DNA from: Giardia intestinalis
Lineage: Eukaryota
NCBI GenBank assembly: GCA_000002435.2
Contig: CM018789.1
Strand: one strand, 5' to 3'
DNA length: 64,000 nucleotides
Below the pieces are notes generated by a model. It did not search any database. It was not told where the DNA came from and worked only from the letters and a program-made list of their open reading frames with translations. A program made the translations under genes and the position numbers. Numbering within the stretch: position 1 is the first letter of the stretch; every line of letters starts with the position of its first letter. Below, piece by piece: positions 1 to 64,000 of this stretch.

Positions 1-592
1 AGTGCCTAACTGTCCTTGCCGGTGGCATTGCACAGCGAGTGCCCTGGAGGCGCCATCATGACTACGCTTTTCTGCTCTTTTGCTTACAGAGGCCATTACT
101 GTCTGTCCGCTCATGACACCATAAACACACAAGGTCAATCCCCCTGGCACTTTACTCAGAGGTGCGCCGGCTCTTTCGGAGAAGCGCTTCTCTGTGTAGC
201 TGTCTAGTGAACAGACCAGACACGGTGGTGCTATCAGCCAAGCCACTGCTGGGCAGAGCACACGGCCTGTATCTGCTCGTCTCGTGCTCTAGCCAGCCAC
301 CCCGCGTGAGCATCTGGAGGCGTGCCTGGACATATGCGTGGTATTCTGCGGTGTGCACGGTCTCGTGTCCGCACAGTAGGCCAGCCAGGGAGCGTGTGCA
401 GGCACGTCATGTGGCACCACGTCCTTTGTGGAATGCTGGAGGACCACACAGGCGAGGGTCTACCATCAAGATACGGACACGTTGCTTCCTGACATGGAAG
501 GTCAATGAGGCTATCCAGATGGCCCAGCCACGGTAGAAGGCTAGCAGATGTGATCGTATTGGCCACCAGCACTGTCACTAATACCAACATGC

Positions 593-3400
593 ATGATTAA
601 TAGATCTAGCAGGGCCGCAATGTTGCTACTAGTTCTTTGCTTTTTGATGAGCGCTCTCGCTGCACAATGCAAGGGGCACCAGCACTCCAACTGCGCAACC
701 GGCTGGTGCAGGGCGGTCCGTGGCGTCGAGGTCTGTATGAGGTGCAAAGCGGGCCACGTGCTGATCGACGGAGTGTGCGCTGATAACTCTGTTGTCTACG
801 GCGCGGGGTCCGCCTGCCAGATTCTAAACTGCAAGCAGTGTAACGCGGACAACACGCAGTGCGAGCAGTGCGAGGACGGATACACGCCGAGCGCCGGGAA
901 TACCCAGTGCAACGAGGACGCCGCGTCCGCCTGCCAGATTCTAAACTGCAAGCAGTGTAACGCGGACAACACGCAGTGCGAGCAGTGCGAGGACGGATAC
1001 ACGCCGAGCGCCGGGAATACCCAGTGCAACGAGGACGCCGCGTCCGCCTGCCAGATTCTAAACTGCAAGCAGTGTAACGCGGACAACACGCAGTGCGAGC
1101 AGTGCGAGGACGGATACACGCCGAGCGCCGGGAATACCCAGTGCAACGAGGACGCCGCGTCCGCCTGCCAGATTCTAAACTGCAAGCAGTGTAACGCGGA
1201 CAACACGCAGTGCGAGCAGTGCGAGGACGGATACACGCCGAGCGCCGGGAATACCCAGTGCAACGAGGACGCCGCGTCCGCCTGCCAGATTCTAAACTGC
1301 AAGCAGTGTAACGCGGACAACACGCAGTGCGAGCAGTGCGAGGACGGATACACGCCGAGCGCCGGGAATACCCAGTGCAACGAGGACGCCGCGTCCGCCT
1401 GCCAGATTCTAAACTGCAAGCAGTGTAACGCGGACAACACGCAGTGCGAGCAGTGCGAGGACGGATACACGCCGAGCGCCGGGAATACCCAGTGCAACGA
1501 GGACGCCGCGTCCGCCTGCCAGATTCTAAACTGCAAGCAGTGTAACGCGGACAACACGCAGTGCGAGCAGTGCGAGGACGGATACACGCCGAGCGCCGGG
1601 AATACCCAGTGCAACGAGGACGCCGCGTCCGCCTGCCAGATTCTAAACTGCAAGCAGTGTAACGCGGACAACACGCAGTGCGAGCAGTGCGAGGACGGAT
1701 ACACGCCGAGCGCCGGGAATACCCAGTGCAACGAGGACGCCGCGTCCGCCTGCCAGATTCTAAACTGCAAGCAGTGTAACGCGGACAACACGCAGTGCGA
1801 GCAGTGCGAGGACGGATACACGCCGAGCGCCGGGAATACCCAGTGCAACGAGGACGCCGCGTCCGCCTGCCAGATTCTAAACTGCAAGCAGTGTAACGCG
1901 GACAACACGCAGTGCGAGCAGTGCGAGGACGGATACACGCCGAGCGCCGGGAATACCCAGTGCAACGAGGACGCCGCGTCCGCCTGCCAGATTCTAAACT
2001 GCAAGCAGTGTAACGCGGACAACACGCAGTGCGAGCAGTGCGAGGACGGATACACGCCGAGCGCCGGGAATACCCAGTGCAACGAGGACGCCGCGTCCGC
2101 CTGCCAGATTCTAAACTGCAAGCAGTGTAACGCGGACAACACGCAGTGCGAGCAGTGCGAGGACGGATACACGCCGAGCGCCGGGAATACCCAGTGCAAC
2201 GAGGACGCCGCGTCCGCCTGCCAGATTCTAAACTGCAAGCAGTGTAACGCGGACAACACGCAGTGCGAGCAGTGCGAGGACGGATACACGCCGAGCGCCG
2301 GGAATACCCAGTGCAACGAGGACGCCGCGTCCGCCTGCCAGATTCTAAACTGCAAGCAGTGTAACGCGGACAACACGCAGTGCGAGCAGTGCGAGGACGG
2401 ATACACGCCGAGCGCCGGGAATACCCAGTGCAACGAGAACCCAGAAGCGCGGTGCAATACTCCCAACTGTAAGACCTGTGACAACCCCAAAACAGGCAAT
2501 GAAATCTGCACTAAATGTAATGATGGCGACTACCTCACCCCTACAAACCAGTGCGCACATGACTGCACAGCCATCAGCGGATACTACGGAGATACTGACA
2601 AGAAGTGTAAGCCATGCAGCCCTGAGTGCGCTGAGTGCGTTGGGCCAGCCAACAATCAGTGTAGTGCTTGTCCTGCAGGCAAGGCATTAACATATGGAGG
2701 TGGTGATCCTGCCCAAGGGGGCACCTGCGGGGATGCGTGTACGGCGGACAAGAACGGATGTAAGGTCTGTGGGGCAAGGATCGGCGGGACAGACTACTGC
2801 TCCCAGTGCTCAGTGGGTACTCAGGCTCCTCTGAACGGGGTCTGTACGGCCAACGCGCGTGCTCAGTTCTGCACACAAGTTACCAGTGGATCCTGCACGT
2901 CTTGTAGTGGGGGCTACTTCCTCAAGAATGGTGGCTGTTACCAGGCAGATAGACAGCCAGGCAAACAGATATGTACACTAGCTGATAGCAATGGTGGATG
3001 TCAGGCGTGTGCCAATGGTCTTCCTCCTAGTTCTTCTGACGTATGCCCCTCGTGTCATTTCACCTGCAAGACATGCTCGACCGCAGACATTGCAAATACT
3101 TGTACAACGTGTGCAACTGGGTACTACATGGTCGGATCAGGGCCAAACACATGTATTTCGTGTGAAAGTGACAGTGGAAGTGTCAAGGGAGTTGCTGGCT
3201 GCATGAGCTGCGCTCCTCCATCTAGCAATACTGGCTCCGTTCTCTGCTACCTCATGAACGGTGACAGTGCCGGCGGGAGCACGAATAAGAGCGGCCTTAG
3301 CACAGGTGCCATCGCTGGCATCTCTGTGGCTGTCATCGTCGTCGTCGGGGGACTCGTCGGCTTCCTCTGCTGGTGGTTCATCTGCAGGGGCAAAGCGTAG
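593..3400 (+). CDS. Variant-specific surface protein (VSP), 935 aa. It has an N-terminal hydrophobic signal region, 14 tandem 39-aa CXXC-rich repeats, a cysteine-rich body, a C-terminal TM helix and a CRGKA tail. The alternative ATG at 620 (MLLLVLCF...) is possibly the true start.
   Basis: ATG at 593 and stop at 3398-3400. Many CXXC motifs (CKQC, CEQC, CKTC). The C-terminus ...GAIAGISVAVIVVVGGLVGFLCWWFICRGKA matches the Giardia VSP hallmark. The VSP 3' element follows the stop. Confidence 0.9.
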   Translation: MINRSSRAAMLLLVLCFLMSALAAQCKGHQHSNCATGWCRAVRGVEVCMRCKAGHVLIDGVCADNSVVYGAGSACQILNCKQCNADNTQCEQCEDGYTPSAGNTQCNEDAASACQILNCKQCNADNTQCEQCEDGYTPSAGNTQCNEDAASACQILNCKQCNADNTQCEQCEDGYTPSAGNTQCNEDAASACQILNCKQCNADNTQCEQCEDGYTPSAGNTQCNEDAASACQILNCKQCNADNTQCEQCEDGYTPSAGNTQCNEDAASACQILNCKQCNADNTQCEQCEDGYTPSAGNTQCNEDAASACQILNCKQCNADNTQCEQCEDGYTPSAGNTQCNEDAASACQILNCKQCNADNTQCEQCEDGYTPSAGNTQCNEDAASACQILNCKQCNADNTQCEQCEDGYTPSAGNTQCNEDAASACQILNCKQCNADNTQCEQCEDGYTPSAGNTQCNEDAASACQILNCKQCNADNTQCEQCEDGYTPSAGNTQCNEDAASACQILNCKQCNADNTQCEQCEDGYTPSAGNTQCNEDAASACQILNCKQCNADNTQCEQCEDGYTPSAGNTQCNEDAASACQILNCKQCNADNTQCEQCEDGYTPSAGNTQCNENPEARCNTPNCKTCDNPKTGNEICTKCNDGDYLTPTNQCAHDCTAISGYYGDTDKKCKPCSPECAECVGPANNQCSACPAGKALTYGGGDPAQGGTCGDACTADKNGCKVCGARIGGTDYCSQCSVGTQAPLNGVCTANARAQFCTQVTSGSCTSCSGGYFLKNGGCYQADRQPGKQICTLADSNGGCQACANGLPPSSSDVCPSCHFTCKTCSTADIANTCTTCATGYYMVGSGPNTCISCESDSGSVKGVAGCMSCAPPSSNTGSVLCYLMNGDSAGGSTNKSGLSTGAIAGISVAVIVVVGGLVGFLCWWFICRGKA
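811..2448 (+). repeat. 14 head-to-tail copies of a 117-bp (39-aa) coding tandem repeat, ASACQILNCKQCNADNTQCEQCEDGYTPSAGNTQCNEDA. Copies appear nucleotide-identical, with the last unit ending NENPEA.
   Basis: Period 117 is seen directly (for example gcctgccagattctaaactgcaagcagtg at 811, 928, 1045 ...). The length difference between the two VSP ORFs, 935-428 = 507 aa, equals 13 x 39. Confidence 0.95.
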
Positions 3401-3404
3401 ATGT

Positions 3405-3419
3405 ACTTAGATAGTAAAC
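3405..3419 (+). promoter_or_regulatory. VSP-type extended polyadenylation element ACTTAGATAGTAAAC (contains AGTRAAY), 5 nt after the VSP stop.
   Basis: Exact match to the conserved VSP 3' motif ACTYAGRTAGTRAAY. The mirror copy lies at 6074..6088 on the minus strand. Confidence 0.7.
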
Positions 3420-6073
3420 GCGTCACTGTATAAAGCATATTATACTGTGATGGGGCCCTGCCTGTGGGAGCGTCCAGAAATCCCACGAGTAAGTCTCGCC
3501 CACGTCTTGGCCAATCTGAGAGCGAGAACTGGTTGTAGACAGCAAGCAGGGACTCCTCTTTATTAGTGTATCTAAAACTTGGCACCTTCTCCGGTCGCTC
3601 TGTGGGTGTGTGCTCAGTCTGGGTGTGCACGTCGGCCGTTTCGGGGTTCAGGCCTTCTCGCAGACTCTCTGGTCCACCAGTGGCGCCTCTCCTTGGTCTT
3701 CCTTCACGGTGAGTGAAGCCCGGGCCGCTGTCTTTTTTAGATGCCCCCGTCTGTCAGGGGCTGCCATCGGGCTCTCCGCTGGCTGGGCCCCTCGGTGTCC
3801 GTCCGGCTGTGGTTCTGGGTCAGCGCTTCCACAGTCGCGGTCACTTGGGTCTCAGTGGGCCGGCTGGTGGGTGGGGCGGGGGTATGGGCGGTGAGGACTG
3901 GTGGGACCGGGTGGGGGCTGAGATTGGTGTCCGTATGTGCTCCTGGGTTCGGTGGGCCATTGCGGCGGTGGGTGATCCCCTCTCTGTTTGCCAAGGTGGT
4001 TGTGTCTGATCCCCAGCCTTCGTTGCACTCCCGAGACACAGGCACCGACGATCGTGTCGTGTCCCCTGACTGAGCGCCTCCCTTGGCCCCTGCATGCCTC
4101 GGGCAGTACTGCTGCTCTGGTTGACTGGTACATGAGGGATGAGGCAGGCCATCGCAGCCTCTCCTGCTACTCGCTGATGCTCTGTGCGGGTCTGCTGGGC
4201 CCCTGGCATGCCCTGTCCAGTGCCTCGACGTAGTTCACCTCGGCCAGCAGGGGTGTGGATGAGCCGGTGGATGGGATGGGTTCTCTCAGGCCTCTAGTGT
4301 GATGGCCCAGAAGACTGGCACGGTGGGGCACTGGTGGCTGCACTGTCCCCGTGGTCAGCTGTGCTGCTCCTGGTGGGTCCTTGTCATGGAGCGCTGTGTG
4401 TTGTTCATAGGCAGAGGTGAGCCTCCTTGGTTTCAAGATGCTCTACCATGCAGAGAGGAGCACGCTGAGGGTCACCCATACCTCACATCTGCTGTGCCCG
4501 TTCGGGAGTTCCCGGTGTGGTCCACCAGGACCTTGACACCTCTCGTGGCTCTGATGACCCCTCGAGGAGAGCCGGGGTGTCCTATGCCAGGGGAGGCGTG
4601 CACCCTCCTGCATGAGCTGGGACCCACTGCACTGCCCTCAAGGAGGTCTGCTATGAGAGGCAGTGGGATGATTGACGGCCCCAGAGTGCGGTGGAGGGTG
4701 CTCGTGGTCATCTCTTGTGATCGGGCATCACTCTGATGGCCAGCTCTGTGCCTGTGTGGTGCTCAGAGGCCACCTGTCTGCCTCATCGCCTGCTGGACAG
4801 CCGGGTCTCTTGTGGTGTCCGAAGGCCTCCTCACTCCTCTGGCTGCTGCCCCCTCGGGTCATCAATGAAGACAGTCGAGGCCAGCGGAGTCTTCGGTGAG
4901 TCTGGTGCCTGCCTGGGTGTCATGGGGGCTGGCAGCTGTCAGGGCTCTGCCACTGCTCACCTGCCTGGAGTGTGCCTCCCTTGGACCTACTGTGCTGCGT
5001 GAGTCCTCTGGCTTCCTATCAGGCCCTGACTGTGAGGGTGACCCCACCTGGTCCTCTGATGCCCCTGTGGATGAGCATAGCAATGTGTCTGATTGAGGAT
5101 CTCTGGTGCCCGTGTCTGTTGCTGCCTCTCGGGTGCTCGGGTAGTTGCCTGGCACTCTCGTATGGGGGCACAGTCAGCGTGTCCCGAGCAGACTCCAGTC
5201 CTCTCTGGGTCCACACAGTCTGTTCGTGTGTGGATGATCCTCCTGCACTCAGGTCCATCTGTGCACACTATCACTCAGCCTCGAGAGCAGGCCAGTGCAG
5301 TCGCCAGGGTTGCTGTCAGAGGGAGTCGTCTGCCACTACATCGCTCGAGCAGACTCTACAGATCAGGCTGGCTGCTGTGCACCCTCATGGCAGGGCTGCC
5401 TGACTCCCCTTGGTCATCCTCTCTGTCCCGGTGTGCACGGCTCCTGAGGGTTGTCTGGGTGGAGGCACTCACAGACCACGAGCACACAGAGGGGTGAGTC
5501 ATAGATGGACAGCCATCAGTCACCACAGCTGCGATCACCCCAGTCTATCGAGGGACCAGGGGCACATACAGACACCCACCACCCGGTCCCACCAGTCCTC
5601 ACCGCCCATACCCCCGCCCCACCCACCAGCCGGCCCACTGAGACCCAAGTGACCGCGACTGTGGAAGCGCTGACCCAGAACCACAGCCGGACGGACACCG
5701 AGGGGCCCAGCCAGCGGAGAGCCCGATGGCAGCCCCTGACAGACGGGGGCATCTAAAAAAGACAGCGGCCCGGGCTTCACTCACCGTGAAGGAAGACCAA
5801 GGAGAGGCGCCACTGGTGGACCAGAGAGTCTGCGAGAAGGCCTGAACCCCGAAACGGCCGACGTGCACACCCAGACTGAGCACACACCCACAGAGCGACC
5901 GGAGAAGGTGCCAAGTTTTAGATACACTAATAAAGAGGAGTCCCTGCTTGCTGTCTACAACCAGTTCTCGCTCTCAGATTGGCCAAGACGTGGGCGAGAC
6001 TTACTCGTGGGATTTCTGGACGCTCCCACAGGCAGGGCCCCATCACAGTATAATATGCTTTATACAGTGACGC

Positions 6074-6088
6074 GTTTACTATCTAAGT
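6074..6088 (-). promoter_or_regulatory. VSP-type polyadenylation element (mirror copy) for the right-arm VSP.
   Basis: Plus strand reads gtttactatctaagt, the reverse complement of ACTTAGATAGTAAAC, immediately 3' of the minus-strand stop at 6093. Confidence 0.7.
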
Positions 6089-6092
6089 ACAT

Positions 6093-7379
6093 CTACGCTT
6101 TGCCCCTGCAGATGAACCACCAGCAGAGGAAGCCGACGAGTCCCCCGACGACGACGATGACAGCCACAGAGATGCCAGCGATGGCACCTGTGCTAAGGCC
6201 GCTCTTATTCGTGCTCCCGCCGGCACTGTCACCGTTCATGAGGTAGCAGAGAACGGAGCCAGTATTGCTAGATGGAGGAGCGCAGCTCATGCAGCCAGCA
6301 ACTCCCTTGACACTTCCACTGTCACTTTCACACGAAATACATGTGTTTGGCCCTGATCCGACCATGTAGTACCCAGTTGCACACGTTGTACAAGTATTTG
6401 CAATGTCTGCGGTCGAGCATGTCTTGCAGGTGAAATGACACGAGGGGCATACGTCAGAAGAACTAGGAGGAAGACCATTGGCACACGCCTGACATCCACC
6501 ATTGCTATCAGCTAGTGTACATATCTGTTTGCCTGGCTGTCTATCTGCCTGGTAACAGCCACCATTCTTGAGGAAGTAGCCCCCACTACAAGACGTGCAG
6601 GATCCACTGGTAACTTGTGTGCAGAACTGAGCACGCGCGTTGGCCGTACAGACCCCGTTCAGAGGAGCCTGAGTACCCACTGAGCACTGGGAGCAGTAGT
6701 CTGTCCCGCCGATCCTTGCCCCACAGACCTTACATCCGTTCTTGTCCGCCGTACACGCATCCCCGCAGGTGCCCCCTTGGGCAGGATCACCACCTCCATA
6801 TGTTAATGCCTTGCCTGCAGGACAAGCACTACACTGATTGTTGGCTGGCCCAACGCACTCAGCGCACTCAGGGCTGCATGGCTTACACTTCTTGTCAGTA
6901 TCTCCGTAGTATCCGCTGATGGCTGTGCAGTCATGTGCGCACTGGTTTGTAGGGGTGAGGTAGTCGCCATCATTACATTTAGTGCAGATTTCATTGCCTG
7001 TTTTGGGGTTGTCACAGGTCTTACAGTTGGGAGTATTGCACCGCGCTTCTGGGTTCTCGTTGCACTGGGTATTCCCGGCGCTCGGCGTGTATCCGTCCTC
7101 GCACTGCTCGCACTGCGTGTTGTCCGCGTTACACTGCTTGCAGTTTAGAATCTGGCAGGCGGACCCCGCGCCGTAGACAACAGAGTTATCAGCGCACACT
7201 CCGTCGATCAGCACGTGGCCCGCTTTGCACCTCATACAGACCTCGACGCCACGGACCGCCCTGCACCAGCCGGTTGCGCAGTTGGAGTGCTGGTGCCCCT
7301 TGCATTGTGCAGCGAGAGCGCTCATCAAAAAGCAAAGAACTAGTAGCAACATTGCGGCCCTGCTAGATCTATTAATCAT
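6093..7379 (-). CDS. Variant-specific surface protein (VSP), 428 aa. It has the same N- and C-termini as the 593..3400 VSP but only one 39-aa repeat unit.
   Basis: The ORF-track protein starts MINRSSRAAMLLLVLCFLMSALAAQCKG and ends ...WWFICRGKA, identical to the left VSP apart from 13 missing repeat units. Confidence 0.9.
   Translation of the reverse strand: MINRSSRAAMLLLVLCFLMSALAAQCKGHQHSNCATGWCRAVRGVEVCMRCKAGHVLIDGVCADNSVVYGAGSACQILNCKQCNADNTQCEQCEDGYTPSAGNTQCNENPEARCNTPNCKTCDNPKTGNEICTKCNDGDYLTPTNQCAHDCTAISGYYGDTDKKCKPCSPECAECVGPANNQCSACPAGKALTYGGGDPAQGGTCGDACTADKNGCKVCGARIGGTDYCSQCSVGTQAPLNGVCTANARAQFCTQVTSGSCTSCSGGYFLKNGGCYQADRQPGKQICTLADSNGGCQACANGLPPSSSDVCPSCHFTCKTCSTADIANTCTTCATGYYMVGSGPNTCISCESDSGSVKGVAGCMSCAPPSSNTGSVLCYLMNGDSAGGSTNKSGLSTGAIAGISVAVIVVVGGLVGFLCWWFICRGKA
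7045..7161 (-). repeat. Single 117-bp unit in the right-arm VSP, matching the 14-copy array at 811..2448.
   Basis: Coordinate mapping from the left arm. The right VSP protein contains one ...SACQILNCKQCNADNTQCEQCEDGYTPSAGNTQCNENPEA. Confidence 0.8.
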
Positions 7380-10300
7380 GCATGTTGGTATTAGTGACAG
7401 TGCTGGTGGCCAATACGATCACATCTGCTAGCCTTCTACCGTGGCTGGGCCATCTGGATAGCCTCATTGACCTTCCATGTCAGGAAGCAACGTGTCCGTA
7501 TCTTGATGGTAGACCCTCGCCTGTGTGGTCCTCCAGCATTCCACAAAGGACGTGGTGCCACATGACGTGCCTGCACACGCTCCCTGGCTGGCCTACTGTG
7601 CGGACACGAGACCGTGCACACCGCAGAATACCACGCATATGTCCAGGCACGCCTCCAGATGCTCACGCGGGGTGGCTGGCTAGAGCACGAGACGAGCAGA
7701 TACAGGCCGTGTGCTCTGCCCAGCAGTGGCTTGGCTGATAGCACCACCGTGTCTGGTCTGTTCACTAGACAGCTACACAGAGAAGCGCTTCTCCGAAAGA
7801 GCCGGCGCACCTCTGAGTAAAGTGCCAGGGGGATTGACCTTGTGTGTTTATGGTGTCATGAGCGGACAGACAGTAATGGCCTCTGTAAGCAAAAGAGCAG
7901 AAAAGCGTAGTCATGATGGCGCCTCCAGGGCACTCGCTGTGCAATGCCACCGGCAAGGACAGTTAGGCACTGCCAATAGGCCAGTCTGCGTCAGTAAACA
8001 CGCAGTGTTCGCAGGCCGAACCATGTACCTTTGCAAGCGGGCAGTGTAACCATTTCAACTTTTAATGCTGTTAAGCGATCTGTATAGTCCGCTTCATCTG
8101 GACGCCTCACGTGCCTTCGCCGCAACCACTGCTTCCATCTCGCAAGCCAACCATGCTATTGATGGAATGAGGCAGCAATACATCCGCCGCCCTTAATTCG
8201 CCCAGGCTGCCAATTCCACCCTGCAAGCTGCCCGCCACCTACCGTAGATCGATGTGGATGCATACTGCGGTGTGGTTGGGCCTGGAATAAGCAGATCTCA
8301 ACTGGGAGTCAGTCTCCTACTCTCCGTCGTCTGGCTCTGTCTCTGGTGTGAGCAGGACCATGCAACCACGAAAGACATCAGCTCCCTGCCAGTAGACAAT
8401 ATGCGCTGCAGAATAGGAGAACGTAGTGGGCCCCTAAGCTGCCCCGCTCGAGGAGCCGCTGCTTCTTTAACAGGGTTGCCCGACGACAGCAGGCACCAGT
8501 ATGGCTACCAGGCCCTTCTGGCTCTGACTTGCAGAGCATCCCCAGCACCGCTCCGGTAAGAGCTGTCTTTCCTATTGGCTTCTGCCGTCCGGGCGTCAGT
8601 TATGGCGAGAATTAACCCTTGCCCATTGGTACTGGTCGAACACTCACTACGTGTTGCTCGTCTAGGAAAGATTGATCTTGCCGCTCCACGGGCTATTCGC
8701 CATGCTGGATGACGAACATATGTGCCACTCAGCCCCTAGTCTTTATTGGATGCAAGGCCAGCTATGCAGGGTTACAGGGCCGCCTCGCCATCCTTAAGTT
8801 GAGCTCTTAGAAGTGTCCTACGTTTTACTAGACGCAACCTAGGTCCGTCCAACTCTATGCTTTATACTAATTCTAGATTGGGTTAAGCGTGCCTGGTAGT
8901 GAAGGTATCTACGGTACTTCCACTCACCGTGAGCAGTTCATAGAAGCCCCTGTGGCTCATCGCCTTCAATACTTGTGCGTTCACTCATCGATACCTCCGC
9001 GTTATTCAGCATAACTATAGTATGTCACCTGTATGCGTCAAGCTACAGCTCCTAAGTGTCTTACAGCAAATACCTTGCGTCTGAGCACCTGGTTAATTCA
9101 GCATCCACGCGTATAAAACATGATAGAAGTCTGTGGAGTATGGTGGCTTCCATTTTCTCTTTCCCCTTTTCTGACTCTGGTTGACTTTATCTTTGCTGGG
9201 TCAAATATGCACTATCTACGCGCACCTTAATGTTAACGGCACTCGTATGTCCTGCCAGGTCATATAAATCTTTATCAGCCGTTGCATGATAATTGTCTGG
9301 CATAATATGCAATCTGGTATTGAATGAAGAATAAAGCGCCCACTTTTGTAATGAGGACTTGTTGTGCTTATGCTGGGAAATAATAGATGGTCAAGTATAA
9401 CCGTACAAGGCTGTAGGACACTCTGCTGGACGATTTTATGAGTATAGGAAGCTGCCTGCTTTAACCTACAGCTCATTTCATTCACGTCATAAGCATTTTG
9501 CCACACAAGATCACTTTAAAAGCATTCTGTGATTACCAGACATCTTTTGATACCAGTCCCGGGTCAACAAAGCAAGCTGCTTATTGTAATTTGGAAAATT
9601 GGGTAACGGCTCCATGGATTCTTGGGTATCATGCCCACTAATCAGCAACTACCAAATATCCTACTTCGCATCTACTTTTTGCAATCTGTTTTTTGTAAGA
9701 CGGCGACTGAAGCGCTAATGGCTCAGTTTCCTAGACCATCCATATCTCTACATAAAGGTTGCCATCGGAAGTCTCCATAAATAGAACATGCAAACTCGAC
9801 AGACAAGCTTCTAGTATCAGCCTTCTCACAATGTATCTATGACAACGGGTCTGTCTTTAGTCAATCGATACTTATCCAGAGAACAGTAGCGCGGCAGTAG
9901 TATAGATGATTATTACGTAGCTTATGCAGGGGCTTGTTGTCAGCAACAAGAGATAAAACAACCTTAGCCTTACAAGATTAAAAGTTCCACATTAGCTAAA
10001 AACGATAGGCTCAGTGACCATTTTTCATGCCACTCACCAAACTTAAGCCGTTTACAGATTTGACGTTTAGTTGCTCTTACAATCTTTACTCTGCTGGTTG
10101 TCTGTTTGTTTGGATCTCTAGTTAAGGTTGGGCCAGTCTGCAATCTTACTCGTGCTCAATTGCGTGACACGCCATAACCATAATATCATTTATGATCTAG
10201 CCATCTATTGCAGGCGCTACTTGCTACATCAGAAACAATGACCGTGGATCCATTACCTTCCCTTTGGTGGTCAAAGTATCATAAGGGACAGACTCTTCTC

Positions 10301-11899
10301 ATGTGCTGGTTGGGCCGCTTAATCTTGTCAGTACAAACTTCTCTCACGATTCAAGCTAGTTGTGATAGTGATGGCATAATTTCCCTAGCAATCAGTTACT
10401 CAGTTCAATCCTTGCCTCAATATTATAACGAGTTGGACGCCTTGAGTCACAACGAGTCGGTGAAATTAGTATCTCAAAGCTTGCACGGATGTAAAGCATC
10501 GCGTTGGACATCACTGGATAAAGGCATGTACCAGTTGAGAATTGGTGCAACTTCTGGCTAACTCTTGAAGGCCCACGCTCCCTAACATGAACGTGGACAA
10601 GGCCAATCCCAGGCTCTGCGCCATATGGGTTTGTCACGAAGTCCTTGCCAGTAGGCACACAAAGCGACTGTTCTTGTCGCTTTTCTCGTGCTGTCGGTCT
10701 TGATTTGTCCTCTATGCGGCGTGGTGCAGTAGACAACCTCACCCCCTATGACCTTCCGTTGCGCAGCTCGTAACTGCTGTACACAATGCGTCTGCAAAGA
10801 GCCGACATGACAACGGCCCTATTTGGATGCTGCCCATGCAGAACCAGGCTTACGACTGCGTCTTGCAGCTATTAGCCGTGTATTCCATTTACTGCTGATT
10901 GCCTGGTCTATTATCACATATCTATGTATTGGCAAAGCAAGGCCCGTCCTTTTCTCGAAGGCAATAAAGCAATCTATTTGATCTACACCTTGCGCCCTTA
11001 AGCATATATCGGAAGACTACAATCAGCTCGTTCTGACTAGACTACATCATGGAAGGCATGAAAGGTCAGTTGGGTTTGTAACATACAGTGACGTAAAGTC
11101 ATTCGCGTCTCTTCAAAGCACCAAAGCAGCCCGCAAAAGTGTTCATTCAGATGGCTTTCTATCTCCATGTGACGATGCTCATGTGGATTTTCAGTACATT
11201 TACAGTGGTATTTCTGTGCGGCTCACATGTCTTATGAAAGTCTATGTTACCGATAGCTGGATGCAGATCTTCCTATTCTGTAAGATATTCATCGTCGTTC
11301 AACGTGTTCATAGCATGACATATCTGGCGTTTGCCTAGTTTGCCAATGCAAGTGCTTTCACTCTATGCTTACAAAAAGCACGAAGCCCAAGGGAGGATGG
11401 CCACAACCCCGAGGAGCGTGTATACAGCTGGCGACTTTAAGGGCCTACGTGAAAAGTACTAATATCCGTCCATGATTGCTCTTACAGTACTTTAATAATA
11501 GGCTAATAATAGATTCCCTGATGGCTATGCAGGATGGTATGTACCACCTGCAATGTTGAAAGATGTCCCAGCATGTACAGAAACACGTTGTGTACCCTAG
11601 AATCTACCAGTGATACTGGTGTGTAGAAGCAATTCATATATAAGAAGCGGTGTGCACAGACTCACTAAGAATGAGGAGGATAATTGGCAAGCAAAATAAG
11701 CTCTTACATTATTTCAAGAAGCATGCATTCACGACTTGGAGCTAAGAATGACGTATAAGTTATTTGAAAGCATAACACACTTAGAGGCAGAGCTGCAAAT
11801 CGCCTTTATCATATACAGGCAGTCACGTGGAACCATGCATGAAGATTCATGTTGTGGCACACCTTCACAGCTTCGTGGTTGGCGTCACGCCCAAGACCT

Positions 11900-12424
11900 C
11901 TAATCATCGGTGAGATCAATAGTGCTATTGCTAAGATCAATGACTGGAACCCGCTTCAGAGCCCGTTGGTGCGCAATGTATCTTACCTCTTGGTAGTAGT
12001 TGTGGCAGGCACGGATTGTAAGTCCAGCGGCCTGGTTAATTCGGTGCGCTTGTGCGTGCCAGACGGGCCCGTGATGCACTCGCTCGAACACCTTCAGTCT
12101 GAAAAGGTAGGCGTGGATCATCTCATGCACCAGCACGTCGAGCAGGTCGTGTTGTGAACGATATTGGAGTAGAGGTGCAGATAGGATAATTACAATAGGA
12201 CTATGCTCTTCTGTTCGCGTCCCTCTGTATTTGCATAGACCTGCAGAACGTGTTAGCCTATTGCTCCAATGAACCACAACATCTCTCAGGCAATTGTCGA
12301 AAAAAGCCTCGTTGAAATGCCTAAAGAGCGCGTGCACATCACCAAAAGGCCAGTGTTGTGTTTCTAGTTCCTGAGAGGTAGGTGGTGGGGCAGCAAAAAA
12401 GTCCAGGAGGGGGTTGCTATCCAT
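11900..12424 (-). CDS. Minimal SprT/Spartan-like zinc metalloprotease (DNA-protein crosslink repair protease family), ~174 aa. The track ORF begins at a GTG at 12697; in-frame ATGs at 12583 and 12565 are alternative starts, but the SprT domain begins right after the ATG at 12424.
   Basis: ...FNEAFFDNCL...WSNRLTRSAGLC...LLDVLVHEMIHAYLF...HGPVWHAQAHRIN...TIRACHNYYQEV closely parallels the human SPRTN core (LLHEMIHAYLF, HGPEF, HRIN). The HExxH motif is present. Confidence 0.65.
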   Translation of the reverse strand: MDSNPLLDFFAAPPPTSQELETQHWPFGDVHALFRHFNEAFFDNCLRDVVVHWSNRLTRSAGLCKYRGTRTEEHSPIVIILSAPLLQYRSQHDLLDVLVHEMIHAYLFRLKVFERVHHGPVWHAQAHRINQAAGLTIRACHNYYQEVRYIAHQRALKRVPVIDLSNSTIDLTDD

Positions 12425-12428
12425 TTTT
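12425..12428. promoter_or_regulatory. Four-nucleotide A/T spacer (TTTT within ccaTTTTTatg) between the divergent start codons of the SprT-like (-) and Nei-like (+) genes; presumed shared bidirectional initiator.
   Basis: Minus ATG at 12424..12422 and plus ATG at 12429..12431. Giardia promoters are short A/T-rich initiators abutting the start codon. Confidence 0.4.
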
Positions 12429-13847
12429 ATGCCAGAGCATCCTGAGGTTCGAGCCTTCGCAGAACGCATAACGTTTGAGGCAGAGCACACTCTCTTTACT
12501 AACGTCTCTACTTCGAGGGCGTGTGTGTATAAGGCCCTCCCACCTTTGTTCCTTGATGATTCCATAAAAGTAGCATTTACCATAAGGTGCGAATCTCGAG
12601 GCAAGCAGCTCCGAGTTGACCTGGCTCGGGCAGCTGATCCACCTAGGAATGAGGCAAAGAGTATTTTTGTGCGTCTGAAAAGAAATACATCTGACACCTC
12701 AGAGACACCCTATGATTTGTGCAAAACAACCGCTTTAAGCCGCCCCTGGGAACACTCAGATCACGCTGTGGCGCTTACCATACCAACCAGTATCGTGATT
12801 GGCCTGGGATTAGCAGGCTGTATCAACACCTTCTTAACCCCAGAGGAAGCTTTGAAGTCTAACGCACATCTCTTGTTTGAGGCATCTGATGCTGTGTTAG
12901 CAGTATGCTCGCCACGGCCAGAGACCATGTACTGGCGAGTAGGAGACTTCGACCATGCACGGTCCCCTGATCCTGTGGCACAGTACCTAGACTATGTGTC
13001 CAAGATACTGTCCAAACTGTCACATATTCCTATAGGTCTTGACGGGTCTTTCATTGTGCCACCCAAGTCGATATTTTCACAACCCATATGCCGGCTTCTT
13101 TTGTCTCAGGAATTGTTCAACGGAGTAGGGAATTACCTACGAGCAGAGGCCATGCACCGACTTCTTATTCACCCTTTCACCCCAAGCGTCTATGTGTTTG
13201 AAGAGCTTATCCATTGGGTTCATGACACCGTGCGAGAAACCCCTCGATTCCACAACTTGAGTAACAAGTGGAGAAGTCTTGCCGAAAAGAATGTCTCTAT
13301 TATCGAGACCAAGTGCCCACTCATCCCGATGATCAGAAGGCTATGTGAGGAGGCCTATGCTGTTCTGGATGATCACAGACTCTTTTCGGAGTGGCTTTTA
13401 TGCTATAAGAAAGCAACTAATTGCATTCTTGATTCCGGGGGCAGAGAAGTTTGGTTCTTCGAAAAGCTAGTCGCAAACAAATCCAGTCATGCAAGTGAGC
13501 ACGGCGATAAGAAGAATTCTGCTGAGAAGCCAGATGCATGTACCCTGTCAGAGCTCATACTGTCCTCTGAACCTAGTCTTAAAAAGGTTGCAGTACAGCA
13601 ACTGGCTACGTCAAACGCAGAAAATGTCATTCTTAATAGCACGGAGAATGATGCTGATGTCAGCCAGCTAGACATCTTGGAATACTCTCGCAAAGACCTC
13701 CTTCGACGAGGCACGGTACTCGACAATCTTCCAATTGATTCTAGAAACGAGTCAGCTAGTCGATGGCAGGACAAGATTGTTCGGAAGAGTACTGTCCAAC
13801 AATTACATGACGCTCGAACGTTTCAAGCAAGCCTCCAGTCGAAGTAA
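12429..13847 (+). CDS. Fpg/Nei-family (NEIL-like) DNA glycosylase/AP lyase, 472 aa. True start is the ATG at 12429 (MPEHPEV...); the track start at 12414 is upstream of it.
   Basis: The N-terminus MPEHPEVRAFAERI matches the Fpg/Nei catalytic Pro2-Glu3 signature (MPELPEV, MPEGPEL). The H2TH motif LLSQELFNGVGNYLRAEAMHRLLIHPFTPS matches E. coli Fpg [26 protein letters not shown]. No C-terminal CxxC zinc finger is seen. Confidence 0.65.
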   Translation: MPEHPEVRAFAERITFEAEHTLFTNVSTSRACVYKALPPLFLDDSIKVAFTIRCESRGKQLRVDLARAADPPRNEAKSIFVRLKRNTSDTSETPYDLCKTTALSRPWEHSDHAVALTIPTSIVIGLGLAGCINTFLTPEEALKSNAHLLFEASDAVLAVCSPRPETMYWRVGDFDHARSPDPVAQYLDYVSKILSKLSHIPIGLDGSFIVPPKSIFSQPICRLLLSQELFNGVGNYLRAEAMHRLLIHPFTPSVYVFEELIHWVHDTVRETPRFHNLSNKWRSLAEKNVSIIETKCPLIPMIRRLCEEAYAVLDDHRLFSEWLLCYKKATNCILDSGGREVWFFEKLVANKSSHASEHGDKKNSAEKPDACTLSELILSSEPSLKKVAVQQLATSNAENVILNSTENDADVSQLDILEYSRKDLLRRGTVLDNLPIDSRNESASRWQDKIVRKSTVQQLHDARTFQASLQSK

Positions 13848-13865
13848 AGCAGAGAGTCCGCGGGC

Positions 13866-14399
13866 CTATATCTGCCTGACCATTATCTTATCATCCAAGG
13901 AGTACAGAAGGTGGTCGCTATACAGCTGTACAATGGGAGGCGGCTCTGTTTCAGAGATGGGCATTGTGCTTCTACAATACTGGTCTACAATCTCTAACTG
14001 ATCAGATACCTTCATGATCGTGTAGTGGTTTGCAAGAAAGAGGGCAGAACGGGCGTTGAGTAATCGTGTAAACGGGGGTTGGTGACACAGCTGGCTGTTC
14101 AACTGTTCAACCCTCTGCACCCTCAGCGGCTGCAGGCTGCCTCTCATGGCCAAGAGGTTGAGCCCGTCGGTTCCGACGGTGTAGAGCACTTGCTTGCAGG
14201 TGAGCGCGGAGTCGAAAATGGGATACGAGGGGGCCAGCTGGGCGTGTGTGTGAAGAAGGGCGTTCCTTATCAGATCCCAGACCTTCACAGACCCGTCGAT
14301 GCTGGTGGAAACCAGCGCGCTGTCGGCGACGTGCAGCGACGTCACCGCGTGGCTGTGAGAAAGGGTCGTGGCGGGGTGGGGCGGAAAAGCGTGCACCAT
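13866..14399 (-). CDS. Small ORF (177 aa) with two WD40-like blades (SIDGSVKVWDL...). It may be a fragmentary or decayed WD-repeat gene. The opposite-strand ORF 14079..14495 is Gly/Arg-rich and likely an artefact.
   Basis: ATG at 14399. WD-like GS..WD motifs are present, but the ORF is too short for a full propeller and the upstream context is GC-rich rather than A/T-rich. Confidence 0.25.
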   Translation of the reverse strand: MVHAFPPHPATTLSHSHAVTSLHVADSALVSTSIDGSVKVWDLIRNALLHTHAQLAPSYPIFDSALTCKQVLYTVGTDGLNLLAMRGSLQPLRVQRVEQLNSQLCHQPPFTRLLNARSALFLANHYTIMKVSDQLEIVDQYCRSTMPISETEPPPIVQLYSDHLLYSLDDKIMVRQI

Positions 14400-14523
14400 G
14401 CGGGAGTCGGACCCGCCCCAACAGCTTGGAAGGCTGTCATGCTAGCCGATACACCAATGGTGCCCGGCGCGCCGCATAAACAGCGGATAAATTAGTATGT
14501 GCTTTGAATGGTCTGGTTCAGAT

Positions 14524-15072
14524 TTACTCGGGATTGGCGGTGCGGATGAACTCGTCGAGGAGGTTCTCCTCTGGGAGCGCACGCCACCGGGTCCGCTCGG
14601 TCCCCCGCAGTGCTTCTTGCTGCCGCTGGAGCCGCTCGATGGTCTCTCGCTCACGAGCTTTGTGTACTCTTGCTTCCTCTGCGTAATTTGTAACGGCATC
14701 GATGAATTGTTTAACACCAGCAAAGGCGGTGCGGATCAGCCGCATCTCTGCAGAATCAGATGGAGGCGCAGGAGTGGTTATGTGACCCTTCTCTAGGAGC
14801 TCTCGCCGCTCTATGGAAATAGCATCCTGCAGGCGGCGCTCATACTTCTCACGCTCAACAGCCTTTTCTCGCCCTTCGCGATTGAGCATAACAGGACCGT
14901 GATCCGTTGTATTCAGGTTCTTGTTGACGATACGGCCAACTGCACTCGTAAGTTGCTCCGCGTCGTTATAGCCTAGATGCTTGCGCTTTGGCTCCCCTTC
15001 ATGTGCTGATGGTTCTGATGCAGAGTCACTGATGCTATCTGGGAGGTAGGAGATGTCTGTGTCCGATGACAT
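14524..15072 (-). CDS. Hypothetical protein, ~182 aa. The track ORF starts at a GTG at 15102; the first ATG is at 15072.
   Basis: ATG preceded by an A/T-rich ctaaaaattgtaatagt. Coding-like composition with a charged helical C-terminal half. No family recognised. Confidence 0.4.
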   Translation of the reverse strand: MSSDTDISYLPDSISDSASEPSAHEGEPKRKHLGYNDAEQLTSAVGRIVNKNLNTTDHGPVMLNREGREKAVEREKYERRLQDAISIERRELLEKGHITTPAPPSDSAEMRLIRTAFAGVKQFIDAVTNYAEEARVHKARERETIERLQRQQEALRGTERTRWRALPEENLLDEFIRTANPE

Positions 15073-15098
15073 ACTATTACAATTTTTAGAAGTGCGTG

Positions 15099-15734
15099 TC
15101 ACCCTACGAGCACAGCAGATCCTTTGATTACATGGTCCTCAACGGCATCGAAGTGGACTGCGAGTTGATCATCTACCGCCACAACAGTCTCTGTATCGAA
15201 AGATGTGATAGTGGTAGCTTGGAGAAAGCGTACAACCACAACCTTGCTACGGAGAAGGATAAGCTGTCGACTAAGGGTTTCGCGGAGCTCCTTTTGGAAG
15301 GAGGCTTCTGGGTCCAATTCTGTTGCATGGTTGGACAGTATGGCTTTAATGGGTTGAAAAATGGTTGTATTGAGCAACTGGTGCGACAACTCAAGAAAGG
15401 CTCTGGCGGCATCCTGCTCATTTTCAGTGAGGTACTTTTGTAGCTCCGTCTGCATATATAGAAATGGCTTATCGCTGAGCTTTGAAAGCCGTAGACGCAC
15501 ATAGTCTTCGAAAATGAAGCGTAGCCGCTCCATGTGTAGGTGAACCATGTCTCTATGAACCTTGTCATACATTGCTATTCTGTCTTGAGATTTCGACAGG
15601 TATTCCTTAACTGTATCAAGCACCTCTTGCTCGCGCGGAAGAACGATGGGACTATAGCGCTCGTTGTTCCACAGCTGCAGAAACCTGTCGTATGCCCGTT
15701 TATTCTGTTCACTGGCCTCAAGTAGCCCGGCCAT
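15099..15734 (-). CDS. SLD5: GINS complex subunit Sld5 (GINS4), 211 aa.
   Basis: FLQLWNNERYSPIVLPREQEVLDTV vs human LEQAWMNEKFAPELLESKPEIVECV. VHLHMERLRFIFEDYVRLRL vs IHQMEMERIRYVLSSYLRCRL. The C-terminal VVVRFLQ...IKGSAVLVG vs VFLRVRE...VASGAVQLI. Confidence 0.7.
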   Translation of the reverse strand: MAGLLEASEQNKRAYDRFLQLWNNERYSPIVLPREQEVLDTVKEYLSKSQDRIAMYDKVHRDMVHLHMERLRFIFEDYVRLRLSKLSDKPFLYMQTELQKYLTENEQDAARAFLELSHQLLNTTIFQPIKAILSNHATELDPEASFQKELRETLSRQLILLRSKVVVVRFLQATTITSFDTETVVAVDDQLAVHFDAVEDHVIKGSAVLVG

Positions 15735-15746
15735 GAGGCAGCTAAT

Positions 15747-16964
15747 TTATTTACTGCAGCTGTCATTGACGTCTGGAGACTGGGGTTGCAGATCTTTATA
15801 TGTGTCCTTCGGCAGTACACACACTCCGAGATAAGCTTCCCGCCATAGATTAAGAAGTTGTCGACATATGGGCCGCAATGACCTATCTAGATCATCAAGT
15901 TCAGGGCGGGATACTGCACTGTTCATTAAAAGTAGCTCATGTCCAGCACCCACAGATGTCAGTAGCCCCATTTTTCTGTCGGAGCCGTGGAGCATAAGGC
16001 TTTGTCGAGCACTATGAAACGCGGAGGATAGTTCCCTTGTGCGTAGATGTGCAGCCAATGAATCAAGTCCTTGCATAATCTTCTTTCCAACAAGCCTACT
16101 CTGGCCAGGCCCCATACAGACCAATACACTTGCACCGTGAAATACCATGAGACTTGCAGACGCAAATGGGGCCAGCGTCTTATTTAAAAGTGGGACGAAA
16201 GCCAAAGCTGCATCTGTCTCACGGCCAGGCTGAACAGGAAATGCTAAGACAGTCTCTGGTATGCGTGTATATGGTGAGATGTATGAGTGTATCCTGTTGT
16301 CGAACAAATTAATGTTCAGTCGCGAGACCGGTTGTTGCCAGAAATCAGTGACCTGGGAGATAGATCCGTGAATATTGTTGCCTGAAAGGGTGTCCATTGC
16401 CTTACTAATATCCACGTCATTACCAGATAGAATGTAGACAGCCTTGGCAGGGTCAAGCAGCTTGTCCGTGAACTCCTTGTATGCTCCATTTTTCATTCGT
16501 CCATAAAGACCAATCTCTGCCAGTATCGGATTCGCCAGGGGGCTATCTCTGAAGACATGATGCAAAACAAGTTCCTTTGCATGCTCGTAAGGCGTAGCAA
16601 GGACCATGATGGCTTCGTGTTGAATATCATCGTACTCGTTGAGCAGAAGGGGAAGAGGACGCTGTGCACGCGGCAGGAGGTCACGAAGCTGCTCAAGACA
16701 ATCTGTGAGAGAGGGGCGATGGAGCTGAGTGTCTCGCGCATCTGCGGTAAATGCAACGTAGTTTTTAGCAGTGAACCCGTTGAGCTCAATCCCAGCATCC
16801 TCTGCGGCAGTTAGCCTCTGAGTGCGGGACAGACCTTGACCAAATGCCATGTGCTCAGCCAAGTGGGTGAAACCAGCAGTCATCGTAGACTCTACCAGCG
16901 GACCACCACTGAAGACCACGGTAGCGGAGGGAAGCGCTCCTGGAACTATGTCACGGATAAGCAT
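15747..16964 (-). CDS. M16-family (insulinase/MPP-type) zinc metallopeptidase with an inverted HxxEH motif, 405 aa. Candidate single-subunit mitosomal processing peptidase (beta-MPP-like).
   Basis: N-terminal GFTHLAEHMAFGQG matches the MPP-beta GTAHFLEHMAFKGT zinc-binding motif. Size and single-domain architecture fit a reduced MPP. Confidence 0.55.
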   Translation of the reverse strand: MLIRDIVPGALPSATVVFSGGPLVESTMTAGFTHLAEHMAFGQGLSRTQRLTAAEDAGIELNGFTAKNYVAFTADARDTQLHRPSLTDCLEQLRDLLPRAQRPLPLLLNEYDDIQHEAIMVLATPYEHAKELVLHHVFRDSPLANPILAEIGLYGRMKNGAYKEFTDKLLDPAKAVYILSGNDVDISKAMDTLSGNNIHGSISQVTDFWQQPVSRLNINLFDNRIHSYISPYTRIPETVLAFPVQPGRETDAALAFVPLLNKTLAPFASASLMVFHGASVLVCMGPGQSRLVGKKIMQGLDSLAAHLRTRELSSAFHSARQSLMLHGSDRKMGLLTSVGAGHELLLMNSAVSRPELDDLDRSLRPICRQLLNLWREAYLGVCVLPKDTYKDLQPQSPDVNDSCSK

Positions 16965-17141
16965 GGCTAGAAATCTAAATTACTATACTTGGAGAAGGAG
17001 CTCTATCCCCGATTGACCAAGAAATGAAATCGCTACAAAATAGCAAGGAGCCCGTTTGCGAGTGGATGAGGCTAACAGTCCTTATTGAAGAACTTTTTGC
17101 CGCACAGAGAGATCTTTGGACTTTTTAATTTTGAAATCTCA

Positions 17142-18734
17142 ATGTCGCCACTTGATGCCTTTGAAGTAGTGCTGCGACTCAATGATCTAACCCATTTGGC
17201 GCCCAAATCCACTGGAAGTGTATGCAAGCTGATGTGGTCCGACTATACAGAGAGGGGCAAGCTGTTTTCTGAGGCCGCCGTGACAACTAAGGATGAACTT
17301 ATTTCCTTCTCTCTTTCGTTTCTGCACAACCCCGCTTCTTCGTCCAGTGCTCTCCTTGCAGCAGTCCTCTTCCGCCTTTCAGACTTCTGCCAGTGGTGCT
17401 CCGATTTCGAACAGAGGCTCATTACAAGACTCGATCCCCAGCTATTCAATCAGTTGGTGGCGTCCTTTGAAAAAGAGAGAAACCTCAATCGGCATGTGTT
17501 GTACTATGAGCGCGGAGACGAGGCCTTCTCCTACACACCTCTGGCAAGTGGAGAAAATCCCATATCCCACAAGTTCACTACGGGGTGCTACCTTTGTGCA
17601 TTAGACACGCTGCTGGCACAGTTAGCTCACAGCGTGACAGTAAGCATGCCCCTCTTCTTCAGTGTGTGTAGAACTGCCGATCGCCTTATGGATATCATAG
17701 CAAACTTCAAGCTAGTATACACACCTCTCATTGAGAAGAGTCTGCCTCTCCTGGCAAAGCTCATGATGAACCCCGTTCTCTTTGCCTTTATTCTCACCGC
17801 AGAGACGTTTGACCACGGATCAGTGGACAGAGCTTACATGGATCAATACGCAGACGACTATTACAACGCCCATGCAGACAGCATGATTACCGGGCTTTCT
17901 GGAGAGCAAGAGCGCCAGACGCTTTCTCCAGGTTCCCCACGGACAGTTGCCGGAAGTAAGCTTCTTCCACTCTTCATTAACATGATAGTCAGCCACCTGC
18001 CACGCGTGAGTAACCAGAAGTCGGTTGAGTTTCCAATAATATATGGCTGCCTTCTTTGCATATGGCTCAGCTCCTTCGTCGAAAAGCGCTCCTTGTTAAC
18101 ACAGGGCATCTTTGTCCTTATCGTAAGGATACTGAACTGTACCATCCTTCAGAATGTTGCTAAAATTGTTCGTCTGTCGCTCAAGATCCTTTTGAACGTT
18201 AGCACTCTCCCCGAGGCGGTAGATTTTATGGCAGCATCCCAGCTGGATGCCGTTCTTGTCGTTATGGAAGGCAAAGGATGGCAGGAGTCTAAGGAAAACC
18301 CCTCAGGATGCATATACACCTTACTCAGGGAGCTCCGTGCCATTCTTGAACAAACTATCAAGAAGGTGACAACCTGGGAAACGTACTTGGCGGAACTTAA
18401 GTCAGATCTTCTTGGGAACACTCCTGTGCACACGAGCGAAGCATTTTGGAAGGCCAATTCGCACAGGCTTCTTGATAATTCCGCCTATGCCCTTAACCGC
18501 CTAGAGCAGATTGGCACGAAGGCATACAAGTCTGACACCAATTCGCTACTTGTCTGCTTGAACGACATTGGGATGTTCTGCATAAGCTACAGCAATGGCA
18601 GAAACGTGGTAGCCCAAATGCCCAACATCAAAGCATTTGTTATGTCCTGTCTGCAGCACGAGGCCGAAACCGTTCGTGACGCTGCCATCGTGACCCTTTC
18701 GAAGGTCCTCGTGGACAACTGGCGCAATGTGTGA
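17142..18734 (+). CDS. VMA13: V-type H+-ATPase subunit H (Vma13/ATP6V1H), ~530 aa. The track start at 17085 is a TTG; the first ATG is at 17142.
   Basis: YLAELKSDLLGNTPVHTSEAFWKANSHRLLDNSAY vs yeast YVAELDSKLLCWSPPHVDNGFWSDNIDEFKKDNY. The C-terminal ...ETVRDAAIVTLSKVLVDNW resembles ...DPEVRYNALLAVQKLMVHNW. Confidence 0.65.
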   Translation: MSPLDAFEVVLRLNDLTHLAPKSTGSVCKLMWSDYTERGKLFSEAAVTTKDELISFSLSFLHNPASSSSALLAAVLFRLSDFCQWCSDFEQRLITRLDPQLFNQLVASFEKERNLNRHVLYYERGDEAFSYTPLASGENPISHKFTTGCYLCALDTLLAQLAHSVTVSMPLFFSVCRTADRLMDIIANFKLVYTPLIEKSLPLLAKLMMNPVLFAFILTAETFDHGSVDRAYMDQYADDYYNAHADSMITGLSGEQERQTLSPGSPRTVAGSKLLPLFINMIVSHLPRVSNQKSVEFPIIYGCLLCIWLSSFVEKRSLLTQGIFVLIVRILNCTILQNVAKIVRLSLKILLNVSTLPEAVDFMAASQLDAVLVVMEGKGWQESKENPSGCIYTLLRELRAILEQTIKKVTTWETYLAELKSDLLGNTPVHTSEAFWKANSHRLLDNSAYALNRLEQIGTKAYKSDTNSLLVCLNDIGMFCISYSNGRNVVAQMPNIKAFVMSCLQHEAETVRDAAIVTLSKVLVDNWRNV

Positions 18735-18982
18735 CGCCCTGGTACGGGCCTTTGCGGGGCCCATGTTTAAGTAAAGGACTGCGTGGATGGGATCCTTCCC
18801 CTTGCTTCTGGTGTACCGTGCGGCAGTCTTTGACAGAGACCACTGCGAGAAGAACTGGTGGTGAGGGTTCACGAGACAGAGTAGGGTAATAAAGAACACA
18901 CCAGAGTAACACAAGGGTGCAGTTTTTTCTCGCCAATTGACTTTGCAAAGGTAATTTACTCGTATCAATTTATAGGTATCGG

Positions 18983-19255
18983 ATGTCTCTCGAACTTCAG
19001 ATATCTAAGGTTAAACGGATTACCAAGCTTGCGGCGCCCTCCCATGTAATCAATAAGGACACTATCCGAGCCATTGCATTTGTTGCCCAGCGTGTCACGG
19101 CCCATGCCCTACAGTCGGCTATACAGGAATCGAAGCGGAACAAAAAGAAGATAACCGGATACGAGCATTTAGCTGATGCTGTGATACACGCCCCTGGGTT
19201 GGCCTTCCTTCGTGACACCGTTCCCCATCCCATTCAACTGAATAGGAATGGATAG
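18983..19255 (+). CDS. Histone-fold protein (NF-YC/Dr1/POLE4/CHRAC-like), 90 aa.
   Basis: AAPSHVINKDTIRAIAFVAQRVTAHALQSAIQESKRNKKKITGYEHLADAV fits the H2A-like histone-fold pattern of NF-YC/NC2 (rIKkIMK...A....Ef....l...A...rKTi...d). Confidence 0.5.
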   Translation: MSLELQISKVKRITKLAAPSHVINKDTIRAIAFVAQRVTAHALQSAIQESKRNKKKITGYEHLADAVIHAPGLAFLRDTVPHPIQLNRNG

Positions 19256-19387
19256 CTCATTCCGGGATGATCCTTAGTTTCTGTGATTTACATCCCACTT
19301 CTCTTCAGGGCGGTTTGTTATCAAGACCATTGACTATCGCAATCTTCTACAGAATCTGTGAACAGAGAGGTCAGGGAGATTTAAAAA

Positions 19388-19795
19388 ATGGAGTACTTTG
19401 ACCATGTAGGTATTTCCTATGACGGGGATAAAGTTAACGACGAGCCCCACGGCTTCGGTCAGATGACCATGCAGGATGGGTCAAGATACACGGGAAACTT
19501 CCTTAGCGGCCAATTTCACGGAGATGGCGAATTGGTCTTTGAGAGCGGAGGCGTAATGGGCAAGATTGTGGGGAGGTGGGACAATGGAGAACTGCAGGAA
19601 CACAAAATTTTCTTCGGAGATAACCTCCAATTTGAAAGTGACAATTGGAACTATTTGATCCCCAGCGATCGTCGATTTCACAACGAAATCACAGGCGCAG
19701 TCCCTGTTGCGGCCTCGCGAACAGAGCCGTCTCAGTTTCCAGACCTTCTCTCTATCGCAGAATACAAAAGGAACCAGTCTGCAGCAGCGCACTAG
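19388..19795 (+). CDS. MORN-repeat protein, 135 aa.
   Basis: Three consecutive MORN-like units (YDGDKVNDEPHGFGQMTMQDGSRYTGNFLSGQFHGDGELVFESGG...). ATG preceded by gatttaaaaa. Confidence 0.5.
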   Translation: MEYFDHVGISYDGDKVNDEPHGFGQMTMQDGSRYTGNFLSGQFHGDGELVFESGGVMGKIVGRWDNGELQEHKIFFGDNLQFESDNWNYLIPSDRRFHNEITGAVPVAASRTEPSQFPDLLSIAEYKRNQSAAAH

Positions 19796-19960
19796 CCCTC
19801 TGGCTTGTCAGATGAGTGAATCTCTGACCACGCTTCCCGTTTACTTTCTCATGTCTTTCCCTATCATCGCTTCTCCTTATCATCAACAAACTGCCATCTC
19901 TCAGAGAGTTCAAAGGGGATTCTGACTAAATAACCTGATAAGTGGGCGAGTTCGAGGCCC

Positions 19961-21115
19961 CTAGATGCCATCAAATAGATCAAAGTCTGAGTAAGTATCA
20001 ATGTAGCTGTTGGGGCCCGCACTGAACTGATCTGTGTAATACGATAGCTCCATCCTGACATTCTGTGTGCTGTAGTCACTTTCTCTATCAAATGTGTTGG
20101 AGTCGTCGTATGGCACGCTACTGCTAGAATCTCTAATGGGATAGCCAGTGAAGTTTCTAATGGGAAGCCTCTGGACAGCTGACGAAGTAACCGGTGAGGC
20201 GATTCGCTCAGGGCCGCTGAGCATTATCTCTGAAGTTGAATAAAACTGAACCAGTAAGCGTCGTCTTTCGACGAACTCTGGGACCAGCTCTGGGTAGCGT
20301 AGTGATGAAGATACAAGGAACTCATACTTGAGATCTGGTGCAGACAAGATTATGGTGTAGGGCATGAGCCCATACCTAGTGGGATAGGGAAGGCTATACT
20401 GGTCAGAGTTCGTTAGTCGTGGATCCGTATTTGCAAAGATTCTGTTCACGCCCCGGCTGATGTTTGAAACGCTTATAGCTCTGTGTTGTGTGTCATTGAA
20501 CATAGCCTCTTGTATTTTCACTGCTTCCTCCAATTCTGCGCATTGCTTCGTGAGCAAAGCAAGCCTCTCTTTTAGAGTAGCTACGCCAGGCTTTGTGGAC
20601 CTTGCCTTAGGGTAGCGTGGAAGTAACACGGGCTCGTTTGCGGTGTATACACGTGCTAATTCAGACGTGTGGCGACCAGTTTCCCTTATGGGTATGTCTG
20701 TTCGTTTGCCATATTGACTTAAGAATAACGCGTTACAACCGACAAATTCGGAATTTCTACTAGACGAACTGACAAAGCTAAAGGAGCCTAGACGGGGTCC
20801 AGTCCAAATAATGAAAAGCTTAGTGGTCTGGATAACTCCCATTGCCTCCAGCGGACCTGTCACGTCATACAGCCTCCTTTTGTTTGTAATGGTGAGTAGA
20901 TCATCTTTGGCTATGCATACATATCCCTCTCTTGTGCGAGCCGCACTAGTGGAGAGCTCACAGATCAACCTACGGGCAAGTTCGATTGACCTGGTTGTCG
21001 ATTGCTTTTCCTTTAGATCGGGGCAGCTAATGACAGAAGTTGAGCTAGTCGATGTGGCAGAGGTGGAGGGGGTCTGACGCTTCAGCGGAGGGGAGGACGC
21101 TTCGGAGGGAGTCAT
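19961..21115 (-). CDS. E2F/DP-family winged-helix transcription factor, 384 aa.
   Basis: KDDLLTITNKRRLYDVTGPLEAMGVIQTTKLFIIWTGP matches the E2F_TDP signature (kRRiYDi.NVLE.iGlI.K....i.W.G). A downstream helical segment LKERLALLTKQCAELEEAVKIQEAM resembles the dimerisation region. Confidence 0.55.
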   Translation of the reverse strand: MTPSEASSPPLKRQTPSTSATSTSSTSVISCPDLKEKQSTTRSIELARRLICELSTSAARTREGYVCIAKDDLLTITNKRRLYDVTGPLEAMGVIQTTKLFIIWTGPRLGSFSFVSSSSRNSEFVGCNALFLSQYGKRTDIPIRETGRHTSELARVYTANEPVLLPRYPKARSTKPGVATLKERLALLTKQCAELEEAVKIQEAMFNDTQHRAISVSNISRGVNRIFANTDPRLTNSDQYSLPYPTRYGLMPYTIILSAPDLKYEFLVSSSLRYPELVPEFVERRRLLVQFYSTSEIMLSGPERIASPVTSSAVQRLPIRNFTGYPIRDSSSSVPYDDSNTFDRESDYSTQNVRMELSYYTDQFSAGPNSYIDTYSDFDLFDGI

Positions 21116-21158
21116 AGAATATACCTATAAAACTTGTATTTTTAAGAAATATCCGGGT

Positions 21159-21500
21159 ATGGAACCTCAACAGACCCCGTGCAGATCTCTTGTTCTTCTA
21201 CCATTTACCCTAGAGACCGAACAAGCAGAGATACCCTTTGATATGGAACGGATTGTTCCTGAAGAATTAAAAGCCCCAGAGGCGATTGCGCGAAATGTTA
21301 ACACTCCGCCAAAGCTTATTTTTCGCGGCCATGAGATGCAGGGATCGCCGTTGGAGCTTCCAACCGACTACGTTATTACTTTTCATAAGGACTCGGGTGC
21401 AGTCACTACCCATGACAGATGTACGATGTTCTTAGAGCCTGGCGACCAACCGCAGCCATCCCCCCGCTCTATTATGGGTTTGTATCAGATGATGCTTTAA
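21159..21500 (+). CDS. Hypothetical small protein, 113 aa, divergent from the E2F-like gene with a 43-bp A/T-rich spacer.
   Basis: ATG preceded by acctataaaacttgtatttttaagaaat. No family recognised. Confidence 0.3.
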   Translation: MEPQQTPCRSLVLLPFTLETEQAEIPFDMERIVPEELKAPEAIARNVNTPPKLIFRGHEMQGSPLELPTDYVITFHKDSGAVTTHDRCTMFLEPGDQPQPSPRSIMGLYQMML

Positions 21501-21650
21501 TGAAGTAAATACAAAGCAGTCTTCAACTCATTGATCTGTGACAAAGGCGTCGAGTAACACACCACTTATGTATTATGAGGATAAAGCTTCAATCCTACAT
21601 TCCAACGGCACAAGCGCTGAACGGAGCATTTAAATCCTTTAGAAAAAGCT

Positions 21651-24263
21651 ATGCCCGGTGATCCATCAAAAACGTATGTCCAGAGGTGGATTCAGGATGC
21701 ACTACCGCCTCTGCAGACTGAGAAGATAGCTATAGAAGTAGATAACCTGGGGTATATGGTGGGGACTAAGGGATCACGGATAGGACTAATTAGGCAGAAT
21801 ACTGGGGCGGCTATTCACTATATGGAAGATCCGCCTGGCTCTAAGCGCTTTTATGCAGTTATTAAGGGAACGACAAAGCAACTGGCCGACGCAAAGGCTG
21901 CGATTTACGCAGACGTCTTAGATTACCATCGGTGGGTTAAAAGGGGAAAGGGCAGTCTCTCCGATGCCCTGGGGAACCGCATGTACCCGTATTCTTTAGT
22001 TCTTCGCCTTCCCCCTGGAGGATCTCGATTCTACTCCGGTCCTGGATATCAGTCGTTCTTAGAGCTTTCGATCCGAAAGGACATATTTATCAATGTCAGC
22101 CAGCAAGACGAGTTGACTGTCCGAGCTGCAAGTACTGAAGCACTGATGGAAGCCGTACAAAAGGTCACAGATATTTTGAACACATTTGTTAGTCTTGCTG
22201 CTCCAATCCCCAATTGGACTGTAGGCCGAGTGATCGGACGCAACGGAGAGGCACTGGCCAAGGTATCAGATATTATTCAAATAAGGACAAATTCCCGGTT
22301 GATTTGCTTCATATCCAACACGCATAAGGCTGAAGGACTGGTATCTTATTTTGTGGTGTTGGCAGATAAGAGGGATGCTGTTACCCTAGCCATGCAGATG
22401 GTCTTTTCCAGGATCTCTTCGATTACTATAGAGGCAGGCCTGTTTGTTCCTGTTATGGAGACCGAGAACGTCATCATGCTCCCGATTGACTCCACATCTT
22501 TGTGTAGCTATGGCCTAAAGGCGCCTCTTGCGAAACTTCAAAGCTCTTCAGGCTCTCATAGCAGGAAATATTCATCTATATCGATGGATGGGTCCTTCTC
22601 GCTACCCCCGGAGATGCTGTCGTTACTACCCACAAGCAGCCCTCCTACCCATGCACGGCACTTTTCTACCGTAGAAGGAGATGTAGTGCCTTGCCACGCC
22701 GTGCAAACCACTACTGCCCACCGGCGTCTTAATAGCTCTATCCCATATAGTGTTAGCAATAGCACACAGTCTGATGGCCAACAGTCATTCCTATTCCAGC
22801 TTTCTTTCCCCAACTCCTCAGTAAGTAACACCACAGATCAGGCGCTCAAGTGCAATTTTTGCTGTGCAAAGAGAAGGTCCCTCTTGCCGTGTTCTGATTT
22901 TCTACGCACACCTTACACAGTTGAGAGCCTCCGCGAATCAACAGTGGCCGTTGATAGGAGGTATCTTGTCATGCATGTTCCAGAGCACTGTGACAATATG
23001 CAGGAGTTTTGGCAATCGTCTCTTCTTGCAGCCCTGGCAACGGTTGGGCGCGAATTTTTCTTTATCGAGGACCCTACCACTGCAGTAGACTTTGTCAAGT
23101 CGGCATTTGACTTCACAGTATCCTGTTCTCCAGGACGATGCTACTACGCTTCTCGAACGGACGAGTTATTCGATACTATATATGATATCTCCGAGGGGCT
23201 CTCCTCACGCAGAGTGCGGCTCTGCTTCGACAGTGGCATGGATGACTGTGACTACACCAAGTTGTTTGCATCTTCAAAAACCCACTATGCGTGGTATACA
23301 AAGCAGCTTATGGATGTAAGTATCTCTGACGCATTGCCCAATGGCCTTGCGCAGCACCTATCAGCCATTAGCGGCGTTGGTGGAATGGACAAACACTATA
23401 GCATGTGGCACTCTTTGAACTTTGACTGCTACGTGCAGCCTCCCGGCCGAAAGTCTGCTTTAGAGCATGACTTCTCCATGTCCCTTAGTGACGAAGACAT
23501 ACCGCAATTACAAGATGCTGCTGACGAGCCTGCGGTTAGCGTATCTGGCTTGGGGATATCATATATTTTGCAGTCTAAAACGGGTTATGATATCTTGGTG
23601 AAGATAACCCTTGTTCCTAAGAGCCTTACTCCCTTGGTATCTGCAACCGATGAGACAGATGTGGATGCACTGTGTAGAGGGGACGCACGCTTGATACTCC
23701 TTAGAAAGTATATCAAGAATCTAAAGACTATATCCAGTAATACTGCGTACACAAGTCCTATTACGACCACCAAATGTTACGAAGTGCAATCCGAACCATC
23801 CCAATTCGGAGAGGCTCTTCCCGTCAAAACACATGTCATAACACTCAACTTACCAGACGTCCCACTTGACGTGGCGACACACATAGATCCCACGCCTCTG
23901 TCACTTGAGGATCTGGCCACGGGGGTGGGGTACTCTACAGCGAAGGGCCTCCTCCCACCCAGCCAAGATTCCAAGTTTCCTATGCCGTCCACCGTTCTTA
24001 TCCAGGACCATCCCAATGCTACCCTGAACCGGGTGGTCTTCGCTGGGCTTGGTGACATAGTTGCAACTTCTTCCTACCTCCAAGAGTTACCCCATGTGGC
24101 CAAGCCTAAATTAGTCGTCGACTTCCGACCCTTTGCTGGGTATCGGTGGAGGAGGAAGGGCCTTATTAACAAGGTGGTTAGCTTCACTGGACTGGTATCT
24201 ATTCTTCCGAGCATTGTAAGCAGAGTCAAGGAGGTCTTAAAGACGTTACCAGATCAGGAGTAA
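21651..24263 (+). CDS. KH-domain RNA-binding protein, 870 aa.
   Basis: Two KH-like GXXG cores: IAIEVDNLGYMVGTKGSRIGLIRQNTGAAI and VGRVIGRNGEALAKVSDI. The rest is unassigned. Confidence 0.5.
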   Translation: MPGDPSKTYVQRWIQDALPPLQTEKIAIEVDNLGYMVGTKGSRIGLIRQNTGAAIHYMEDPPGSKRFYAVIKGTTKQLADAKAAIYADVLDYHRWVKRGKGSLSDALGNRMYPYSLVLRLPPGGSRFYSGPGYQSFLELSIRKDIFINVSQQDELTVRAASTEALMEAVQKVTDILNTFVSLAAPIPNWTVGRVIGRNGEALAKVSDIIQIRTNSRLICFISNTHKAEGLVSYFVVLADKRDAVTLAMQMVFSRISSITIEAGLFVPVMETENVIMLPIDSTSLCSYGLKAPLAKLQSSSGSHSRKYSSISMDGSFSLPPEMLSLLPTSSPPTHARHFSTVEGDVVPCHAVQTTTAHRRLNSSIPYSVSNSTQSDGQQSFLFQLSFPNSSVSNTTDQALKCNFCCAKRRSLLPCSDFLRTPYTVESLRESTVAVDRRYLVMHVPEHCDNMQEFWQSSLLAALATVGREFFFIEDPTTAVDFVKSAFDFTVSCSPGRCYYASRTDELFDTIYDISEGLSSRRVRLCFDSGMDDCDYTKLFASSKTHYAWYTKQLMDVSISDALPNGLAQHLSAISGVGGMDKHYSMWHSLNFDCYVQPPGRKSALEHDFSMSLSDEDIPQLQDAADEPAVSVSGLGISYILQSKTGYDILVKITLVPKSLTPLVSATDETDVDALCRGDARLILLRKYIKNLKTISSNTAYTSPITTTKCYEVQSEPSQFGEALPVKTHVITLNLPDVPLDVATHIDPTPLSLEDLATGVGYSTAKGLLPPSQDSKFPMPSTVLIQDHPNATLNRVVFAGLGDIVATSSYLQELPHVAKPKLVVDFRPFAGYRWRRKGLINKVVSFTGLVSILPSIVSRVKEVLKTLPDQE

Positions 24264-24306
24264 AAGATCAGAAGTGAATAAAAATTAAAACTGCCTGAGC
24301 TGTGCG

Positions 24307-27300
24307 ATGACCACGTTTGTGAGTACCTTTCTTCCGGTGGGGGATCGTTTGAGCGACCCGGATTACGCTGATAACGCAGTCCAGACAGTACTGTATTTCC
24401 CCAAGCTGGCAATTTTTGCTGAGACAACAACGATCTATTCTACCTCATACAAGCCCAACGATTCCCATGGGCCCATTGGACTTACGTACCTGAATGAAAG
24501 TGTTAATAACGGCATCATCTTATCCGTTTCAAAGCGGAGCGCGTCCTCATTTCTCTGCCTATCTGCTATTGTAAAGGATAGTGACCCTGACAGTCTCTCT
24601 GCTCTCAAATTCCTCCAGCATAGGATCAGTGTGAGGCGTGATGTTGGTAATCCAGACGTCTCAGCAGATTTACACACTCTGGAATATCTTCTAATCCATA
24701 ACAAGATGTACACCACCTACACGGTGTACAGTGTGACTGATGCTCAGTGCGAATTAAAGTACGTTGCCCCCACGTCAGTACCCTTGATTGGAGCCATCGC
24801 TGTGGAGGGGACGCCATTTATTGCTGCCACTGGTGTTTCAAAAGACGGCTATAACTTTACATTTGATTGTCTTCTTGATGAGGATAATGGGGGGAAGCTT
24901 ATCCCTGTGCGCACCGTTAAACAGAAAACAGGAGACGTCACATCCTTCGTTGACACAGCCCTTTACCCCGCCATCAATATGATATCTGACCGCCCCTCTA
25001 CCGCATGTACTACTCCTGCAACGACAGTCAAAGACTTTGTCCATCAGGTTAGCTCTCGTAACACGCGCGCTGCATCTGATGTTCTGTATAAATTTTCTGC
25101 TGTCCACCTAGATTCTAGTACAAAAACTGTGTACTACAGAGAGTACGATTTGAAATCGACTAACTTACGAGTCATACATGCCCCAGGTACAAAGAAGTCG
25201 GATAAGCACAAGGCAGCAGACTCAGTTGATTATAGTGCGACCATAGAAAGCTTCAAGCCAACTGTCCATTATACCAGGACGCTCATTGTTAACTCTGCGG
25301 TGCCCATTGTTCGTATTGCAGCGCTAGTTATGCCGTATACGCAGAACTCGCTTCTCAATGACAAGTACGCCGTTATCACAGACTGCGGTGACCTTCAACT
25401 TTATTCCAGGAGAGAGCAGGCAGACGGTCCTTCTGCTAGCATCAAAGTGTTTTCTAAAAAGCTAAGACGAGCGTTCCTTGTGCCTCTCAGAGATGGAGTT
25501 ATCATGCTCACCTCTTCTACCGGGGAGTCTGCTTTAGTTGGCATAGATGGCAAGTGGAACTCCGACAAAAATATTGAAGAAATGCGGGGCCATCTCTGCA
25601 AAATCTTTATTGATGAGTTCTTAGCAACTAATCCTAATTACGACCAACAGAATTTGAGACACGAGCTGTCGAAGGACCTTCTCCCGCCTATTGACTCCTT
25701 TTCCAAGTCAGTTCAGGTGAAGAAGCACATAGATAAGCTAGCAATAATAACCACCTTCTCGTACAATTCGACTGTCACCTGTGCCTCCACGGCTCCTGAT
25801 CATAAGCTTGTTTGTTTGGGCTTGACATCCCGAAAGTTCATCTTTGTGCCCACAGAGCCGATCAAGAACAGGGCTCTTTTGTCAAGCTATAGAGGTAAGC
25901 TGAGCCGCGAAACTGCTAATAATCTGCAGGGACAGTACACAAAGTATGATGTAGAGGCTGCAGTGAAGGATACTGTCGCGTACTTGGCCAACCGGGGCCT
26001 TAATGGTCAGCAGCTCATGGAGCGTGTTAGCTTTTTCTTCGCATTTTCAAAGGACGTGGGGCACTCAGACTTTTTGCCTGTGCAAGAAAGTGTTCTAGAT
26101 GTTGCAAATCATAACCACGATGCTCCATCAGATACGATTGAAATGCTCTCCATTCTGGCATCTGTCACTAAGGACGAGGTTCTGGGGAAGTCTAGCTTGG
26201 CGGCCTATGACCCTGATCTCGGGAAATCCATGATAAACGACCTCAGGGAGGTGATGCGCAGTACGTTAAGGACGGTCGCCGTCCCCGGTGTCGGATCCAC
26301 GGCGATCCCAGGAGAAGGAGCCCTTCAGGCTTCCGATCATCATCTTCTTGCAGATCAGCTTTCGGACCATACTGGAACACGCTCTAAACGAGTTGAGTTC
26401 CTGGAGCCAACGCTGCGTGGAGCAAAGCTGTCGACTGCAATTAATTTCACTCTTGCGGATCTGAGTGCCATAGAGACAAGAGGATTAACTGAAGCTAACG
26501 GCTCCCACGTTGCTGCACCGATACACTCTGCCAGCGGACTTTATCAGACAGATCGAAATGTGGTGCAAGAACCCCCAGATCACGCTCATCTAGACTCATT
26601 AATAGAGGAGAATTTTAAGAATCATCTTGTTGATGCAACTCGTAACCTTTTAGAGTCGGGCTTCGACTGTCAGAGACTTTTTAACGCCGTCGAGGAAGAC
26701 GTGAAAACTGCCATACTTAGTATGATGAATGTTTCTGACCTGAATGAGGACTCCAGAACTGCGCGACTGGCAGATCTTCCATTGGTGCCTCATCACGCTG
26801 ATGAGCGTGTCACGTCAGGCAGAGACGCAATGTTAGATGAATATCCGGCTGAGCCAGGGGTTAACGTTCCCGTGTCTCTCTTGTCTGCGGCTTGGCTTGG
26901 AGCAATTAGTAATAGTCTAGCTGTTAGGGATACTACGAGACATCCTGTACAGCTTCCTGTGCTTAGCAACCTAGGCGGCGCCAAGTTGTTGCTAACTCAT
27001 TACAAGGAGATCCAGGAAAAGAAATATACTTTAGTACGGAATAAGTTTACTTTGGCGCTAGAGCTACTATTAGCTGATGATCCTCTTTTTTTGGCAGCCT
27101 CCTGCTCCGCCAGGGGGTTGTCTAGCATGAAGAATTCATATTATTTGACAGACTATATTCGCCGGGAGCATGAAGAGATCTCACAGTGCCCATACTGCTC
27201 CGTTTTTTCCATTCGATGCAATCTTTTCCAGCTCTCTTCGCGTGGAGAGACTGTGTGCAGCACAACTGAGCGCTTGCTGTGCGAGATCTTAGATAGCTCA

Positions 27301-28593
27301 CACGAGATAAGGCAGGACTATGCTGTCCGTATTATTGCAGGAATGGAGGCCTTCTTGACAAGAGTATATCAAGAAGATCTTAATACGGCAATGACTGCCC
27401 CCGGGGAGGAACCGCTGGCATCCTTGCAGTATACACAGTTTCCTCAGCGTCTCATTACATTTGTCCCCGATGGAGGGCTGGTGAATAATTTGACTTTCAT
27501 GCAAGACATTGCAGGACCCAGTGGAGCTCCTCAAAAGGTCAGATATGAGCTTATTGGAACCATATCACAGGACTGCTTGGCTGTTTACAAGCTAGATACT
27601 GTCGGTAGATGGTGTATGCTCGAAGGCAGTGATTCTACCGGGCTCACCATCAGTATCAGGCCCAATGACGTAGCAGATAATAGTTTTTATGCCGTATACA
27701 AGCAAGTCAGTGGCTCAGAAGGTGCAGTAGGAGTGCCCCTGGATTCGTTGCACAACATCATGACACTGGCATACGGTACCGACGATACTCTGCGGCCGTC
27801 TGCAGAGATACCGGATTCTGATCTCAATCCGCTCAGCGATTCGTCCTTGAAGAAAGAAATATCTCTTTTAAAATCTCAGTTGGAGTACCGAACAAGGCGT
27901 GAAGAGAGAGCGACAGAAAAGGCACAAGCATTAAGCGCAGAGAACCATGAACTGAAGAAGAAGATTGAGTCACTGAAAGTTGATTTGAAATTCGAAGAAA
28001 TGCTTACAAAAAGCGAACTTCTTCGTCAGCAGAGTGCAGCGGAAAATGCAGAGCAGGACCGCAGGCTAGATGAGCTCTTGCGTCTTCAAACAGAATTGCG
28101 GCAACGTGAAAGCGAGGAGAAGATCTTGATATTAGAGCTCGAGGAGGCTCGCAGGAGAATCGCAGACTTGGTGCATACCCGCGAGACAGCCGACATAGAT
28201 GAATACGATGTAATACTGAAGCATTGCTACACTACCTTGGGTGGAGATGAGGCAGACGTACCTGAAAAGCGCAAGGAGCTCCTGCTGATGTTACAGAAGC
28301 AGTGCATTGCAGTGTCGACAGAGTATGACTTGAATAACCCCTATCGCAAAGGAAGCATGCGGCTATCATATGGTCCAGCAAGGGCCTCACAAATGCGCAT
28401 GTCAAGAAGCAGGGCCGATGCCCGATCCATAGCTCAGAGCTTGGAAGCGTTCCATGTTTCAGACCTTCAAGACAATGAGTTGGGGAACAGAAAGGTAATA
28501 GCGACTACGCTTCTTCCTGTCATTTGTTTCTTTATTGGAATAGCGATCATTGTTATTTTTGCGATGGCATTCAACAGGAACGACGTCGTATGA
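24307..28593 (+). CDS. Large tail-anchored coiled-coil protein, 1428 aa, function unknown.
   Basis: Long uninterrupted ATG-initiated ORF. The C-terminal ~250 aa are heptad-rich (LKSQLEYRTRREERATEKAQALSAENHELKKKIESLKVDLK...), followed by a terminal TM segment LLPVICFFIGIAIIVIFAMAF. Confidence 0.5.
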   Translation: MTTFVSTFLPVGDRLSDPDYADNAVQTVLYFPKLAIFAETTTIYSTSYKPNDSHGPIGLTYLNESVNNGIILSVSKRSASSFLCLSAIVKDSDPDSLSALKFLQHRISVRRDVGNPDVSADLHTLEYLLIHNKMYTTYTVYSVTDAQCELKYVAPTSVPLIGAIAVEGTPFIAATGVSKDGYNFTFDCLLDEDNGGKLIPVRTVKQKTGDVTSFVDTALYPAINMISDRPSTACTTPATTVKDFVHQVSSRNTRAASDVLYKFSAVHLDSSTKTVYYREYDLKSTNLRVIHAPGTKKSDKHKAADSVDYSATIESFKPTVHYTRTLIVNSAVPIVRIAALVMPYTQNSLLNDKYAVITDCGDLQLYSRREQADGPSASIKVFSKKLRRAFLVPLRDGVIMLTSSTGESALVGIDGKWNSDKNIEEMRGHLCKIFIDEFLATNPNYDQQNLRHELSKDLLPPIDSFSKSVQVKKHIDKLAIITTFSYNSTVTCASTAPDHKLVCLGLTSRKFIFVPTEPIKNRALLSSYRGKLSRETANNLQGQYTKYDVEAAVKDTVAYLANRGLNGQQLMERVSFFFAFSKDVGHSDFLPVQESVLDVANHNHDAPSDTIEMLSILASVTKDEVLGKSSLAAYDPDLGKSMINDLREVMRSTLRTVAVPGVGSTAIPGEGALQASDHHLLADQLSDHTGTRSKRVEFLEPTLRGAKLSTAINFTLADLSAIETRGLTEANGSHVAAPIHSASGLYQTDRNVVQEPPDHAHLDSLIEENFKNHLVDATRNLLESGFDCQRLFNAVEEDVKTAILSMMNVSDLNEDSRTARLADLPLVPHHADERVTSGRDAMLDEYPAEPGVNVPVSLLSAAWLGAISNSLAVRDTTRHPVQLPVLSNLGGAKLLLTHYKEIQEKKYTLVRNKFTLALELLLADDPLFLAASCSARGLSSMKNSYYLTDYIRREHEEISQCPYCSVFSIRCNLFQLSSRGETVCSTTERLLCEILDSSHEIRQDYAVRIIAGMEAFLTRVYQEDLNTAMTAPGEEPLASLQYTQFPQRLITFVPDGGLVNNLTFMQDIAGPSGAPQKVRYELIGTISQDCLAVYKLDTVGRWCMLEGSDSTGLTISIRPNDVADNSFYAVYKQVSGSEGAVGVPLDSLHNIMTLAYGTDDTLRPSAEIPDSDLNPLSDSSLKKEISLLKSQLEYRTRREERATEKAQALSAENHELKKKIESLKVDLKFEEMLTKSELLRQQSAAENAEQDRRLDELLRLQTELRQRESEEKILILELEEARRRIADLVHTRETADIDEYDVILKHCYTTLGGDEADVPEKRKELLLMLQKQCIAVSTEYDLNNPYRKGSMRLSYGPARASQMRMSRSRADARSIAQSLEAFHVSDLQDNELGNRKVIATTLLPVICFFIGIAIIVIFAMAFNRNDVV

Positions 28594-28616
28594 CAAAAAG
28601 CGGGTTCATCCACAAC

Positions 28617-29249
28617 TCAATCAGTGTCCTCTCCGTTACATATGCCCGGATGCTGAAATTGTGGAGCCTTTATTTGGCGATCCATGCGGTGGAGTGCGAC
28701 AGCCAAAGGATAGATCCTTGCGAATGTTAGTTTTGATCCATGAACTATCCCAATCATGTGTGGGCATAGGGGGTCTGGAAGCCGCTGCAGGGTCTGAGAT
28801 ATATTATGTAATGTATTAGGGGTCAGATCTGCTCTGGGGATGAACAAGAGGAAGTCTGGTGGCCCCGTTTGCAGTGTCTTTCGTGTCACTGGGCGGTTGA
28901 ATGCCTGGAATATATGCCAGACGGCATAGCAGTATCGTTGTAACATTGGTGGAGGGCTGTGGAATGTAACAAAGTGACCCTTAGCGCGCAGATTGGCATA
29001 CCCACGCATAACGGCCGTCATCGCTGGTCCATATTCGAAGTTGATCCGCTCCATAGCAATAGCCAAGACGCGAAACATCTCGTCAGAGAGAAGAAGCTTT
29101 CCCTGTGAGTGTAAATGCATAACTTCGATAGCGGTAAGAAACTGCTTCTGATCAGTGATCCACCCCATGCGATCGGACACCCTGCCGCGGGCTTCTATTA
29201 ACCGAAAGGAATAGGGAATAGTATCTGCTGGGAGCGCAGCGACTCGCAT
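28617..29249 (-). CDS. Hypothetical protein, ~210 aa. The track start at 29399 is a GTG; the first ATG is at 29249.
   Basis: ATG preceded by attttaaaatcatctcc on the coding strand. No confident family. Confidence 0.35.
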   Translation of the reverse strand: MRVAALPADTIPYSFRLIEARGRVSDRMGWITDQKQFLTAIEVMHLHSQGKLLLSDEMFRVLAIAMERINFEYGPAMTAVMRGYANLRAKGHFVTFHSPPPMLQRYCYAVWHIFQAFNRPVTRKTLQTGPPDFLLFIPRADLTPNTLHNISQTLQRLPDPLCPHMIGIVHGSKLTFARIYPLAVALHRMDRQIKAPQFQHPGICNGEDTD

Positions 29250-29632
29250 GGAGATGATTTTAAAATGGCCCAACAGGAAGGAAACGATCAGAGCTTTATC
29301 AGGACTAAGAAAGCGCAGGTGGGAGGGATACACTGCCCCATGTTCTTCTTTCCTACTTATAGCATGCCTTCCGAGCCGCCGGGACCTGTTTTGATACACC
29401 CAGAGAGAATACTAAGAAATATTGTGTCAATAAATGAAGCCCAATGCGCATCTCTTGTCCGCTTTCCAGTGCGGCTTCCTTCTTCACTCGCAACTGACTT
29501 GAAGGCACTTTCAGGAGGGTTTGGAGCCGGCACTGGCCAGCAGATCCTAAAGAACTTAAACCAAGAAGAGACCACTCTTTTGTTTACGCTAATGGACAAG
29601 CTAGCGAAAAAGTAGGACAACGGGCACACCCT

Positions 29633-30367
29633 TTAAGCATCCTCAGGGTCAGCAACTAGGTCTTCCTCCCCGAGAGGCTCGAAGATACTACCCCTGGTAA
29701 ATCCCACGGTGGCCCTTTCCCATTGGTGCAGTGGACAGACGGACTTACAGACTCCGTCCAGCCAGGTGTCAATGGAGCAAAAGTGGAGCTTTTTCAATTC
29801 CCAAACAGTGCTCTTGAACTTGTAGCTATCAAACACACTAACCACTTGCTTGCGAAACCGGCTCCCGAGACAACGTTCAGGGGTTGCTTCCCCGCCAAGA
29901 TAGATCTCCACATGCACCATGTCGTGCTTTTGCGGCCGTTTTTTGTTGTTGAAGTAAACCCCCTCATAGAAAATGAGGTCGCCTTCGCGGATAAGGTCAT
30001 GGGTGTCATAGCGGAGGGGGAGGGTGTCAAATTGATATGCTTGGTTGTAGGGCAGGGGCTCAAAACCAAACTCGTCCTTTAAGTCCATTAGAGCCTGTCT
30101 TATGAGTCCGCAACAGTCAAGCTGAAGGGGGTAGGCAGCCAGTTCGGAGCCTTCTGGATGCTCTTTGCGAGAGTAGGGTGTACCGCAGTAGCCCATGGCT
30201 TTCTCAATGAAGAGCCTGCGAAGTCTATCCTTCTCTGCCTGGGTGCGTTGAATGGGCTTGGCCCGAGCCGCAATCTTTGCCCGTTCGGCTCGCTTCTTTT
30301 CTAGAAACGTTTGGAACGCGTCTTGAAGAGAACAGGTGGTGTCGTGCGTGTCCTCTTGCGCATCCAT
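29633..30367 (-). CDS. NlpC/P60-like papain-fold cysteine peptidase/amidase domain protein, 244 aa, with no signal peptide.
   Basis: AMGYCGTPYSRKEH...LQLDCCGLIRQAL matches the NlpC/P60 Cys motif (lGtPYvwGG....GfDCSGlv). GDLIFYEG....HDMVHVEIYLGG matches the His motif (pGDLvFf....HVgIYiG). Cys-then-His order is canonical, not permuted. Confidence 0.5.
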   Translation of the reverse strand: MDAQEDTHDTTCSLQDAFQTFLEKKRAERAKIAARAKPIQRTQAEKDRLRRLFIEKAMGYCGTPYSRKEHPEGSELAAYPLQLDCCGLIRQALMDLKDEFGFEPLPYNQAYQFDTLPLRYDTHDLIREGDLIFYEGVYFNNKKRPQKHDMVHVEIYLGGEATPERCLGSRFRKQVVSVFDSYKFKSTVWELKKLHFCSIDTWLDGVCKSVCPLHQWERATVGFTRGSIFEPLGEEDLVADPEDA

Positions 30368-30411
30368 TTAAGATCTTTGCCTAAAAATACCATTTAAAAA
30401 ATCTATAGGAA

Positions 30412-31557
30412 ATGAAGTACACATTGAAAGATGTCTTCAAATTGTTCACGCCACTGGCAGAGATGCCCCCAGAAATTCAGACAATTAAGAATAATTTCCC
30501 ATTGAGGATTTTCTCTGATATCTCCAGCGGTCTTGCCATTTCTGACGTGAGTAATTTGAATTTCTCTGAGTTCATCAAGACTCCTAATCTTCGTCAAAAC
30601 AGAGGTACACAGCCACGTGCAAAACAATATGCATCGAAGTTTGTAACGGATAGCCAACAAAAGACACTAGCGCACCAAAATCAAATGCCCGAAGAGCCTA
30701 TCCATTGGGATAAGCCTGACCCAAGTGATAAGTTTGACGATCTTCTGTGCCCAGACTTCAGGACTGCCGGCGGAAAAGAAAGTATAAGTGATTCGTTTCG
30801 AAGTACCACTGCCTCAGATGCTGTCCTCGATGTGATGGACCTTATTTCTGCACCAGACAGTAGGAAGAACATCTATTCAAATCCAAAGCATCAATCTGCA
30901 TTAACAAGTGATCTGCCAGTAGAGACTGCCAATGAATCAGATAATGCAGGGGACAGGGGTCCTATTGGCCTTGCAGGAGACGACATTGAAGACGTTCTAC
31001 AAAAGTTAGAGCAGGGTCCTGTCACCGGACCCAACACTATCGACTCTTTACCCGAAAGTCAAGGTATTTCTGAACATGGAGTACCGCAGTTCCCTGTCCC
31101 GCCCACTAGTGATCCTGCGATCTTTGGGTTCCCAACACTACCCTACACACAAGTAATTCCGGGTATACAGCCAATCTCAAACCAGCTTGTTTTCCCGGTG
31201 TACCATCCCCAACAGCAGATTGTCGGACTTGCAAATCCAATGGGCGCTGCCCCATCCATGCAGCCTATGCACGGGATACCGGCTATTCCAGCTGTGTATA
31301 CTATGCCTGTGCAACAGACTCCTCAGACGTATGATGTCAGCTGGGAGTATCTGGATCTAAACAACATAATGAGGGGGCCATTTCCCAGCGTAACAATGTG
31401 GAAGTGGTACAAACAGGGCAGTTTGCCCAACACGCTTCGCATCCGCGTTGCTGGTGATACCGGACCATTCCTTCCCCTTTTTAGCAGGTGGGCCAAGTCA
31501 TTAGCACGAGGAGTTGATCCTTTTAGTGTACCTCCATCAGAACTATCTTATCAGTAA
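30412..31557 (+). CDS. GYF-domain protein, 381 aa, with a Pro/Gln-rich middle region.
   Basis: C-terminal WEYLDLNNIMRGPFPSVTMWKWYKQGSLPNTLRIRV fits the GYF consensus (W.Y.D..g..qGPf....m..W...GyF). ATG preceded by catttaaaaaatctatagga. Confidence 0.45.
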   Translation: MKYTLKDVFKLFTPLAEMPPEIQTIKNNFPLRIFSDISSGLAISDVSNLNFSEFIKTPNLRQNRGTQPRAKQYASKFVTDSQQKTLAHQNQMPEEPIHWDKPDPSDKFDDLLCPDFRTAGGKESISDSFRSTTASDAVLDVMDLISAPDSRKNIYSNPKHQSALTSDLPVETANESDNAGDRGPIGLAGDDIEDVLQKLEQGPVTGPNTIDSLPESQGISEHGVPQFPVPPTSDPAIFGFPTLPYTQVIPGIQPISNQLVFPVYHPQQQIVGLANPMGAAPSMQPMHGIPAIPAVYTMPVQQTPQTYDVSWEYLDLNNIMRGPFPSVTMWKWYKQGSLPNTLRIRVAGDTGPFLPLFSRWAKSLARGVDPFSVPPSELSYQ

Positions 31558-31624
31558 ATTCACGCCTTGAGTCTTGGCCCAGAATCCCTCTTTTAAAAAA
31601 ATAAGACGCTTTTGGATCCGGGAA

Positions 31625-33478
31625 ATGGTTCTTCAACTCCGCAGGGTACTTGGATTTTATCCCCATAGAAGACGCACACTTCTCTTCCATCCTGACGGAG
31701 AGAGGTGTATCTATAGTATTGGCTCGACTATAGTGATTTCTTCTTTTACTGATCCCGAGAATCAGACGATTCTCCGTGGCCATGTGGGCACCGTGAGTCA
31801 TATGGCCTTGGACCCTAGTGGTCGCATGCTGATCAGTGCAGAAGACGGAGAGGATTCGGATGTTTGTATCTGGAATTTGGAGACAGATAGCCTGCACTTC
31901 CGCTTTTCCGAGCACGATTTTGGGGTGTCCTCTGCCAATTACAGCGCAGATGGTTTATTTTATGTTTCGTATGGTGCCCGCGACAAGATGATCTTCATCT
32001 CCGAAGCAGCCACTGCTGATATCGTTTGCAAGCGGAAAATTGGTGACCTGGACCTGGCATGTGTCTTGTTCGGTGGGAGAATCAAGGACGAGCGTGGAAG
32101 AAAGCTTGCGCTTTATAATCTATTGGGTTATACCCAGTCAGGGGCTATCGTATCTTTTACATTCGATCCCAAGACCTCAACCATTCAGCCCATTCCTTTA
32201 ACAACTGGCCCGGTGAAACGCGTAATCCGAGACATCGCCCACTGCACTAAGGACAGATCATTGATGATAGCTGGATCCATGTCCGGGGAAATATTGGTCA
32301 TTGATGCGGTGAAAAACACCTTCTTGAGCTTCATCCAATTACCCAATGGCGCACCAATAGAATGCATTGTGGTATTTCCGGGAGAAAGCAAAGACTTAGA
32401 TAGTATACGACCTGTTTATACCACATATGAAAGGTTGGATGCATTTGATGAGACCATTGCTGCAGGTGGTCATGGATTTATATCAATAATTAAAGGCCAG
32501 GGGAAGAACTGGGATGTGTCTTCAACCCTCAGCGTTCCCGGGCGAGTTACGAACCTTGCTGCTGATTCCCTGGGTCGTATTCTCGCAGGGACAGATAACG
32601 GGAGTATCATTTTAATAATTCAAGAAGGCTCTTCTTACAAGGCCGTTCCGGTAAGCGAGAATCACATTGCCCCGGCAACGTCCGCGTGCTTTGCAGGAAA
32701 CGGGGACGCAACGATGCTTATTACCGTTGCGGCGGACAACACCTGCCGTATTTGGGATCTTAAAGATTTCTATCCTGGGTTAACAATAGACGTGTCGCCA
32801 AACTCGCCGTCTGCCGTCTACCTGAACGAGATCCAGATTTTAGTTGGCTGTACAAACGGAGATCTATTAATCTATGACATTGAGAACGGCGATAAATTGC
32901 TGACTATCCAAGGCGCAGATCGGATCGCAGTTACTAGCCTCTACGGTCACAGGACGCGCATTTTGGTGGGAGGGTCTCACGGGGACGTCCGCGAGTGGGA
33001 CCTAAGAAGCAGGAAGATGATTGGTGGTCACAAGGAGCATACACTACGTGTTGCGAATCTTTCTTTAACTGGCGATGGAGTAATCGTTTCGGCAGCAGAG
33101 GACAAGTATATAATTGCATCTAAAAATGGCACTCGTGTCTCCGATTTCCTTGCAGAGGGGCCTATCAGAGGAATGACGTTGATCGGTGACGTATGTGCAA
33201 TATCTTGTGGCCGGATAGTTGCTCTGGTTGACGTCCCCAAGCGGCGTCAATTGAATAAGATAGAGCTAGGGTCAAGAATGACCAGCATAACGCACAATAG
33301 TAAGTACATTTTCGCTGGCAGCGAAGCAGGGACGCTATACGTATTCACACACGGATTAGAGCTGGTTGAGGAAATACCTGCCCATGCTGCAGATAAAGAT
33401 TTGCATCACATGTCATGCACAGAGGAGTGGCTTTGTACCATGGACAATGATGGCTGTGTCATGGTGTGGTCAATGTAG
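31625..33478 (+). CDS. CFAP52: Cilia/flagella-associated WD40 protein CFAP52 (WDR16)-like, ~617 aa. The track start at 31574 is a TTG; the first ATG is at 31625.
   Basis: VLGFYPHRRRTLLFHPDGERCIYSIGSTIVISSF...ILRGHVGTVSHMALDPSGRMLIS parallels human CFAP52 VIGFNGHVPTGLKCHPDQEHLIYPLGCTVLIQAI...FLQGHGNNVSCLAISRSGEYIAS. WD40 repeats run throughout. Confidence 0.6.
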   Translation: MVLQLRRVLGFYPHRRRTLLFHPDGERCIYSIGSTIVISSFTDPENQTILRGHVGTVSHMALDPSGRMLISAEDGEDSDVCIWNLETDSLHFRFSEHDFGVSSANYSADGLFYVSYGARDKMIFISEAATADIVCKRKIGDLDLACVLFGGRIKDERGRKLALYNLLGYTQSGAIVSFTFDPKTSTIQPIPLTTGPVKRVIRDIAHCTKDRSLMIAGSMSGEILVIDAVKNTFLSFIQLPNGAPIECIVVFPGESKDLDSIRPVYTTYERLDAFDETIAAGGHGFISIIKGQGKNWDVSSTLSVPGRVTNLAADSLGRILAGTDNGSIILIIQEGSSYKAVPVSENHIAPATSACFAGNGDATMLITVAADNTCRIWDLKDFYPGLTIDVSPNSPSAVYLNEIQILVGCTNGDLLIYDIENGDKLLTIQGADRIAVTSLYGHRTRILVGGSHGDVREWDLRSRKMIGGHKEHTLRVANLSLTGDGVIVSAAEDKYIIASKNGTRVSDFLAEGPIRGMTLIGDVCAISCGRIVALVDVPKRRQLNKIELGSRMTSITHNSKYIFAGSEAGTLYVFTHGLELVEEIPAHAADKDLHHMSCTEEWLCTMDNDGCVMVWSM

Positions 33479-33552
33479 GTTGACCGGGTTAACATGCCAA
33501 GGTAGTACACTAGATTAATTCATAATCGTTCATTGCAGTGACGCAAGCTGAG

Positions 33553-33960
33553 ATGGATCCATCTATGAGTATGGCATGCCTTAGAGATAGTCAGACATCA
33601 TTTACGTTCTACCAAACCCCATACCAGTCAGGACTTCATGACACTCATGGCACTCACGCCATGTCTGGATCGACAGTGGCTGCTGCCGTTTCTGCTTCTA
33701 TGATTTGGTCGCCCTTCCAGACACCAACACCGGCTGATCGCGCACAGCGAAAGTGGCACGACGATGGACAAGTGAAAATGTCAACGGGAGGGTCTAACTG
33801 GAAGACAAAGCGTGTAACTATTGTGGCCCCAGCTCTTCCGCAGATACCTTCTCTACAGACAACCCTGTACTCAAGGCTTCTCGACGACCCTCCATCAATT
33901 CATCTTGAACTCTCTGACTGCAGTATCTGTACACCAATATTCGAAGACCGTGAAATTTAG
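33553..33960 (+). CDS. Hypothetical small ORF, ~135 aa. The track start at 33538 is a GTG.
   Basis: ORF only. Ser/Thr/Pro-rich with no recognisable domain. It may be non-coding. Confidence 0.2.
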   Translation: MDPSMSMACLRDSQTSFTFYQTPYQSGLHDTHGTHAMSGSTVAAAVSASMIWSPFQTPTPADRAQRKWHDDGQVKMSTGGSNWKTKRVTIVAPALPQIPSLQTTLYSRLLDDPPSIHLELSDCSICTPIFEDREI

Positions 33961-34055
33961 TTTCGGCTTTAATTTCGGCTTCAGCTGAGAGAAAAAAAGA
34001 GAGGAAGAAAAGAACAAAGTAAATCAGACAAGACACCGGAATATTAAGTCTTAAG

Positions 34056-34571
34056 TCACAGTTCATCTTGATCTGCTGGCGGGTGCGATGGGTCGCTCGC
34101 CTCCTGCTCGATAAGTGTCGGGTCGTCAATTAAGTCGAACGTGATATGGACCGGTTCGCACGGGCCCGACTTGCTCACCTTCTTCTTGCATGAAAACTCA
34201 GCTCCCTCAACTATGTTGTTCTTAGTCACATACTCTACGCTGGGTTCTGCTAGAAATATCATATATTTAATGTCATAGCTAATATTGTGAGATGCTGTGT
34301 CTATAAAGTCTACCAGGACCGTTGCAAACTGGTTTTCTTTATCTGGGGTTACTTGCTTGACCACGCAAATACCTGGAAAGATGTCTAGGTCGCACTGCCG
34401 TCCAAAGATGCGTCGAAAGTTTATCATCAGTTTGTCTCTGCTGGAGCCAGAAGCCCCACCTTCAGCTCCTTCATGGATTTTCCCGTCCTCGTCGCTGTAG
34501 ACACTACGAACCTCACCTCTTATGAGCTCAAAATTGAAGAAGAAAAGTAGAAGAAGCCCCAAGGGATACAT
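34056..34571 (-). CDS. Predicted secretory/ER-luminal protein, 171 aa, with an N-terminal signal peptide and a C-terminal QDEL (KDEL-like) tetrapeptide.
   Basis: MYPLGLLLLFFFNFELIRG hydrophobic leader. Four cysteines in the body. Ends ...PPADQDEL. Confidence 0.4.
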   Translation of the reverse strand: MYPLGLLLLFFFNFELIRGEVRSVYSDEDGKIHEGAEGGASGSSRDKLMINFRRIFGRQCDLDIFPGICVVKQVTPDKENQFATVLVDFIDTASHNISYDIKYMIFLAEPSVEYVTKNNIVEGAEFSCKKKVSKSGPCEPVHITFDLIDDPTLIEQEASDPSHPPADQDEL

Positions 34572-34683
34572 TTACGAATTTATGAATTGAAAGACTTTAA
34601 GAGGTCCAGAAGGGTGCAGGATTACGAGTAGATAAGAAGGCCCATAGAATGTGCTCAGAACAGTTTACATGCACTAGCCGGTG

Positions 34684-34998
34684 CTAGTCAATGATATGTA
34701 ACTCGCTGAGCTTCCAATCCTCGTATGTACCATCTGGCAGGTGTCTGCGGATGATTATGGGGATAGCGTTATTGGCCAGCTCACGGCGCGCCAGTACGAG
34801 GGGGTCCAGGTGGCCGCCTTTGTCTGTGATTGTTATGTGAGCTGGAGCTCCCATTGAGAGCTGGTATGCTCTGGTTCCAAGGATGCGAGCCTGTTCAAAC
34901 TTCGTAAGATACCGCGGGGTGATGCGCTTATCTGGATCTGCAGGCTTAATCTTGCTGATAAACGGCTGATTGCTTTCCACGATCAAGGGCTTGTCCAT
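34684..34998 (-). CDS. RPB6: DNA-directed RNA polymerases I/II/III common subunit Rpb6 (RPABC2/omega), 104 aa.
   Basis: ITPRYLTKFEQARILGTRAYQLSMGAP...DPLVLARRELANNAIPIIIRRHLPDGTYEDW matches the Rpb6 core ([21 protein letters not shown]...IPIIIRRYLPDGSYEDW). Confidence 0.85.
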   Translation of the reverse strand: MDKPLIVESNQPFISKIKPADPDKRITPRYLTKFEQARILGTRAYQLSMGAPAHITITDKGGHLDPLVLARRELANNAIPIIIRRHLPDGTYEDWKLSELHIID

Positions 34999-35120
34999 GT
35001 GACAATCTTCAATTTTATACTGTTCAATTTTATATGCTTCATTGCTTTCTCAGAAACTGAAATGTTTACATGGTGCCGGGCATTCTTCAGACGGGCAAGT
35101 TTGGGTTCATGCGAGCCAAC

Positions 35121-35690
35121 CTACCTCAAGGTGTAGCTCTCCAGCGGCATGAAAGAGTCGTTTTCTGAAAGAAAGTATTTAAACGCGTTGCTATTAACTA
35201 CAGCCTTATTGGAAAGGAGTCTGTGGAAGTAGTTATTAATCTCTCTTACGCGTTCTTCGACAAAGCCTTTCCGATTTCCTCCGAGATTCCAAGGGCGATC
35301 TCGTGGAAAGGACGGCAAATGTTCTAAACCCTCTTGCAACAGGTCGGCATGAAGACGCTTTATTGTGCTAAAACGTTTTGAAACCTGAACCTGATGCTTC
35401 TTCCTCGGAATCAGAAGGTCGTAGACGATGAAGGGGTGTGAACCTCCATTTGAACAGACTGTGTAATTATCACACACAGAAAGAGGGGGAGGATCATCTG
35501 ACGATTCTTTTGTCTCAGTTATTATAGGGGTTTGTGTCACACAGCCGCCCTCATTCCTAAGCCTCGCAGGTGTGACGACGCCTGTGTAATTTTCTGTGTG
35601 GATTGCGTCTTCCAGAAGAATCTGTATGGTTGGCACCGGATTGCTGCCTGCTGCCGTTGGGTAATATGCAGTCGAAACAACGTGCGTCAT
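35121..35690 (-). CDS. PX (phox-homology) domain phosphoinositide-binding protein, 189 aa.
   Basis: ...HQVQVSKRFSTIKRLHADLLQEGLEHLPSFPRDRPW...FVEERVREINNYFHRLL fits the PX core (RRYSDF..L...L.....P.lP.K......f.e.R...Le.yl..ll). ATG preceded by ctatttaaaa. Confidence 0.55.
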   Translation of the reverse strand: MTHVVSTAYYPTAAGSNPVPTIQILLEDAIHTENYTGVVTPARLRNEGGCVTQTPIITETKESSDDPPPLSVCDNYTVCSNGGSHPFIVYDLLIPRKKHQVQVSKRFSTIKRLHADLLQEGLEHLPSFPRDRPWNLGGNRKGFVEERVREINNYFHRLLSNKAVVNSNAFKYFLSENDSFMPLESYTLR

Positions 35691-35825
35691 TTTTAAATAG
35701 CTTCCCTGCGCCTTTCAACCTAAAAGCTTAGTAATCTTAATAAAATAATCTTAATAAAAAAGGAACGAACCTAAAAACTGAACTTAACAACTGAACATAA
35801 CAACTATAATTTATTAATAAAGGAT

Positions 35826-38039
35826 TTAAGCATCCTCCTGCTCTGTTATCGCCTTTATCATACTGAGGCACTTCGTCAATGAATCCAAAAGAACCGGAGA
35901 TGATACCAGAGGATCATTATCAAGGTTTGCTACAGAGCCCATCTTTGTGTTCAGAGTAGCTTGAACGATTTCTCCCATTCCCGTTTCACCGACCAGTGAC
36001 GTTACATCCCCACCGCCCCGGAGGTACGGCTTCACAGCGGCTACACGTTGCTCTGCCTTGCCTTCCCGTTCCTGGTACTCAATCTGGCGATCTGCGTCTA
36101 CTGTGTGCATTTTGCTAGCTATTGGAAGATCCTTGAATGTCTGATCAGTCATCCCAGCGAACTCTGGTCGCAGCACGCCCTGCTTGACAAGCTTCATATT
36201 GCGTCTCTGTCTCTCATCCATTCTGTAAGGTTCTCCGTCCTTTACGTTCTTAAGATGCTTATTGTAGTAACATACGCCTAGCTGTGCAGTTGCGTCGAGT
36301 ATAGACTCACCGGGCTTGTAGTTGAGCTTTACCTTCGCTGTCTGGGGCTTTCCTGTGCTCTTTGATCGCGCTTCTGCTGCCATTCGCTCCTTGAACTCGT
36401 CCATCATTTCTTCTCTGTACTTTAAACTGGTGTTTGCCCGCAGAGCATGATATGCATCCTCCCAAATGACATGATCGTCAGGAAAATAGGAAAGGATACG
36501 CTGATTCATTGCGTAGAGCTTTAGATCGTATAGGTACTTAGTTATTATTTTTGTATAGTCGTCTAGCTCGTTGAGAGACCGGACCTTAACAGTGTAGTTT
36601 TCGATGCTATTTTCGATGCTTTCCTTCACAGTTGCTGTCCCATCGTATATGCGTTTGCGTGTCGAGAGCTCGATGGACCTATCGTTCAGCTCTGGCCGAA
36701 ACGTGCATCCAGATGTCTCTTCCTCGGCCCGTTGGCGGTCAATCTCCAGTTGTTTGGCTTGCTTCTTTTCATGAAGCGAATAGAGCTTGTTGCAATGGGA
36801 TATCACCTCATCGTAACCCTTGAAAGAGGAGGTGGACGTTGCTGCGGAGCTAAAGCTAGAACTGGTGCTAGAGGGATTGCGCTGGTAACCAGGTTGGTCA
36901 CAGCGCGGGATAGTTGTTAGCCGCCGGGCCTTCAGCTCTTTCTTGAACATGTAGATACACTTAACGAACGGGACCGTAATGGAACTGGAGCTGCGAAGCC
37001 TTTCAATTGCCACAGACGGGTTAACATATTTATTGTATGACTGTACAATCTCCAGTACATGGCGTGCCATCGCAATACAGAAGGGTTCTACTTCCGAAAC
37101 TGTAAGATAGCTGCTGTCTCCCACCAAAAATCCCTGGTCATCTTCTAGCAATCCATCGAATAGGGAATAAAATCCAAAATATACCATGTTATACGTACAC
37201 ATCTTTAACTGATCTGGAAAATCGACCTTCAACACCACCATTGTCTGCGACGAAGACGGCATATGAGGATCTGAGGTTGATTCTGATTCGAGTGGCTGGT
37301 TATCCTCTGCAGAGAATGCTAGAATGCTTTGTGATCCAGATCTGTTTATGTAAAACGTTGATGGGTGACTAAGCTTCAGGCAATTCAGGACGTGGAACAC
37401 CTGTTGGGTTATATCCGCGTCTGTCATTGGCCGTCCTCTCACCGAGGAAGCGCGGAGCCCGTTAGGGTCACTTGAGAGATAAGATGTGGATGCCTCCACT
37501 CGTGTGCCCTGATGGCGCCTGGGGCCGCCTGTGGAAGGGCGCCACCGAATCATGGACCCTGCTGGAGTTCGCATGAATGAACTGGATCGGCTACTCTGCG
37601 AGGACATAAGGAGCTGCTTGGCAGGGAGCTCACCGGAACGGAGGCTGCGGATTCCTGCGAAGCTGGAGTCTTTCCGGGCATTCTCATCAACACTTTTCTG
37701 CTTGAGTGATTGTGACCGAAGAGGAAGATCGCCTACTGTCGAATCTATCAGAAGCCTGCTAAGGTCATCCTCTAGATAATCGATGGGACTCTCTTCGCGG
37801 CCATATTGGAGGTCATTCGCAAAGTTGACTTTATAGGCCGCATATGGAGAAGTACTTCGTATGGAGGCTTCCTTATATGGAGGGATCCCCGAAGTGCTGG
37901 TGTCCGCTGTCATGGCTCTGATAAACTCCAAAGAGATATCCTGAGAGGTATGTGATGGATAGGATGGTTGGGAGAACCCGCTCGTAGCTGCACGGGCCTC
38001 CGAGACATAGATATCGCTCACTATTTGATCAACTTCCAT
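35826..38039 (-). CDS. Hypothetical Ser-rich protein, 737 aa.
   Basis: Long ATG-initiated ORF with A/T-rich upstream (cgtaataaaaaaga). No confident domain. Confidence 0.45.
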   Translation of the reverse strand: MEVDQIVSDIYVSEARAATSGFSQPSYPSHTSQDISLEFIRAMTADTSTSGIPPYKEASIRSTSPYAAYKVNFANDLQYGREESPIDYLEDDLSRLLIDSTVGDLPLRSQSLKQKSVDENARKDSSFAGIRSLRSGELPAKQLLMSSQSSRSSSFMRTPAGSMIRWRPSTGGPRRHQGTRVEASTSYLSSDPNGLRASSVRGRPMTDADITQQVFHVLNCLKLSHPSTFYINRSGSQSILAFSAEDNQPLESESTSDPHMPSSSQTMVVLKVDFPDQLKMCTYNMVYFGFYSLFDGLLEDDQGFLVGDSSYLTVSEVEPFCIAMARHVLEIVQSYNKYVNPSVAIERLRSSSSITVPFVKCIYMFKKELKARRLTTIPRCDQPGYQRNPSSTSSSFSSAATSTSSFKGYDEVISHCNKLYSLHEKKQAKQLEIDRQRAEEETSGCTFRPELNDRSIELSTRKRIYDGTATVKESIENSIENYTVKVRSLNELDDYTKIITKYLYDLKLYAMNQRILSYFPDDHVIWEDAYHALRANTSLKYREEMMDEFKERMAAEARSKSTGKPQTAKVKLNYKPGESILDATAQLGVCYYNKHLKNVKDGEPYRMDERQRRNMKLVKQGVLRPEFAGMTDQTFKDLPIASKMHTVDADRQIEYQEREGKAEQRVAAVKPYLRGGGDVTSLVGETGMGEIVQATLNTKMGSVANLDNDPLVSSPVLLDSLTKCLSMIKAITEQEDA

Positions 38040-38522
38040 TCTTTTTTATTACGCGGAATTCCCTCGGGCGGTCTTGACCGGTTTCACTGCAAAAAATCGC
38101 AGCAGTGATCACAGAAGACCACAGGAGCCGCTTGCCACTTACCTGGACGTTAGTGTATGAATATAGAGCTATTACGTAAGCGTCATCCAGCACTCTCTGT
38201 TGCACAAAAGACATCACGACAAGATCTCGACGGTGTCAATGGCCTAGCAGGCACTCCTGACAATGAATGCATAAGCAAACAATCTGATGAACCAGTGCAG
38301 CCATGTCCCAAAGATAGACGTGACTTGCCCGTCATGAGGGAAGGCTTTGGATACGCCCTTCTGTCATCTATGGGCATTACCGAGGAGACACCGCTGATTG
38401 CATACGAGGGTAAGATTTCAAACACAGACTCGTCCTGCTCCTTACCATCTACAGGCAATTAGTTTGTATCTCACTGAGTTTACTACATTTACCTATCACC
38501 GCTAGACTGATGAAGATGACAA

Positions 38523-38894
38523 CTACAAAGATGTAATGTTGAATAGCTGGTAGATGCGGCCAACCTCGACTCCCTTGCGCTCTGCTAAAGCCCCTGCCAG
38601 CATGGTACAGACCTCACGAAGGCGCGAGACTTTGAGCTCCAGCTCTGAATTCCCACTGGACGACCGTGGCTTGCGCTGCTTTGCTTGCTTCTCAAGCCTC
38701 TTGATTTCCGCATCCACCTCAGCCGCAGTTGGTCTAGTTCGTAGAATATTGTACTCGTGGCTCAAAGCATCCACATTATCTGCCACGTCCATATCAACAC
38801 GAAATACGTAGCTCACCCCTGCATGCTCAAACACAACCATATCCGCTTCTAGTGTGTCAGCCGCCTTGTCGAAAACCCGTATGCGTTCGCCCAT
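38523..38894 (-). CDS. Hypothetical small protein, 123 aa.
   Basis: ATG-initiated ORF. No family recognised. Confidence 0.3.
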   Translation of the reverse strand: MGERIRVFDKAADTLEADMVVFEHAGVSYVFRVDMDVADNVDALSHEYNILRTRPTAAEVDAEIKRLEKQAKQRKPRSSSGNSELELKVSRLREVCTMLAGALAERKGVEVGRIYQLFNITSL

Positions 38895-38909
38895 GACTTT
38901 GTAAATAGA

Positions 38910-39368
38910 TTAGCTCTTAATTTTACTAACTCTACGATCCTTCATACCCTCGTCCTCGTGGCGTTTTTTCTCTTTGCGTGAGGACTTGGAGGACTTGGAC
39001 CGCTTCTTCTCTGGCTGCTCGAAGTGTACGTGCTTTTCTTGCTTTAGTGAATGCTTGGTCTTCTGATCTTGCTCCCTCCGCAAGTGCGAGGTTACCCAAT
39101 CTACCTGCCTGCTTGTGGGGATGCTATTTTTAGGATTGGGAAGGCTGCTCCGTGCTGCTGCCATGTCACCTGAAAGGAGCGTGAGTGCACTAGTCAGTGT
39201 ATGCTGCGTGTACTCATCCCCCTTGCTGTGCAGTAGAAGGCTGGTGGAGAGTGGAATCTCGATGGCTTGGAAGCCACTAAAGATAAGCTCGCCTTTACTG
39301 CCTAGCCTAGCACCTGTTGAAAAGAGGGCCTCCGCATTTGTCCCGCGAGGCAAGACCAGCAGCTGCAT
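38910..39368 (-). CDS. Hypothetical small protein, 152 aa, with a Lys/Arg/Ser-rich C-terminal tail (nucleolar or nucleic-acid-binding-like).
   Basis: ATG-initiated. The C-terminus is ...EKKRSKSSKSSRKEKKRHEDEGMKDRRVSKIKS. Confidence 0.3.
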   Translation of the reverse strand: MQLLVLPRGTNAEALFSTGARLGSKGELIFSGFQAIEIPLSTSLLLHSKGDEYTQHTLTSALTLLSGDMAAARSSLPNPKNSIPTSRQVDWVTSHLRREQDQKTKHSLKQEKHVHFEQPEKKRSKSSKSSRKEKKRHEDEGMKDRRVSKIKS

Positions 39369-39578
39369 AGTAGAGGGAGGAGGTGCTTTCTTTTAATTAC
39401 CTCTTCTTTTAAACCTCTCTTTTAAACCTCTTTAAAAATTCGGCCTGATGCTCAATTAGCTCTTAATGCTACGTCCTGATACTGAACCAAAACATAAATA
39501 CAGCTACTGTTCAACAATCTACAACTGCTAACCGTTCTAGGTACGAACTACAGCGTCGACATTTTAAATTTATCGACG

Positions 39579-41114
39579 ATGGATAGGCTCATCGCCACAT
39601 TTTCTGGGTTACGCTGGATCCATGACGAGCAATCCTTTGGGCGAATTATGTGTTACGTTACCGCATTCGCCAAGGCTCTTCCACAAATGGTAGACAACTG
39701 CTCTACGACGCGCTCAAAGAAGCTTGTGTACGTTGGGCGAGATGGAAGGAACACTGGGGATGAATACCCTAAGTACATTATCGCAGCCCTCCTTCTGGAA
39801 GGTTTTAACGTTAAATACCTTGACATTGTTCCCACCCCTACAGTGCAGCAGTTGGTCCGTAACTCCCAGTGCGCAGGAGGAGTGATCGCGACTGCTTCTC
39901 ACAATCCCCCCAAGTGGAATGGACTTAAGTTTGTTGGGCCCAGTAGCATATTCCTCACCCCAGACGAGTGTACTCGTGTGTATAGTTGTGTCACCGAAGA
40001 TATGCTTCAAAAGGAGTATCACAGCTTCATGACCAAACATCCACATACAGTGCTAGTACAGGAGATCGCCGATTCCATTCAGAATAAAAAGACGTACACC
40101 CACAATAAGGCGAAAATGGAATATGTGGGGTCTGACGATGCCATAGCTGAGCACATAAAGCATGTTCTTGCACAGACTCCTCTAGTTAATGCTGCCTCCA
40201 TCCGTGAATCAAACTTCTCAATAGGTTTCTCTGGGTGCAATGCGTCTGGTGCCATGTATATCGTCTCTCTATGCGAGCACTTGGGCGTCAGTCTCAAGGT
40301 ACCTTACATGATGGAGCCAGGTCCACTTCCGCTACAGCCAGAGCCTATTCCAGAAAACCTTGTCCAGTTTGGACAGGCTATAAAGGACCAAGGAGACGTC
40401 CACGTGGGATTTGCAGTTGACCCCGATGCTGATAGACTGGTTATTCTTACTGAGACGGGCGTGCCGCTGGGAGAGGACTACACCCTTGCTCTGTGTGTTG
40501 ACTACGCCCTTTCTCTTCAGCCTCCGGGCGAGTATCATATAGTGACGAATATCAGTACATCCCTAGTCGTTGCAGATGCGTGCAGAAAGCATGAGGAAAG
40601 GGGCGTCAAGGGTGTACTGCACTACACCGCAGTAGGAGAGGTCAACGTGGCACTCAAGATGCTTGAACTGGGCGATAGGTGTCTTGTTGGCGGTGAGGGG
40701 AACGGCGGCGTGATGCTTCCGTCTGCGCACATAGGCCGTGACAGCATCGTGGCGATTGTCCTTGTTCTCTCATGGCTTGCTAAGATGCGCAAGCTTCACG
40801 GAGAGAGGCCAATTAGCGAGCTTGTTGCAGAACGATTCCAGAAATACTATATTAAGAAGAACAAGTATACCATAGCACCAGAGAAGCGAGCTAAGCTTGA
40901 CAAGAAGCTGCAGGCCTTGGCGCAAGAAGCCTCCGAGTATGACGTTGACACTGTTGATGGGGTAAAGTTCACATCCGTCAGCTCTCGTAAGTGGGTTCAT
41001 ATGCGCTTTAGCAACACTGAGCCTATTATTCGTATAATTTCAGAGGCACCGTCTGAAGACGAGGCGGTCGAACTGATTAAGAATTATGAGAAGGCGCTTT
41101 CTTTGATTACCTAA
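39579..41114 (+). CDS. Alpha-D-phosphohexomutase (PMM/PGM type, ManB/AlgC-like), 511 aa.
   Basis: Active-site Ser loop IATASHNPPKWNGLKF (TGSHNPPDYNGFK in PMM/PGM). Metal-binding loop GFAVDPDADRL (DGDGDR-type). Sugar-binding GGEGNGG-type loop. ATG preceded by cattttaaatttatcgacg. Confidence 0.75.
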   Translation: MDRLIATFSGLRWIHDEQSFGRIMCYVTAFAKALPQMVDNCSTTRSKKLVYVGRDGRNTGDEYPKYIIAALLLEGFNVKYLDIVPTPTVQQLVRNSQCAGGVIATASHNPPKWNGLKFVGPSSIFLTPDECTRVYSCVTEDMLQKEYHSFMTKHPHTVLVQEIADSIQNKKTYTHNKAKMEYVGSDDAIAEHIKHVLAQTPLVNAASIRESNFSIGFSGCNASGAMYIVSLCEHLGVSLKVPYMMEPGPLPLQPEPIPENLVQFGQAIKDQGDVHVGFAVDPDADRLVILTETGVPLGEDYTLALCVDYALSLQPPGEYHIVTNISTSLVVADACRKHEERGVKGVLHYTAVGEVNVALKMLELGDRCLVGGEGNGGVMLPSAHIGRDSIVAIVLVLSWLAKMRKLHGERPISELVAERFQKYYIKKNKYTIAPEKRAKLDKKLQALAQEASEYDVDTVDGVKFTSVSSRKWVHMRFSNTEPIIRIISEAPSEDEAVELIKNYEKALSLIT

Positions 41115-41214
41115 GGTCTAGACTAAGGTCTAGAGATGCACACACCTGTGAAGCAGCTCAAGCTTTTGGTAAATTCTCCTCGTTTTATTTCTGTTTAAAA
41201 AAGGCGAAAATTAG

Positions 41215-42180
41215 ATGCCCAGAGAGCCAGTCTCCACAGCAAAGATCTTTGGCGACCAGCCAGAGCAGGCCAGGGATCATGCAGTGAAAGTACGGAATAA
41301 TCTCCAATGGCTAGAGGCTTTATTAGACGAGCTAGCACATTTTGCTGCCTCTGCCCGCAGGCTCAGTCATATAGCGTCTTCAATTCCGCACCCAAACATT
41401 TTAGGAATGGATATGACTAACTTTTACAACGCATGTCAGGTGCTACAGATGGCAGGAGTGAAGCTTAGCTCTGTAGCCAACACCCAATCCAGAGCTAGGA
41501 TCCACAACGCAGTCGCTAATTTTACCGGCGAGCTGTCTCGTGCATCGTCAAATATATATTTAGAAAGCAAGAGGAGAGCAGGCAATAGGCCATTCCTTAG
41601 CAGCTCCAAGAGCCCTGAGGCGTCCACCAGTGGCAGCAAACATATCATAGACCATATGCCAAGGATTTTGGAAATGCTGGAGGCGGCGGATTGCGAGGCC
41701 TCCAATCTGTTTGAAAGAAACCTTCAGGAACTTATGGAGGCTATGAAATCGTTTACAGAAGTGGCTAGCAAGGCTGCAGAGATTCTCTCCACAGAGGTTA
41801 ACTCTGCTGATTTGGGTGCTGCCATGGAGGGGTTTTTGGTGGCAGGAGAAAGACGCCAGCTTCCAGTGGACTGCCTCGACTACCGAGCCGGGTATGCTCC
41901 GGTGTTGTACAACGATGAAGATAACGATGATTATATCATCAATGCATATAACAGGAACTCTGTGAACCCAGTATCTGCCCTATCTGCGCGTGAGAGCCTG
42001 TCAGGGAGCGGTCTGGGAAGTTCTTACAAAGCACGATCTCCTGCATTCGGTAGCAAGGGGCCACGCTCTCCGTCTTCGAAGACGACATCACTACTTCAGA
42101 TTATCATGCAACGACAACAGAATCCTCACGAGTGCGACGAGTTGGAAGAGGAAGAGGAAGAGAGGTCCAGCAGCGGCTAG
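41215..42180 (+). CDS. Hypothetical protein, 321 aa, with a Ser-rich and acidic (EEEEEE) C-terminus.
   Basis: ATG-initiated ORF with A/T-rich upstream (ctgtttaaaaaaggcgaaaatt). No family recognised. Confidence 0.4.
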   Translation: MPREPVSTAKIFGDQPEQARDHAVKVRNNLQWLEALLDELAHFAASARRLSHIASSIPHPNILGMDMTNFYNACQVLQMAGVKLSSVANTQSRARIHNAVANFTGELSRASSNIYLESKRRAGNRPFLSSSKSPEASTSGSKHIIDHMPRILEMLEAADCEASNLFERNLQELMEAMKSFTEVASKAAEILSTEVNSADLGAAMEGFLVAGERRQLPVDCLDYRAGYAPVLYNDEDNDDYIINAYNRNSVNPVSALSARESLSGSGLGSSYKARSPAFGSKGPRSPSSKTTSLLQIIMQRQQNPHECDELEEEEEERSSSG

Positions 42181-44504
42181 GCGTCTGTCGTTTGCTTGCT
42201 AACAACACTTAGTTTTGCGATTAACCTTTTTGTCACAGCAGTGAGGTTTGCCTTATCATTTTTAAGAGCTTCTATCTCCGATCGCAGTGCAGCTATCTCT
42301 GCAGAAGAGCCAGAGTCCTCTCTTTTCCCGCTACTACTGTGTAAACCTCCTAGCTCGGCTCTCAGTTTGTCATTTTCTTCTTTGTATGCTAGAAGCTTAT
42401 CATTCGTTACTCGTTTCATTGTCTCATATCTCTCTGTAGCTTGTTCAAACATTGTCTTAAATTGCTGCTGCTTGCTTTCGTACTTGTCGAGGCGGTCCAT
42501 CATGGTTCTGTCGCGCTCTTTCAGGGCTTGATATTTTTCTGTCAGTCTGTCGAAGCCACTCTTCAAGGAGTCAAGCTCTCCTTGCAGTGCTAGGTTTTGG
42601 AGATAGAGCTGTGTAGAGGCGCCTGTGGAAACAGACTCTGTCTGCATGTTCAGCAGTGTGTCATTGTAGTTGTTGATCTTCTCCACATATTCCCGAATCT
42701 GTAGTTTGGCGCTATTGAGTTGGGCTTCCAAGTCTTTGTTTGTTTGACGAAGAGCGTTAAGTTCTTCCATGCTAGAATAATTGCTTTGCAAACCCAGTGG
42801 CCTCTGCAGAGACTCACCACGCTCTACCGTGTCCTTCCTATCTATGGAGTAGCCTGTGTAACCAGCGGAGTTGGGGACAGTGCCACCATGGCCTGAAAGA
42901 CCTGCATAGCTCGATATCCCCATGCCTGGAGAGGCCATAGATACCGACTGGGATGGACCTATGGGAGGGACGCCCATCACACCCGTGACGCGCCTGCTTG
43001 CATTAGTCTTGCCCAAGTTGTTGACATAGGAGAGTATATCGTCCATATTCATGGTTTCATTTGCATCTGAGGCATACACGCTCTGTGAAGACACCAGGTT
43101 TCGGGCTTGTTCCAGAAGATTCATAGTTGTATCTGCATCTTGCGGTGCTTGGCTTTCATTGAAGAACGTTGGTCCCAGACTTGCTTCACGTATAAACTGC
43201 TCAAGAGCATCTCCTGGTGTCTTCACTACAGGCTGGGACTTCTTTGCAAAGGGCGGTGTGGATGTATGAATGACTGGTGCAACCTTGTGTGTCGAATTGG
43301 CCACGTTATCAAGTGCTGCGTTCACATCAGCCACTCCAATCATATCTTCGATACTTTCCCGAGCAGATGGTGTCGCGCTCAGGCCACTCATGGCTCCGAT
43401 GATGCTTGCCCCACCAGTGGACCCAAAGGTGACGACAGGATGGGAGTTCATTTCTTCTTGAATGGATGGTCGGAAGGACTGGAGGGAGTGACCAGTCATG
43501 GAGGCACTCTGTGGCGGAAGAAACGTAGAGCCAGACCCTAATTCTGGCTGATGGTGGCGTAGGTCTGGGATGGATGTAGGGGCCTTACCAGGGGTAGAGG
43601 TGATATTGATAGAGTTCTCATCAAATTTGACTGTCTTTGATAGAGTGCCAACAAGCTTCGACGATGTTCCATAGAGAGAGGTGTTGCTATCAGCACCCCT
43701 AACGGAGAACATGCCGCAGAGAATCCTTGCATATGCCTCTACTCCCTTTGCAGAAAATGTCTTTGTGTCGTATCCGCCTGCCGAAACTGCTTGCGCGGCC
43801 ATGGACGAGAGGCCATAATGCACCGTGCTTTCGCAGGCAAGCTCCAGTATCTGCTGCTTCACCTCCAACGGAAGAGGAGACGTGTTTTCTGGTTCGTCAC
43901 AGATCGCCGAGAACTTCTCTTTGAAGAAGTTGGAGTACTGCTGGTCAAAAATGAAGAGTAGTATAGCTTCCCAGGCTGCTTGGGACAGCGGAACCTCTTG
44001 ACAGATTGTATACACACAGTCCATCGCCTGATTCGAACGATCCCGAAGGCAATATGCTAGGATCTCGTGTGCTACCGGTGCAATATGAAGGGGGGAAACT
44101 TTAGAGAATTCTATCAGAATTGAAGACAAGAACGGTGTAAAGGTCTTTCGCTTTTCGTGTAGCTGCTTCATCAGTGGCTGAATTGACCCTGGGACCAGGA
44201 TAGAAATGTACGGCCTCATGTCGTCCTTCGTTAAATGGTCGTTGATATAGATCAAGGCCTGCAGGCGGACAAACCAATGCATTCGGTTGCTGTCAAGGCT
44301 CTGAAACCTCTGTGTAAGGTGAGTAAGCTTATCCCCTGCAATAGCCTTGTCTACAAGGGGCGGAGTGGGAAGAGTCGCCGAAGGAGCTACTGAGAGGTAT
44401 GCACGAGCCTGTGACAAGAGGTCTACCTCAGCAGTTGGCTGCATGTCTACGAGGCTGACCCGGGAGTTGCGTAGAAAGGAGGTTTCGGGCGCCTTTCCAT
44501 CCAT
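42177..44504 (-). CDS. Helical-repeat plus C-terminal coiled-coil protein, 775 aa (possibly TACC-like or a centrosomal/cytoskeletal adaptor; unassigned).
   Basis: The N-terminal ~250 aa are alpha-helical-repeat-like. The C-terminal ~220 aa have strong heptad periodicity (ELNALRQTNKDLEAQLNSAKLQIREY...KLRAELGGL). A/T-rich upstream. Confidence 0.45.
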   Translation of the reverse strand: MDGKAPETSFLRNSRVSLVDMQPTAEVDLLSQARAYLSVAPSATLPTPPLVDKAIAGDKLTHLTQRFQSLDSNRMHWFVRLQALIYINDHLTKDDMRPYISILVPGSIQPLMKQLHEKRKTFTPFLSSILIEFSKVSPLHIAPVAHEILAYCLRDRSNQAMDCVYTICQEVPLSQAAWEAILLFIFDQQYSNFFKEKFSAICDEPENTSPLPLEVKQQILELACESTVHYGLSSMAAQAVSAGGYDTKTFSAKGVEAYARILCGMFSVRGADSNTSLYGTSSKLVGTLSKTVKFDENSINITSTPGKAPTSIPDLRHHQPELGSGSTFLPPQSASMTGHSLQSFRPSIQEEMNSHPVVTFGSTGGASIIGAMSGLSATPSARESIEDMIGVADVNAALDNVANSTHKVAPVIHTSTPPFAKKSQPVVKTPGDALEQFIREASLGPTFFNESQAPQDADTTMNLLEQARNLVSSQSVYASDANETMNMDDILSYVNNLGKTNASRRVTGVMGVPPIGPSQSVSMASPGMGISSYAGLSGHGGTVPNSAGYTGYSIDRKDTVERGESLQRPLGLQSNYSSMEELNALRQTNKDLEAQLNSAKLQIREYVEKINNYNDTLLNMQTESVSTGASTQLYLQNLALQGELDSLKSGFDRLTEKYQALKERDRTMMDRLDKYESKQQQFKTMFEQATERYETMKRVTNDKLLAYKEENDKLRAELGGLHSSSGKREDSGSSAEIAALRSEIEALKNDKANLTAVTKRLIAKLSVVSKQTTDA

Positions 44505-44709
44505 ATCACTAGATATTTTTGAATTTTATTTTCAGGAGAGAGTACCAGGTAGTGCGGCAGCACAGACCGACACTGACACGACGATGCTGCGACCATATGA
44601 CTTTCTTCGTACTTCACGCAACTTCAATGCACTGATTAGTTTCTAAAAAGTTCCACGTATAATTTTATCAAAATATAAAATTATACTTTTACTTCCTGAA
44701 TTAAGAGAT

Positions 44710-45087
44710 ATGGATGCACTGCCGTCCATCTGTACTCTGTCCTACGGGAACACTGTGGTAAACGTGCAGCACTTGCCATTCCACGTGGGGAGCAGCCCAA
44801 ACATGGATCTCCAGATAGGGGAGGACTTTTTTTCCTCACACCAGTTTTCCCTCTCAACAGATATCACAGGAAGGCTCCATGCATGTGTCGTTGATCCCTC
44901 TGGCCTGTACGTTGACGGCGTTTATTACCCCAACAACTCTCCCCGCATTCTCTTGCAGAAGAGTTCCACCGTAGGAACCCAAAAGTTACAGCTCAACGTT
45001 GTCCAAACGGGGTCTCCCTCAGTGATCGAGCGTCCTGTTGGCTTTGTCAGCGAGAAGGTCCTTTCATATGTGGGCTTCAACCAGTGA
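44710..45087 (+). CDS. Small protein with a possible FHA-like fold, 125 aa.
   Basis: TVVNVQHLPFHVGSSPNMDLQIGEDFFSSHQFSLST...VVDPSGLYVDGVYY loosely fits FHA (fhiGR.....l.d..vSr.Ha.i.......D.gS.NGt.vNg). Very A/T-rich upstream. Confidence 0.3.
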   Translation: MDALPSICTLSYGNTVVNVQHLPFHVGSSPNMDLQIGEDFFSSHQFSLSTDITGRLHACVVDPSGLYVDGVYYPNNSPRILLQKSSTVGTQKLQLNVVQTGSPSVIERPVGFVSEKVLSYVGFNQ

Positions 45088-46024
45088 AGTTTATAGCAAT
45101 CCTATAGATCCAGATGCCCACTATCCCCAAAAGCACGAGTATTATGGTTATCCATACGCATTTTCCGATGCTGGCAACCTTCTTTCTGACGTCAGCGGTT
45201 GACTTATGCAGCTCCTTGACGTCGGTGACTGCGGTTTCCATTTTCTCGTCAACAACCTCAATTACCTCTCCAATTTGATTAAGCTTCTCTTCAATCTGAT
45301 TTGTCTGTGCTTTAGCACGATTAACAGCACCTATTAGTATCTTAAGATCTTCGTTAAACTCTTGCTCCATGCTTGCAAGTTTGTCCCGAGCCTCCTCTGC
45401 GTTAGCATGGACAGGCAGGAGCTCGTCTATCTTGCTCATCTTTGTCCCAGAGCTCCCAAACAATGGGGCAGAAGGAACCATGGGCGAACCAATGTCTGTC
45501 CGTTGGAATGCGCGTTCACGCTCTTCTTCCGTGAAGGCCCTGCAGTAGTCATCTATCAAAGCAGCCATCTCCTTGCATTCCTGGCAGTTCTTTTGGGCGA
45601 GCGCGCGAGCATCACCGGAGCTGCTGTTTAGTTCGCGCTCACATTTTCTTTCTAGCTCTCGGAACTGGTCAACATTTTCCTTAAGCCCCCGAATTTTCTC
45701 TCTTATCTCTTGCGAAAGAAAGGGTATCTTTGTGTTAGATGGGTTCCTCTTGATCATTGCATCACGCTCTTCCAGGGATTTACGTAGTTCATTGATGTGC
45801 AGTTGCGAGATAATGCGAAGGTTCTCTATTATGTCTGCCTCTTTCTGCTCAATCCCCGCATCCCGCTCCTGTAGATCCTTCACACTGCTCTGGTATGGCT
45901 CCCCGGCCGCCTCCTCGTAGATGCGTAAGAGACGTTCTCGAACAGAGTACATCAGCTTTTTTACCAGCTCTGCTTTTTCTTTCTCTTTTGCAAGTATGTT
46001 CAAATATTTATTGCACATTGCCAT
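45077..46024 (-). CDS. Syntaxin-like Qa-SNARE (tail-anchored), ~315 aa. Start placed at the ATG at 46024 (MAMCNKYL...) instead of the upstream ATG at 46090, which would overlap the divergent gene.
   Basis: SNARE motif ...NQIGEVIEVVDEKMETAVTDVKELHKSTADVRKKV parallels syntaxin ...[33 protein letters not shown]. It is followed by the TM anchor CVWITIILVLLGIVGIWIY. Confidence 0.5.
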   Translation of the reverse strand: MAMCNKYLNILAKEKEKAELVKKLMYSVRERLLRIYEEAAGEPYQSSVKDLQERDAGIEQKEADIIENLRIISQLHINELRKSLEERDAMIKRNPSNTKIPFLSQEIREKIRGLKENVDQFRELERKCERELNSSSGDARALAQKNCQECKEMAALIDDYCRAFTEEERERAFQRTDIGSPMVPSAPLFGSSGTKMSKIDELLPVHANAEEARDKLASMEQEFNEDLKILIGAVNRAKAQTNQIEEKLNQIGEVIEVVDEKMETAVTDVKELHKSTADVRKKVASIGKCVWITIILVLLGIVGIWIYRIAINFTG

Positions 46025-46045
46025 TATTCCATTTTCTAAATTGAA

Positions 46046-48370
46046 ATGCCTGAACAAGGCCTGCACCACCAGCACGGGTACTATAGACATACTGCGGTGT
46101 TGAGTAAGTTTTCGTTAGGGAAACTATGCAGGGCACATCGGTCTTCAGATGCTGTGCCCGTTTTAACCTGCAATATAGGTCTAGATGCCTTGCGTCAATC
46201 AGAGCAAGAGGGCTTTGTTCGTGCCGCAAATAACTTTTTAGGGAATCACCATTATAATCTTATTAAATACAACTCTATCATATTAGACGACGAAGGCCGA
46301 CAGGCACACTTGGAAGCAGATCTGTGGAACGGGGAGACACTTGAAAAGTTTGTGTGGGAGACTCGCAAGGCACACAACGGTCTACCAGAGGCTGATGTGT
46401 GGCTCATTATTGCACAGGTAGTGAGTGGGATCCACTTTTTGTGCAGCACACACAACTCTGATGAGGTCTTTGCAATCCTTTCCCCACAGACAATCATCAT
46501 ATGTGATAACTGCTGCCTGAAGCTATGCGTGTATGGTGAGTGGATCAAGTACTGTCACACTCTCTATAACGATAAGACAACCGGGCAATCTCTTATTTTG
46601 GATGAGCTACATAGATTGATATTATATTTGACCGGCAACCTTATTGACACATACAGTGGAGCTCTTCAGGACTTCTATGCTGGCTGCAAGCACCATAGTA
46701 CCTCACTGAGAACCAAGACGCTTGGACTCATAAGGTGCCCGGAGATACAACATGCTCTTGTCGTAGCCAGGAGCAACGCAGGGCTGGTGCTACGCCTACC
46801 ACCCAGGCCTGTGCACCCTCACGCTACGTACCCAACAGAGGAACCGGGTGACGCTAAGGGCAGCAACAGCACATCTCTGCGGAGCCCTTCAAGTTCTGAT
46901 GCAGAAGACGCTGCGTCGATTGCTGAGTTCTGTGGTAATGCAAAAGATGCTTCGATGCTGATAGACATGTATTCGTCACCCGGTTGTGATATCGGGCTTC
47001 TTACTCTTGAGGCCATGGTGTGTGTAGGTGATCTGCAAGGAGTGAGAGATGTCGCTTGGATCATGCTACAGCGTGGTCTGGTATCTGAGGTGTTTCAGCT
47101 AGCACTCTCAATGAAGAATGGAGACATAATTGCTACAATCATAGACTTTGCTGAAGAACACAAACTGCGTCTGCGACTACCTGTGCAACAAGCAGTGTTT
47201 TCTGACAGCCAAACAAACCTCATACGCGCAGCTCAAACTAAGGAGAAGGGCTTTCAGTTATCGCAGGAAGATATGTCGGATATGGGGAAGATATACGGGT
47301 CCAAAACAAGCTGCTACTGTACGGCATTGATGACTGCGGCCTTTTACGGCAATGATGAGGCAGTGGTTCAGCTGCTCGGTGAGCTGGGAATCTATGACTA
47401 CTATGGTCTGACCGCACTTCAATATGGATGCATAAATGCATCGTGGTCTCGCCTACGATACTTGATTCCAGAGATGAAAATGAGCAGGGTGACATGGCTG
47501 ATGGTTTATGCAGCACTGGGAGACGTTGATAACGTACAGAAATGCATCGAAGAACTACATGGCCAAACACACTATGGTTATACTGCACTTATGTTTGCAG
47601 CTAGCAACAATCACATTGATTGCGTGAAGTTACTCCTTCAAGAGGCAGGGTCCAAGACCCAGAGTGGGCGGACAGCACTCATTCTGGCTGCGCTACAAGG
47701 CCACGTGGCATGTGTGCAGGCCCTGTATCCTCTTGAAAAGGATCTTCTGACGAATGGTGGCGGAACCGCCTTGATGGCTGCGGCCGAGGGACAATCTCTG
47801 GAGTGTGGTAGGTGCCTTATTAAACAGGCCGGAATGCGAAGTCGGGATGGATATACGGCTATCATGTGGGCCGCCCAGACCGGCTCTGCAGGGCTTGTGA
47901 AGTTGCTCTTGGAAAACGAGGCTGGTTACCAAAACAAGAGTGGCTGGTCTGCACTGATGCTAGCAACCGTGAATAATCACTGGGAGTGCGTAGAGCTTCT
48001 TGCTCCTCGGGAAGCAGGACTACTACGGCCAGGAAAGCACACGGCTCTTATGCTAGCTGCGGAATGTGGATACCACAAGTGCGTTGAGATCCTCTTACCC
48101 TACGAGAAAAGAATGCAGAACACAGATGGATATACTGCTTTAATGTATGCAGCTGACGGGTGCCACGTAGAGTGTGTTTCGGCCCTTGCAAGGTACGAGT
48201 TTGACATAAAAGACGCTGCTAAAAGAACGGCCCTCATGCGCGTACGTAAGCGCGTAAGTGACCCCTCGTTCGCTAGAAAGGATGATGCTCAAGACTGCCT
48301 TGATATTCTCACTGAGTTACTAAAACCGAAGTCTATGCTTCCAGAGAATTTAATGCCTTTAGCAGATTAA
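46046..48370 (+). CDS. Ankyrin-repeat protein with a degenerate N-terminal kinase-like region (Giardia NEK-like pseudokinase / Protein 21.1 type), 774 aa.
   Basis: At least 8 ankyrin repeats (YTALMFAASNNHIDCVKLLL, RTALILAALQGHVACVQALY, GTALMAAAEGQSLECGRCLI, YTAIMWAAQTGSAGLVKLLL, HTALMLAAECGYHKCVEILL ...). The N-terminal ~300 aa are kinase-like but lack an HRD motif. Confidence 0.6.
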   Translation: MPEQGLHHQHGYYRHTAVLSKFSLGKLCRAHRSSDAVPVLTCNIGLDALRQSEQEGFVRAANNFLGNHHYNLIKYNSIILDDEGRQAHLEADLWNGETLEKFVWETRKAHNGLPEADVWLIIAQVVSGIHFLCSTHNSDEVFAILSPQTIIICDNCCLKLCVYGEWIKYCHTLYNDKTTGQSLILDELHRLILYLTGNLIDTYSGALQDFYAGCKHHSTSLRTKTLGLIRCPEIQHALVVARSNAGLVLRLPPRPVHPHATYPTEEPGDAKGSNSTSLRSPSSSDAEDAASIAEFCGNAKDASMLIDMYSSPGCDIGLLTLEAMVCVGDLQGVRDVAWIMLQRGLVSEVFQLALSMKNGDIIATIIDFAEEHKLRLRLPVQQAVFSDSQTNLIRAAQTKEKGFQLSQEDMSDMGKIYGSKTSCYCTALMTAAFYGNDEAVVQLLGELGIYDYYGLTALQYGCINASWSRLRYLIPEMKMSRVTWLMVYAALGDVDNVQKCIEELHGQTHYGYTALMFAASNNHIDCVKLLLQEAGSKTQSGRTALILAALQGHVACVQALYPLEKDLLTNGGGTALMAAAEGQSLECGRCLIKQAGMRSRDGYTAIMWAAQTGSAGLVKLLLENEAGYQNKSGWSALMLATVNNHWECVELLAPREAGLLRPGKHTALMLAAECGYHKCVEILLPYEKRMQNTDGYTALMYAADGCHVECVSALARYEFDIKDAAKRTALMRVRKRVSDPSFARKDDAQDCLDILTELLKPKSMLPENLMPLAD

Positions 48371-50978
48371 TTAGGGGCTCAGTAGCTATGGAGGCTACCT
48401 TGTGCCTGACATACTGGCTTGTTTCTCTGGCCAGAGTCTCCTCATTCTCCATTAGAATGCTATATATCCCCGAATACTTCTGGATCAATGCTGCGTAGTC
48501 TGCTTCAGAAAGATCTGGGATTGCTCTGACTATTCTCTTCCTAATGAACTCATCAGAGACAGAAACCATATTTTCTGCATCGGTAGGCTCTAGCTCTGGT
48601 TCTCCGCGATCCATACACGTCATCTTCAACCTCATGAGCAGCGGTGCAAACGTGGTATCAGTCGACCACAACACGCGCATTGATTTGTAGGTTCTTAAGA
48701 GTTTAAACAGTCTTGCAGTGAGACCTAGAGGCTTAGAAGCAGCAATTGTGGTTGACTGATTGCTCTGTGTATCGATTTGTATCATGTCGTGAGACCTTTC
48801 TGATGGTATAGAGCACATCAGGAAGAACGTGGGGAACTGTGCATTTAGTCTCTCTAGCTGGTCCTCAAGGCGATTGTTCCGGAGAGAGGAAATGAGATCT
48901 TGCTCGCTTTTGCGTTCAACTGCGGTCATGGATGACAGGATGTAGTCCCCGAGAGTAAGTTGTCTCACAATGAGTCTTAAACCTTTGGACAGGACAAATA
49001 GCTCTACAGGGACAACGGATCTTAATTCTCTATTGTCTATGTACAGTAGGCGCTGTGGATTCTCAAGCTTGCCAGGACTTTGTTGCTTGGTTTGTATGCC
49101 CGTAAAATCTATCTCTGTGGGCGTGTTATAGTACGAAGAAACAGACATGTGCATTGAGGCCGTATGGAGAACCTTTAATGCCTCCGATTCTACATTGTTA
49201 ACAAGGATAGGGTAATTCGTTGTAAAAGACTGGGCACCTCCCTCAATTACTATGAGGGGTATCTGTATAGGTGTCTGATGAGCCTCCTGTTTGTACCTAA
49301 AGTTGAGACGCTCTAGAACTCGAACTGCTTGGATCGACGCGCCACAGCAGATAATTGACGCAATTGTGCTTATTCCTAGCTGATCCAATCGATCATACAG
49401 GGAGAACGGTGTTGACATAGCCTTTGTAGAGAAGAGGGGATTTGACACAGTTGAGATGATTACCACTTCTGCACCGCTATGGATCCTTCCAGAGATGCTC
49501 TTTGTTAACGCATCTATAACGGCTCCTTTACTTGGAGTAAAAGGAACATATGCATCATCACTTAGCTTTGTTGACTCTTTATCAATGCTTGTCTGTAGGT
49601 AAAGACGTCTGTGGATTGTATTAAGCTCTGGAGCGCTTGCTTCTTGTGAATACTTACTAGGGTCAGACCCCTGAGTAGCAGTATCCGTTGACAGTGCTGA
49701 CCCCTTAGATGGTACAGTCCTTCGTGGTGCTGGCTCTAATGCAATGAGGTCAGCTCCTGGAACTCCATCCTCACTTTGAGAAGAGAGCATCTCTACCTTC
49801 CCACTTAGTACAAGACACTCTTCCAGCTCTCGGGCACCAAAGTATGTACCCAGAAGAACAACAATTCGTGTGGGAGGACCATGAAGGTGCTTTTGCTCCG
49901 TGTACATGTGGGCCTCTATGGAGGCTGCAACATCTTCGCTTGCAGACTCAACGGCTGTGGCCATAGCAGTTATCAAGGTTGTGCCTCCTTGGGCTCCACA
50001 GACCGCCAGCAAAGAATCGTAGTAGCTGCGGATGTCTGCAGGGCGTGTTAATGGATGCTTGAATTGGTCCAGAAATAGTCCGTAACACTTTAGCACCTCT
50101 GTGCGGTGTTGTGGCAGCGCCAACTCCATGTGGTAAAGAAACCAAAGCGCCCAACTAATGTACTCATCTGCGAAAAGCAGGTCTGCATGCTTAATTAGTT
50201 TGGCCTGGGGAAGACGTGCAATTGCCTCGTACCGTGGCTGCTTTCGTGCAAGTAAAAGAGACCATCGACGTATCTCTTGCCATACACGGGGATGCGTGGG
50301 ATGCTCTAAGCCGACATCCACACAAATAACCTCCTCCATGAATAAGTTTGCCCTTCGATGAATCGTATCTAACACAGAAGAGCCTGCAGGCAGAGGAGAT
50401 GCAGGAAGGTCCTTAAGGACTATCTGCATAGACCTGTGTACGACGTTTATTGCTGTTATATGGAAAGCCTCTATCTGCTCCAGATGCACTTGGATTTCAT
50501 AAAGGTTCTGCACAAACGCAAACATTAAAGGCTGATCGGATAGATACTTTACCCAACAACGGTTCTCCCTTAAGGCTGGGGCAAGAGCTTTCAACAACGG
50601 GGCAGGTTTTCCAGCTGTAAGGACAAGGAGTCCATCAAAAGATGATAGACTGAGTTCTCCTCGCACAATCTCTGACACAAAGGTTGCAACTGGAAAGACA
50701 AAGACGTCCGCAGCAGTTGTCGCTTTGAGTTTAGAAGAAGATATGTAAAGATGACCCCTATTGGAAGCTGCAAGGAAGCGGAAGAGAGGCGCTAGGAAAT
50801 GCGATACTCCTTGAGTATATACTACGCCCACTGCACGCCGCCTGATTGTGTAGCTGCGAAGGAAGAGCTCGCAGGCCTTGCAGACCCCCAATCCTGAGCT
50901 GAGTATTATGGCCTCTGATAGGGAAAGGGGGTCATCTGCTGTGTTCGGATCTACCTTGAGGAGTTTTTCATACTGCAT
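48333..50978 (-). CDS. ERCC4: XPF/ERCC4 (Rad1)-family structure-specific DNA repair endonuclease, 881 aa.
   Basis: ERCC4 nuclease core LLYIDNRELRSVVPVELFVLSKGLRLIVRQLTLGDYILSSMTAVERKSEQDLISSLRNNRLEDQLERL vs human [65 protein letters not shown]. A C-terminal (HhH)2-like ...IPDLSEADYAALIQKYSGIYSIL. A long helicase-like N-terminal region. Confidence 0.65.
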   Translation of the reverse strand: MQYEKLLKVDPNTADDPLSLSEAIILSSGLGVCKACELFLRSYTIRRRAVGVVYTQGVSHFLAPLFRFLAASNRGHLYISSSKLKATTAADVFVFPVATFVSEIVRGELSLSSFDGLLVLTAGKPAPLLKALAPALRENRCWVKYLSDQPLMFAFVQNLYEIQVHLEQIEAFHITAINVVHRSMQIVLKDLPASPLPAGSSVLDTIHRRANLFMEEVICVDVGLEHPTHPRVWQEIRRWSLLLARKQPRYEAIARLPQAKLIKHADLLFADEYISWALWFLYHMELALPQHRTEVLKCYGLFLDQFKHPLTRPADIRSYYDSLLAVCGAQGGTTLITAMATAVESASEDVAASIEAHMYTEQKHLHGPPTRIVVLLGTYFGARELEECLVLSGKVEMLSSQSEDGVPGADLIALEPAPRRTVPSKGSALSTDTATQGSDPSKYSQEASAPELNTIHRRLYLQTSIDKESTKLSDDAYVPFTPSKGAVIDALTKSISGRIHSGAEVVIISTVSNPLFSTKAMSTPFSLYDRLDQLGISTIASIICCGASIQAVRVLERLNFRYKQEAHQTPIQIPLIVIEGGAQSFTTNYPILVNNVESEALKVLHTASMHMSVSSYYNTPTEIDFTGIQTKQQSPGKLENPQRLLYIDNRELRSVVPVELFVLSKGLRLIVRQLTLGDYILSSMTAVERKSEQDLISSLRNNRLEDQLERLNAQFPTFFLMCSIPSERSHDMIQIDTQSNQSTTIAASKPLGLTARLFKLLRTYKSMRVLWSTDTTFAPLLMRLKMTCMDRGEPELEPTDAENMVSVSDEFIRKRIVRAIPDLSEADYAALIQKYSGIYSILMENEETLARETSQYVRHKVASIATEPLINLLKALNSLEA

Positions 50979-51199
50979 TTTAAAACGCCGCAGAAGCCGG
51001 CTCTCCCCGAGAGCCTTAAGTAAAGGAAATCATATAACACTGTCTCAGCAGTCTAAAGATACTGGGTTCTCAGTAGACCGTCGTGTTGGAGTAATCATTT
51101 TTAATTTACTGGTTTTGCTCAAGACCTTTTTACTGATTTTCTAGTTCGTTTCTAGTCCGCACAAAGTATACCTACCAGGGGGGTCGAGGAATCTGGAGG

Positions 51200-54100
51200 C
51201 TATTTGCCTTTCTTAGGAGTAGGGTCCGTGAGCGGAATTGGCGGTTGATACTCAGGTGGGGCTTTGTTCAGCTTATAGAGAGCGACATGGGCGACTTGGG
51301 AGTCATACTGTGGCTGCAAATGGGACAGGACCTGTCCGAATTCGACCACACTAAGGGGCTTGGATCCCAAGGATGCCACGCGTCCAGGTGTGCAGACCAT
51401 GTGTAGAGCCTGTTGTATCTGCCCTGCCGTGAATCCTTCGGTAACCTTGGCAAAAGAACTGAGGTCAAAAGGAATCTTCTCGGTCTCGTTGTTTGTGATT
51501 GCAATTCCCGACGTTAAGTTCATCAGGCCCAGTGCCGTGAACCGTCGAGAATCAAAGGCCCCTGTGCTCAGTTTCGAGGACGTGTACTGACCCACGGGGA
51601 CGTCCTTGGCCACTCCGGTTAGAGCAAATTGCTCCAAACCCATCTTCTCAAAGAAGTGACTGATCAACCTTAGCCTCGTGTTATAGTCAGGCAGTGGTAC
51701 ATATATGTGTCTCTGGAAGAAGTCTGCAAGTGCTTTTTCGCGAGTCATAGTGCGTGTGGCGCATCCTAAAACAAGTACCCCATCATACTCATTAATGGAC
51801 TTCAGCAAGCTAAGGAGTTCTTTACGAAGCCTGTAGGGGTTGTAGTCTGGGTCGCTAAGCTTGGGGTATCCTTCGCAGCACATGGAGTATCCTGGGGTCT
51901 CCACATCGTCTCCAGGCAGCTTTAGCTTACCTTTCCCTTTGCTCCCCTTGTTTCCCTTGCTTCCTTTCTTTCCTTTTTTTTCTTTTGTGTCTGCCAACAC
52001 AAGCTCTGCCTCATCGAAGTATATTATTGCCGGTTGATTGGAGGCTATAACCACCTTGATCAACTTGAAGATCACCCCGATTTCCTGGCCAGGAAACTTG
52101 TTAACAATATTTGCCGGAGACACGTCAATCACAAGAGCACCCGTTTCAGTAGCAATAATTCGCGAAAGAAGGGTCTTCCCCACCCCCGGAGCCCCATATA
52201 TAAGGAGGGTATTGCTGTGAGGAACGGCCCTTGCCATGGGGCACCCCAAAGGGATGATTACGTTGGCTATTATGTCTTGCTTTATCTGGTTGTACGATGG
52301 AAGGTCCGGCAGAAGAGCATAAGCAGGAATAGATGCCTTTGCTGCGGCCAGCTTCTCCTGTTCAACGGGATCGACAATCCCGGCGGCTTTTTTGTCTATA
52401 GCAATTGTGCCCTGCTGTGTAAACTTCTGAAGCGCCTTGACAGCTATTCGTTGCATGAACTCAGTCTCCTGGCTTGAAGGAGCAATGTATGTGTCACATC
52501 CGATAAAATCTCGTATCCGAGCTGGCTTAATCGCTTTTACAAGACCCTCGCTGACCAGTTCTGCATATGCTGCCTCGACAGAGGCGTCACCAACTGGGCC
52601 CACGGGTGGCGGGGGCTCAAGCGCTGGAAGGCTCTTGGATCCCCTACTCCCCTTCTTTCCTTTTTTCCCCTTACTGCCCTTCTTACCCTTCTTACCTTTA
52701 CCGCCCTTCTTGGCCTCGACAAGCTGCTTAGTTGCGTCGGCAATGGTACGCATGTTGTCGAGCTCTGCAGTCACCGTTTCAGCAACGCTGTCGTATACGT
52801 CCTTCAGTATCTGGGGTCTAAGAGTTTCCTTAAGGTATTCAACATCATATGGCTGCTCAGCCAAGTTAGCTGGATCGTGTCGCTGCCACCTGTTGAAGTA
52901 CTCGACTGTTGTATCGACAATATCGTGGAGATATGCAGACAGAAAAGAAACCTTGGCCTTGTCTGGGTCTTCAACTGCCTCCTCAGCTGCCCCCTTCGAA
53001 GGTGCAGCCGTTTTTCCTTTGGATCCTTTGCTTCCCTTCTTCCCTTTTTTCTTCTTCCCCTTCAAGCCTCTCCGCAATAACTCGGCCTCTCGCTCTGCTG
53101 CCACCTTCTCCATCACCAGCTTCTCATCGGGAGAGGCAATGTCTAAGGCACTTGTGGGAATCGCCCCGTCGTTCAGATCTCTGAACTGCGCAATGGCTTT
53201 TTTGTGCCGAGAGTATAGCAGTTTTTCCAGCTCGGTCCCCTCCTTTTCCTTAAGTTCTTGCAGAATGACATCCTCTGCAGATTGCATAACGAGTTCGGCT
53301 TGAATTCGCAGCGCCACATTGCGCTTAGTAATAAGCTCAGCTTGATAGGCCGCCTGGCCAAGCTTTTTAGCATCCGCTAACAAAATCCTATTCCGCACAA
53401 GATCATGCATAAGAGGAAGCCCGGAGTTATACGCATTGGTAACGTGAGTCATATATGGCTGGTTAGAAAGGATGTTAGACTTATCTATATATCTGCTAAG
53501 AGCATAGGTGGACTCCATCCCATCACAGGTAGTAGCAATGATAACTGAGGTTAGAGGAGTAAGAGTTGTGTGCAGATTAGAACTAGCTGCAATGCCAGAG
53601 TCTGGGATTCCAGGCTTACCGACAGAAAGAATGGACTTGTCGAGGACGTCCTTGCGAGCATTGAGCCGCGCCAGGTAATCCGCTTCATATAGCTTCTCGC
53701 GCTTGATGCACTCACTGCTTACCATATCTTGTACGATGGGAAGAATGGATGAACCTGTACCTTGAGCAGCAGATGAGGATGCCAATCCAAGGAAGACTAA
53801 ATCGGCCTGCTTCATGGCATTCACCTTGGACTTTGCGAGGGCTCTTCGCCAATACTTTTGAATGATTACACTAGCCTGTTCTCGTGAGTGAATGCGCCCT
53901 CCTTGTATCTGCCGTCCAGCCGGCTTAACCTTCATGATGTCCTGTACCAGCTTCGCTCGCAGTCTGGCGGCACGTCCTCGCTCAGCGCGCTGAATAAGAA
54001 GTATGGCTTCTTCGAGACTCATGGCTCGCTGCACTTGGGCCTCCGTCTTCTCCTCGAGGATGCCCTTCCCAGGAACATATCCTCGGAGAGAGTGCGTCAG

Positions 54101-54556
54101 ATCAAAGCAGGATCCATTCTGAGAAAGAAGCTCGTACCGCTCGAGTAGAAGGCGCAGCAGATCATTTCGACGGCTCAGAGAGAAGTTATCGCTCACTAGA
54201 AACCTGGGCACATGCAATTCTATATCTGTAGGAAGTAACGTACGATTGTTCATGAGTGCAAAGATATCGGGGCTCCACGTCCCAGTTAAGCAGCAAATAT
54301 TGCGTCTGGACTCAAGCATTCGTCCTATGGTTGCGTCCAGAGACTTCTTGATCACTCTCCGCTTTTGTGGATGGTGCATCTGATCATAACACTCCTCTAA
54401 AAGTACGTAAACATGACGGTATGTGTTATACCAGTTGAGCTGTTGTTGCAAAAGCTGTGAATTTTGTAGCCGTATGACTCTAGGATCTGAAGTGGACTCC
54501 TTATTTATTTGCTCCATGAGAAGCGTCATGGCTTCCCGCCACTGACGATCGCTCAT
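51200..54556 (-). CDS. IQCA1: IQ-motif plus AAA+ ATPase protein (IQCA1/DRC11-like axonemal regulatory-complex component), 1118 aa, with three Lys/Gly-rich low-complexity inserts.
   Basis: IQ motifs ILLIQRAERGRAARLRAK and SVIIQKYWRRALAKSK. Walker A LLIYGAPGVGKTLLSRIIA near the C-terminal third. KG-rich stretches GKKKKGKKGSKGSKGKT, GKGKKGKKGSKGKKGKKGSRGSK and KEKKGKKGSKGNKGSKGKGK. Confidence 0.6.
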   Translation of the reverse strand: MSDRQWREAMTLLMEQINKESTSDPRVIRLQNSQLLQQQLNWYNTYRHVYVLLEECYDQMHHPQKRRVIKKSLDATIGRMLESRRNICCLTGTWSPDIFALMNNRTLLPTDIELHVPRFLVSDNFSLSRRNDLLRLLLERYELLSQNGSCFDLTHSLRGYVPGKGILEEKTEAQVQRAMSLEEAILLIQRAERGRAARLRAKLVQDIMKVKPAGRQIQGGRIHSREQASVIIQKYWRRALAKSKVNAMKQADLVFLGLASSSAAQGTGSSILPIVQDMVSSECIKREKLYEADYLARLNARKDVLDKSILSVGKPGIPDSGIAASSNLHTTLTPLTSVIIATTCDGMESTYALSRYIDKSNILSNQPYMTHVTNAYNSGLPLMHDLVRNRILLADAKKLGQAAYQAELITKRNVALRIQAELVMQSAEDVILQELKEKEGTELEKLLYSRHKKAIAQFRDLNDGAIPTSALDIASPDEKLVMEKVAAEREAELLRRGLKGKKKKGKKGSKGSKGKTAAPSKGAAEEAVEDPDKAKVSFLSAYLHDIVDTTVEYFNRWQRHDPANLAEQPYDVEYLKETLRPQILKDVYDSVAETVTAELDNMRTIADATKQLVEAKKGGKGKKGKKGSKGKKGKKGSRGSKSLPALEPPPPVGPVGDASVEAAYAELVSEGLVKAIKPARIRDFIGCDTYIAPSSQETEFMQRIAVKALQKFTQQGTIAIDKKAAGIVDPVEQEKLAAAKASIPAYALLPDLPSYNQIKQDIIANVIIPLGCPMARAVPHSNTLLIYGAPGVGKTLLSRIIATETGALVIDVSPANIVNKFPGQEIGVIFKLIKVVIASNQPAIIYFDEAELVLADTKEKKGKKGSKGNKGSKGKGKLKLPGDDVETPGYSMCCEGYPKLSDPDYNPYRLRKELLSLLKSINEYDGVLVLGCATRTMTREKALADFFQRHIYVPLPDYNTRLRLISHFFEKMGLEQFALTGVAKDVPVGQYTSSKLSTGAFDSRRFTALGLMNLTSGIAITNNETEKIPFDLSSFAKVTEGFTAGQIQQALHMVCTPGRVASLGSKPLSVVEFGQVLSHLQPQYDSQVAHVALYKLNKAPPEYQPPIPLTDPTPKKGK

Positions 54557-54721
54557 TTTGAATAAATTTTTGGGTGCTGGTCAGATTTCGCACGCTGATA
54601 ATAACGGCTTCGCAAACATGTGAAAAACCTACTATCCAAATATAGGATCTTTATATCAGGAGCGTGTGGTTCTAGTGAAACTTAAAAGACCGCCTCACCG
54701 GCCAGTTGTACCATTTTTAAA

Positions 54722-55573
54722 ATGGACGACTTCTTTGGATTCGGCGATAACGTTCCTGACGGTACTGCACAGACATTCGACCCCTTCGCAGGACAGCCAG
54801 CGGCACCAATTCAAAGTGCTGATGACATGTTCGGTTTTGGGGACGTCCCTGCAGCTACCGCGCCCCCTGCCCCTGCAGTGCCCTTTTTCACCGCCCCAGA
54901 GCAGACTGGCCAGCACGGTGTCAATGCATTTGAAAAAGCTGCAACGCTTTCCGCGCCTGTGCCTGTGCCTGTAGAGGCGTATTCCACCTCTTCGTCGGCC
55001 CCTGTAGTCCCATCTTTATCGAGCATTCCGCAGGCTTCCACGACCCAGCAGCCTGCTGCTGTCTCTATTGCACCACCAGTTGTCCCTGCTACGCATGTTT
55101 CAGCGCAACCGGGGCAGCTTCCCCCTGCGCTCACCCCATATGCTCCACTGCCTCCTCCAATACATCTTTCTCCCGAGCACGAGGCCGCCCTCAATGATCC
55201 TGAGATTCTGGTGGCATATCAGCGAGACAATAGCATTGCAAAGACCAATGAGATCAAGTACAAAGCGTTTCAGAACCTTCAAGACAAAAATCACGAGGCC
55301 GCAAAGGCCCTCGTCTATCAGCAAAGCGTTGAGTACAGAAAGGCCTATATGGAGAAGTTCCAGAAGGAGGGAGAAGCCCGTAAGGCTCAGCAGTGTGTCA
55401 AACGCGAGAAGGTCCGTCGTGCCCTCTTGGAGGGAGGTTCTGTCCCGTGGGTACGGGTTAGAAGTCTGGCGCGTGACGATGCAACAGGTTCTGAGCAAGC
55501 CCTTCGTCAGCTAGAGGCGATTAAGGCCAAGAGTACGTTTGATTACCGTGCCAACGAGCTCCTCAACAAATGA
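54722..55573 (+). CDS. Hypothetical protein, 283 aa, with an N-terminal FGFGD/DPF Pro/Ala-rich region (endocytic adaptor-binding-like motifs) and a C-terminal helical domain.
   Basis: MDDFFGFGDNVPDG...FDPFAGQ...DMFGFGDVP. ATG preceded by ccatttttaaa. No confident family. Confidence 0.4.
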   Translation: MDDFFGFGDNVPDGTAQTFDPFAGQPAAPIQSADDMFGFGDVPAATAPPAPAVPFFTAPEQTGQHGVNAFEKAATLSAPVPVPVEAYSTSSSAPVVPSLSSIPQASTTQQPAAVSIAPPVVPATHVSAQPGQLPPALTPYAPLPPPIHLSPEHEAALNDPEILVAYQRDNSIAKTNEIKYKAFQNLQDKNHEAAKALVYQQSVEYRKAYMEKFQKEGEARKAQQCVKREKVRRALLEGGSVPWVRVRSLARDDATGSEQALRQLEAIKAKSTFDYRANELLNK

Positions 55574-55883
55574 TATAACTAATGCCCTTCCCACTACTCT
55601 AGTCGTTGTAAATTTGTAGTGCCTTGGTTATTTTCGTTTAAATACAAAGACTTCAGGTAAAAGATTTATCTTAAATTGAAGATTCACAAGATTGATTGAC
55701 TGATTTGAAGCCCTCACTAAAGCTGTGGACAAGATGCTCTATGATAACGTGGTGTTAGCAGTGTAGAAACACATGGATTACTAAGGTTGTCAAAGTACAT
55801 CTCAGTGTTGTACTTCCTATTTTTGATAGCTGCAACCCTGTTGTCAACGAGACACTATAGGTACCTGGCAAGATGCCCGAGAC

Positions 55884-58262
55884 TCAGTGTTCACTTTCTT
55901 CCTTAGCTTGAGGTACTATATGTGTAGGGAACGGCTGACTGTTCCATATCCAGCAATCTGAGAGGATGTCATTGACTACGAAGTCCACGTCAGTCTTGGC
56001 CTTTTGCAGAATTGAGTGCATCATAACACCGCTTCCTCGTTGCTCAGCCAGGCTTATCATGACACCTGATAAATCGTTACCCCAATCCTGTCTGACAGCG
56101 GCTTCGACAAGGGGAAAGCCAGGATATGAAGTTAGTGCATCCATGCCTTCAATAATGTGCTGCTTAATGTTTGGAACTAAGTTCTCTGCGTTGTAGAGAG
56201 ATATCTCACTCGATGATATACCCTTTGCAAGCTCCTGCTCTATAAACGTTCTCTCGTCAAGCCCCACGACAGCATCAAAGTCTCCATCTGCCTTTGAATA
56301 TGAGTGCACAGCTGTGAAGGCAGAACCGCTTTCTAGGAGGCGGATCAATTTTCTGATCAATGGATGATAGTGATTGCGAAGCCCCGTGAGCTCAATCAGA
56401 GTTATGCTGGGAACTGAAGTGCCCTCCCACAGCTGTAGGCAGTTTGAAAGTGACAAGGGGGAAGCGTGGAAAGCAGACACATCTGCAGGCTCTTCTTGGC
56501 CTTGATTCTTGAGCAACCAGCGAAGATTTGTGTGTCGCTTCAGTGTGGCTATGATCAACATAACTATGCTTAAAGTAATGTTGCCAGACACACAAAGGGA
56601 CAGAATGGAAAGACGCTTTAGAAGACATGCCTGAATAGCACTAGCAACATATGAAGTCTGTAGACATTTTGCTAAGAGGCGTAGAAGTCGTTGTCTGCAA
56701 CCAGGAATAGAAAATACATTTGGCACGAGAAGGGAAAAAAGATGCTCAAAGAAGTTATTCAGGGGAAGGCTGTTGCTAGTGCAGAGATCGAACATGGCGT
56801 CGGTGACCAAAAGCTTGTATGCCAAAGAAAACCTCCTTGCATAATGTCCTGCCGGAAGCTTAGACCCAGTAACGCTTTCAAGGCTATGTTGGAGATCAGA
56901 GAGCTTTTTCATTGTTGCTATAAGATAGATACTCTGTGAAGAAGAAGTAGCATGCTTTGTGACCTGGTTAGATGTAGATAAAATGGCTATAATGGCATTG
57001 TGAGCAGGCGTAAAGTCCGGCGCGGCAACTGACCGTCGAACAATGCTGCAGGCAATATTGAATAGAAGCTCGCAGATTCCGTAGTAACAAGAGAATAAGA
57101 CGGCCCTGAGTCCCTCTGCATCTTCGAGAGCATAGGCAGGAGTAAACTGCTCTGTCTCTGGAAGGGCTACGTTCTCTCGCTCCAGTCTCTGAACCTCTGC
57201 AAGCATAGAGTTTATCTGTGACAGGTTATGTTTCCGCATAGACACGTTATCTCCTTTTTTCCTATCTTCTGCAGTGCGATCGCGTGGGGTCCTGTGTATT
57301 AACAGCAAATTGACACGGTCCAAAATCCCTCTCGAGAGTCTCCTCTGTGGGATTTTTATGCTAGAGCTAGAAATAACATCAATAAGCCCAGTGATTCCTG
57401 GTATGGATGCTGACCTGGTGCACCCTTTAATACATGTCACTGAGATGGCCAGGTATTCGATGTAGTAATTGATAGCGTTTGCCTTTATATGGTGACTGGC
57501 GGCATCCAAACTTAATTGAAAAAGATTGATGATGGCAGCAGTGGAGATAGAATTGGAAATATCTTCTAGTGGTGTGTGATCTTGAATTTCTTGCACAATG
57601 GCATCTATAGCAGAAAATGTGAAAAAGCACAAGTCGCTATACGTGTCTAGAATGTTGGAGAAAGTCCGCTTAAAACTATCACTAAGGGTCTTGGGTGCCT
57701 CTGGTCTAAGAAGGTAACGGAGAAACAGAGTGTAGGATTGGAGAGGGAAGAGGCCTATGGACCCGTCCTCTGTGGTCTTCCAGGGCTGTGTTTGAGAAAG
57801 CACAACAGAGGAGTCCTGGTGTGCTTCAATAAGTGCTTCCGCGCGTAAAATCTCAAACATGTTGTACAGAGCAGCCTTGCATAGTTTGCCACTAGCGCTT
57901 GACTCTGCGTATTTATACAGAAGAAGCCGGAATAAGGTAGCATGCTTAAGAATGAGGAGATCGTTATCATCCATAGAGAGGCTCTCCTGAGCTGTCTTCA
58001 AATCAGCTGCAATGTTGGCTTCTGGTAAGCCTACCAGTGCTAGTCCAGCCATTACTTTAGGATATCTTGTGAACAATTCCAGAAAGATCTCGGTTGTAAC
58101 GTTGATGGCGGCAACGGTGACCCCTGTATATTCGGGGTCGTCAATCGAGCATATATCTTGACAAAGAGGCCCCAAGAGTTCCAGCTGCTCATTCTCCCCA
58201 AGTATCCGTCTGCGCATCTCGTTGAGAGCAGAGAGGTAGTTGCTTTCGGTTGGTCTCCCCAT
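55884..58262 (-). CDS. Hypothetical large alpha-helical protein, 792 aa.
   Basis: ATG-initiated long ORF with coding-like composition. No motif recognised. Confidence 0.45.
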   Translation of the reverse strand: MGRPTESNYLSALNEMRRRILGENEQLELLGPLCQDICSIDDPEYTGVTVAAINVTTEIFLELFTRYPKVMAGLALVGLPEANIAADLKTAQESLSMDDNDLLILKHATLFRLLLYKYAESSASGKLCKAALYNMFEILRAEALIEAHQDSSVVLSQTQPWKTTEDGSIGLFPLQSYTLFLRYLLRPEAPKTLSDSFKRTFSNILDTYSDLCFFTFSAIDAIVQEIQDHTPLEDISNSISTAAIINLFQLSLDAASHHIKANAINYYIEYLAISVTCIKGCTRSASIPGITGLIDVISSSSIKIPQRRLSRGILDRVNLLLIHRTPRDRTAEDRKKGDNVSMRKHNLSQINSMLAEVQRLERENVALPETEQFTPAYALEDAEGLRAVLFSCYYGICELLFNIACSIVRRSVAAPDFTPAHNAIIAILSTSNQVTKHATSSSQSIYLIATMKKLSDLQHSLESVTGSKLPAGHYARRFSLAYKLLVTDAMFDLCTSNSLPLNNFFEHLFSLLVPNVFSIPGCRQRLLRLLAKCLQTSYVASAIQACLLKRLSILSLCVSGNITLSIVMLIIATLKRHTNLRWLLKNQGQEEPADVSAFHASPLSLSNCLQLWEGTSVPSITLIELTGLRNHYHPLIRKLIRLLESGSAFTAVHSYSKADGDFDAVVGLDERTFIEQELAKGISSSEISLYNAENLVPNIKQHIIEGMDALTSYPGFPLVEAAVRQDWGNDLSGVMISLAEQRGSGVMMHSILQKAKTDVDFVVNDILSDCWIWNSQPFPTHIVPQAKEESEH

Positions 58263-58657
58263 GGCTCCTGTGCTGGAATTAATTCATTGATAAATTGTAA
58301 AGAGCATTCACAGAGGAAGAGAGGCCTAATTTCCTTCAGTAGAGACCTGAATATTCTGATCAATTGGAACATGATACGGAACAAGTGAGCTCTTCACGGC
58401 CTTCGTTGCCTTCCAGAAGACACTCACCAGCTCATCTGCAAACTTATCAACGGGTTTTTCTCGCCCGCTATCCAGGTTATATTGCTCAGCTGGCGATCCA
58501 TCAGAAAACAAGGACGCATCCGGCATTTTTGAACCCACACTTACAGGCTGTAAGCTGTAGATGATTGAATTTCTCAGACATTGGTCTAATTGCTAGATTT
58601 ACGAGTACAGTGTTTCTCCGCAAGATTTCTTCACAAGACCGGCGTGAGATTGGAATA

Positions 58658-59698
58658 CTAAACATGGGCATATAACAAAGCAGTAAATAAACAGGCCAAG
58701 CAGATAGCCAGGATCCCAGAAGTCCCCAGAACATGAAATGTATCGACCAGGATACCTATAGTATTGCGATCACTCATATTAATGTATGCGATAACATCGG
58801 ATGCGACCATACTTTCCCCATAATGCTTGTATGCGGCTCTGGATGCCCTTCTGGTTAGGATTGCAGCCCTCTCACATATAGATAGAGCAGACTCATCGAC
58901 AGACCTAGCCAGAAGAGCAGCTAGGATGCCTGCAAGGATATCTCCCTGGCCTGCAGACCGTTTTGGTTGTCCCCTCTCTGTGACTACACGTGCAGCATCG
59001 CACGGATTCGGAGAAACCACTACGTCCACCACACCCTTGATCAAGATAACAACTCCCAACTTTTTGGATAATTGCGTAGGCTCATTTGTGAGTGCATTGT
59101 AGTACTTTCTCCCTCTTTTGACCAAGCCTTTTAAAGCTATGAACCCCAGTGCAATCCCCGACCAATTGGATGTAAGGCTTTTCCCTAATACACTTATTGT
59201 CTTCTCATACTGTGAAGGATACGAATTAAAGACGCTATGATAGAGGTGCTTAAACTCAGCATAGTTGGGGGTGATTATTGATTGTGCTGCACTGAGCTGA
59301 TTGAGTAAGCCGCTTGTGACAACATCCTGTTGCTTAAGAAGCATGCAAACTATACGAATAGCATCTGCATCCAGTAAGAGCCGTGATGGCTTTGTGGACA
59401 TGACATCCGTGAATAGCGCAACAGACTCCTCCTCTGTGTCCAAGCCGGGACCTATAAGTATATTAGTATAATGAATATCTTTCCAGGTATCTAAGCAACT
59501 AGATACGATAAAGTTTGGAGAGGCTGAAGCAACAATTTGTGAATTGGACCCTCGCACAAGCAAGTAGCAGTAATCTGCCCCTGCCCGAAGACACGACAAC
59601 CCTGCAAGGATTGGAGCCCCGTGATATTTAGGGGAGCCTGCAATTAAAAGCGGCCGCCCACGTTGACCCTTGTGCAAGGTATATCTGAGCCTCTGCAT
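58658..59698 (-). CDS. NAXD: ATP-dependent (S)-NAD(P)H-hydrate dehydratase (YjeF C-terminal domain, NAXD/CARKD), 346 aa.
   Basis: [39 protein letters not shown] vs human [61 protein letters not shown] (TPNHVEFSRLY) and [17 protein letters not shown] (RRCGGQGDLLSGSLGVL). Confidence 0.7.
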   Translation of the reverse strand: [346 protein letters not shown]

Positions 59699-59710
59699 TT
59701 TAAAATTCTC
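59699..59710. promoter_or_regulatory. 12-bp A/T-rich spacer tttaaaattctc between the divergent NAXD (-) and katanin p80 (+) start codons; presumed bidirectional initiator.
   Basis: Minus ATG at 59698..59696 and plus ATG at 59711. The same TTTAAAA-type element precedes the ATGs at 19388, 30412, 35690, 39579 and 54722. Confidence 0.4.
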
Positions 59711-61672
59711 ATGACAGACTTACAGTCCTTTTACCATAGCTCGGTTCAGCCCAAAGGTGGAGACATTGTTGTTGCAACCCTAGGTAATAGCGGGTCTACC
59801 TTTGCTGTTGCCACGGCAAAGCGAATGGTGTCTGTGTATGTTCTTGGCCAATCTGAGCCTACGCTGACATTTAAAGACTTCAACAGTGATGCAACGTCCA
59901 TCCTGTTCAGTTACGATGAGTCTTTATTGGCCCTAGGGACAATGGGAGGTTCTGTCCATGTTTATGATTTGAAAGCAAAGTCATGTTATTGGAGATTTTC
60001 AGCGCACAAGTCATACATTACAGCTATGGCCTTCACACAATCAGGCATGTTTCTCGCGACAGGCAGTATTGACGGGAGCATTCATATTTGGGACACGTCC
60101 AAGCGGGGAAAACTGCAGGATATAGCGAGTTGCAATTCTCAGCCTATTGTTCCTCCAACTGGTATTAAGGGCTCTGCCAGACTAACGTCAGTAGTCAACG
60201 ATCCTGCCATAACAGCCCTGACCTTCCCATCTAGTGGGGCCTTCCTCTTCATTGGGGATGCAGCAGGGCGGATATTTATTTGGAATACAGTTTCTCTTGC
60301 CTTTATCCAAGAGCTGATGGCCACCAGTCGGTCAGGTAATAGTAGCGAAGACCTATCACTTACTAATCCTCATATAAGTCAGAATAGCAACCAACTGCTT
60401 CAAATTACCAAGGTCAGCATAAAGCATATCACTGCTCATGATGAGCACAAGATCATTGCCGTCTGCGACGGAGAGAAGGTAACGTACTGGGATGTAGGAG
60501 CTTTTTCTGAAATCACTAAAGAAAACAGGGCCGGTGGTTGTGATTGGTCCTACTTTATGAATAATTCTGATGTTAGCTTAGTTTTTCATCCTCATGGCAT
60601 GCTCTGTGTGGATTATGAAGCAGAACAGGAGCATGTCTTGAGCTCAGTGCCAGTCAATCTAGACAACCTTTTTTCAGTAGCAATTAGAAGGAGTTCCCGA
60701 TTGCCGCAGGTCGTCATGCTGCTTCTGGAACAATCAACGACACCCAGCGTGAGCATTTGGGTGATTAATTTGAAGTATGTTGAACCATTTAAGACCTTGT
60801 ATGCCCATCTGATAGGTGACAAAGCCACAGAAGGGGGCAAACCCATGAAGAAGTCATCTGACACAGCATCTACAGCGAGCATACAGCAGCCCAAGCCAGC
60901 AGAAAAGCGGCAAAAGCCTCCACAATCAACCTCAGTGGTTCCTGCACCGAACCCCAATGGTAGAAATCGTCCACATGAGAAAGACGACAAAAGGCCTGCA
61001 GAACCCAAGAGGACATCAGCAAGTGCTACGCCAGAGTCGGATACCATAGCTCAGCCAACGGTGTACTCTGTATTTGATTACAACAAAATTCAACGGAAAC
61101 CAGGTGATACAGATGAGATGCTGTCTGTTTTATTAGGCAACACAGAGATAATAGAGTCCATGGAACATAAAAGCATCATTGTGGGAGTGTTTAGTGATTT
61201 GTGGCATGAGGGAAACATTAAGGTGGCCATTGAAACCCTACTCCAAGAAAAGGATATGCGTGTGGTTTGTGACGTTCTTAAGAAAATAGACGCCAGAAAT
61301 GGTATTAGCATAAGCGACATACTTCCAGTCCTTATCCACTTTTCTGCGTCTATCGAACATGCCATTGCATCTAAAGATCCATCTATCACGGCCATTTACA
61401 ATGCCACCGATAGCATGTCTCTATCGGTCAATTATGCAAAGATCTTCTCACAGGTTGTCTTTAGTACAATTCAAGCCTATAGCCGGACCAGTGCCAACGC
61501 CAACGATGTCGCTCTGGAGGATAGGTACGACAACTGCATCAAGTTCTTCGAGTCCATGTGCACAATAAAAGGGCTCTGTGAAGATGCTAGTGTACAGAGC
61601 ACAAGCTCCAAAATTAAAGCTAGTGCAAAGGCTTCTGCAGCTACACTACGCGATCTACGGTTCACCAAGTAA
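59711..61672 (+). CDS. KATNB1: Katanin p80 (KATNB1)-like WD40 subunit, ~653 aa. The track start at 59663 is a TTG; the first ATG is at 59711.
   Basis: An N-terminal 6-7 WD40 repeats (VHVYDLKAKSCYWRFSAHKSYITAMAF, GSIHIWDTS...), a Pro/Lys-rich linker, and a C-terminal EMLSVLLGNTEIIESMEHKSIIVGVFSDLWHEGNIKVAIETLLQEKDMRVVCDVLKKI resembling the KATNB1 con80 ([59 protein letters not shown]). Confidence 0.6.
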   Translation: MTDLQSFYHSSVQPKGGDIVVATLGNSGSTFAVATAKRMVSVYVLGQSEPTLTFKDFNSDATSILFSYDESLLALGTMGGSVHVYDLKAKSCYWRFSAHKSYITAMAFTQSGMFLATGSIDGSIHIWDTSKRGKLQDIASCNSQPIVPPTGIKGSARLTSVVNDPAITALTFPSSGAFLFIGDAAGRIFIWNTVSLAFIQELMATSRSGNSSEDLSLTNPHISQNSNQLLQITKVSIKHITAHDEHKIIAVCDGEKVTYWDVGAFSEITKENRAGGCDWSYFMNNSDVSLVFHPHGMLCVDYEAEQEHVLSSVPVNLDNLFSVAIRRSSRLPQVVMLLLEQSTTPSVSIWVINLKYVEPFKTLYAHLIGDKATEGGKPMKKSSDTASTASIQQPKPAEKRQKPPQSTSVVPAPNPNGRNRPHEKDDKRPAEPKRTSASATPESDTIAQPTVYSVFDYNKIQRKPGDTDEMLSVLLGNTEIIESMEHKSIIVGVFSDLWHEGNIKVAIETLLQEKDMRVVCDVLKKIDARNGISISDILPVLIHFSASIEHAIASKDPSITAIYNATDSMSLSVNYAKIFSQVVFSTIQAYSRTSANANDVALEDRYDNCIKFFESMCTIKGLCEDASVQSTSSKIKASAKASAATLRDLRFTK

Positions 61673-61790
61673 ATTATGCAACCTTACTATGCAGCAATAT
61701 ATGTAATAAATAAGCCTTTTGTTCCTACTGGCTTGCTATGAAACCGGGAAAGCCCAAAATAAAAATACGAAAACTACCGGGATTCACCAA

Positions 61791-64000
61791 ATGAGTAAGA
61801 CCGATCCTGTTATACTCTATGTGGGGGTAGCAGGGCCCTGTCCTAACTACATCAAGGGAAGCTATATACAAATGTATAAGAGGTCCCAAGCTCGAAATTC
61901 ATCGAACCTTCTACCTACGGTTTTAGCGCGATACCCATCCTCTGACTTGTCAGATTTTCCATTCCCACCTTATATCTACAACTATGTATTCCCTATGGGG
62001 GTTCAAATCCTGTCAGAAAAACCGGTTAAGAAACTCGATCATCACTGTTTCACATACACAACTGCACGGGGAAGACTTGTCTGGGGTATATCTCACCAGT
62101 TTGCATTGCCAATGGGCGATGAAATGCGCGGAATCATACAATCGCAATATGAAGACATTAATGTCACGGTCCAATCATACAGTCTGTACTCTATTTTTGC
62201 CCTTATCACAGAGGGCCACTTATCTAAATTTACCACTATTCTAGGCCAGTTTGCAAGAAGCATCCAGTCAGAGAGGGACTTCCAGGGTGTTTGCATGAAA
62301 ATATATGAGCTTTTCCCATCAAAGAAGAAGTTGCCCTACACTGTTATTATCGATACCGACAAGCAAGTCCAGGCATTTCCGACTGTAGCACTGACTTCAG
62401 CACAGTCAACTAGTGCTGGTTTTACACCAATAACTCAAAGAGTGCACCAGACACCCAAGGAAGTATCAGCTCTATCTCAGGCGGTTATCAATGGTGAAGT
62501 GCTAAAACGAAATTCAGGGCAGAAGAACTCTGAAAAGCTAAAGCTGACTTTCGAGAAGCTTTCTAACAACTGCTTTCCGTCAGTTTCTGTTAATTTTCTG
62601 ACCCTTTTTAGCCACGTTTCTCCCAATGCAATTGTGGACACGTTAGAGGCGCTTCTACAATCTCGAACGGTCTTATTTATTGGGAAATCACTCCACAGGG
62701 TGTCTATGTGTGTCATTGAAATGTGGACTCTTCTTTATCCGTTCTCGTATCCCTTTCCATTCCTCCCTGTCATGTCTGGTCTTCAACTGTACATTTTGCA
62801 CTCCCCCTTTCCAGTGCTTGCGGGCGCTTACAGATCCGTTATAACTGGCAATGCAATATCCCCCCTTCTTCACGTAGTCGATGTGGATACTGGCCGTGTT
62901 GTGCCGCCTTACGAGTTGCTCTCTTCGCAGTACGGTGGCAGGCTGCTTCGCTATGCGCTCCCGCGGGCAGTTATTTCTAGATTTCCAATTGCCTTTTACC
63001 TTGGAGAGGATCATAAGCATGAGAGTAAGCACGCCTCTCGTCATGAAGTAATGCCACATGCGGTCGCTCTTCACAATACATTCAATCTGGAGGGCACTGA
63101 TGAGACCTTAACCATCTCAAATCTTTTTCCAATGGAAAAGAAGGCAACAGCAGGGCAACGGAAAAAAGGCAAAGGTGGAGGCCAGTCTTCTCATACTGAT
63201 ATCACCAGTAATGAGCACTCATTGATCCCAACGGTTTCTAAGGCATATCAAAATCTAAGTGATACCTCTAAAGAACTACAGCAGCTGGTTCCTAACTTTT
63301 TCGGAATCTCTCATTTATGTCGTTTAATAACTATGAACTTTCATTTATTCACACTTTCCAAAATCATTCAAATATCATACGATAGCAACACTCTGCAATC
63401 AGGTATTAACACAAGACAACATGCTTTCCCTCCTCCAGTAGGAAAGGGCATTGCCAGCTATGCAACTAAAGCGCCCCCAGACATGCAAGCGAACAAGCGC
63501 CCTCTTTTATCAAAATCTGTCAATAGCATTGCCAGCGTCGCATCTGTTCATATGGTACCAACAGAGTCATCTAATTCGGGTGATAGCTTTCTAGGAGCAA
63601 TGCAATCCTGTGCAGGAAAGGTGAAACGACAAGTGAAGAAGCGCTTAGCCAAAAAGGAGCAGCGGTGGCGCCATGGAGATAGCTTGATCCTAGATCGTGA
63701 TGGAAAGGTATCTAGTTTACTTAGCACACAATTGCCACAAAACAGTTGTCCGAGACCCTCAGATCAGCGAAAATGTGGAGACTTGAATAGTGCAACTGCT
63801 TCGTCTGTATCGTCATCGAATATTTTTCAGGTTCCATCACTTCCTACTATTATAAAAAAGCGACTCCTTTTACTAATTAATCAAGCAGCTCGTATTTATA
63901 TAGACAAGTCCACTAAGGAGAAGCCTTCTAAAGGGGTAGCAGACACATCGACTACATGTAATCTTCCAAAGATGCCGAGTCACTACGAGCAGAAAATTAA
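61791..64000 (+). CDS. DENN-domain protein (uDENN-DENN), 3'-truncated at the window end with >736 codons open. It is absent from the supplied ORF track because it has no in-window stop.
   Basis: Manual frame-0 translation: MSKTDPVILYVGVAG...DFPFPPYIYNYVFPMGVQIL (uDENN FxxxxFPxG), ...TLEALLQSRTVLFIGKSLHRVSMCVIEMWTLLYPFSYPFPFLPVMSGLQLYILHSPFPVLAGAY (DENN core, LLYPF.W.h.yIPvLP......aP.PfliG). A stop (TAA at 61704) lies upstream and the ATG at 61791 follows an A/T-rich run. Confidence 0.55.
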   Translation, partial: MSKTDPVILYVGVAGPCPNYIKGSYIQMYKRSQARNSSNLLPTVLARYPSSDLSDFPFPPYIYNYVFPMGVQILSEKPVKKLDHHCFTYTTARGRLVWGISHQFALPMGDEMRGIIQSQYEDINVTVQSYSLYSIFALITEGHLSKFTTILGQFARSIQSERDFQGVCMKIYELFPSKKKLPYTVIIDTDKQVQAFPTVALTSAQSTSAGFTPITQRVHQTPKEVSALSQAVINGEVLKRNSGQKNSEKLKLTFEKLSNNCFPSVSVNFLTLFSHVSPNAIVDTLEALLQSRTVLFIGKSLHRVSMCVIEMWTLLYPFSYPFPFLPVMSGLQLYILHSPFPVLAGAYRSVITGNAISPLLHVVDVDTGRVVPPYELLSSQYGGRLLRYALPRAVISRFPIAFYLGEDHKHESKHASRHEVMPHAVALHNTFNLEGTDETLTISNLFPMEKKATAGQRKKGKGGGQSSHTDITSNEHSLIPTVSKAYQNLSDTSKELQQLVPNFFGISHLCRLITMNFHLFTLSKIIQISYDSNTLQSGINTRQHAFPPPVGKGIASYATKAPPDMQANKRPLLSKSVNSIASVASVHMVPTESSNSGDSFLGAMQSCAGKVKRQVKKRLAKKEQRWRHGDSLILDRDGKVSSLLSTQLPQNSCPRPSDQRKCGDLNSATASSVSSSNIFQVPSLPTIIKKRLLLLINQAARIYIDKSTKEKPSKGVADTSTTCNLPKMPSHYEQKI

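What the first reader, a model, noticed from the sequence alone, without database searches (positions are those of the whole stretch)
1..7971. Sequence-identical ~2.4 kb tail-to-tail inverted duplication of a VSP gene, a built-in template for a giant hairpin/dsRNA
Two VSP genes (593..3400 + and 6093..7379 -) are convergent. They sit inside perfectly inverted arms (1..3914 vs 5579..7971) that include ~590 bp of identical 5' flank and ~514 bp of identical 3' flank, around a 1.66 kb unique spacer. Any transcript reading through the VSP poly-A signal from either side would fold into a >2 kb perfect stem. Convergent transcription of both copies would give the same dsRNA. Giardia VSP antigenic variation has been attributed to RNAi-type (Dicer/Ago/RdRP) and epigenetic silencing of all but one VSP. 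A hard-wired hairpin locus for a specific VSP would be a natural siRNA source or a cis-silencing device. Perfect identity across non-coding flanks also implies very recent duplication or ongoing gene conversion.
Basis: partly seen in the sequence, partly recalled or inferred. Interest (0 to 1): 0.75.

Follow-up and report, generated by a model that had tools for sequence, protein, structure and literature searches.

The report
Known Giardia inverted VSP gene pair
This is a real tail-to-tail duplicate of a Giardia surface-antigen (VSP) gene, but this pair and about 13-20 like it are already catalogued, it is the centre of a roughly 21-kb palindrome kept uniform by gene conversion, and no available evidence shows that it makes silencing RNA.

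Summary
Window 1-3914 and 5579-7971 are inverted copies, with 2,393 of 2,393 alignable bases identical, around a unique 1,664-nt spacer. Each arm carries a CRGKA-tailed VSP gene with its own initiator and poly(A) signal. Two corrections apply. First, the left copy has 13 extra perfect 117-nt repeats (926 vs 419 aa), so a fold-back would form two stems (about 1.6 kb and 0.8-0.9 kb) around a 1.5-kb bulge, not one stem of more than 2 kb. Second, the arms are cut by the window edge. Annotation order and independent contigs indicate they run outward through duplicated SprT-like and Nei-like genes to a breakpoint at 14375, giving a palindrome of about 20.8 kb.

The organism is Giardia intestinalis WB. 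The pair matches vsp87.1/87.2 of Adam et al. 2010 (same 514-nt 3' divergence point, same 117-nt repeat), one of the inverted VSP pairs catalogued there and in two later surveys.

The outer junction is shared with assemblage AII (1.9% diverged), while the WB arms differ by at most 0.04%. That indicates gene conversion rather than recent duplication.

The hairpin/siRNA idea is untested. It needs more than 2.7 kb of read-through. The analogous VSP1267 pair can be the dominant expressed VSP, so such pairs are not hard-wired silencers.

The parts
1..3914 (+). Left arm of the inverted repeat, as far as the window shows it. It runs off the window at position 1 and by inference starts about 6.4 kb further left.
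   Evidence: identical to the reverse complement of 5579-7971 once 13 repeat units are removed; duplicated SprT-like and Nei-like genes flank both VSPs in the WB annotation.
620..3400 (+). Left VSP gene, 926 aa (935 aa from the upstream ATG at 593). It has a signal peptide, 14 repeats of 39 aa, a CXXC-rich ectodomain, a TM segment and a CRGKA tail.
   Evidence: Pfam PF03302 VSP, E=9.4e-101. Initiator CAATGTT at 618-624.
808..2445 (+). Tandem array of 14 units of 117 nt: 13 identical units at 808-2328, and a last unit at 2329-2445 with a variant 3' end.
   Evidence: TRF: period 117, 13.9 copies, 100% matches; unit-by-unit listing.
3405..3419 (+). VSP-type extended poly(A) signal ACTTAGATAGTAAAC, starting 5 nt after the left stop codon.
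   Evidence: The next AGTRAAY on the + strand is not until 7993.
3869..3888 (+). Canonical G-quadruplex motif on the sense strand, 469 nt past the stop codon and 26 nt from the inner end of the arm.
   Evidence: This motif and its mirror copy are the only two G4 motifs in the 64-kb window.
3915..5578 (.). Unique, non-palindromic spacer of 1,664 nt, 60-63% GC. No coding, VSP-remnant, Pfam or Rfam signal was found.
5605..5624 (-). Mirror copy of the G-quadruplex motif.
5579..7971 (-). Right arm, the part that has its partner inside the window.
6074..6088 (-). Extended poly(A) signal of the right VSP.
6093..7352 (-). Right VSP gene, 419 aa (428 aa from the ATG at 7379), with a single 39-aa unit (7048-7164). 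The 419-aa form equals KAE8301640.1/XP_001707111.2; the 428-aa form equals XP_001707111.1 of the 2007 assembly.
7972..14375 (-). Inferred outer continuation of the right arm. It holds a GC-rich VSP upstream region to about 8960, gene-free lower-GC DNA (mostly 41-44%, one 50% stretch) to about 11900, then the duplicated genes.
   Evidence: WB-type contigs carrying the intact WD40 gene (left-arm context) equal window 8964-14375 except at 2 positions.
11900..12424 (-). SprT-like gene, copy 2 (KAE8301641.1). Its protein is identical to copy 1 (KAE8301638.1).
12429..13847 (+). Endonuclease VIII-like (Nei-like) gene, copy 2 (KAE8301642.1). Its protein is identical to copy 1 (KAE8301637.1).
13866..14375 (-). 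Truncated 3' part of a WD40 gene. The intact 295-aa gene, KAE8301636.1, lies beyond the left arm. The outer junction of the palindrome is at 14375|14376.

Best explanation
The finding is the central 8 kb of a palindromic segmental duplication of about 20.8 kb on the 1.49-Mb chromosome of Giardia intestinalis WB (assemblage AI). Two convergent copies of one VSP gene, the pair catalogued as vsp87.1/87.2, face each other across a unique 1.66-kb spacer. The arms continue outward through about 4.5 kb of intergenic DNA, a SprT-like gene and a Nei-like DNA glycosylase gene, and end at a breakpoint inside a WD40 gene.

The duplication is old, because its outer junction is shared with assemblage AII. 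The two arms are kept virtually identical by intrachromosomal arm-to-arm gene conversion. The internal 117-nt repeat array changes length independently, by slippage or unequal exchange. As a result the pair encodes a short (419 aa) and a long (926 aa) isoform of the same antigen.

Each copy is a self-contained VSP gene, with its own PyAATGTT initiator and its own extended poly(A) signal, and I infer that each is subject to the ordinary one-at-a-time VSP control.

Status of the steps:
- Shown: the structure, the sequence identity, membership of the known pair class, the shared junction, and an arm-to-arm difference about 50-fold below the AI-AII divergence.
- Inferred: gene conversion as the homogenising process, slippage as the source of the repeat-number difference, and the absence of a dedicated RNA-hairpin function.
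For: - Structure and identity.
- VSP hallmarks (Pfam VSP, CRGKA, CAATGTT initiator, extended poly(A) signal).
- Organism and gene: the 419-aa protein is 100% identical to WB KAE8301640.1 on a 1,485,438-bp contig, and the 428-aa form equals XP_001707111.1 of the 2007 assembly.
- Known class and this pair: Adam 2010 lists vsp87.1 (GL50803_112647, TTIPa) and 87.2 (TTIPb_TR117). The listed length of 623 aa equals 428 + 5x39. The 3' divergence of 514 nt is exactly what I measure (3401-3914). Xu 2020 gives convergent pairs 2,526-2,813 bp apart, and this one is 2,692 bp. Rodriguez-Walker 2022 counts 20 pairs, 13 of them tail-to-tail.
- Larger palindrome: identical SprT-like proteins KAE8301638/641 and identical Nei-like proteins KAE8301637/642 bracket the VSP KAE8301640.
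- Left-arm context: WB-type short-read contigs equal window 8964-14375 except at 2 positions, then continue into the intact WD40/PUF/S4 genes as in assemblage E.
- Outer junction: contig L002 spans the window junction at 100% identity.
- Age and homogenisation: AII contigs (DH L015; L016, L017, L019, L020) carry the same junction at 98.1-98.7% identity. L017 and L020 (k=31) stop 30 nt and L016 (k=141) 141 nt inside it, about one k-mer length (within one base), the pattern expected at a repeat boundary. AI-AII divergence inside the arm is 120/6,257 = 1.9%, against at most 2/5,412 between the WB arms.
- Conversion between inverted VSP neighbours seen elsewhere: in DH locus L014 a 759-nt 100% inverted tract makes the last ~205 aa of a 672-aa VSP equal its head-to-head neighbour, while the first ~465 aa stay ~99% identical to the WB orthologue.
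- Literature: VSP genes are enriched among gene-conversion tracts in assemblage A.
Against: - The left arm beyond the window was not read. Its extent rests on the order of annotation accessions, on identical protein sequences, and on short-read contigs whose strain identity is only inferred from 99.96% identity.
- No evidence covers the stretch 7972-8963 in the left arm.
- Short-read polishing of a long-read assembly can artificially homogenise duplicated arms, so 'perfect' identity may be slightly overstated.
- The WB-type Logan contigs cross the 14375 boundary without breaking. That is unexpected if both junctions are present in those samples.
- The 926-aa product is absent from the protein collection. 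Adam 2010 reported 5-6 repeat units and an ORF distance of 2,393 bp rather than 14 units and 2,692 bp, so repeat number and spacer length differ between assemblies.
- No RNA data were available, so a hairpin role cannot be excluded.
Confidence: 0.8

Rival explanations
1. Hairpin-RNA / endo-siRNA locus. Transcripts that escape the VSP poly(A) signal run through the spacer into the partner copy. They fold back or pair with sense mRNA, are diced, and silence this VSP or bias its switching.
For: - The sequence potential is real: arms are perfectly complementary.
- After the signal at 3413 there is no further AGTRAAY on the + strand until 7993, so a transcript that escapes would meet no further canonical poly(A) signal before crossing the whole partner gene.
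- Giardia has Dicer, Argonaute and RdRP, and an RNAi model for VSP control has been published (as summarised).
- Run-through transcription is offered in the literature as one possible source of antisense poly(A) sites in Giardia.
Against: - It requires more than 2.7 kb of read-through past a conserved extended poly(A) signal. A G-quadruplex motif also lies on the sense strand 469 nt downstream and could act as a pause site (the pause role is my inference).
- The convergent VSP1267 pair is the dominant VSP in a clone, at 87.2% of VSP transcripts.
- Only 12-20% of VSPs have more sense than antisense reads; the rest have more antisense or none, so pairing is not needed to explain antisense VSP RNA.
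- VSP-derived small RNAs in one survey were mostly sense: 1,633 on plus strands vs 133 on minus strands.
- The arms include SprT-like and Nei-like genes, which a silencing hairpin would have no reason to carry.
- Seven of the identical pairs are head-to-head, where read-through cannot make a hairpin of the coding region.
Confidence: 0.1
2. A very recent inverted duplication with no ongoing gene conversion. The arms are identical simply because there has been no time to diverge.
For: - Identity is uniform with abrupt boundaries.
- Adam 2010 suggested that the identical pairs may be evolutionarily recent duplications.
Against: - The outer junction at 14375|14376 is present in assemblage AII genomes that differ from WB by 1.9% across the same segment, so the duplication predates that split.
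- In Adam 2010, 14 of 19 inverted pairs were identical. Four of the five others paired VSPs from different clades, and no slightly diverged pair was described. Identical VSP genes were found only in inverted arrangement.
- A partial conversion tract is visible in DH.
Confidence: 0.07
3. Assembly artefact: a fold-back or chimeric long-read artefact, or a collapse or expansion of allelic copies. On this view the two copies are not truly adjacent and inverted.
For: - The repeat sits at the very start of the window.
- Inverted VSP pairs ended contigs in the Sanger assembly and were once questioned as artefacts.
- Repeat number (14 vs 5-6) and ORF distance (2,692 vs 2,393) differ from Adam 2010.
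Against: - A non-palindromic 1.66-kb spacer and a 13-unit length difference are not what a fold-back artefact produces.
- The independent Sanger assembly already had the 428-aa copy next to SprT/GINS and a second SprT next to WD40. It scored this pair as tail-to-tail with the same 514-nt divergence point.
- The outer junction is seen in several independent read sets and in two sub-assemblages.
Confidence: 0.03

Closest known systems
Inverted identical vsp gene pairs of Giardia intestinalis WB (vsp1267 of Mowatt 1991; Adam et al. 2010, BMC Genomics 11:424; Xu et al. 2020, Sci Data 7:38; Rodriguez-Walker et al. 2022 preprint)
   Same: Two copies of one VSP lie tail-to-tail. The ORFs are 2,692 bp apart, within the published 2,526-2,813 bp. 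The 3' flanks are identical for 514 nt and then diverge abruptly, which is the value published for vsp87. One copy is flagged TR117. The spacer is non-coding.
   Different: The ORFs differ in length (14 vs 1 repeat unit), so the strict-identity lists of 2020 and 2022 omit this pair, and the 2022 preprint states that no duplicated VSP has repeats. The 5' identity does not end within a few hundred bases. It appears to run for about 7 kb and to include two non-VSP genes.
Large palindromes with arm-to-arm gene conversion on mammalian sex chromosomes (e.g. human Y palindrome P6; PMC3723533, PMC8981503)
   Same: Inverted arms surround a unique spacer. Arm-to-arm identity (at least 99.96%) is far higher than the divergence from the orthologous palindrome in a sister lineage (1.9%). 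The arms carry genes.
   Different: The scale is about 10-kb arms rather than 10 kb to 1.5 Mb. The organism is a tetraploid, binucleate protist. The conversion events themselves, and any GC bias, were not measured here.
Endogenous hairpin-RNA (hpRNA) / inverted-repeat endo-siRNA loci of animals, plants and trypanosomes (recalled from my own knowledge, not searched here)
   Same: There is a long, perfectly complementary inverted repeat with a loop that could be transcribed as one RNA.
   Different: In those loci a single promoter drives one transcript through both arms, and small RNAs have been shown. Here each arm is a complete gene with its own promoter and poly(A) signal pointing at the other, and no transcript or small RNA has been demonstrated.
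RNAi / miRNA models of VSP control in Giardia (Prucca et al. 2008; Saraiya & Wang 2008; both as summarised in PMC2817412 and PMC3610916)
   Same: They concern the same gene family. In those models antisense VSP RNA and Dicer products are proposed regulators.
   Different: Those models derive dsRNA from RdRP acting on many VSP mRNAs, or use snoRNA-derived miRNAs. None invokes inverted gene pairs. None of the papers I opened mentions hairpin or dsRNA from the pairs: the terms 'hairpin' and 'double-stranded' are absent from Adam 2010, and 'dsRNA' is absent from the 2022 preprint.

Membership tests
[quoted passage not shown] | Match to the Pfam VSP family PF03302 | tested here: met
   E=9.4e-101, 338 bits (cut-off 31.4). 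All of the best 120 homologues listed carry PF03302, and all that carry a name are Giardia cysteine-rich proteins, nearly all VSPs.
[quoted passage not shown] | C-terminal transmembrane segment followed by the invariant CRGKA tail; N-terminal signal peptide; many CXXC motifs | tested here: met
   the C-terminus reads ...[35 protein letters not shown] in both copies, the N-terminus MLLLVLCFLMSALA is hydrophobic, and CXXC motifs run throughout. No signal-peptide predictor was run.
[quoted passage not shown] | Initiator PyAATGTT at the start codon, and extended poly(A) signal ACTYAGRTAGTRAAY just after the stop | tested here: met
   CAATGTT at 618 (+) and 7348-7354 (-); ACTTAGATAGTAAAC at 3405 (+) and 6074-6088 (-). 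These are the only such sites in the window.
Inverted identical VSP pair (Adam 2010 / Xu 2020) | Two VSP ORFs in inverted orientation, separated by 2-4 kb of non-coding DNA | tested here: met
   the ORFs are tail-to-tail and 2,692 bp apart, with no VSP remnant or Pfam domain in between.
Inverted identical VSP pair (Adam 2010 / Xu 2020) | Nucleotide identity of the two ORFs at all alignable positions | tested here: met
   0 mismatches. Adam 2010 files this pair as TTIPa/TTIPb_TR117.
Inverted identical VSP pair (Adam 2010 / Xu 2020) | Equal ORF length (the strict criterion used in the 2020 and 2022 lists) | tested here: not met
   926/935 aa vs 419/428 aa (14 vs 1 repeat unit). The pair is absent from Xu 2020 Table 2.
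Inverted identical VSP pair (Adam 2010 / Xu 2020) | Flanks identical up to an abrupt divergence point 139-729 nt from the coding region | tested here: inconclusive
   3' side: abrupt at 514 nt, equal to the published value for vsp87. 5' side: still identical at the window edge (at least 592 nt) and by inference for about 7 kb. Adam 2010 gives no 5' value for tail-to-tail pairs.
Palindrome maintained by arm-to-arm gene conversion | Arm-to-arm identity much higher than divergence from the orthologous structure in a sister lineage that shares the duplication junction | tested here: met
   at most 2/5,412 (and 0/2,393) differences between WB arms, against 120/6,257 between WB and AII. The same junction sequence is present in AII contigs.
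Palindrome maintained by arm-to-arm gene conversion | Direct evidence of conversion tracts | tested here: inconclusive
   Not observable at this locus, because the arms are identical. A 759-nt tract between inverted VSP neighbours is seen in DH locus L014, but that is a different locus in a short-read assembly.
Hairpin-RNA / endo-siRNA locus | Long inverted repeat able to form an intramolecular duplex | tested here: met
   The duplex would be interrupted by a 1,521-nt one-sided bulge.
Hairpin-RNA / endo-siRNA locus | A single transcript spanning arm, loop and arm | not testable with these tools
   No RNA-seq mapping is available here. Each arm ends in its own poly(A) signal.
Hairpin-RNA / endo-siRNA locus | Dicer-sized (25-26 nt in Giardia) small RNAs of both polarities from the arms, dependent on Dicer/Argonaute, that repress a target | not testable with these tools
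   No small-RNA data could be mapped. The literature I searched reports nothing specific to the pairs.

The most novel reading that the evidence does not exclude
A low level of read-through from either VSP copy crosses the unique 1.66-kb spacer and yields a fold-back RNA. Giardia Dicer cuts this RNA into 25-26-nt siRNAs. On this reading, convergent palindromic VSP pairs, this one included, are built-in dsRNA sources that tune silencing or switching of their own VSP and of related VSPs. The palindrome scaffold, which is conserved between AI and AII while its central VSP cassette differs, would then be a dedicated site for this.
Probability: 0.1. Interest if true: 0.7.

Novelty: already known. 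Interest (0 to 1): 0.2.

Why it matters
As found, it matters little. Inverted identical VSP pairs have been described since 1991 and catalogued genome-wide in 2010, 2020 and 2022, and this pair is in the 2010 list.

Two details go beyond what those papers state and may help people working on Giardia antigenic variation.

1. The identical region here is not a VSP with a few hundred bases of flank. It is a palindrome of about 21 kb with two housekeeping-type genes per arm. Its junction predates the AI/AII split, yet its arms are still identical. This gives a clean case of concerted evolution, and it argues that identical VSP pairs are maintained rather than merely young.

2. The two copies differ by 13 repeat units, so reads across the repeat junctions can tell which copy is transcribed. 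Published RNA-seq could not make that distinction for strictly identical pairs.

If the hairpin idea were shown to be true, it would give the disputed RNAi model of VSP control a concrete genomic trigger.

Tried and rejected
- Exact-protein look-ups for the 428-aa and 419-aa VSPs, another WB VSP, a spacer ORF and a 5'-flank ORF found nothing. The WB chromosome-scale assembly is not in the position index, so the left arm beyond the window and the other WB pairs could not be fetched. I therefore could not test whether spacers of different pairs are homologous.
- The closest DH (P0002, L001) and P15 (P0007, L003) VSP homologues are paralogues at non-syntenic loci. No orthologous VSP was recovered in another assemblage.
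- The P15 contig with the Nei-like gene starts only 1.1 kb upstream of that gene, so it says nothing about a VSP there.
- A JGI metagenome scan for a 31-nt sequence just inside the spacer next to the left arm boundary (3926-3956) found nothing.
- Rfam on 1-12000 gave no family.
- Pfam on the six longest spacer ORFs gave nothing above threshold, only a sub-threshold WCCH motif that I read as chance. tblastn of the VSP against the intergenic and outer regions gave nothing below E=0.3. So there is no VSP pseudogene or reverse-transcriptase relic between these two copies, unlike some published pairs.
- The bacterial-type promoter/terminator scan found no sites, and it does not apply to a eukaryote anyway.
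- The spacer is not a decayed palindrome. Only a 21-nt near-match sits next to the boundary (score 32 vs a shuffle maximum of 27).
- I first read the loss of synteny at 14375 as a possible misassembly. I rejected that after finding the junction in independent WB-like and AII read sets, and after finding the duplicated gene annotations.
Full report

Yes. The repeat finder reports inverted arms 2323-3920/5573-7170 (1,598 nt, 100%) and 1-961/7011-7971, plus a 117-nt direct repeat family in the left arm. Tandem Repeats Finder gives one array, 808-2437, period 117, 13.9 copies, 100% matches.

A base-by-base comparison shows that 13 units are identical and the 14th has a variant 3' end. When 13 units (1,521 nt) are removed from the left arm, window 1..3914 equals the reverse complement of 5579..7971 at all 2,393 positions. 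Divergence begins abruptly at 3915/5578. The four mismatches listed at collapsed positions 917-924 come only from the phase in which I cut the array.

The spacer 3915-5578 is 1,664 nt. It has no other copy in the window. It is not a decayed palindrome: only a 21-nt near-match abuts the boundary, scoring 32 against a shuffle maximum of 27.

The ORFs are 593..3400 (+, 935 aa) and 6093..7379 (-, 428 aa). They are identical except for 14 vs 1 copies of a 39-aa unit, and both end in ...[12 protein letters not shown].

**2. Corrections to the description**

- The arms differ in length by 1,521 nt. A fold-back RNA or DNA would therefore have two perfect helices, of about 1,586 bp and about 807-924 bp, around a large one-sided bulge. 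It would not have one stem of more than 2 kb.
- The VSP initiator CAATGTT lies at 618-624 and at its mirror 7348-7354. The real start is therefore probably the second ATG (620/7352), giving 926 and 419 aa. The 419-aa form is exactly the annotated WB protein.
- Convergent transcription that stops at each gene's own poly(A) signal gives two identical sense mRNAs, not complementary ones. dsRNA requires read-through.

**3. What the genes are and where the window comes from**

The long ORF matches Pfam VSP (PF03302, E=9.4e-101). All of the best 120 database relatives listed carry that domain. Every one that carries a name is a Giardia cysteine-rich protein, nearly all of them VSPs. The best hit is 100% identical and comes from G. 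intestinalis WB clone C6, on a contig of 1,485,438 bp. Its cluster also holds the 428-aa form, XP_001707111.1, from the 2007 Sanger assembly.

Each copy has the VSP-type extended poly(A) signal ACTTAGATAGTAAAC starting 5 nt after its stop codon. These are the only two such sites in the 64-kb window, and there are no other CRGKA ORFs in the window.

**4. It is a known kind, and this pair is already listed**

Adam et al. 2010 (PMC2996952) describe 14 identical inverted vsp pairs in WB, 10 tail-to-tail and 4 head-to-head. The ORFs are 2-4 kb apart, and the flanks are nearly identical up to an abrupt divergence point.

Their supplementary table lists vsp87.1 (GL50803_112647, 'TTIPa', 623 aa) and vsp87.2 ('TTIPb_TR117', 117-nt repeat, 5 copies). 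The length fits, because 623 = 428 + 5x39. Their Table 5 gives a 3' divergence of 514 nt for pair 87, which is exactly the length of 3401-3914.

Xu et al. 2020 (PMC7000408) list 12 convergent and 7 divergent identical pairs in the PacBio assembly. The convergent ones are 2,526-2,813 bp apart, and this pair is 2,692 bp apart. It is not in their table, evidently because the two ORFs differ in size.

Rodriguez-Walker et al. 2022 (bioRxiv 10.1101/2022.03.07.483299) count 20 pairs, 13 of them tail-to-tail, and state that no duplicated VSP has repeats. This pair is an exception that their strict-identity criterion missed.

Two numbers disagree with Adam 2010. Their ORF distance is 2,393 bp against my 2,692 bp, and their repeat number is 5-6 against my 14. 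Adam et al. themselves warn that repeat arrays may be condensed by assembly. I could not resolve the distance discrepancy.

**5. The inverted repeat is much larger than the finding**

The Nei-like protein encoded at 12429-13847 carries two WB accessions, KAE8301637.1 and KAE8301642.1. The SprT-like protein at 11900-12424 likewise carries KAE8301638.1 and KAE8301641.1. The intact 295-aa WD40 protein is KAE8301636.1, and GINS and a processing peptidase are KAE8301644.1 and KAE8301645.1.

With the right VSP as KAE8301640.1, the annotated order is:

WD40 - Nei - SprT - [left VSP] - right VSP - SprT - Nei - ... - GINS.

This is a mirror image around the spacer.

Short-read contigs from WB-like samples (L004-L012) equal window 8964-14375 except at two positions (8981 and 14371). 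They then continue into the rest of the WD40 gene, a PUF protein and ribosomal protein S4, which is the same order as in assemblage E (L013). The window instead continues into an Rrp15-like gene and GINS.

The right arm therefore ends at 14375|14376, inside the WD40 gene, leaving a stub ORF of 177 aa. An independent contig (L002) spans this junction at 100% identity.

The right arm is then 5579-14375 (8,797 nt). The left arm should start about 6.4 kb before the window, and the whole palindrome is about 20.8 kb. Xu et al. mention multi-gene duplications up to 20 kbp.

The 2007 annotation also had two SprT loci, one next to WD40 and one next to GINS and the 428-aa VSP. Both arms are therefore seen with Sanger data too. 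Not shown: the left arm's sequence itself, and whether 7972-8963 is duplicated.

**6. Recent duplication or gene conversion?**

Contigs from assemblage AII carry the same junction sequence (...GGGTCGTGACGGG|GTGGGGCGGAAAA...). These are the DH assembly (L015), three read sets (L016, L017, L020) and a metagenome scaffold (L019). All encode the DH-type GINS protein and are 98.1-98.7% identical to the window.

The k=31 contigs L017 and L020 stop 30 nt inside the junction. The k=141 MEGAHIT contig L016 stops 141 nt inside it. That is about one k-mer length, within one base, and is the pattern expected where unique sequence enters a repeat. The duplication therefore predates the AI/AII split.

Within the duplicated segment, WB and AII differ at 120 of 6,257 aligned positions (1.9%): 2.6% in intergenic DNA, 0.8% in the SprT/Nei coding region, and 1.3% in the WD40 stub. 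The two WB arms differ at no more than 2 of 5,412 positions, and at 0 of 2,393 in the part visible in the window. A roughly 50-fold deficit of arm-to-arm divergence is the signature of concerted evolution by arm-to-arm gene conversion, as in sex-chromosome palindromes (PMC3723533, PMC8981503).

Three further points fit this.
- Adam 2010 found identical vsp genes only in inverted arrangement. Fourteen of 19 inverted pairs were identical. Four of the five others paired VSPs from different clades, and no slightly diverged pair was described.
- A 2025 population study finds VSPs enriched among gene-conversion tracts in assemblage A (PMC12669663).
- In DH locus L014, two head-to-head VSPs of 419 and 672 aa share a 759-nt, 100% identical inverted tract (618 nt of 3' coding sequence plus 141 nt of flank). 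The 672-aa protein is ~99% identical to its WB orthologue over residues 1-~465, but only about 70% identical over the last ~205 residues, where it equals its neighbour. This is a visible conversion tract between inverted VSP neighbours. The 141-nt flank equals the 3' divergence that Adam 2010 gives for the WB pair (vsp168).

Caveats: short-read polishing can homogenise duplicated arms in an assembly, and the DH assembly is short-read based.

**7. The hairpin / siRNA interpretation**

For:
- The complementarity is perfect.
- After the signal at 3413 the + strand has no other AGTRAAY until 7993, so an escaped transcript would cross the partner gene.
- Run-through transcription is offered in the literature as one possible source of antisense poly(A) sites in Giardia.
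- RNAi components have been implicated in VSP control.

Against:
- It needs at least 2.7 kb of read-through past a conserved signal.
- The only canonical G-quadruplex motifs in the whole window lie on the sense strand 469 nt downstream of each stop (3869-3888 and its mirror 5605-5624). They could act as pause sites, but that is my inference.
- Seven identical pairs are head-to-head, where read-through gives no coding hairpin.
- The arms carry SprT and Nei genes.
- Only 12-20% of VSPs have more sense than antisense transcripts; the rest have more antisense or none, whether paired or not.
- VSP-derived small RNAs in one survey were mostly sense: 1,633 on plus strands vs 133 on minus strands.
- The convergent VSP1267 pair is displayed on more than 90% of cells of a clone and accounts for 87.2% of its VSP transcripts. 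Another pair dominated a single-cell transcriptome.

A convergent identical pair is therefore not a hard-wired silencer. None of the papers I opened proposes hairpin RNA from these pairs. The idea is unpublished as far as this library shows, but also unsupported. I put it at about 0.1.

**8. What else is in the region**

- The spacer and 3' flanks have no Rfam family, no Pfam domain above threshold, no VSP remnant and no reverse-transcriptase relic.
- GC is 53-63% across 1-8500. It then falls to mostly 41-44% in the gene-free stretch 9000-11900, apart from one 50% stretch at 10,500-11,000.
- The AII scaffold L019 follows the window from 15965 inward to 8118 and then loses all similarity. The central VSP-bearing part of the palindrome therefore seems to differ between AI and AII, while the outer scaffold is conserved. 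I could not follow this up because the look-ups were exhausted.

**9. Verdict**

It is an ordinary, already catalogued member of the Giardia inverted VSP pair class (vsp87.1/87.2). It is embedded in an old palindrome of about 21 kb that is homogenised by gene conversion. The proposed RNA function is untested, and precedent argues against it as a constitutive silencer.

- Interest: 0.2.
- Novelty: already known.
- What goes beyond the cited papers: the extent of the palindrome, its age relative to the AI/AII split, and the fact that the two copies can be told apart by repeat number.

Noticed in passing
window 7972-14375, and beyond the left edge of the window: The inverted duplication extends well outside the finding. 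SprT-like (11900-12424) and Nei-like (12429-13847) genes each exist in two identical annotated copies that bracket the VSP pair. The arm ends at 14375|14376 inside a WD40 gene, leaving a stub ORF of 177 aa at 13866-14399 (its first ~24 nt lie past the junction). The whole palindrome is about 20.8 kb.
   Followed up: yes
window 3869-3888 (+) and 5605-5624 (-): The only two canonical G-quadruplex motifs in the 64-kb window sit 26 nt inside the inner end of each arm, on the sense strand 469 nt downstream of each VSP stop codon. They could be a transcription pause or backstop, or the fork-stalling site at which the inverted duplication arose. Because they are two copies of one sequence, this counts as a single occurrence.
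   Followed up: partly
L019:7847-8033 vs window about 8118 inward: An assemblage AII metagenome scaffold is colinear with the window from 15965 to 8118 (98.1% identity) and then loses all similarity. The central VSP-bearing, GC-rich core of the palindrome may hold a different cassette in AII than in AI.
   Followed up: partly
L014:7139-7897 and 11402-12160 (DH isolate, AHGT01000075.1): Two head-to-head VSPs of different length (419 and 672 aa) share a 759-nt, 100% identical inverted tract covering their 3' ends plus 141 nt of flank. The 672-aa protein is a mosaic: ~99% identical to its WB orthologue up to residue ~465, and identical to its neighbour after that. This is a visible gene-conversion tract.
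   Followed up: yes
window 808-2445 vs Adam 2010 Table 5 and Additional file 1: Repeat number (14 and 1 here; 5-6 in the 2010 table) and ORF-to-ORF distance (2,692 here; 2,393 published) disagree between assemblies. By coincidence, 2,393 is also the length of the perfectly identical arm here. This is unexplained. It could be assembly condensation, allelic variation among the four genome copies, or a table error.
   Followed up: no
window 620-3400 (+): The exact 926-aa product of the left copy is not in the 15-billion-protein collection, while the 419-aa right copy and all five non-VSP neighbouring genes checked are. No long relative with 100% identity appeared in the homologue search either. 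The 14-repeat copy may be unannotated, annotated differently, or called a pseudogene in the reference.
   Followed up: partly
window 8941-8981: All WB-like short-read contigs that reach this far leftward (L004-L009) end at 8941 or 8964, just where GC rises towards the VSP island; L010-L012 start further right, at 10033 and 12046. The six that reach it carry C where the window has T at 8981. This could be a repeat boundary shared with other VSP loci, or a true difference between the two arms.
   Followed up: no
window 9000-11900: About 3 kb of lower-GC DNA (mostly 41-44%, one 50% stretch) with no convincing ORF lies between the VSP island and the SprT-like gene. This is unusually gene-poor for Giardia. 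It is also the most diverged part between AI and AII (2.6%).
   Followed up: no
literature: The 2022 preprint calls the VSP1267 pair (112208/d112208) and the 115797 pair 'head to head'. Xu 2020 Table 2 marks both as convergent, and Adam 2010 and Mowatt 1991 describe VSP1267 as tail-to-tail. The preprint also says that no duplicated VSP has repeats, and this pair contradicts that.
   Followed up: no
PMC5192507 figure legend: VSP-87.1 (GL50803_112647) appears in the list of VSPs in a sequence-alignment figure of a paper on the snoRNA-derived miR2; I did not read what the alignment shows. If it marks miR2 target sites, this gene would be a candidate for small-RNA control that does not depend on the inverted arrangement.
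   Followed up: no

Follow-up and report, generated by a model that had tools for sequence, protein, structure and literature searches.

A tail-to-tail pair of Giardia VSP genes that appears to differ only in the copy number of a 117-nucleotide unit

Two arms of an inverted repeat in Giardia intestinalis agree nucleotide for nucleotide outside a single tandem array, and each carries a variant-specific surface protein (VSP) gene. One gene is more than twice as long as the other. What is this locus, is the difference in length real, and which of the two lengths came first? We address these questions in a window of 64,000 nucleotides (assembly GCA_000002435.2, contig CM018789.1), where the two genes occupy the first 8 kb. 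The best overall explanation, to which we assign a probability of roughly 70%, is that the locus is the catalogued vsp87 pair, that its members are the same apart from how many copies of a 117-nt unit they carry, and that the short gene is most simply a product of array collapse.

The left arm of the inverted repeat (1..3914, plus strand) holds the long gene and is cut by the window edge; the right arm (5579..7971, minus strand) holds the short gene. Once 1521 bp, corresponding to 13 units, are removed from the left arm, it equals the reverse complement of the right arm with 0 mismatches across 2,393 nt, as the preliminary description had claimed when it named this expansion as the sole difference between the arms. 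The left arm leaves the window at position 1, such that identity upstream of the first ATG covers 592 nt only. The inverted repeat stops on its inner side where the first two mismatches appear, and between the arms lies a unique spacer (3915..5578), delimited by the arm boundaries, of 1664 bp and 61% G+C without recognisable coding content. The open reading frames (ORFs) converge tail to tail at a distance of 2,692 bp, and arm identity continues to 514 nt beyond the stop (from 3400 to 3914). No Pfam match was obtained for ORFs in the spacer and outer flank, and no further VSP-like sequence was found in the window past 8 kb. The identity of the arms outside the array reflects either recent duplication or homogenisation by gene conversion.

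The long gene (620..3400, plus strand; 926 aa) corresponds to GL50803_0050392 / XP_037901619.1, as judged from its ORF, its Pfam VSP match, and the supplement of a 2022 preprint (bioRxiv 10.1101/2022.03.07.483299). Its open frame extends to an upstream ATG at 593 (935 aa) and ends with the stop TAG at 3398..3400. The short gene (6093..7352, minus strand; 419 aa) corresponds to GL50803_00112647 / XP_001707111.2, on the basis of an exact-sequence look-up, a 100% match to P0002, and the same supplement; its open frame extends to 7379, giving the 428 aa of XP_001707111.1. The 935-aa and 428-aa products have their first 108 and last 320 residues in common. Both match the VSP family PF03302, with scores of 337.8 and 308.2 bits where the curated threshold is 31.4 (E values of 1e-100 and 1e-91), and in both the C terminus consists of a hydrophobic anchor and the CRGKA tail, with AIAGISVAVIVVVGGLVGFLCWWFICRGKA as the last residues.

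The flanking signals are those of VSP genes. An initiator-like element, CAATGTT, lies at 618..624 (plus strand) and includes the annotated start ATG (620); the same element is listed for vsp87 in Additional file 1 of Adam et al. 2010 (PMC2996952). Just past the TAG stop, at 3404..3423 (plus strand), is the extended VSP polyadenylation signal TACTTAGATAGTAAACGCGT, and its mirror copy at 6070..6089 (minus strand) is deduced from the perfect identity of the arms; Table S6 of the preprint lists this 20-mer for both GL50803_0050392 and GL50803_00112647 (bioRxiv 10.1101/2022.03.07.483299). The initiator-like element expected of a VSP gene, CAATGTT or TAATGTT, and the extended polyadenylation signal are thus both present. 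The short product contains 53 cysteines and 17 CXXC motifs, the long product 131 and 43, and the computed masses are ~43-44 kDa and ~96-97 kDa, respectively. We conclude that both products are ordinary variant-specific surface proteins, with a signal peptide, a Cys-rich CXXC ectodomain, a transmembrane helix, and a CRGKA tail, and we infer that both genes are functional. The preliminary description had called both ORFs VSP genes, which the PF03302 matches and the CRGKA tail support; it had also predicted two antigens with shared termini and different lengths, in agreement with the computed ~97 and ~44 kDa.

The difference between the genes resides in one perfect tandem array of the long gene. 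Tandem Repeats Finder, applied to the first 12 kb, detects one array only, at 808..2437 (plus strand), with a period of 117, 13.9 copies, 100% matches, 0 indels, and a score of 3260; the array is in frame in the ORF 593..3400. When periodicity was tested directly, the period of 117 held exactly over 1630 bp, which comprise 13 full units, all of one distinct sequence, plus 109 nt. The 38-nt junction from unit to unit occurs 13 times, where 0 occurrences are expected from shuffled sequence. Adjacent units are linked by the octamer GACGCCGC, first at 917..924 (plus strand) and then each 117 nt to 2321..2328. The module encoded by a unit is 39 aa long and contains 6 Cys and 2 CXXC motifs; the 13 additional modules of the long product would contribute 507 residues, 78 of them cysteines, and an epitope would be repeated 14-fold. 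The 117-bp unit was found nowhere else in the window.

The short gene contains a single 109-nt partial unit (7056..7164, minus strand), with unique sequence directly on both sides. The short arm reads GGCGCGGG, then the partial unit, then AACCCAGA, and the octamer is absent. Copy number is thus 13.93 in the long gene and 0.93 in the short gene. These measurements refine the earlier account of the array in several respects. Its statement that all units are nucleotide-identical is correct. Its 14 perfect 117-bp coding repeats are upheld as to identity, exact period, and frame, and corrected as to number, with 13 complete units and a 109-nt partial one; the boundaries of 811..2448 that it gave become 808..2437, and the full unit that it placed in the mirror copy is the 109-nt partial unit.

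Comparison with published tables identifies window positions 1..7971 as the tail-to-tail VSP pair vsp87.1/87.2 on chromosome 1 of isolate WB. An exact-sequence look-up returns the short product as XP_001707111 of Giardia intestinalis WB (ATCC 50803). The preprint supplements tabulate both genes on chromosome 1, NC_051856.1, with 419 and 926 aa (bioRxiv 10.1101/2022.03.07.483299), and since both are listed on that sequence, the window comes from the current reference genome, in which both genes are annotated. The entry for GL50803_0050392 has 926 aa, 131 Cys, and the same sequence start as window positions 620..3400 (bioRxiv 10.1101/2022.03.07.483299); the Cys count of the long product in the window (131) agrees with it.

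The older catalogue describes the same pair in another form. Additional file 1 of PMC2996952 lists vsp87.1 (GL50803_112647) as a member of a tail-to-tail inverted pair, with CAATGTT, 623 aa, 64.2 kDa, 83 Cys, and 27 CXXC, and its partner vsp87.2 with the flag TR117 and a repeat number of 5. An in-silico version of the gene with 6 units, that is, with five extra units, has 623 aa, 64.2 kDa, 83 Cys, and 27 CXXC, and reproduces the vsp87.1 entry exactly. The 3' divergence of 514 nt in the window is also the value given for gene 87 in Table 5 of PMC2996952. In the same table the inter-ORF distance is 2393, compared to 2692 in the window; as a guess, 2393 is possibly a misprint of 2693.

Surveys have placed this pair in different classes. 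Adam et al. 2010 counted the vsp87 pair among 14 "identical" pairs, with the caution that assembly may have condensed repeat numbers (PMC2996952). Xu et al. 2020 described 19 duplicated pairs, and the vsp87 pair is not among them. (In seven of the eight other tail-to-tail pairs, the distances in Table 5 exceed the Xu et al. values by one.) The 2022 preprint confirmed 20 pairs, again without the vsp87 pair, termed GL50803_0050392 and GL50803_00112647 "non duplicated VSP genes," and stated that "no duplicated VSPs have repeats" (bioRxiv 10.1101/2022.03.07.483299). The later surveys seem to have missed the near-identity of the two genes because pairs were defined there by complete identity. Thus, the locus, both genes, their tail-to-tail layout, the 117-bp repeat, and size variation through repeat number are already known. 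Two details seem to be unreported: the "non duplicated" label and the no-repeat statement are contradicted by the arms, and the short arm is devoid of the 8-nt junction.

Is the unequal repeat number a property of the genome or of its assembly? The preliminary description warned, with good reason, that perfect 117-bp arrays trouble assembly: a version with 6 units and 623 aa follows from the Sanger-era catalogue. The arms could in truth be similar in unit number, or the four genome copies could differ, with one length chosen for each arm. Perfect arrays within an inverted duplication are hard to assemble, Quiver polishing could mask differences between units, and Adam et al. both issued the warning on condensed repeats and gave the vsp87 pair as identical (PMC2996952). 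Against such an artefact stand the properties of the reference, which was built from PacBio RS II reads at 200x with a read N50 of 12.7 kb, using HGAP and Quiver, and for which split-read checks reported no misassemblies. The array measures 1.63 kb and lies 1.5 kb away from the unique spacer; the read N50 exceeds the array and this distance together, and therefore single reads can assign array length to an arm, with array and spacer spanned many times at this depth. Moreover, both forms appear in separate data. The short form (XP_001707111.1, 428 aa) was present already in the independent 2007 Sanger annotation, and a multi-unit form was present in the 2010 catalogue. For these two reasons we regard the asymmetry as very probably real, and an artefact as very unlikely.

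The exact number of copies is less certain because the Sanger-era catalogue implied six units; the copy number given here for each arm is its value in the published assembly. The 14 units, against 6 in the catalogue, could come from condensation of the Sanger assembly, from alleles of different length in the four genome copies, or from a change between culture stocks. The long product, with either start codon, was not found by exact-sequence look-up in a collection of 15 billion proteins. A homology search with the long query overlooked even the identical short protein, such that absence in that search is not evidence. Exact-product look-ups of both VSPs and of one ORF in the flanking arm found no independent DNA; look-ups of neighbouring housekeeping genes led to short-read contigs only, which end ~6 kb before the VSP pair. 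Scans of public metagenome contigs matched neither the signature of the short form nor the junction between units.

When DNA is replicated or its breaks are repaired, perfect head-to-tail repeats tend to misalign, and slippage, unequal sister-chromatid exchange, and single-strand annealing are the routes for this. Since the unit equals 39 codons, copy number in this array can change without a break in frame. We propose that whole units would be gained or lost in the in-frame array by these routes, and that the short gene would represent the full collapse of an array like that of the long gene. The first unit and the partial unit at the end of the array offer 109 nt of perfect homology, and a single homologous deletion between them would convert the long form into the short form without a scar. 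The converse path meets an obstacle at the junction. When the octamer GACGCCGC was sought in the flanks of the short arm, no register reproduced it, and each left at least 3 mismatches in 8 positions. Because the short arm's own sequence cannot yield the GACGCCGC junction, simple expansion from the short form fails. On parsimony, which is the argument here, collapse in the short arm is somewhat favoured over expansion. It may be added that the junction would also result if the first duplication had been imprecise, with filler bases inserted, and the array had then expanded. Homology searches returned no ortholog with the 117-bp unit in other isolates that could serve as an outgroup.

The preliminary description took the opposite direction, where the single-unit arm is ancestral and the long arm recently gained 13 units through slippage or unequal exchange. 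The identity of all 13 units fits a young expansion, VSP arrays differ in length among alleles and paralogs (PMC2996952), and the passage from 6 units in the Sanger era to 14 now could mean growth in culture. The first step is where expansion encounters difficulty: less than one unit provides nothing to misalign, so this step cannot be homologous, and the junction needs filler synthesis or three substitutions within 8 nt, as compared to none in 2,393 nt of arm. After this non-homologous first duplication, twelve more gains would be required. One scarless deletion is simpler, and with no GACGCCGC junction in the short arm, recent expansion from a single unit is an unlikely course. Alternatively, a different VSP gene with repeats could have donated the array to one arm through ectopic recombination or gene conversion. 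The 2010 survey documents recombination among VSP genes (PMC2996952), and relatives with the same leader have homologous arrays at the same position. Against this origin, the 117-bp unit is nowhere else in the window; the 2010 survey describes the repeat of each gene as unique (PMC2996952); and the unit was in no other protein of a collection of 5.8 billion clusters, where the best non-self identities were 69-76% and outside the array, in a search that missed the identical short protein. We consider such a transfer highly improbable.

Pairs of VSP genes with unequal repeat numbers have precedents. The gene vspA6 (CRP170, vsp67), with ~23 copies, and vspA6-S1 (G3M, vsp175), with ~one copy, are near-identical paralogs in WB, and copy number varies between alleles in vspA6 and vspC5 (PMC2996952). 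The repeats of VspA6 are reported to be immunodominant (PMC2996952), and the title of a 1994 paper, as given in PMC2996952, names tandem repeat copy number as the cause of VSP size heterogeneity. Accordingly, the "size-variation layer" that the preliminary description proposed is not a new idea and was described before, both for near-identical VSPs and for alleles. Like the vsp87 pair, vspA6 and vspA6-S1 are near-identical genes of unequal repeat number; in contrast, they do not form one inverted duplication and display scattered substitutions, whereas the vsp87 genes lie tail to tail, 2.7 kb apart, with 0 substitutions.

In its layout the vsp87 pair resembles the identical inverted pairs (vsp1267 and 13-19 others), which also combine convergent ORFs, identical flanks, and abrupt divergence. 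The published ranges for these pairs are 2.2-3.8 kb between ORFs and 139-729 nt of identical flank, and the values of the vsp87 pair, 2,692 bp and 514 nt, fall within them. The spacer of the pair 14586/d14586 closely resembles the vsp87 intergenic region (bioRxiv 10.1101/2022.03.07.483299). The departure is in the ORFs, which are identical in that class and differ by 1521 bp (507 aa) here. Of the two genes, the long one alone belongs among the tandem-repeat VSP genes (117 bp x 13.93), for the short one has no more than 0.93 unit.

The closest likeness of the array itself is found in the group of vspC5 and vsp108 (GL50803_102662), which has the leader MLLLVLCFLMSALAAQ in common with the vsp87 pair. 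In vsp108 (XP_001705986, P0004), an array of a homologous Cys module stands directly before the conserved NPEARCNTPNCKTC, as in the long vsp87 gene. The vsp108 unit is 105 bp (35 aa) as opposed to 117 bp (39 aa), identity over the remainder of the protein amounts to 65%, and the 47-aa unique segment found ahead of the vsp87 array is missing from vsp108. Because vsp108 has the same leader and a homologous array abutting the same NPEARCNTPNCKTC flank, arrays at this position look like a family trait, which is a further point in favour of collapse in the short arm.

What does this locus mean for the published record? It represents a small correction and no new phenomenon, and we give it little weight as a discovery. 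GL50803_0050392 and GL50803_00112647 are to be recorded as duplicates of unequal repeat number. Being duplicated save for that number, they form an exception to the claim that duplicated VSPs lack repeats. Furthermore, read-mapping studies should handle the two vsp87 genes as multi-mapping partners. In the RNA-seq data of the preprint, GL50803_00112647 has values of ~0-11 with uniquely mapping reads; when reads are allowed two loci, the values of the two sample groups become ~12-18 and ~92-165 (bioRxiv 10.1101/2022.03.07.483299). The multi-mapping values fit a partner that shares nearly all of the sequence. Most reads map to both vsp87 genes and so cannot tell which copy is transcribed (bioRxiv 10.1101/2022.03.07.483299).

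At the protein level, the locus is predicted to encode two antigens, one of ~96 kDa in which an epitope is repeated 14-fold and one of ~43 kDa with a single copy of it. One could read this as a maintained two-isoform locus, where the arms are held identical by gene conversion everywhere but in the array and both genes are activated together; co-activation enters this reading because the promoters, as far as they lie within the window, and the 3' signals are identical. We judge such maintenance quite unlikely. If it were true, this would be the sole inverted VSP pair with partners separable by size, and both the co-expression of a pair and the drift of array length between laboratory stocks would become testable. 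The 1.5 kb by which the two genes differ tags partners that are otherwise indistinguishable, and could reveal if a single member of an inverted pair is active or both are, which identical pairs cannot do.

Finally, we modelled the short protein with AlphaFold2, using an alignment of 50 relatives. No sequence match to any PDB chain was found. A Foldseek comparison with the PDB gave no significant structural match; the best hits (best E value of 0.028) display a weak likeness to the furin-like Fu1-Fu2 domains of R-spondin, the Cys-rich domains of the EGFR family, and Pvs25. The mean pLDDT of the model is 78.9, and a helix is predicted at residues 392-416. The predicted ectodomain is long, all-beta, and disulfide-rich, and within it the unit region (residues 71-100) forms small beta-hairpins with a pLDDT of ~85-88.

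The two genes of the vsp87 pair, the long GL50803_0050392 and the short GL50803_00112647, lie tail to tail, and their intergenic region comprises a unique spacer (3915..5578) and the 3' flanks of the genes (3401..3914 and 5579..6092). According to the supplementary table of a 2022 preprint (bioRxiv 10.1101/2022.03.07.483299), the tail-to-tail pair 14586/d14586 on chromosome 5 has an intergenic region "very similar" to that of the vsp87 pair; the lengths are 2,689 bp in 14586/d14586 versus 2,692 bp in vsp87. This similarity suggests that otherwise unrelated VSP pairs share a single cassette, composed of the 3' flank plus the spacer. The distance that we measure between the two ORFs, 2692 bp, differs from the 2393 bp given for gene 87 by Adam et al. 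in 2010 (PMC2996952, Table 5); possible reasons are a misprint for 2693 and differing assemblies. For the 3' divergence, the same table entry and the window agree exactly, at 514 nt.

Each arm of the inverted repeat carries one copy of a G-quadruplex-type motif, GGGTGGGGCGGGGGTATGGG, 26-45 nt from the repeat's inner boundary: at 3869..3888 on the plus strand in the left arm and at 5605..5624 on the minus strand in the right arm. In both arms, the motif is on the coding strand of the resident VSP gene.

At its 5' end, the VSP open frame extends 27 nt past the annotated start codon (593..619 in the long gene, 7353..7379 in the short gene). For the short gene, the 2007 annotation chose the upstream ATG, giving 428 aa; the current annotation chooses the ATG within the initiator-like element CAATGTT, giving 419 aa. 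Farther 5' of both genes are ORFs of 118-124 aa (162..590 and 7382..7810), which mirror each other because both lie inside the arms. A search for Pfam matches in these mirror ORFs returned none, and no gene call is on record for 7382..7738, the sole one looked up. We also reject as a gene a 571-aa antisense ORF running through the 117-bp tandem array of the long gene (796..2511, minus strand); it is a repeat artefact, existing only because the 117-bp unit lacks a stop codon in that frame.

G+C content is 55-62% at the VSP locus (1..8000) versus 44-52% over 8001..64000, and no ORF of at least 120 aa is present between 8 and 12 kb. Publications have already remarked on the GC-rich, gene-poor surroundings of VSP genes, and the composition and ORF gap here agree. 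Ordinary Giardia genes occupy 12000..64000, encoding WD40 proteins, a peptidase M16 (15747..16964), V-ATPase H (17085..18734), a KH protein (21651..24263), a phosphoglucomutase-like protein (39579..41114), an ankyrin protein (46046..48370), an ERCC4 nuclease (48333..50978), an AAA ATPase (51200..54556), and CBF/Mak21 (55884..58262).

What the first reader, a model, noticed from the sequence alone, without database searches (positions are those of the whole stretch)
11900..13847. Head-to-head pairing of a Spartan/SprT-like protease and an Fpg/Nei-family DNA glycosylase with start codons 4 bp apart
The minus-strand SprT-like gene starts at 12424 and the plus-strand Nei-like gene starts at 12429, joined by ccaTTTTTatg. 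They must share one bidirectional initiator and are probably co-regulated. Functionally this couples a DNA-protein crosslink (DPC) protease with a glycosylase family whose members form covalent Schiff-base enzyme-DNA intermediates and act at replication-fork lesions (NEIL3 unhooks crosslinks; SPRTN removes DPCs at forks). Such tight physical pairing of these two repair activities would be a notable regulatory module in a minimal eukaryote. A replication gene (Sld5) lies 1.2 kb downstream.
Basis: partly seen in the sequence, partly recalled or inferred. Interest (0 to 1): 0.65.

Follow-up and report, generated by a model that had tools for sequence, protein, structure and literature searches.

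The report
Giardia back-to-back SPRTN-like and NEIL1-like genes
Two real, already annotated Giardia DNA-repair genes (a stripped-down Spartan-type protease and a NEIL1-type glycosylase) do start 4 bp apart on opposite strands, but this is an ordinary product of Giardia's extremely compact genome, it is confined to the G. duodenalis species complex, and nothing shows that the two genes are functionally coupled.

Summary
A minus-strand ATG at 12424 and a plus-strand ATG at 12429 are separated by TTTT. Both gene models are identical to NCBI's Giardia WB proteins 'SprT-like family protein' (174 aa) and 'Endonuclease VIII-like 1' (472 aa). Both family assignments hold: SPRTN (PDB E 1e-22, Foldseek top hit 6mdw) and NEIL1 (PDB E 1e-14; Foldseek top 50 all human NEIL1; P2, E3, K59, H2TH and R339 intact).

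The CAT-TTTT-ATG junction is invariant in five G. duodenalis lineages despite near-saturated synonymous sites, so the spacer is constrained.

The pairing stops at the species complex. In G. muris and a sister species NEIL1 faces Sld5 instead, and in two other Giardia-like organisms the two genes lie elsewhere. In WB the pair sits on an arm of a VSP-centred inverted duplication and is probably present twice.

Spacers of 12 and 44 bp between divergent genes occur in the same window. Published TSS-seq already documents back-to-back initiation from AT-rich initiators in Giardia.

'One shared initiator' is plausible for SprT. NEIL may instead start at a conserved A-run about 30 nt upstream, inside the SprT coding sequence. 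Functional coupling is untested speculation. Interest is low to moderate.

The parts
11900..12424 (-). SPRTN-family ('SprT-like') metalloprotease gene, 174 aa. It has the protease core only, with no Zn-binding subdomain and no PIP, SHP or UBZ tail.
   Evidence: Pfam PF10263 scores 89.8 bits. Human SPRTN 6mdw matches at E 1e-22 with 38-40% identity. The AF2 model has pLDDT 80 and its best Foldseek hit is 6mdw (E 7e-10, TM 0.62). The protein is identical to NCBI KAE8301638/41. dN/dS is 0.02-0.17.
12113..12127 (-). HEMIH zinc-binding and catalytic motif (H100, E101, H104). The third ligand, H118, is at 12071-12073.
   Evidence: These residues are invariant in a 26-sequence alignment with SPRTN/DVC-1 proteins. 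The 9-mer HEMIHAYLF is identical to human SPRTN.
11903..11944 (-). C-terminal tandem SIM-like motifs, VIDLSNSTIDLTDD (aa 161-174).
   Evidence: The motifs are conserved in five G. duodenalis lineages. Similar C-terminal motifs occur in P0023, P0033 and P0019. The region is disordered in the model. SUMO binding is inferred from the motif only.
12425..12428 (.). TTTT/AAAA spacer between the two start codons. It is the probable initiator and leader for SprT, and possibly for NEIL.
   Evidence: It is invariant in five lineages although only 18% of fourfold sites are invariant. On the minus strand TAAAAATG matches the 3' half of published initiator variants such as AAAATAAAAAT.
12395..12400 (+). 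A6 run (A7 in four other lineages) 29-34 nt upstream of the NEIL ATG, inside SprT codons 9-10 (TTT TTT). It is an alternative NEIL initiator.
   Evidence: It is conserved in all five lineages although Phe codon usage is about 50:50 TTT/TTC. It resembles the published variants AATTCAAAAAA and ATTTCAAAAAA. G. muris and L006 have an AT-rich element about 30-37 nt upstream of their NEIL ATG.
12429..13847 (+). NEIL1-type Fpg/Nei DNA glycosylase/AP-lyase gene, 472 aa.
   Evidence: Human NEIL1 matches at E 1e-14. The top 50 Foldseek hits are all human NEIL1 (E 4e-19, target TM 0.77-0.86). The protein is identical to NCBI 'Endonuclease VIII-like 1' KAE8301637/42. dN/dS is 0.04-0.11.
12432..12437 (+). 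Catalytic Pro2-Glu3 of the glycosylase. Lys59 (human K54) is at 12603-12605.
   Evidence: These residues are invariant in the 14-sequence alignment A5. The N-terminus MPEHPEV compares with human MPEGPEL.
13119..13148 (+). H2TH DNA-binding motif NGVGNYLRAE (aa 231-240).
   Evidence: The motif is invariant in A5. Pfam H2TH scores 24.1 bits, below its cutoff.
13371..13457 (+). 'Zincless finger' (Neil1-DNA_bind region, aa 315-343), with Arg339 (human R277) at 13443-13445.
   Evidence: Pfam PF09292 scores 17.7 bits here; among the precomputed Pfam domains listed for the G. muris orthologue. R339 and W342 are invariant. Two beta-strands are predicted at 331-334 and 340-343.
12636..12773 (+). Lineage-specific disordered insert (aa 70-115) in the N-terminal beta-sandwich. 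A disordered C-terminal tail (aa 348-472) spans 13470-13844.
   Evidence: pLDDT is below 50 in both regions. The insert is absent from the G. muris orthologue and greatly expanded in P0008.
12467..12469 (-). In-frame ATG 15 codons upstream of the annotated SprT start, an alternative start that cannot be excluded.
   Evidence: It is present and open in all five lineages, but it is the antisense of NEIL codons R13-I14 (CGC ATA). The two frames share wobble positions, so its conservation is explained by NEIL.
13866..14375 (-). Truncated WD40 gene (C-terminal two thirds only), ending at a duplication and synteny breakpoint.
   Evidence: tblastn matches P15 WD40 residues 110-296 only. The window is 99.96% identical to other assemblage-A contigs up to 14375 and unrelated afterwards. 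The gene is intact (293-296 aa) in all other loci.
14391..14463 (-). tRNA-Gly(UCC), 16 bp beyond the breakpoint.
   Evidence: Rfam tRNA scores 56.2 bits. ARAGORN calls it as well.
15099..15734 (-). Sld5 (GINS) gene, preceded by Rrp15 at 14524-15072. Sld5 is the head-to-head partner of NEIL in G. muris (inferred ancestral).
   Evidence: Pfam Sld5 scores 23.3 bits and Rrp15p 31.7 bits. G. muris and L006 have the order Rrp15-Sld5<->NEIL-WD40-PUF-S4.
1..7971 (.). Inverted repeat centred on two tail-to-tail VSP genes (593-3400 + and 6093-7379 -). It is the core of the duplication whose arm carries the SprT-NEIL pair.
   Evidence: Arms 2323-3920 and 5573-7170 are 100% identical, and 1-961 and 7011-7971 are 98% identical. 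The left arm runs off the window. Pfam VSP scores 338 and 308 bits. NCBI accession order is NEIL-SprT-x-x-SprT-NEIL.

Best explanation
This is a genuine divergently transcribed gene pair of Giardia duodenalis (assemblage A, WB). One gene encodes a minimal SPRTN-family DNA-protein-crosslink protease. It has the zinc metalloprotease core with HEMIH...H, lacks the Zn-binding ssDNA-sensing subdomain and the PCNA/p97/ubiquitin-binding tail, and ends in two SIM-like motifs. The other gene encodes a NEIL1-type bifunctional glycosylase with a Pro2 nucleophile, Glu3, Lys59, an H2TH motif and a zincless finger with Arg339.

The 4-bp spacing reflects how Giardia genes are built. Promoters are little more than an AT-rich initiator at or a few nucleotides before the ATG, and leaders are 1-20 nt long. 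Rearrangement can therefore butt two 5' ends together, after which selection freezes the junction.

Most likely SprT transcription starts in the AAAA of the spacer, giving a leader of 4 nt or less. NEIL starts either in the same A/T tract or at the conserved A-run about 30 nt upstream inside SprT codons 9-10, in which case the two 5' ends overlap in antisense.

The juxtaposition arose within the G. duodenalis lineage. The inferred ancestral partner of NEIL, still seen in G. muris, is Sld5. The pair has since been copied as part of a VSP-centred inverted duplication in WB. The adjacency most likely reflects genome compaction and rearrangement, not selection for a joint repair function.

Shown: the gene identities, the catalytic residues, the spacing, the spacer constraint and the synteny pattern. 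Inferred: the TSS positions, the history of the duplication and the absence of functional coupling.
For: - **Gene identity:**
- **Purifying selection:** dN/dS is 0.02-0.17 for both genes.
- **Junction:** it is invariant in five lineages, while neutral sites are mostly changed and the convergent spacer varies from 13 to 25 bp.
- **Pairing absent elsewhere:** G. muris, L006, the SRR14944320 organism and the SRR31929897 organism.
- **Other tiny divergent spacers in the window:** 12 bp (CATTTTAAAATTCTCATG) and 44 bp.
- **Literature:** an AT-rich 11-nt initiator, 31.5% of TSS regions within 40 nt of the ATG, and back-to-back initiation between adjacent genes are documented (PMC3792122). 5' UTRs are 1-14 nt (PMC3610916). 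Median intergenic distance is 81 bp in G. intestinalis and 37 bp in G. muris, 9.5% of G. muris genes overlap, and small rearrangements are frequent (PMC7641422).
- **Duplication context:**
Against: - No transcript 5'-end data for this locus could be obtained, so the TSS positions are inferred.
- A crude weight matrix built from the 17 published initiator variants does not place either the spacer or the A-run in the top 1% of window scores.
- Synonymous divergence in the first 15-20 NEIL codons is somewhat low: 0.31 against 0.45, with an uncorrected P of 0.014-0.026. This could mean extra embedded signals, or a longer SprT N-terminus.
- Both successive head-to-head partners of NEIL (Sld5, then SPRTN) are replication-associated. 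This is a coincidence one could read as selection.
- The second copy of the pair lies outside the window and is inferred from accession order only.
Confidence: 0.7

Rival explanations
1. Selected co-regulated repair module. The pairing is maintained because a single bidirectional initiator co-expresses a DPC protease with a glycosylase that itself forms covalent Schiff-base intermediates. The protease would then be available to remove trapped NEIL1 or other replication-blocking adducts.
For: - The spacer and junction are invariant across five deeply diverged lineages and are clearly constrained.
- NEIL1 and Fpg can be covalently trapped by oxidised AP-site products (PMC10325907).
- SPRTN is a replication-coupled DPC protease (PMC5128727 abstract).
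- NEIL's other known partner, in G. muris, is the replisome gene Sld5.
- In another Giardia-like organism SprT lies near MutS, Rad52 and Tfb4.
Against: - The adjacency is absent from every relative examined outside G. duodenalis.
- Constraint on a 4-nt leader or initiator is expected for either gene alone, so it does not imply coupling.
- Bidirectional Giardia loci are reported to show no correlation between the two directions.
- With roughly 5000 genes, of which a few percent act in replication or repair, several adjacent repair-repair pairs are expected by chance (my estimate).
- NEIL1, NEIL2, Fpg and Nei did not process AP-peptide crosslinks in vitro, which weakens the idea that NEIL cleans up after SPRTN.
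- The pair sits in a rearrangement-prone VSP duplication.
Confidence: 0.1
2. Overlapping-gene model. SprT is really translated from an upstream ATG, either 12469 (189 aa) or 12583 (227 aa, as in the 2007 annotation GL50803_115695). The two genes would then overlap by 41-155 nt, with independent promoters, and would not be 4 bp apart.
For: - The minus-strand ORF stays open for 95 codons upstream in WB.
- The 2007 RefSeq model was 227 aa.
- The ATG at -15 is present and open in all five lineages.
- Synonymous divergence is mildly reduced in NEIL codons 1-20.
Against: - The -47 and -53 ATGs are absent from the four other lineages, and a stop lies at -34 in three lineages.
- The -15 ATG is the antisense of conserved NEIL codons, and the two frames share wobble positions, so its conservation and the open frame are by-products.
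- Its context (CGTTATGCG) is not A-rich, unlike the context of most starts in the window, whereas 12424 has AAAAATG.
- Relatives P0023 and P0033 have even shorter N-termini before the protease domain.
- The current NCBI model is 174 aa.
Confidence: 0.12
3. One or both copies in this window are decaying duplicates (pseudogenes in the making), because the pair lies on the derived arm of an inverted duplication whose end truncates the neighbouring WD40 gene.
For: - The WD40 gene downstream is truncated at 14375.
- WB carries two identical copies of each gene.
- 4.5 kb of ORF-poor sequence flanks SprT.
Against: - Both ORFs are intact and 100% identical between the two copies.
- All catalytic residues are present.
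- The window sequence is 99.96% identical to other assemblage-A assemblies over 8941-14375.
Confidence: 0.05

Closest known systems
[quoted passage not shown]
   Same: The protease subdomain is shared: 38-40% identity over about 125 residues, an identical HEMIHAYLF motif, a conserved third His in HGP, and 2.3 A rmsd to 6mdw in the model. All named profile hits are SPRTN, Spartan or DVC-1.
   Different: The SPRTN_ZBD domain (PF22934) is absent even at E<=1. No sequence remains for the SHP box, PIP box or UBZ, since the protein ends at residue 174. It ends instead in two SIM-like motifs. The same ZBD-less architecture is seen in two other Giardia-like organisms. Activity and DNA dependence are untested.
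Human NEIL1 (endonuclease VIII-like 1), Fpg/Nei family
   Same: Both have an N-terminal Pro2/Glu3, the Lys of RGK(E/Q)L, the H2TH motif NG(V/I)GNYLRAE, and a zincless finger with the conserved Arg in GR..WF. The fold matches with target TM 0.77-0.86.
   Different: Identity is only about 20-26%. All three Pfam domain models score below their gathering cutoffs. A 45-residue disordered insert sits in the N-terminal domain, and there is a 125-residue unrelated tail. Residue 4 is His instead of Gly. Substrates are unknown.
Giardia divergent gene pairs served by AT-rich initiators, with bidirectional or back-to-back initiation (Teodorovic 2007, PMC1885649; Tolba 2013, PMC3792122)
   Same: Both involve head-to-head genes, an A/T tract at the start codons, very short leaders, and promoter information confined to a few tens of bp.
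   Different: The spacer here is only 4 nt and carries just half of the usual T-run/A-run palindrome. Compare ATTTTAAAAT in the 12-bp spacer at 59699-59710. Any further signals must therefore lie inside coding sequence. TSSs at this locus have not been mapped.
G. muris NEIL1-Sld5 head-to-head pair
   Same: The orthologous NEIL1 gene is again divergently paired with a replication-associated gene across a very short spacer of 57 bp (47 bp in L006).
   Different: The partner gene is different (a GINS subunit rather than a protease). The spacer is long enough to hold a complete AT-rich palindrome.

Membership tests
SPRTN/Spartan DPC proteases | SprT-like metalloprotease domain (Pfam PF10263) | tested here: met
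   The domain scores 89.8 bits against a cutoff of 25.6 and covers 107 of 108 profile positions.
SPRTN/Spartan DPC proteases | HExxH plus a downstream His as zinc ligands, with a catalytic Glu | tested here: met
   H100, E101, H104 and H118 are invariant in the 26-sequence alignment with SPRTN/DVC-1.
SPRTN/Spartan DPC proteases | Closest relatives are SPRTN, not Wss1/WLM, GCNA or bacterial SprT | tested here: met
   PDB returns only SPRTN (E 1e-22). The named profile-search hits are SPRTN, Spartan, DVC-1 or generic SprT-like-domain names.. The WLM model gives at most E 0.16 in a relative. GCNA was not compared explicitly.
SPRTN/Spartan DPC proteases | Zn-binding subdomain (SPRTN_ZBD, PF22934) that binds ssDNA | tested here: not met
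   There is no hit at E<=1 in P0016, P0023 or P0033, while a mammalian (Chinese hamster) SPRTN scores 90.8 bits. No Cys or His cluster follows residue 148.
SPRTN/Spartan DPC proteases | C-terminal SHP, PIP and UBZ recruitment modules | tested here: not met
   The protein ends 26 residues after the protease domain. Only SIM-like VIDLS/IDLTDD motifs are present.
SPRTN/Spartan DPC proteases | DNA-dependent proteolysis of crosslinked proteins | not testable with these tools
   A biochemical assay is required.
NEIL1 subfamily of Fpg/Nei glycosylases | N-terminal Pro nucleophile and Glu3 directly after Met1 | tested here: met
   The N-terminus is MPEHPEV, and M1, P2, E3 and E6 are invariant in A5.
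NEIL1 subfamily of Fpg/Nei glycosylases | Conserved Lys (human K54) in RGKEL | tested here: met
   R57, G58 and K59 are invariant. They align to the human RGKEL.
NEIL1 subfamily of Fpg/Nei glycosylases | H2TH DNA-binding motif | tested here: met
   NGVGNYLRAE is invariant. Pfam H2TH scores 24.1 bits, below its cutoff of 34.7. The helices are modelled with pLDDT 85-90.
NEIL1 subfamily of Fpg/Nei glycosylases | Zincless finger with the conserved Arg (human R277) in place of a Cys4 zinc finger | tested here: met
   PF09292 scores 17.7 bits here and is among the precomputed Pfam domains listed for the G. muris orthologue. R339 and W342 are invariant. A beta-hairpin is predicted at 331-343. There is no Cys4 motif.
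NEIL1 subfamily of Fpg/Nei glycosylases | Pfam gathering thresholds for the three domain models | tested here: not met
   All three models score below cutoff in this protein. The assignment rests instead on the PDB phmmer search (E 1e-14) and on the fold search.
NEIL1 subfamily of Fpg/Nei glycosylases | Glycosylase and beta,delta-lyase activity on oxidised bases | not testable with these tools
   An enzyme assay is required.
Giardia shared (bidirectional) AT-rich initiator | Match to the published 11-nt T-run/A-run initiator consensus at the start sites | tested here: inconclusive
   The minus strand GGCATAAAAAT(G) matches positions 5-11 of AAAATAAAAAT. The plus strand has only the T-run. A crude PWM places neither in the top 1%.
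Giardia shared (bidirectional) AT-rich initiator | Two TSSs mapped back-to-back in the same A/T tract | not testable with these tools
   No per-locus TSS data were available. The supplements of PMC3792122 carry none.
Functionally conserved gene pair | Adjacency retained beyond closely related, largely syntenic genomes | tested here: not met
   The pair is present in five G. duodenalis lineages. It is absent from G. muris, L006, and the SRR14944320 and SRR31929897 organisms.

The most novel reading that the evidence does not exclude
The NEIL1 gene of Giardia may be deliberately wired to replication-associated partners through shared minimal promoters. It faces Sld5 (GINS) in G. muris and its sister species. 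After a rearrangement it faces a ZBD-less, SIM-bearing SPRTN in G. duodenalis, across a 4-nt spacer kept invariant over deep divergence. On this reading the pair would be an S-phase or damage-responsive unit. The protease would clear trapped NEIL1-DNA Schiff-base adducts and other DPCs ahead of the fork. The natural loss of the SPRTN Zn-binding subdomain would mean that DNA sensing is replaced by SUMO-directed recruitment.
Probability: 0.08. Interest if true: 0.55.

Novelty: new member of a known kind. Interest (0 to 1): 0.22.

Why it matters
As it stands, the finding matters little. Both genes are already annotated, and tightly abutted divergent genes with AT-rich initiators are a described property of Giardia.

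The locus is still useful in three modest ways:
1. It is an extreme natural test case for how little DNA a eukaryotic promoter needs. The spacer is 4 nt, so every other signal must be embedded in the partner's codons.
2. It reveals a naturally ZBD-less SPRTN with C-terminal SIM-like motifs, conserved across a Giardia clade. This bears on how SPRTN proteases sense DNA.
3. It shows that the older 227-aa SprT model was wrong and that the present 174-aa model is the one supported by comparative data.

If the two genes were shown to be co-regulated and epistatic, the locus would be a compact model for glycosylase-DPC handling.

Tried and rejected
1. **Initiator weight matrix.** I built it from the 17 published variants. 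It is too strict: neither candidate TSS region reaches the top 1%, so it cannot discriminate between them.
2. **Synonymous-site profile** along both genes in five lineages, to detect embedded promoter signals. It shows only a weak dip in NEIL codons 1-20 (uncorrected P of 0.014-0.026), similar to dips elsewhere in the gene. This is inconclusive.
3. **Expression data.** The locus tag GL50803_115695 appears in no searchable paper and not in the supplements of PMC3610916. The supplements of PMC7641422 contain no SprT, endonuclease VIII or Sld5 entries. NEIL has only 2020-era RefSeq accessions, which suggests it was not in the earlier RefSeq set, so older expression tables probably cannot be used.
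4. **Second copy on the NCBI chromosome.** The look-up of encoding contigs for P0001 and P0016 returned only short Logan contigs, so the second copy is inferred from accession order.
5. **A G. muris SprT orthologue.** None appeared among the 120 listed profile hits. Whether G. muris has one, and where, remains unknown.
6. **Literature on Giardia NEIL1 or SPRTN**. Nothing specific was found.
7. **The pseudogene or artefact idea.** I rejected it because both ORFs are intact, identical between copies and under strong purifying selection.


Full report
**Observation.** The window reads ...gctatcCATttttATGccagag... at 12415-12436. The minus-strand start codon occupies 12424-12422 and the plus-strand start codon 12429-12431, with TTTT (12425-12428) between them. 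The two ORFs from these ATGs (11900-12424, 174 aa; 12429-13847, 472 aa) are 100% identical to NCBI proteins of Giardia duodenalis/intestinalis WB. These are named 'SprT-like family protein' and 'Endonuclease VIII-like 1'.

**The protease.**
- Pfam SprT-like (PF10263) scores 89.8 bits.
- Apart from one non-significant chance hit (polyhedrin, E 0.45), the only PDB relatives are the two human SPRTN structures (E 1e-22), which share an identical HEMIHAYLF motif.
- A profile search returns 909 hits. The named ones among the best 120 are SPRTN, Spartan, DVC-1 or generically named SprT-like-domain proteins of animals, fungi, oomycetes and amoebae.
- H100, E101, H104 and H118 are invariant in a 26-sequence alignment.
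- An AlphaFold model (pLDDT 80) finds 6mdw first (E 7e-10, rmsd 2.3 A), followed by minigluzincins.
- Nearly all relatives carry SPRTN_ZBD (PF22934). The Giardia protein and two relatives from other Giardia-like organisms (P0023, P0033) lack it even at E<=1.
- The protein stops 26 residues after the protease core, so it has no SHP, PIP or UBZ module.
- Its last 14 residues, VIDLSNSTIDLTDD, look like two SUMO-interaction motifs. They are conserved in five lineages, with analogous C-terminal motifs in P0023, P0033 and P0019.
- It is best called a minimal SPRTN-family protease rather than a full Spartan orthologue.

**The glycosylase.**
- The three Pfam models hit in the NEIL1 order, all below their gathering cutoffs: Fapy_DNA_glyco at residues 1-67, H2TH at 218-270 and Neil1-DNA_bind at 315-343.
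- phmmer against the PDB finds 15 human NEIL1 sequences at about 1e-14. Bacterial Fpg and mimivirus Nei score 0.03 or worse.
- In an alignment with Giardia orthologues, mammalian NEIL1 and other Fpg/Nei proteins, several positions are invariant: M1, P2, E3, E6, R57-G58-K59 (human K54), NG.GNYLRAE, and R339 and W342 (human R277 region).
- The AlphaFold model has a confident core. Its top 50 Foldseek PDB hits are all human NEIL1 (E 4e-19, target-normalised TM 0.77-0.86).
- Residues 70-115 (an insert absent from G. muris) and residues 348-472 are disordered.

Both genes are under strong purifying selection, with dN/dS of 0.02-0.17.

**Which start for SprT?**
- In WB the minus-strand frame stays open 95 codons upstream. 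It has ATGs at -15 (12469), -47 (12565) and -53 (12583).
- The 2007 RefSeq model (GL50803_115695) was 227 aa, starting at 12583. It has since been revised to 174 aa.
- The -47 and -53 ATGs are absent from the four other lineages, and three lineages have a stop at -34.
- The -15 ATG is present in all five lineages. However, it is the antisense of NEIL codons Arg13-Ile14 (CGC ATA), and the two frames share wobble positions. That accounts both for its conservation and for the long open antisense frame.
- Its context is not A-rich, whereas 12424 sits in AAAAATG, like most starts in the window.
- Relatives have even shorter N-termini.
- I consider 12424 the start with about 85% confidence.

**Is the junction special?** I recovered the locus from five G. 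duodenalis lineages:
- the window (assemblage A);
- P15 (assemblage E, 90% protein identity);
- a 75% lineage (probably assemblage B);
- two further lineages at 76% and 71%.

All five have a 174-codon SprT, a 4-bp gap and the identical string CATTTTTATG. Synonymous sites between the deeper lineages are near saturation (pS 0.62-0.85). Only 30 of 167 fourfold sites are invariant in all five, so four neutral sites staying unchanged has a probability of about 0.001. The convergent spacer at the other end of NEIL varies in both sequence and length, from 13 to 25 bp. The spacer is therefore functionally constrained.

This is what one expects of any Giardia 5' end:
- 5' UTRs are 1-14 nt (PMC3610916).
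- The only general promoter element found by TSS-seq is an AT-rich 11-mer centred on the TSS, such as ATTTTAAAATG or AAAATAAAAAT.
- Back-to-back initiation between adjacent genes is documented (PMC3792122).
- In this same window other divergent pairs are separated by 12 bp (CAT-TTTAAAATTCTC-ATG, 59698/59711) and by 44 bp.
- The genome-wide median intergenic distance is 81 bp (PMC7641422).

Four base pairs is the short end of a continuum, not a new kind of arrangement.

**One initiator or two?**
- On the SprT strand the sequence GGCATAAAAATGG reproduces positions 5-11 of the published variant AAAATAAAAAT. This puts the likely TSS at the first A, giving a 4-nt leader.
- On the NEIL strand only a T-run precedes the ATG, which is atypical among the window's genes.
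- A conserved A6-7 run lies 29-34 nt upstream of the NEIL ATG (12395-12400). It is encoded by SprT codons 9-10, which are TTT TTT in all five lineages although Phe usage is about 50:50. It resembles the published variants (A/T)TT(C)AAAAAA.
- In G. muris and its sister species the AT-rich palindrome between Sld5 and NEIL also sits about 30-37 nt upstream of the NEIL ATG.
- NEIL may therefore start inside the SprT coding region, giving two initiators and about 30 nt of 5' antisense overlap.
- My crude weight matrix could not discriminate. The dip in synonymous divergence in NEIL codons 1-20 is weak.
- 'Must share one bidirectional initiator' is plausible but unproven.

**Synteny.**

| Organism or locus | Arrangement |
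|---|---|
| G. muris | Rrp15(-) Sld5(-) <57 bp> NEIL(+) WD40(-) PUF(+) S4(+) |
| G. muris-like species (L006) | Same order, with a 47-bp spacer |
| Organism of SRR14944320 | NEIL follows a 1842-aa gene in tandem; its SprT (55% identity) lies between an aminotransferase and a 994-aa gene |
| Organism of SRR31929897 | SprT (52% identity) faces a GDPD gene across 398 bp and is followed by MutS |

The SprT-NEIL adjacency is confined to the G. duodenalis complex. It replaced a NEIL-Sld5 adjacency that, judging from G. muris, is ancestral.

**Local context in WB.**
- The window is 99.96% identical to other assemblage-A assemblies from about 8950 to 14375, and then diverges completely.
- Elsewhere the WD40 gene downstream of NEIL is intact and is followed by PUF and S4. 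In the window it is cut to its C-terminal two thirds.
- It is followed, 16 bp later, by tRNA-Gly(UCC), and then by Rrp15, Sld5, an M16 peptidase-like gene and V-ATPase H.
- Window positions 1-7971 form an inverted repeat around two tail-to-tail VSP genes, and the left arm runs off the window.
- NCBI lists two identical copies of each protein, with accessions ordered NEIL, SprT, x, x, SprT, NEIL.

The simplest reading is a VSP-centred inverted duplication of about 2 x 10 kb, with each arm carrying SprT-NEIL. The window holds the arm whose outer end (14375) abuts the old Rrp15-Sld5 side. 'Sld5 1.2 kb downstream' is thus a by-product of this duplication. The pair sits in a rearrangement-prone region.

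**Functional coupling.**
- Biochemically, NEIL1 and Fpg can be trapped on oxidised AP products, and SPRTN-type proteases degrade such adducts (PMC10325907; PMC5128727). A link is conceivable.
- The same paper found that NEIL1, NEIL2, Fpg and Nei do not process AP-peptide crosslinks.
- Bidirectional Giardia loci reportedly show uncorrelated outputs.
- The adjacency is not conserved.
- With a few percent of about 5000 genes devoted to replication and repair, a handful of such neighbours is expected by chance (my estimate).
- No expression data for the pair could be retrieved.

**Verdict.** The arrangement is a further, extreme example of a known Giardia genome feature. The proposed regulatory and functional module is unsupported but not excluded. 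The most interesting by-product is the ZBD-less, SIM-tailed SPRTN conserved in the Giardia clade.

Noticed in passing
window 1-7971: There is a large inverted repeat (arms 2323-3920 and 5573-7170 at 100%; 1-961 and 7011-7971 at 98%) around two tail-to-tail VSP genes (593-3400 +, 935 aa; 6093-7379 -, 428 aa). The left copy carries a 117-bp tandem array (802-2440, about 14 copies) where the right copy has one unit. The left arm runs off the window start.
   Followed up: partly
window 11900-13847, plus a copy outside the window: NCBI lists two identical WB copies of each protein, with accession order NEIL (KAE8301637), SprT (38), two genes, SprT (41), NEIL (42). The SprT-NEIL pair is therefore probably present twice, once on each arm of the VSP-centred inverted duplication. 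The second copy could not be inspected.
   Followed up: partly
window 13866-14523: A synteny and duplication breakpoint lies at 14375/14376. The WD40 gene downstream of NEIL is truncated to residues ~110-296, whereas it is intact (293-296 aa) in all other assemblies, where PUF and RPS4 follow it. A tRNA-Gly(UCC) lies 16 bp beyond the break (14391-14463, -). The ATG of the 177-aa ORF (14399) lies inside the tRNA gene.
   Followed up: yes
L001 5302-7050 (G. muris); L006 2-1620: In G. muris and a sister species the NEIL1 orthologue is head-to-head with Sld5 (GINS) across 57 and 47 bp, with an AT-rich palindrome (TTTTCAAATTTGAA or CTCAAATTTAAG) in the spacer. Both successive partners of NEIL1 are replication-associated genes.
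   Followed up: partly
window 7380-11900: This 4.5-kb stretch has no ORF of 125 aa or more, which is unusual for so compact a genome. GC falls from about 57% to about 41% near 9000. Several independent short-read assemblies end at about 8941-8966. The P15 and B-like contigs end 600-700 bp beyond the SprT stop.
   Followed up: no
window 11903-11944 (-); P0023, P0033: The SPRTN_ZBD-less architecture with C-terminal SIM-like motifs (VIDLS..IDLTDD; SIISLSSAIDLT; PVLIDLS) is shared by SprT proteins of three Giardia-like organisms. This suggests a clade-wide loss of the ssDNA-sensing subdomain.
   Followed up: partly
L019 1-16816: In the SRR31929897 organism the SprT gene lies in a neighbourhood rich in DNA-repair genes: Tfb4, Rad52 and a MutS homologue immediately downstream. 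This may be a coincidence.
   Followed up: no
window 59698-59711: Another divergent pair (NAD(P)H-hydrate dehydratase-like, minus strand; WD40 protein, plus strand) is separated by 12 bp. The sequence CAT-TTTAAAATTCTC-ATG contains the palindromic consensus initiator ATTTTAAAAT. It is a textbook shared-initiator candidate in the same window.
   Followed up: partly
window 12636-12773 (+); P0008 / L005: The G. duodenalis NEIL1 has a 45-residue disordered insert between beta-strands of the N-terminal domain. At the same position the SRR14944320 organism has an insert of about 250 residues, and G. muris has none.
   Followed up: partly
window 11849-12157 (+) and 12425-12697 (-): Long spurious antisense ORFs overlap both genes, because the antisense frame shares wobble positions with the sense frame. 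Automatic gene callers on the Logan contigs called the 102-aa antisense ORF instead of SprT. The 2007 RefSeq model extended SprT to 227 aa (GL50803_115695).
   Followed up: yes

Follow-up and report, generated by a model that had tools for sequence, protein, structure and literature searches.

A probable NEIL1 orthologue in Giardia duodenalis with altered DNA-contact loops

In a window of 64 000 nucleotides from Giardia intestinalis (contig CM018789.1 of GenBank assembly GCA_000002435.2), which is the whole stretch of DNA that was analysed, the product of the gene at positions 12429..13847 is very probably the NEIL1 orthologue of Giardia duodenalis. It would be a bifunctional DNA glycosylase/AP lyase of the Fpg/Nei superfamily, and the gene, judged from comparisons of the protein with its homologues, would have been inherited vertically since the diplomonad ancestor or longer. 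The gene is an ordinary and known one, already named in public databases and noted in the literature, and the gain in annotation is correspondingly small: its product is identical (100%) to the NCBI/UniRef entry ‘Endonuclease VIII-like 1 [Giardia duodenalis]’, and ‘Nei homologs in ... Giardia’ were remarked on by Burroughs and Aravind, 2014 (PMC4075521). A 90% identical copy is present in isolate P15 and copies of 71–76% identity in three further assemblies, and the literature that we searched contained no enzyme assay or other biochemistry on the Giardia protein. The features that might repay experiments are only two, namely the altered DNA-contact loops and a short motif in the C-terminal tail.

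Reading frame and start codon

The coding sequence and the two codons on which its catalytic assignment turns are as follows.

12429..13847, plus strand: complete coding sequence of the NEIL1-type glycosylase, 472 amino acids plus stop (stop codon 13845-13847)
12432..12437, plus strand: codons of Pro2 and Glu3, invariant in 14 homologues; putative nucleophile and catalytic acid, by reference to Fpg/Nei chemistry

The original prediction, made from the DNA letters, had put the protein at about 470 residues with proline as residue 2, an assignment that would fail if the true start lay upstream. The translation of 12429..13847 gives 472 residues and begins MPEHPEV, the second codon after the ATG being CCA. 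The program-listed open reading frame opens at a TTG at 12414, which is the sole alternative start, but an in-frame TAG at 12363, 22 codons before the ATG, closes the frame upstream and there is no earlier in-frame ATG between this stop and the ATG at 12429. MPEH opens every orthologue in the homologue alignments, and the junction CATTTTTATG in the start region is unchanged in five lineages of the G. duodenalis complex; proline is therefore residue 2. The in-frame stop and the orthologue starts thus favour the ATG at 12429, and an upstream start is ruled out.

Assignment to the NEIL1 type

A phmmer search against PDB sequences gave human NEIL1 as the best match (E 1.3e-14, over residues 119-343), with the best bacterial Fpg at 0.03. 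We then used as a clade profile the alignment A2 of eight Giardia-lineage sequences, searched against the PDB; it reached human NEIL1 at E 1e-31, so that the similarity lies nowhere near the limit of profile significance. Elsewhere the same profile matched Arabidopsis Fpg (3e-6), mimivirus Nei1 (7e-6; PDB 3A42/3A46, a related zincless-finger enzyme) and Thermus Fpg (4e-5), followed by E. coli Nei and NEIL2 (both 8e-3) and NEIL3 (0.03), and its matches to bacterial Fpg/Nei were confined to the H2TH region (E 4e-5 to 0.04). Pfam matches to H2TH (PF06831, 3.6e-5), Neil1-DNA_bind (PF09292, 0.003) and Fapy_DNA_glyco (0.026) were all under the gathering thresholds; a precomputed match to PF09292 exists in the G. 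muris protein and in P0007 and P0008.

The AlphaFold2 model is confident at residues 1-70 and 116-346, with pLDDT mostly 80-97 in the core, and poor at 71-115 and 348-458. Searched with Foldseek against the PDB, its best 50 matches are all human NEIL1, with E down to 3e-18 and a target-normalised TM of 0.75-0.84. Model and matches together describe the two-domain Fpg/Nei fold, an N-terminal beta-sandwich followed by a helical C-terminal domain that ends in a beta-hairpin finger. The domains and residues were placed as follows.

12429..12629, plus strand: N-terminal beta-sandwich, first part (residues 1-67), aligning with NEIL1 1-63; pLDDT 64-91
12603-12605, plus strand: codon of Lys59 of the RGK motif, aligned with human NEIL1 Lys54
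12630..12782, plus strand: insertion (residues 68-118) after the Lys59 strand; pLDDT <50
12783..13067, plus strand: remainder of the N-terminal domain (residues 119-213); pLDDT 78-95
13080..13238, plus strand: H2TH motif (residues 218-270), Pfam H2TH 3.6e-5; modelled helices pLDDT 86-94
13371..13466, plus strand: zincless finger (residues 315-346), Neil1-DNA_bind at 315-343; beta strands 331-334 and 340-343
13443-13445, plus strand: codon of Arg339, the zincless-finger arginine, aligned with human Arg277
13467..13844, plus strand: C-terminal tail (residues 347-472), mostly disordered by prediction with low-confidence helices; pLDDT 26-51

The catalytic module is thus residues 1-346, broken by the 68-118 insertion. 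The original prediction of an Fpg/Nei-type enzyme with Glu3 and an H2TH motif is borne out by these searches and by the 14 homologues, in which M1, P2, E3, E6, R57, G58, K59, D335 and R339 are invariant, as are Q227, F230, N231, G232, G234, N235, Y236, L237, R238, A239, E240 and R244 of the H2TH motif. The H2TH-region string LLSQELFNGVGNYLRAEAMHRLLIHP, which the prediction had picked out, is present at residues 223-248 and includes the invariant FNGVGNYLRAE.

The prediction had also noted that a zinc finger was missing, and this proved correct: the protein has 11 cysteines, with CxxC or Cx2-4C spacing nowhere, so the four-cysteine finger (CxxC...CxxC) of bacterial Fpg/MutM or Nei is absent. 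NEIL2 and NEIL3 have zinc fingers, and NEIL3 also bears GRF/RanBP fingers and uses an N-terminal nucleophile other than proline; Pfam detected no zinc-finger domain in the Giardia protein, which carries Pro2, and its sequence relationship to NEIL2 and NEIL3 is weak, as the profile values given above indicate. The suggestion that some 250 residues formed a divergent C-terminal half, either a zincless NEIL1-type finger or a novel extension, held only in part. Residues 230-346 are an ordinary NEIL1 C-terminal domain with the zincless finger at its end (PF09292, Arg339 and the hairpin), and the extension, although it exists, starts only at residue 347 and is 126 residues long. In the structure prediction residues 230-472 divide at the same point, the core being confident to residue 346, with the hairpin formed by 331-334 and 340-343, and the tail falling to pLDDT 26-51.

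Compared with human and other vertebrate NEIL1 (PDB 1TDH, 5ITX, 6LWx), the Giardia protein has the same two-domain fold (TM about 0.8), Pro2-Glu3, the RGK lysine, a nearly identical H2TH motif (FNG[VI]GNYLRAE), a zincless finger with its arginine and a non-catalytic C-terminal tail. The differences are an identity of only about 21-30%, His4 for Gly4, the 51-residue insertion after the lysine strand, a tail that is near neutral and unalignable, and the changes in the DNA-contact loops discussed below (Leu for Met81, Glu for Arg118, loss of Phe120 and deletion of the capping loop).

Distribution and descent

Orthologues are found in G. muris, Spironucleus salmonicida, Hexamita inflata and the free-living fornicate Dysnectes brevis. 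The G. muris protein is named ‘Endonuclease VIII-like 1’ in the databases, whereas those of Spironucleus and Hexamita are entered as ‘Formamidopyrimidine-DNA glycosylase’. All share with the G. duodenalis protein MPEH, RGKQ, the G-L-x-G loop, a second loop without Arg/Phe, the missing capping loop and the zincless finger, but they are shorter (247-349 residues; G. muris 349, Spironucleus 279, Hexamita 290), have no counterpart of the 68-118 insertion and end in tails of 25-72 residues against 126-133 in the G. duodenalis complex. Choanoflagellates, the amoebozoan Vermistella and many animals also have proteins of the NEIL1 type. When bacteria and archaea were scanned with one genome for each species, 11 loci emerged whose short, zincless NEIL1-type products are 24-31% identical to the Giardia protein; their sources are MAGs of Poribacteria, Saprospirales, Flavobacteriaceae and Marinimicrobia. 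One related protein (P0012) sits on a phage-like contig. The short bacterial or phage-like proteins (260-280 residues) resemble the Giardia enzyme in their zincless C-terminal hairpin, H2TH motif and Pro2-Glu3; unlike it, they have neither tail nor insertion and keep GMSG, VDVRRFG and a GGGxL capping loop.

Neighbour-joining trees with bootstrap, which are distance-based over 251-253 columns and reach only 0-30% at the deep nodes, separate NEIL1-type proteins from classical Fpg/Nei with 100% support. Diplomonads are monophyletic at 100%, or at 52-75% with Dysnectes included, and the branching runs from Dysnectes through Hexamita plus Spironucleus to the Giardia lineage. Because the orthologues branch in this way, in roughly species order, we conclude that the gene has been passed down vertically from the diplomonad ancestor or from earlier still. 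The bacterial and phage short proteins group together at 93%; in the same trees, support is lacking for joining the Fornicata to this bacterial group (0%) or to Holozoa.

The original prediction had left the choice between a vertical NEIL-like origin and a bacterial Fpg acquired by lateral transfer, and the trees and profiles settle on the NEIL1 type. A recent transfer of a bacterial Fpg/MutM or Nei gene into Giardia might be entertained, given that Fpg/Nei genes are patchy among eukaryotes and that some bacterial MAGs encode zincless NEIL1-type proteins of the 24-31% identity mentioned above, yet we regard it as extremely improbable. Bacterial Fpg (MutM) and Nei share with the Giardia protein the superfamily, the fold and the Pro2-Glu3 chemistry, but they carry the CxxC...CxxC zinc finger where the finger here is zincless, fall on the other side of the 100% split and score with the profile at least 25 orders of magnitude poorer than NEIL1; on these grounds an origin from bacterial Fpg is ruled out. 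The bacterial NEIL1-type proteins, for their part, form a separate clade, with 0% support for its grouping with the Fornicata, and retain the RRFG sequence and capping loop that the Fornicata lack, while the gene is spread across diplomonads in species-tree order. Vertical descent of a NEIL1-type gene is accordingly the reading that we adopt.

Altered DNA-contact loops

The loops in question lie in the N-terminal domain and ahead of the finger.

Within 12783..13067, plus strand: first void-filling loop GLGLAG, with Leu128 where the human enzyme has Met81
12909-12935, plus strand: second void-filling loop SPRPETMYW (residues 161-169), with Glu165 (12921-12923) at the position of human Arg118

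In NEIL1 the void is filled from two loops, and the orphan base is held in place by Arg118 (PMC10711445). In the Giardia protein the triad Met81/Arg118/Phe120 is replaced by Leu128, Glu165 and a gap (or Met167), and the lesion-capping loop of the human enzyme (about 239-252) has been lost by a deletion of about 12 residues between Leu313 and Asp314. The triad is a signature of function, and homology to NEIL1 does not depend on it. The human capping loop contains the edited K/R242 and Tyr244. The changes extend throughout the clade. The first loop reads G-L-x-G in all eight Fornicata sequences, as against G-M-x-G in other NEIL1-type proteins; in seven of the eight the second loop has [SH]-[PC]-[EQD]-[TS] where other NEIL1-type proteins, bacterial ones included, have R-R-F-G, the exception being Dysnectes with V-G-S; and the GGxGY.. 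capping loop is missing from all eight. The second loop reads P-E-T in G. duodenalis and, for example, P-Q-T, P-E-S or C-E-S elsewhere, with Arg/Phe in none of the eight, and P164, E165 and T166 are invariant in alignment A2. Two further differences set the Fornicata apart: position 4 is His rather than Gly, Leu or Tyr, and the RGKE of the other proteins reads RGKQ. By comparison, the metazoan, choanoflagellate, amoebozoan and bacterial proteins of the NEIL1 type retain the Met, RRFG and capping-loop features.

Because the triad is changed and the capping loop deleted, the substrate range and the preferred DNA context may differ from those of NEIL1. NEIL3 and NEIL2 prefer single-stranded, bubble or fork DNA or act mainly as AP lyases. 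Like the Giardia protein, both have a second void-filling loop without the Arg/Phe pair; the loop is truncated in the two enzymes, and in NEIL3 an acidic residue, Asp133, stands at the Arg118 position and has been proposed to enforce the preference for single-stranded DNA by charge repulsion (PMC10711445). By analogy, the acidic residue in the Giardia loop suggests a similar preference for DNA context. This leads to a refinement of the NEIL1 assignment that we put forward tentatively and consider somewhat doubtful, namely that the Fornicata possess a functionally shifted NEIL1 subtype whose main targets would be single-stranded, bubble or fork DNA, or whose main activity would be that of an AP lyase. 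The missing Arg and Phe, the acidic Glu165 and the missing capping loop would all fit such a shift, as would the link between Asp133 and single-strand preference in NEIL3. These arguments are drawn purely from alignment, however; Tyr168 or Met167 might serve as the wedge instead, and E. coli Nei has other void-filling residues yet acts on duplex DNA. The wider version of the idea, that the Fornicata enzyme is a distinct and ancient NEIL1 subtype, with replaced loops and a docking motif in its tail, acting on single-stranded, fork or AP-site DNA, is in our estimation equally possible and equally short of likely.

Insertion, tail and selection

The insertion (51 residues, 68-118) and the tail (126 residues, 347-472) are, among the sequences compared, specific to the G. 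duodenalis complex: the former is absent from G. muris, Spironucleus and Hexamita, and the tails of these proteins are much shorter. Other lineages have unrelated inserts at the 68-118 site, for example one of about 230 residues in P0008, and a Pfam zf-GRF match (PF06839) in another protein, P0010, sits at the same site as read from the alignment. The tail has no Pfam match, and no homology was found to the basic NEIL1 tail; its pI is 6.3, with near-neutral charge, compared with 11.5 for a rodent NEIL1 tail.

We calculated dN/dS between the window and the P15 orthologue, the only pair with unsaturated synonymous sites (dS about 0.5). The whole gene gave 0.087; the core stood at 0.046, the N-terminal part and the insertion both at 0.10 and the tail at 0.136. 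The insertion and the tail, like every region of the gene, are under purifying selection.

One element of the tail recurs outside the G. duodenalis complex.

13821..13835, plus strand: tail motif FQASL (residues 465-469), clade consensus F-Q-x-[AS]-[LF]

The consensus, which was defined post hoc from these same sequences, occurs in the tails of G. duodenalis, G. muris, Dysnectes and two further relatives and is degenerate in hexamitids; it was found in none of 173 other NEIL1-like tails, and its chance occurrence is 0.0002-0.004 per shuffled tail. Beyond it the fornicate tails are not alignable. The motif probably docks a partner protein. We considered a PIP box and rejected it, since the Q-x-x-L half alone fits and the aromatic pair is missing.

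Proposed mechanism

From the conserved residues and the established chemistry of Fpg/Nei enzymes we infer that the protein would act at the start of base excision repair of oxidised bases. Enzymes of the NEIL1 subfamily are glycosylases and beta,delta-lyases for oxidised pyrimidines, Fapy and hydantoin lesions. After removal of the initiator methionine, the amine of Pro2 would attack C1' of the flipped-out damaged nucleotide to form a Schiff base, and Glu3 and Lys59 would assist base release and beta,delta-elimination. The phosphate backbone would be held by the H2TH motif together with Arg339 of the zincless finger, with the tail motif probably docking its partner.

It might be objected that catalysis has been lost and that this NEIL1 remnant survives to bind DNA or to serve as a scaffold, seeing that it no longer has the DNA-intercalating residues or the capping loop and that its long, non-basic tail with a docking-type motif suggests a role in protein interaction. 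However, none of Pro2, Glu3, Lys59 and Arg339 has changed among lineages that have diverged far enough to saturate synonymous sites, and dN/dS in the core is about 0.05, and we therefore consider a dead enzyme very unlikely. An active glycosylase/AP lyase remains our interpretation.

The divergent SprT/Spartan-like neighbour

The glycosylase gene abuts a gene on the opposite strand.

11900..12424, minus strand: SprT/Spartan-like gene, 174 codons, Pfam SprT-like 1.3e-25, with a HEMIH motif
12425..12428, no strand assigned: spacer TTTT, 4 nucleotides between the glycosylase ATG and the SprT-like ATG

A longer open reading frame of 265 amino acids runs on the minus strand at 11900..12697, but it was rejected as a gene: its last 174 codons alone, from the ATG at 12424, are real, and the protein has 174 residues in four other lineages. 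With a spacer of only 4 nucleotides, promoter elements, if there are any, have room only within the coding sequences on either side. Over the first 15 codons of each gene synonymous codon identity is raised, at 0.69-0.70 compared with 0.53-0.55 overall, which is a weak signal for such embedded promoters.

The arrangement invites the idea of a co-regulated repair pair sharing a bidirectional promoter, in which the glycosylase would make covalent intermediates and the Spartan-like protease would remove DNA-protein crosslinks. In its favour, the 4-nucleotide spacing of the two ATGs is kept in five lineages of the G. duodenalis complex (including L004-L007), down to 71% protein identity, and the neighbour, besides carrying HEMIH, matches the human Spartan protease domain (E 1.3e-22). 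Against it, the adjacency is missing in G. muris, whose upstream neighbour is an Sld5-like gene, in Spironucleus and in another relative (L002), and Giardia genes are so tightly packed that close divergent pairs are expected by chance. We judge a functional pair improbable and attribute the arrangement to compaction of the genome, allowing co-regulation a minor chance.

Significance

According to a view cited in PMC4075521, the Nei subfamily arrived on the stem lineage of animals. The occurrence of NEIL1-type proteins in diplomonads, Dysnectes, an amoebozoan, choanoflagellates and bacterial MAGs would imply that the family is older and more widespread than an acquisition at that point.

For the family, the diplomonad enzymes amount to a natural experiment in which the catalytic residues have been kept while the void-filling residues and the capping loop have changed, and these changes could inform how Fpg/Nei enzymes choose between duplex and single-stranded DNA. 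For the organism, Giardia meets oxidative and nitrosative stress from its host and from nitroimidazole drugs, and its few base-excision enzymes are for this reason of some practical interest. Should the shift in function proposed for the Fornicata subtype be true, Giardia would possess, within a reduced repair set, a NEIL1-derived enzyme for single-stranded, fork or AP-site DNA.

The divergent gene pair

The 472-residue NEIL1-type glycosylase gene of the window lies head-to-head with a gene for a SprT/Spartan-like metalloprotease, recognized by its HEMIH motif and by a match to human SPRTN, whose protease domain aligned with the 174-residue protein at an E value of 1.3e-22. Only TTTT separates the two ATGs. 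This divergent layout is kept in five lineages of the G. duodenalis complex, and was absent from the G. muris and Spironucleus loci that we compared.

11900-12424, minus strand: SprT/Spartan-like metalloprotease gene, 174 aa
12380-12424, minus strand: first 15 codons of the SprT-like gene, raised synonymous codon identity
12429-12473, plus strand: first 15 codons of the glycosylase gene, raised synonymous codon identity

Across the five lineages, synonymous codon identity was somewhat higher over the first 15 codons of both genes (0.69-0.70, compared with 0.53-0.55 gene-wide), a modest increase. The SprT coding sequence also contains an invariant A-run, which is located 30-40 nt before the glycosylase ATG; the window has GCAGCAAAAAAGT there, and four of the five lineages have GCAGAAAAAAAGT. 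Both features are consistent with promoter elements that lie within the coding regions.

Short and fused NEIL1-type proteins

Short zincless NEIL1-type glycosylases, of 260-280 residues, were found on a phage-like contig, which is densely filled with small ORFs on the same strand, and in MAGs of Poribacteria, Saprospirales, Flavobacteriaceae and Marinimicrobia. In the tree, the phage-like and bacterial proteins form a separate clade with 93% support.

L003 (phage-like contig), 1574-2377: short zincless NEIL1-type glycosylase
L009-L019 (bacterial MAG loci): short zincless NEIL1-type glycosylases

Unusual domain fusions were also seen outside the window, in environmental eukaryote-like sequences (homologues P0015, P0235, P0236 and P0010). 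One type joins the NEIL1-type domain to a uracil-DNA glycosylase domain (578-714 residues); the other is a NEIL1-type protein that has a zinc finger of the GRF type (Pfam PF06839), and from the alignment we read this finger as occupying the same loop as the Giardia 68-118 insertion.

Surface-protein genes

The GC-rich first 8 kb of the window holds two cysteine-rich genes, inverted relative to each other, that encode identical N- and C-terminal parts; the 39-residue repeat ASACQILNCKQCNADNTQCEQCEDGYTPSAGNTQCNEDA occurs in about 14 tandem copies in the first and once in the second.

593-3400, plus strand: variant-specific surface protein type, CRGKA end
6093-7379, minus strand: variant-specific surface protein type, CRGKA end

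The downstream flank

Comparison with the orthologue from isolate P15 of the G. duodenalis complex suggests that the WD40-repeat gene downstream of the glycosylase is truncated: it matches only residues 110-296 of the 295-residue P15 protein, and its reading frame is interrupted by a stop codon. DNA homology to the P15 contig ends at about 14387, at what is either the breakpoint of a rearrangement or a join made during assembly. A PUF gene follows the WD40 gene in P15, in three further contigs of the complex (L005-L007) and in G. muris; none was found in the window.

about 13866-14450, minus strand: WD40-repeat gene, apparently truncated
15099-15734, minus strand: 211-aa ORF, about 1.3 kb downstream of the NEIL1 gene
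L001 (G. muris contig), 5302-5943: Sld5/GINS-like gene, 213 aa, directly upstream of the NEIL1 gene

Beyond the truncated gene, the 211-residue ORF resembles the G. muris Sld5/GINS-like gene in size, the one property compared. If the two are related, this would point to a local rearrangement between the species.
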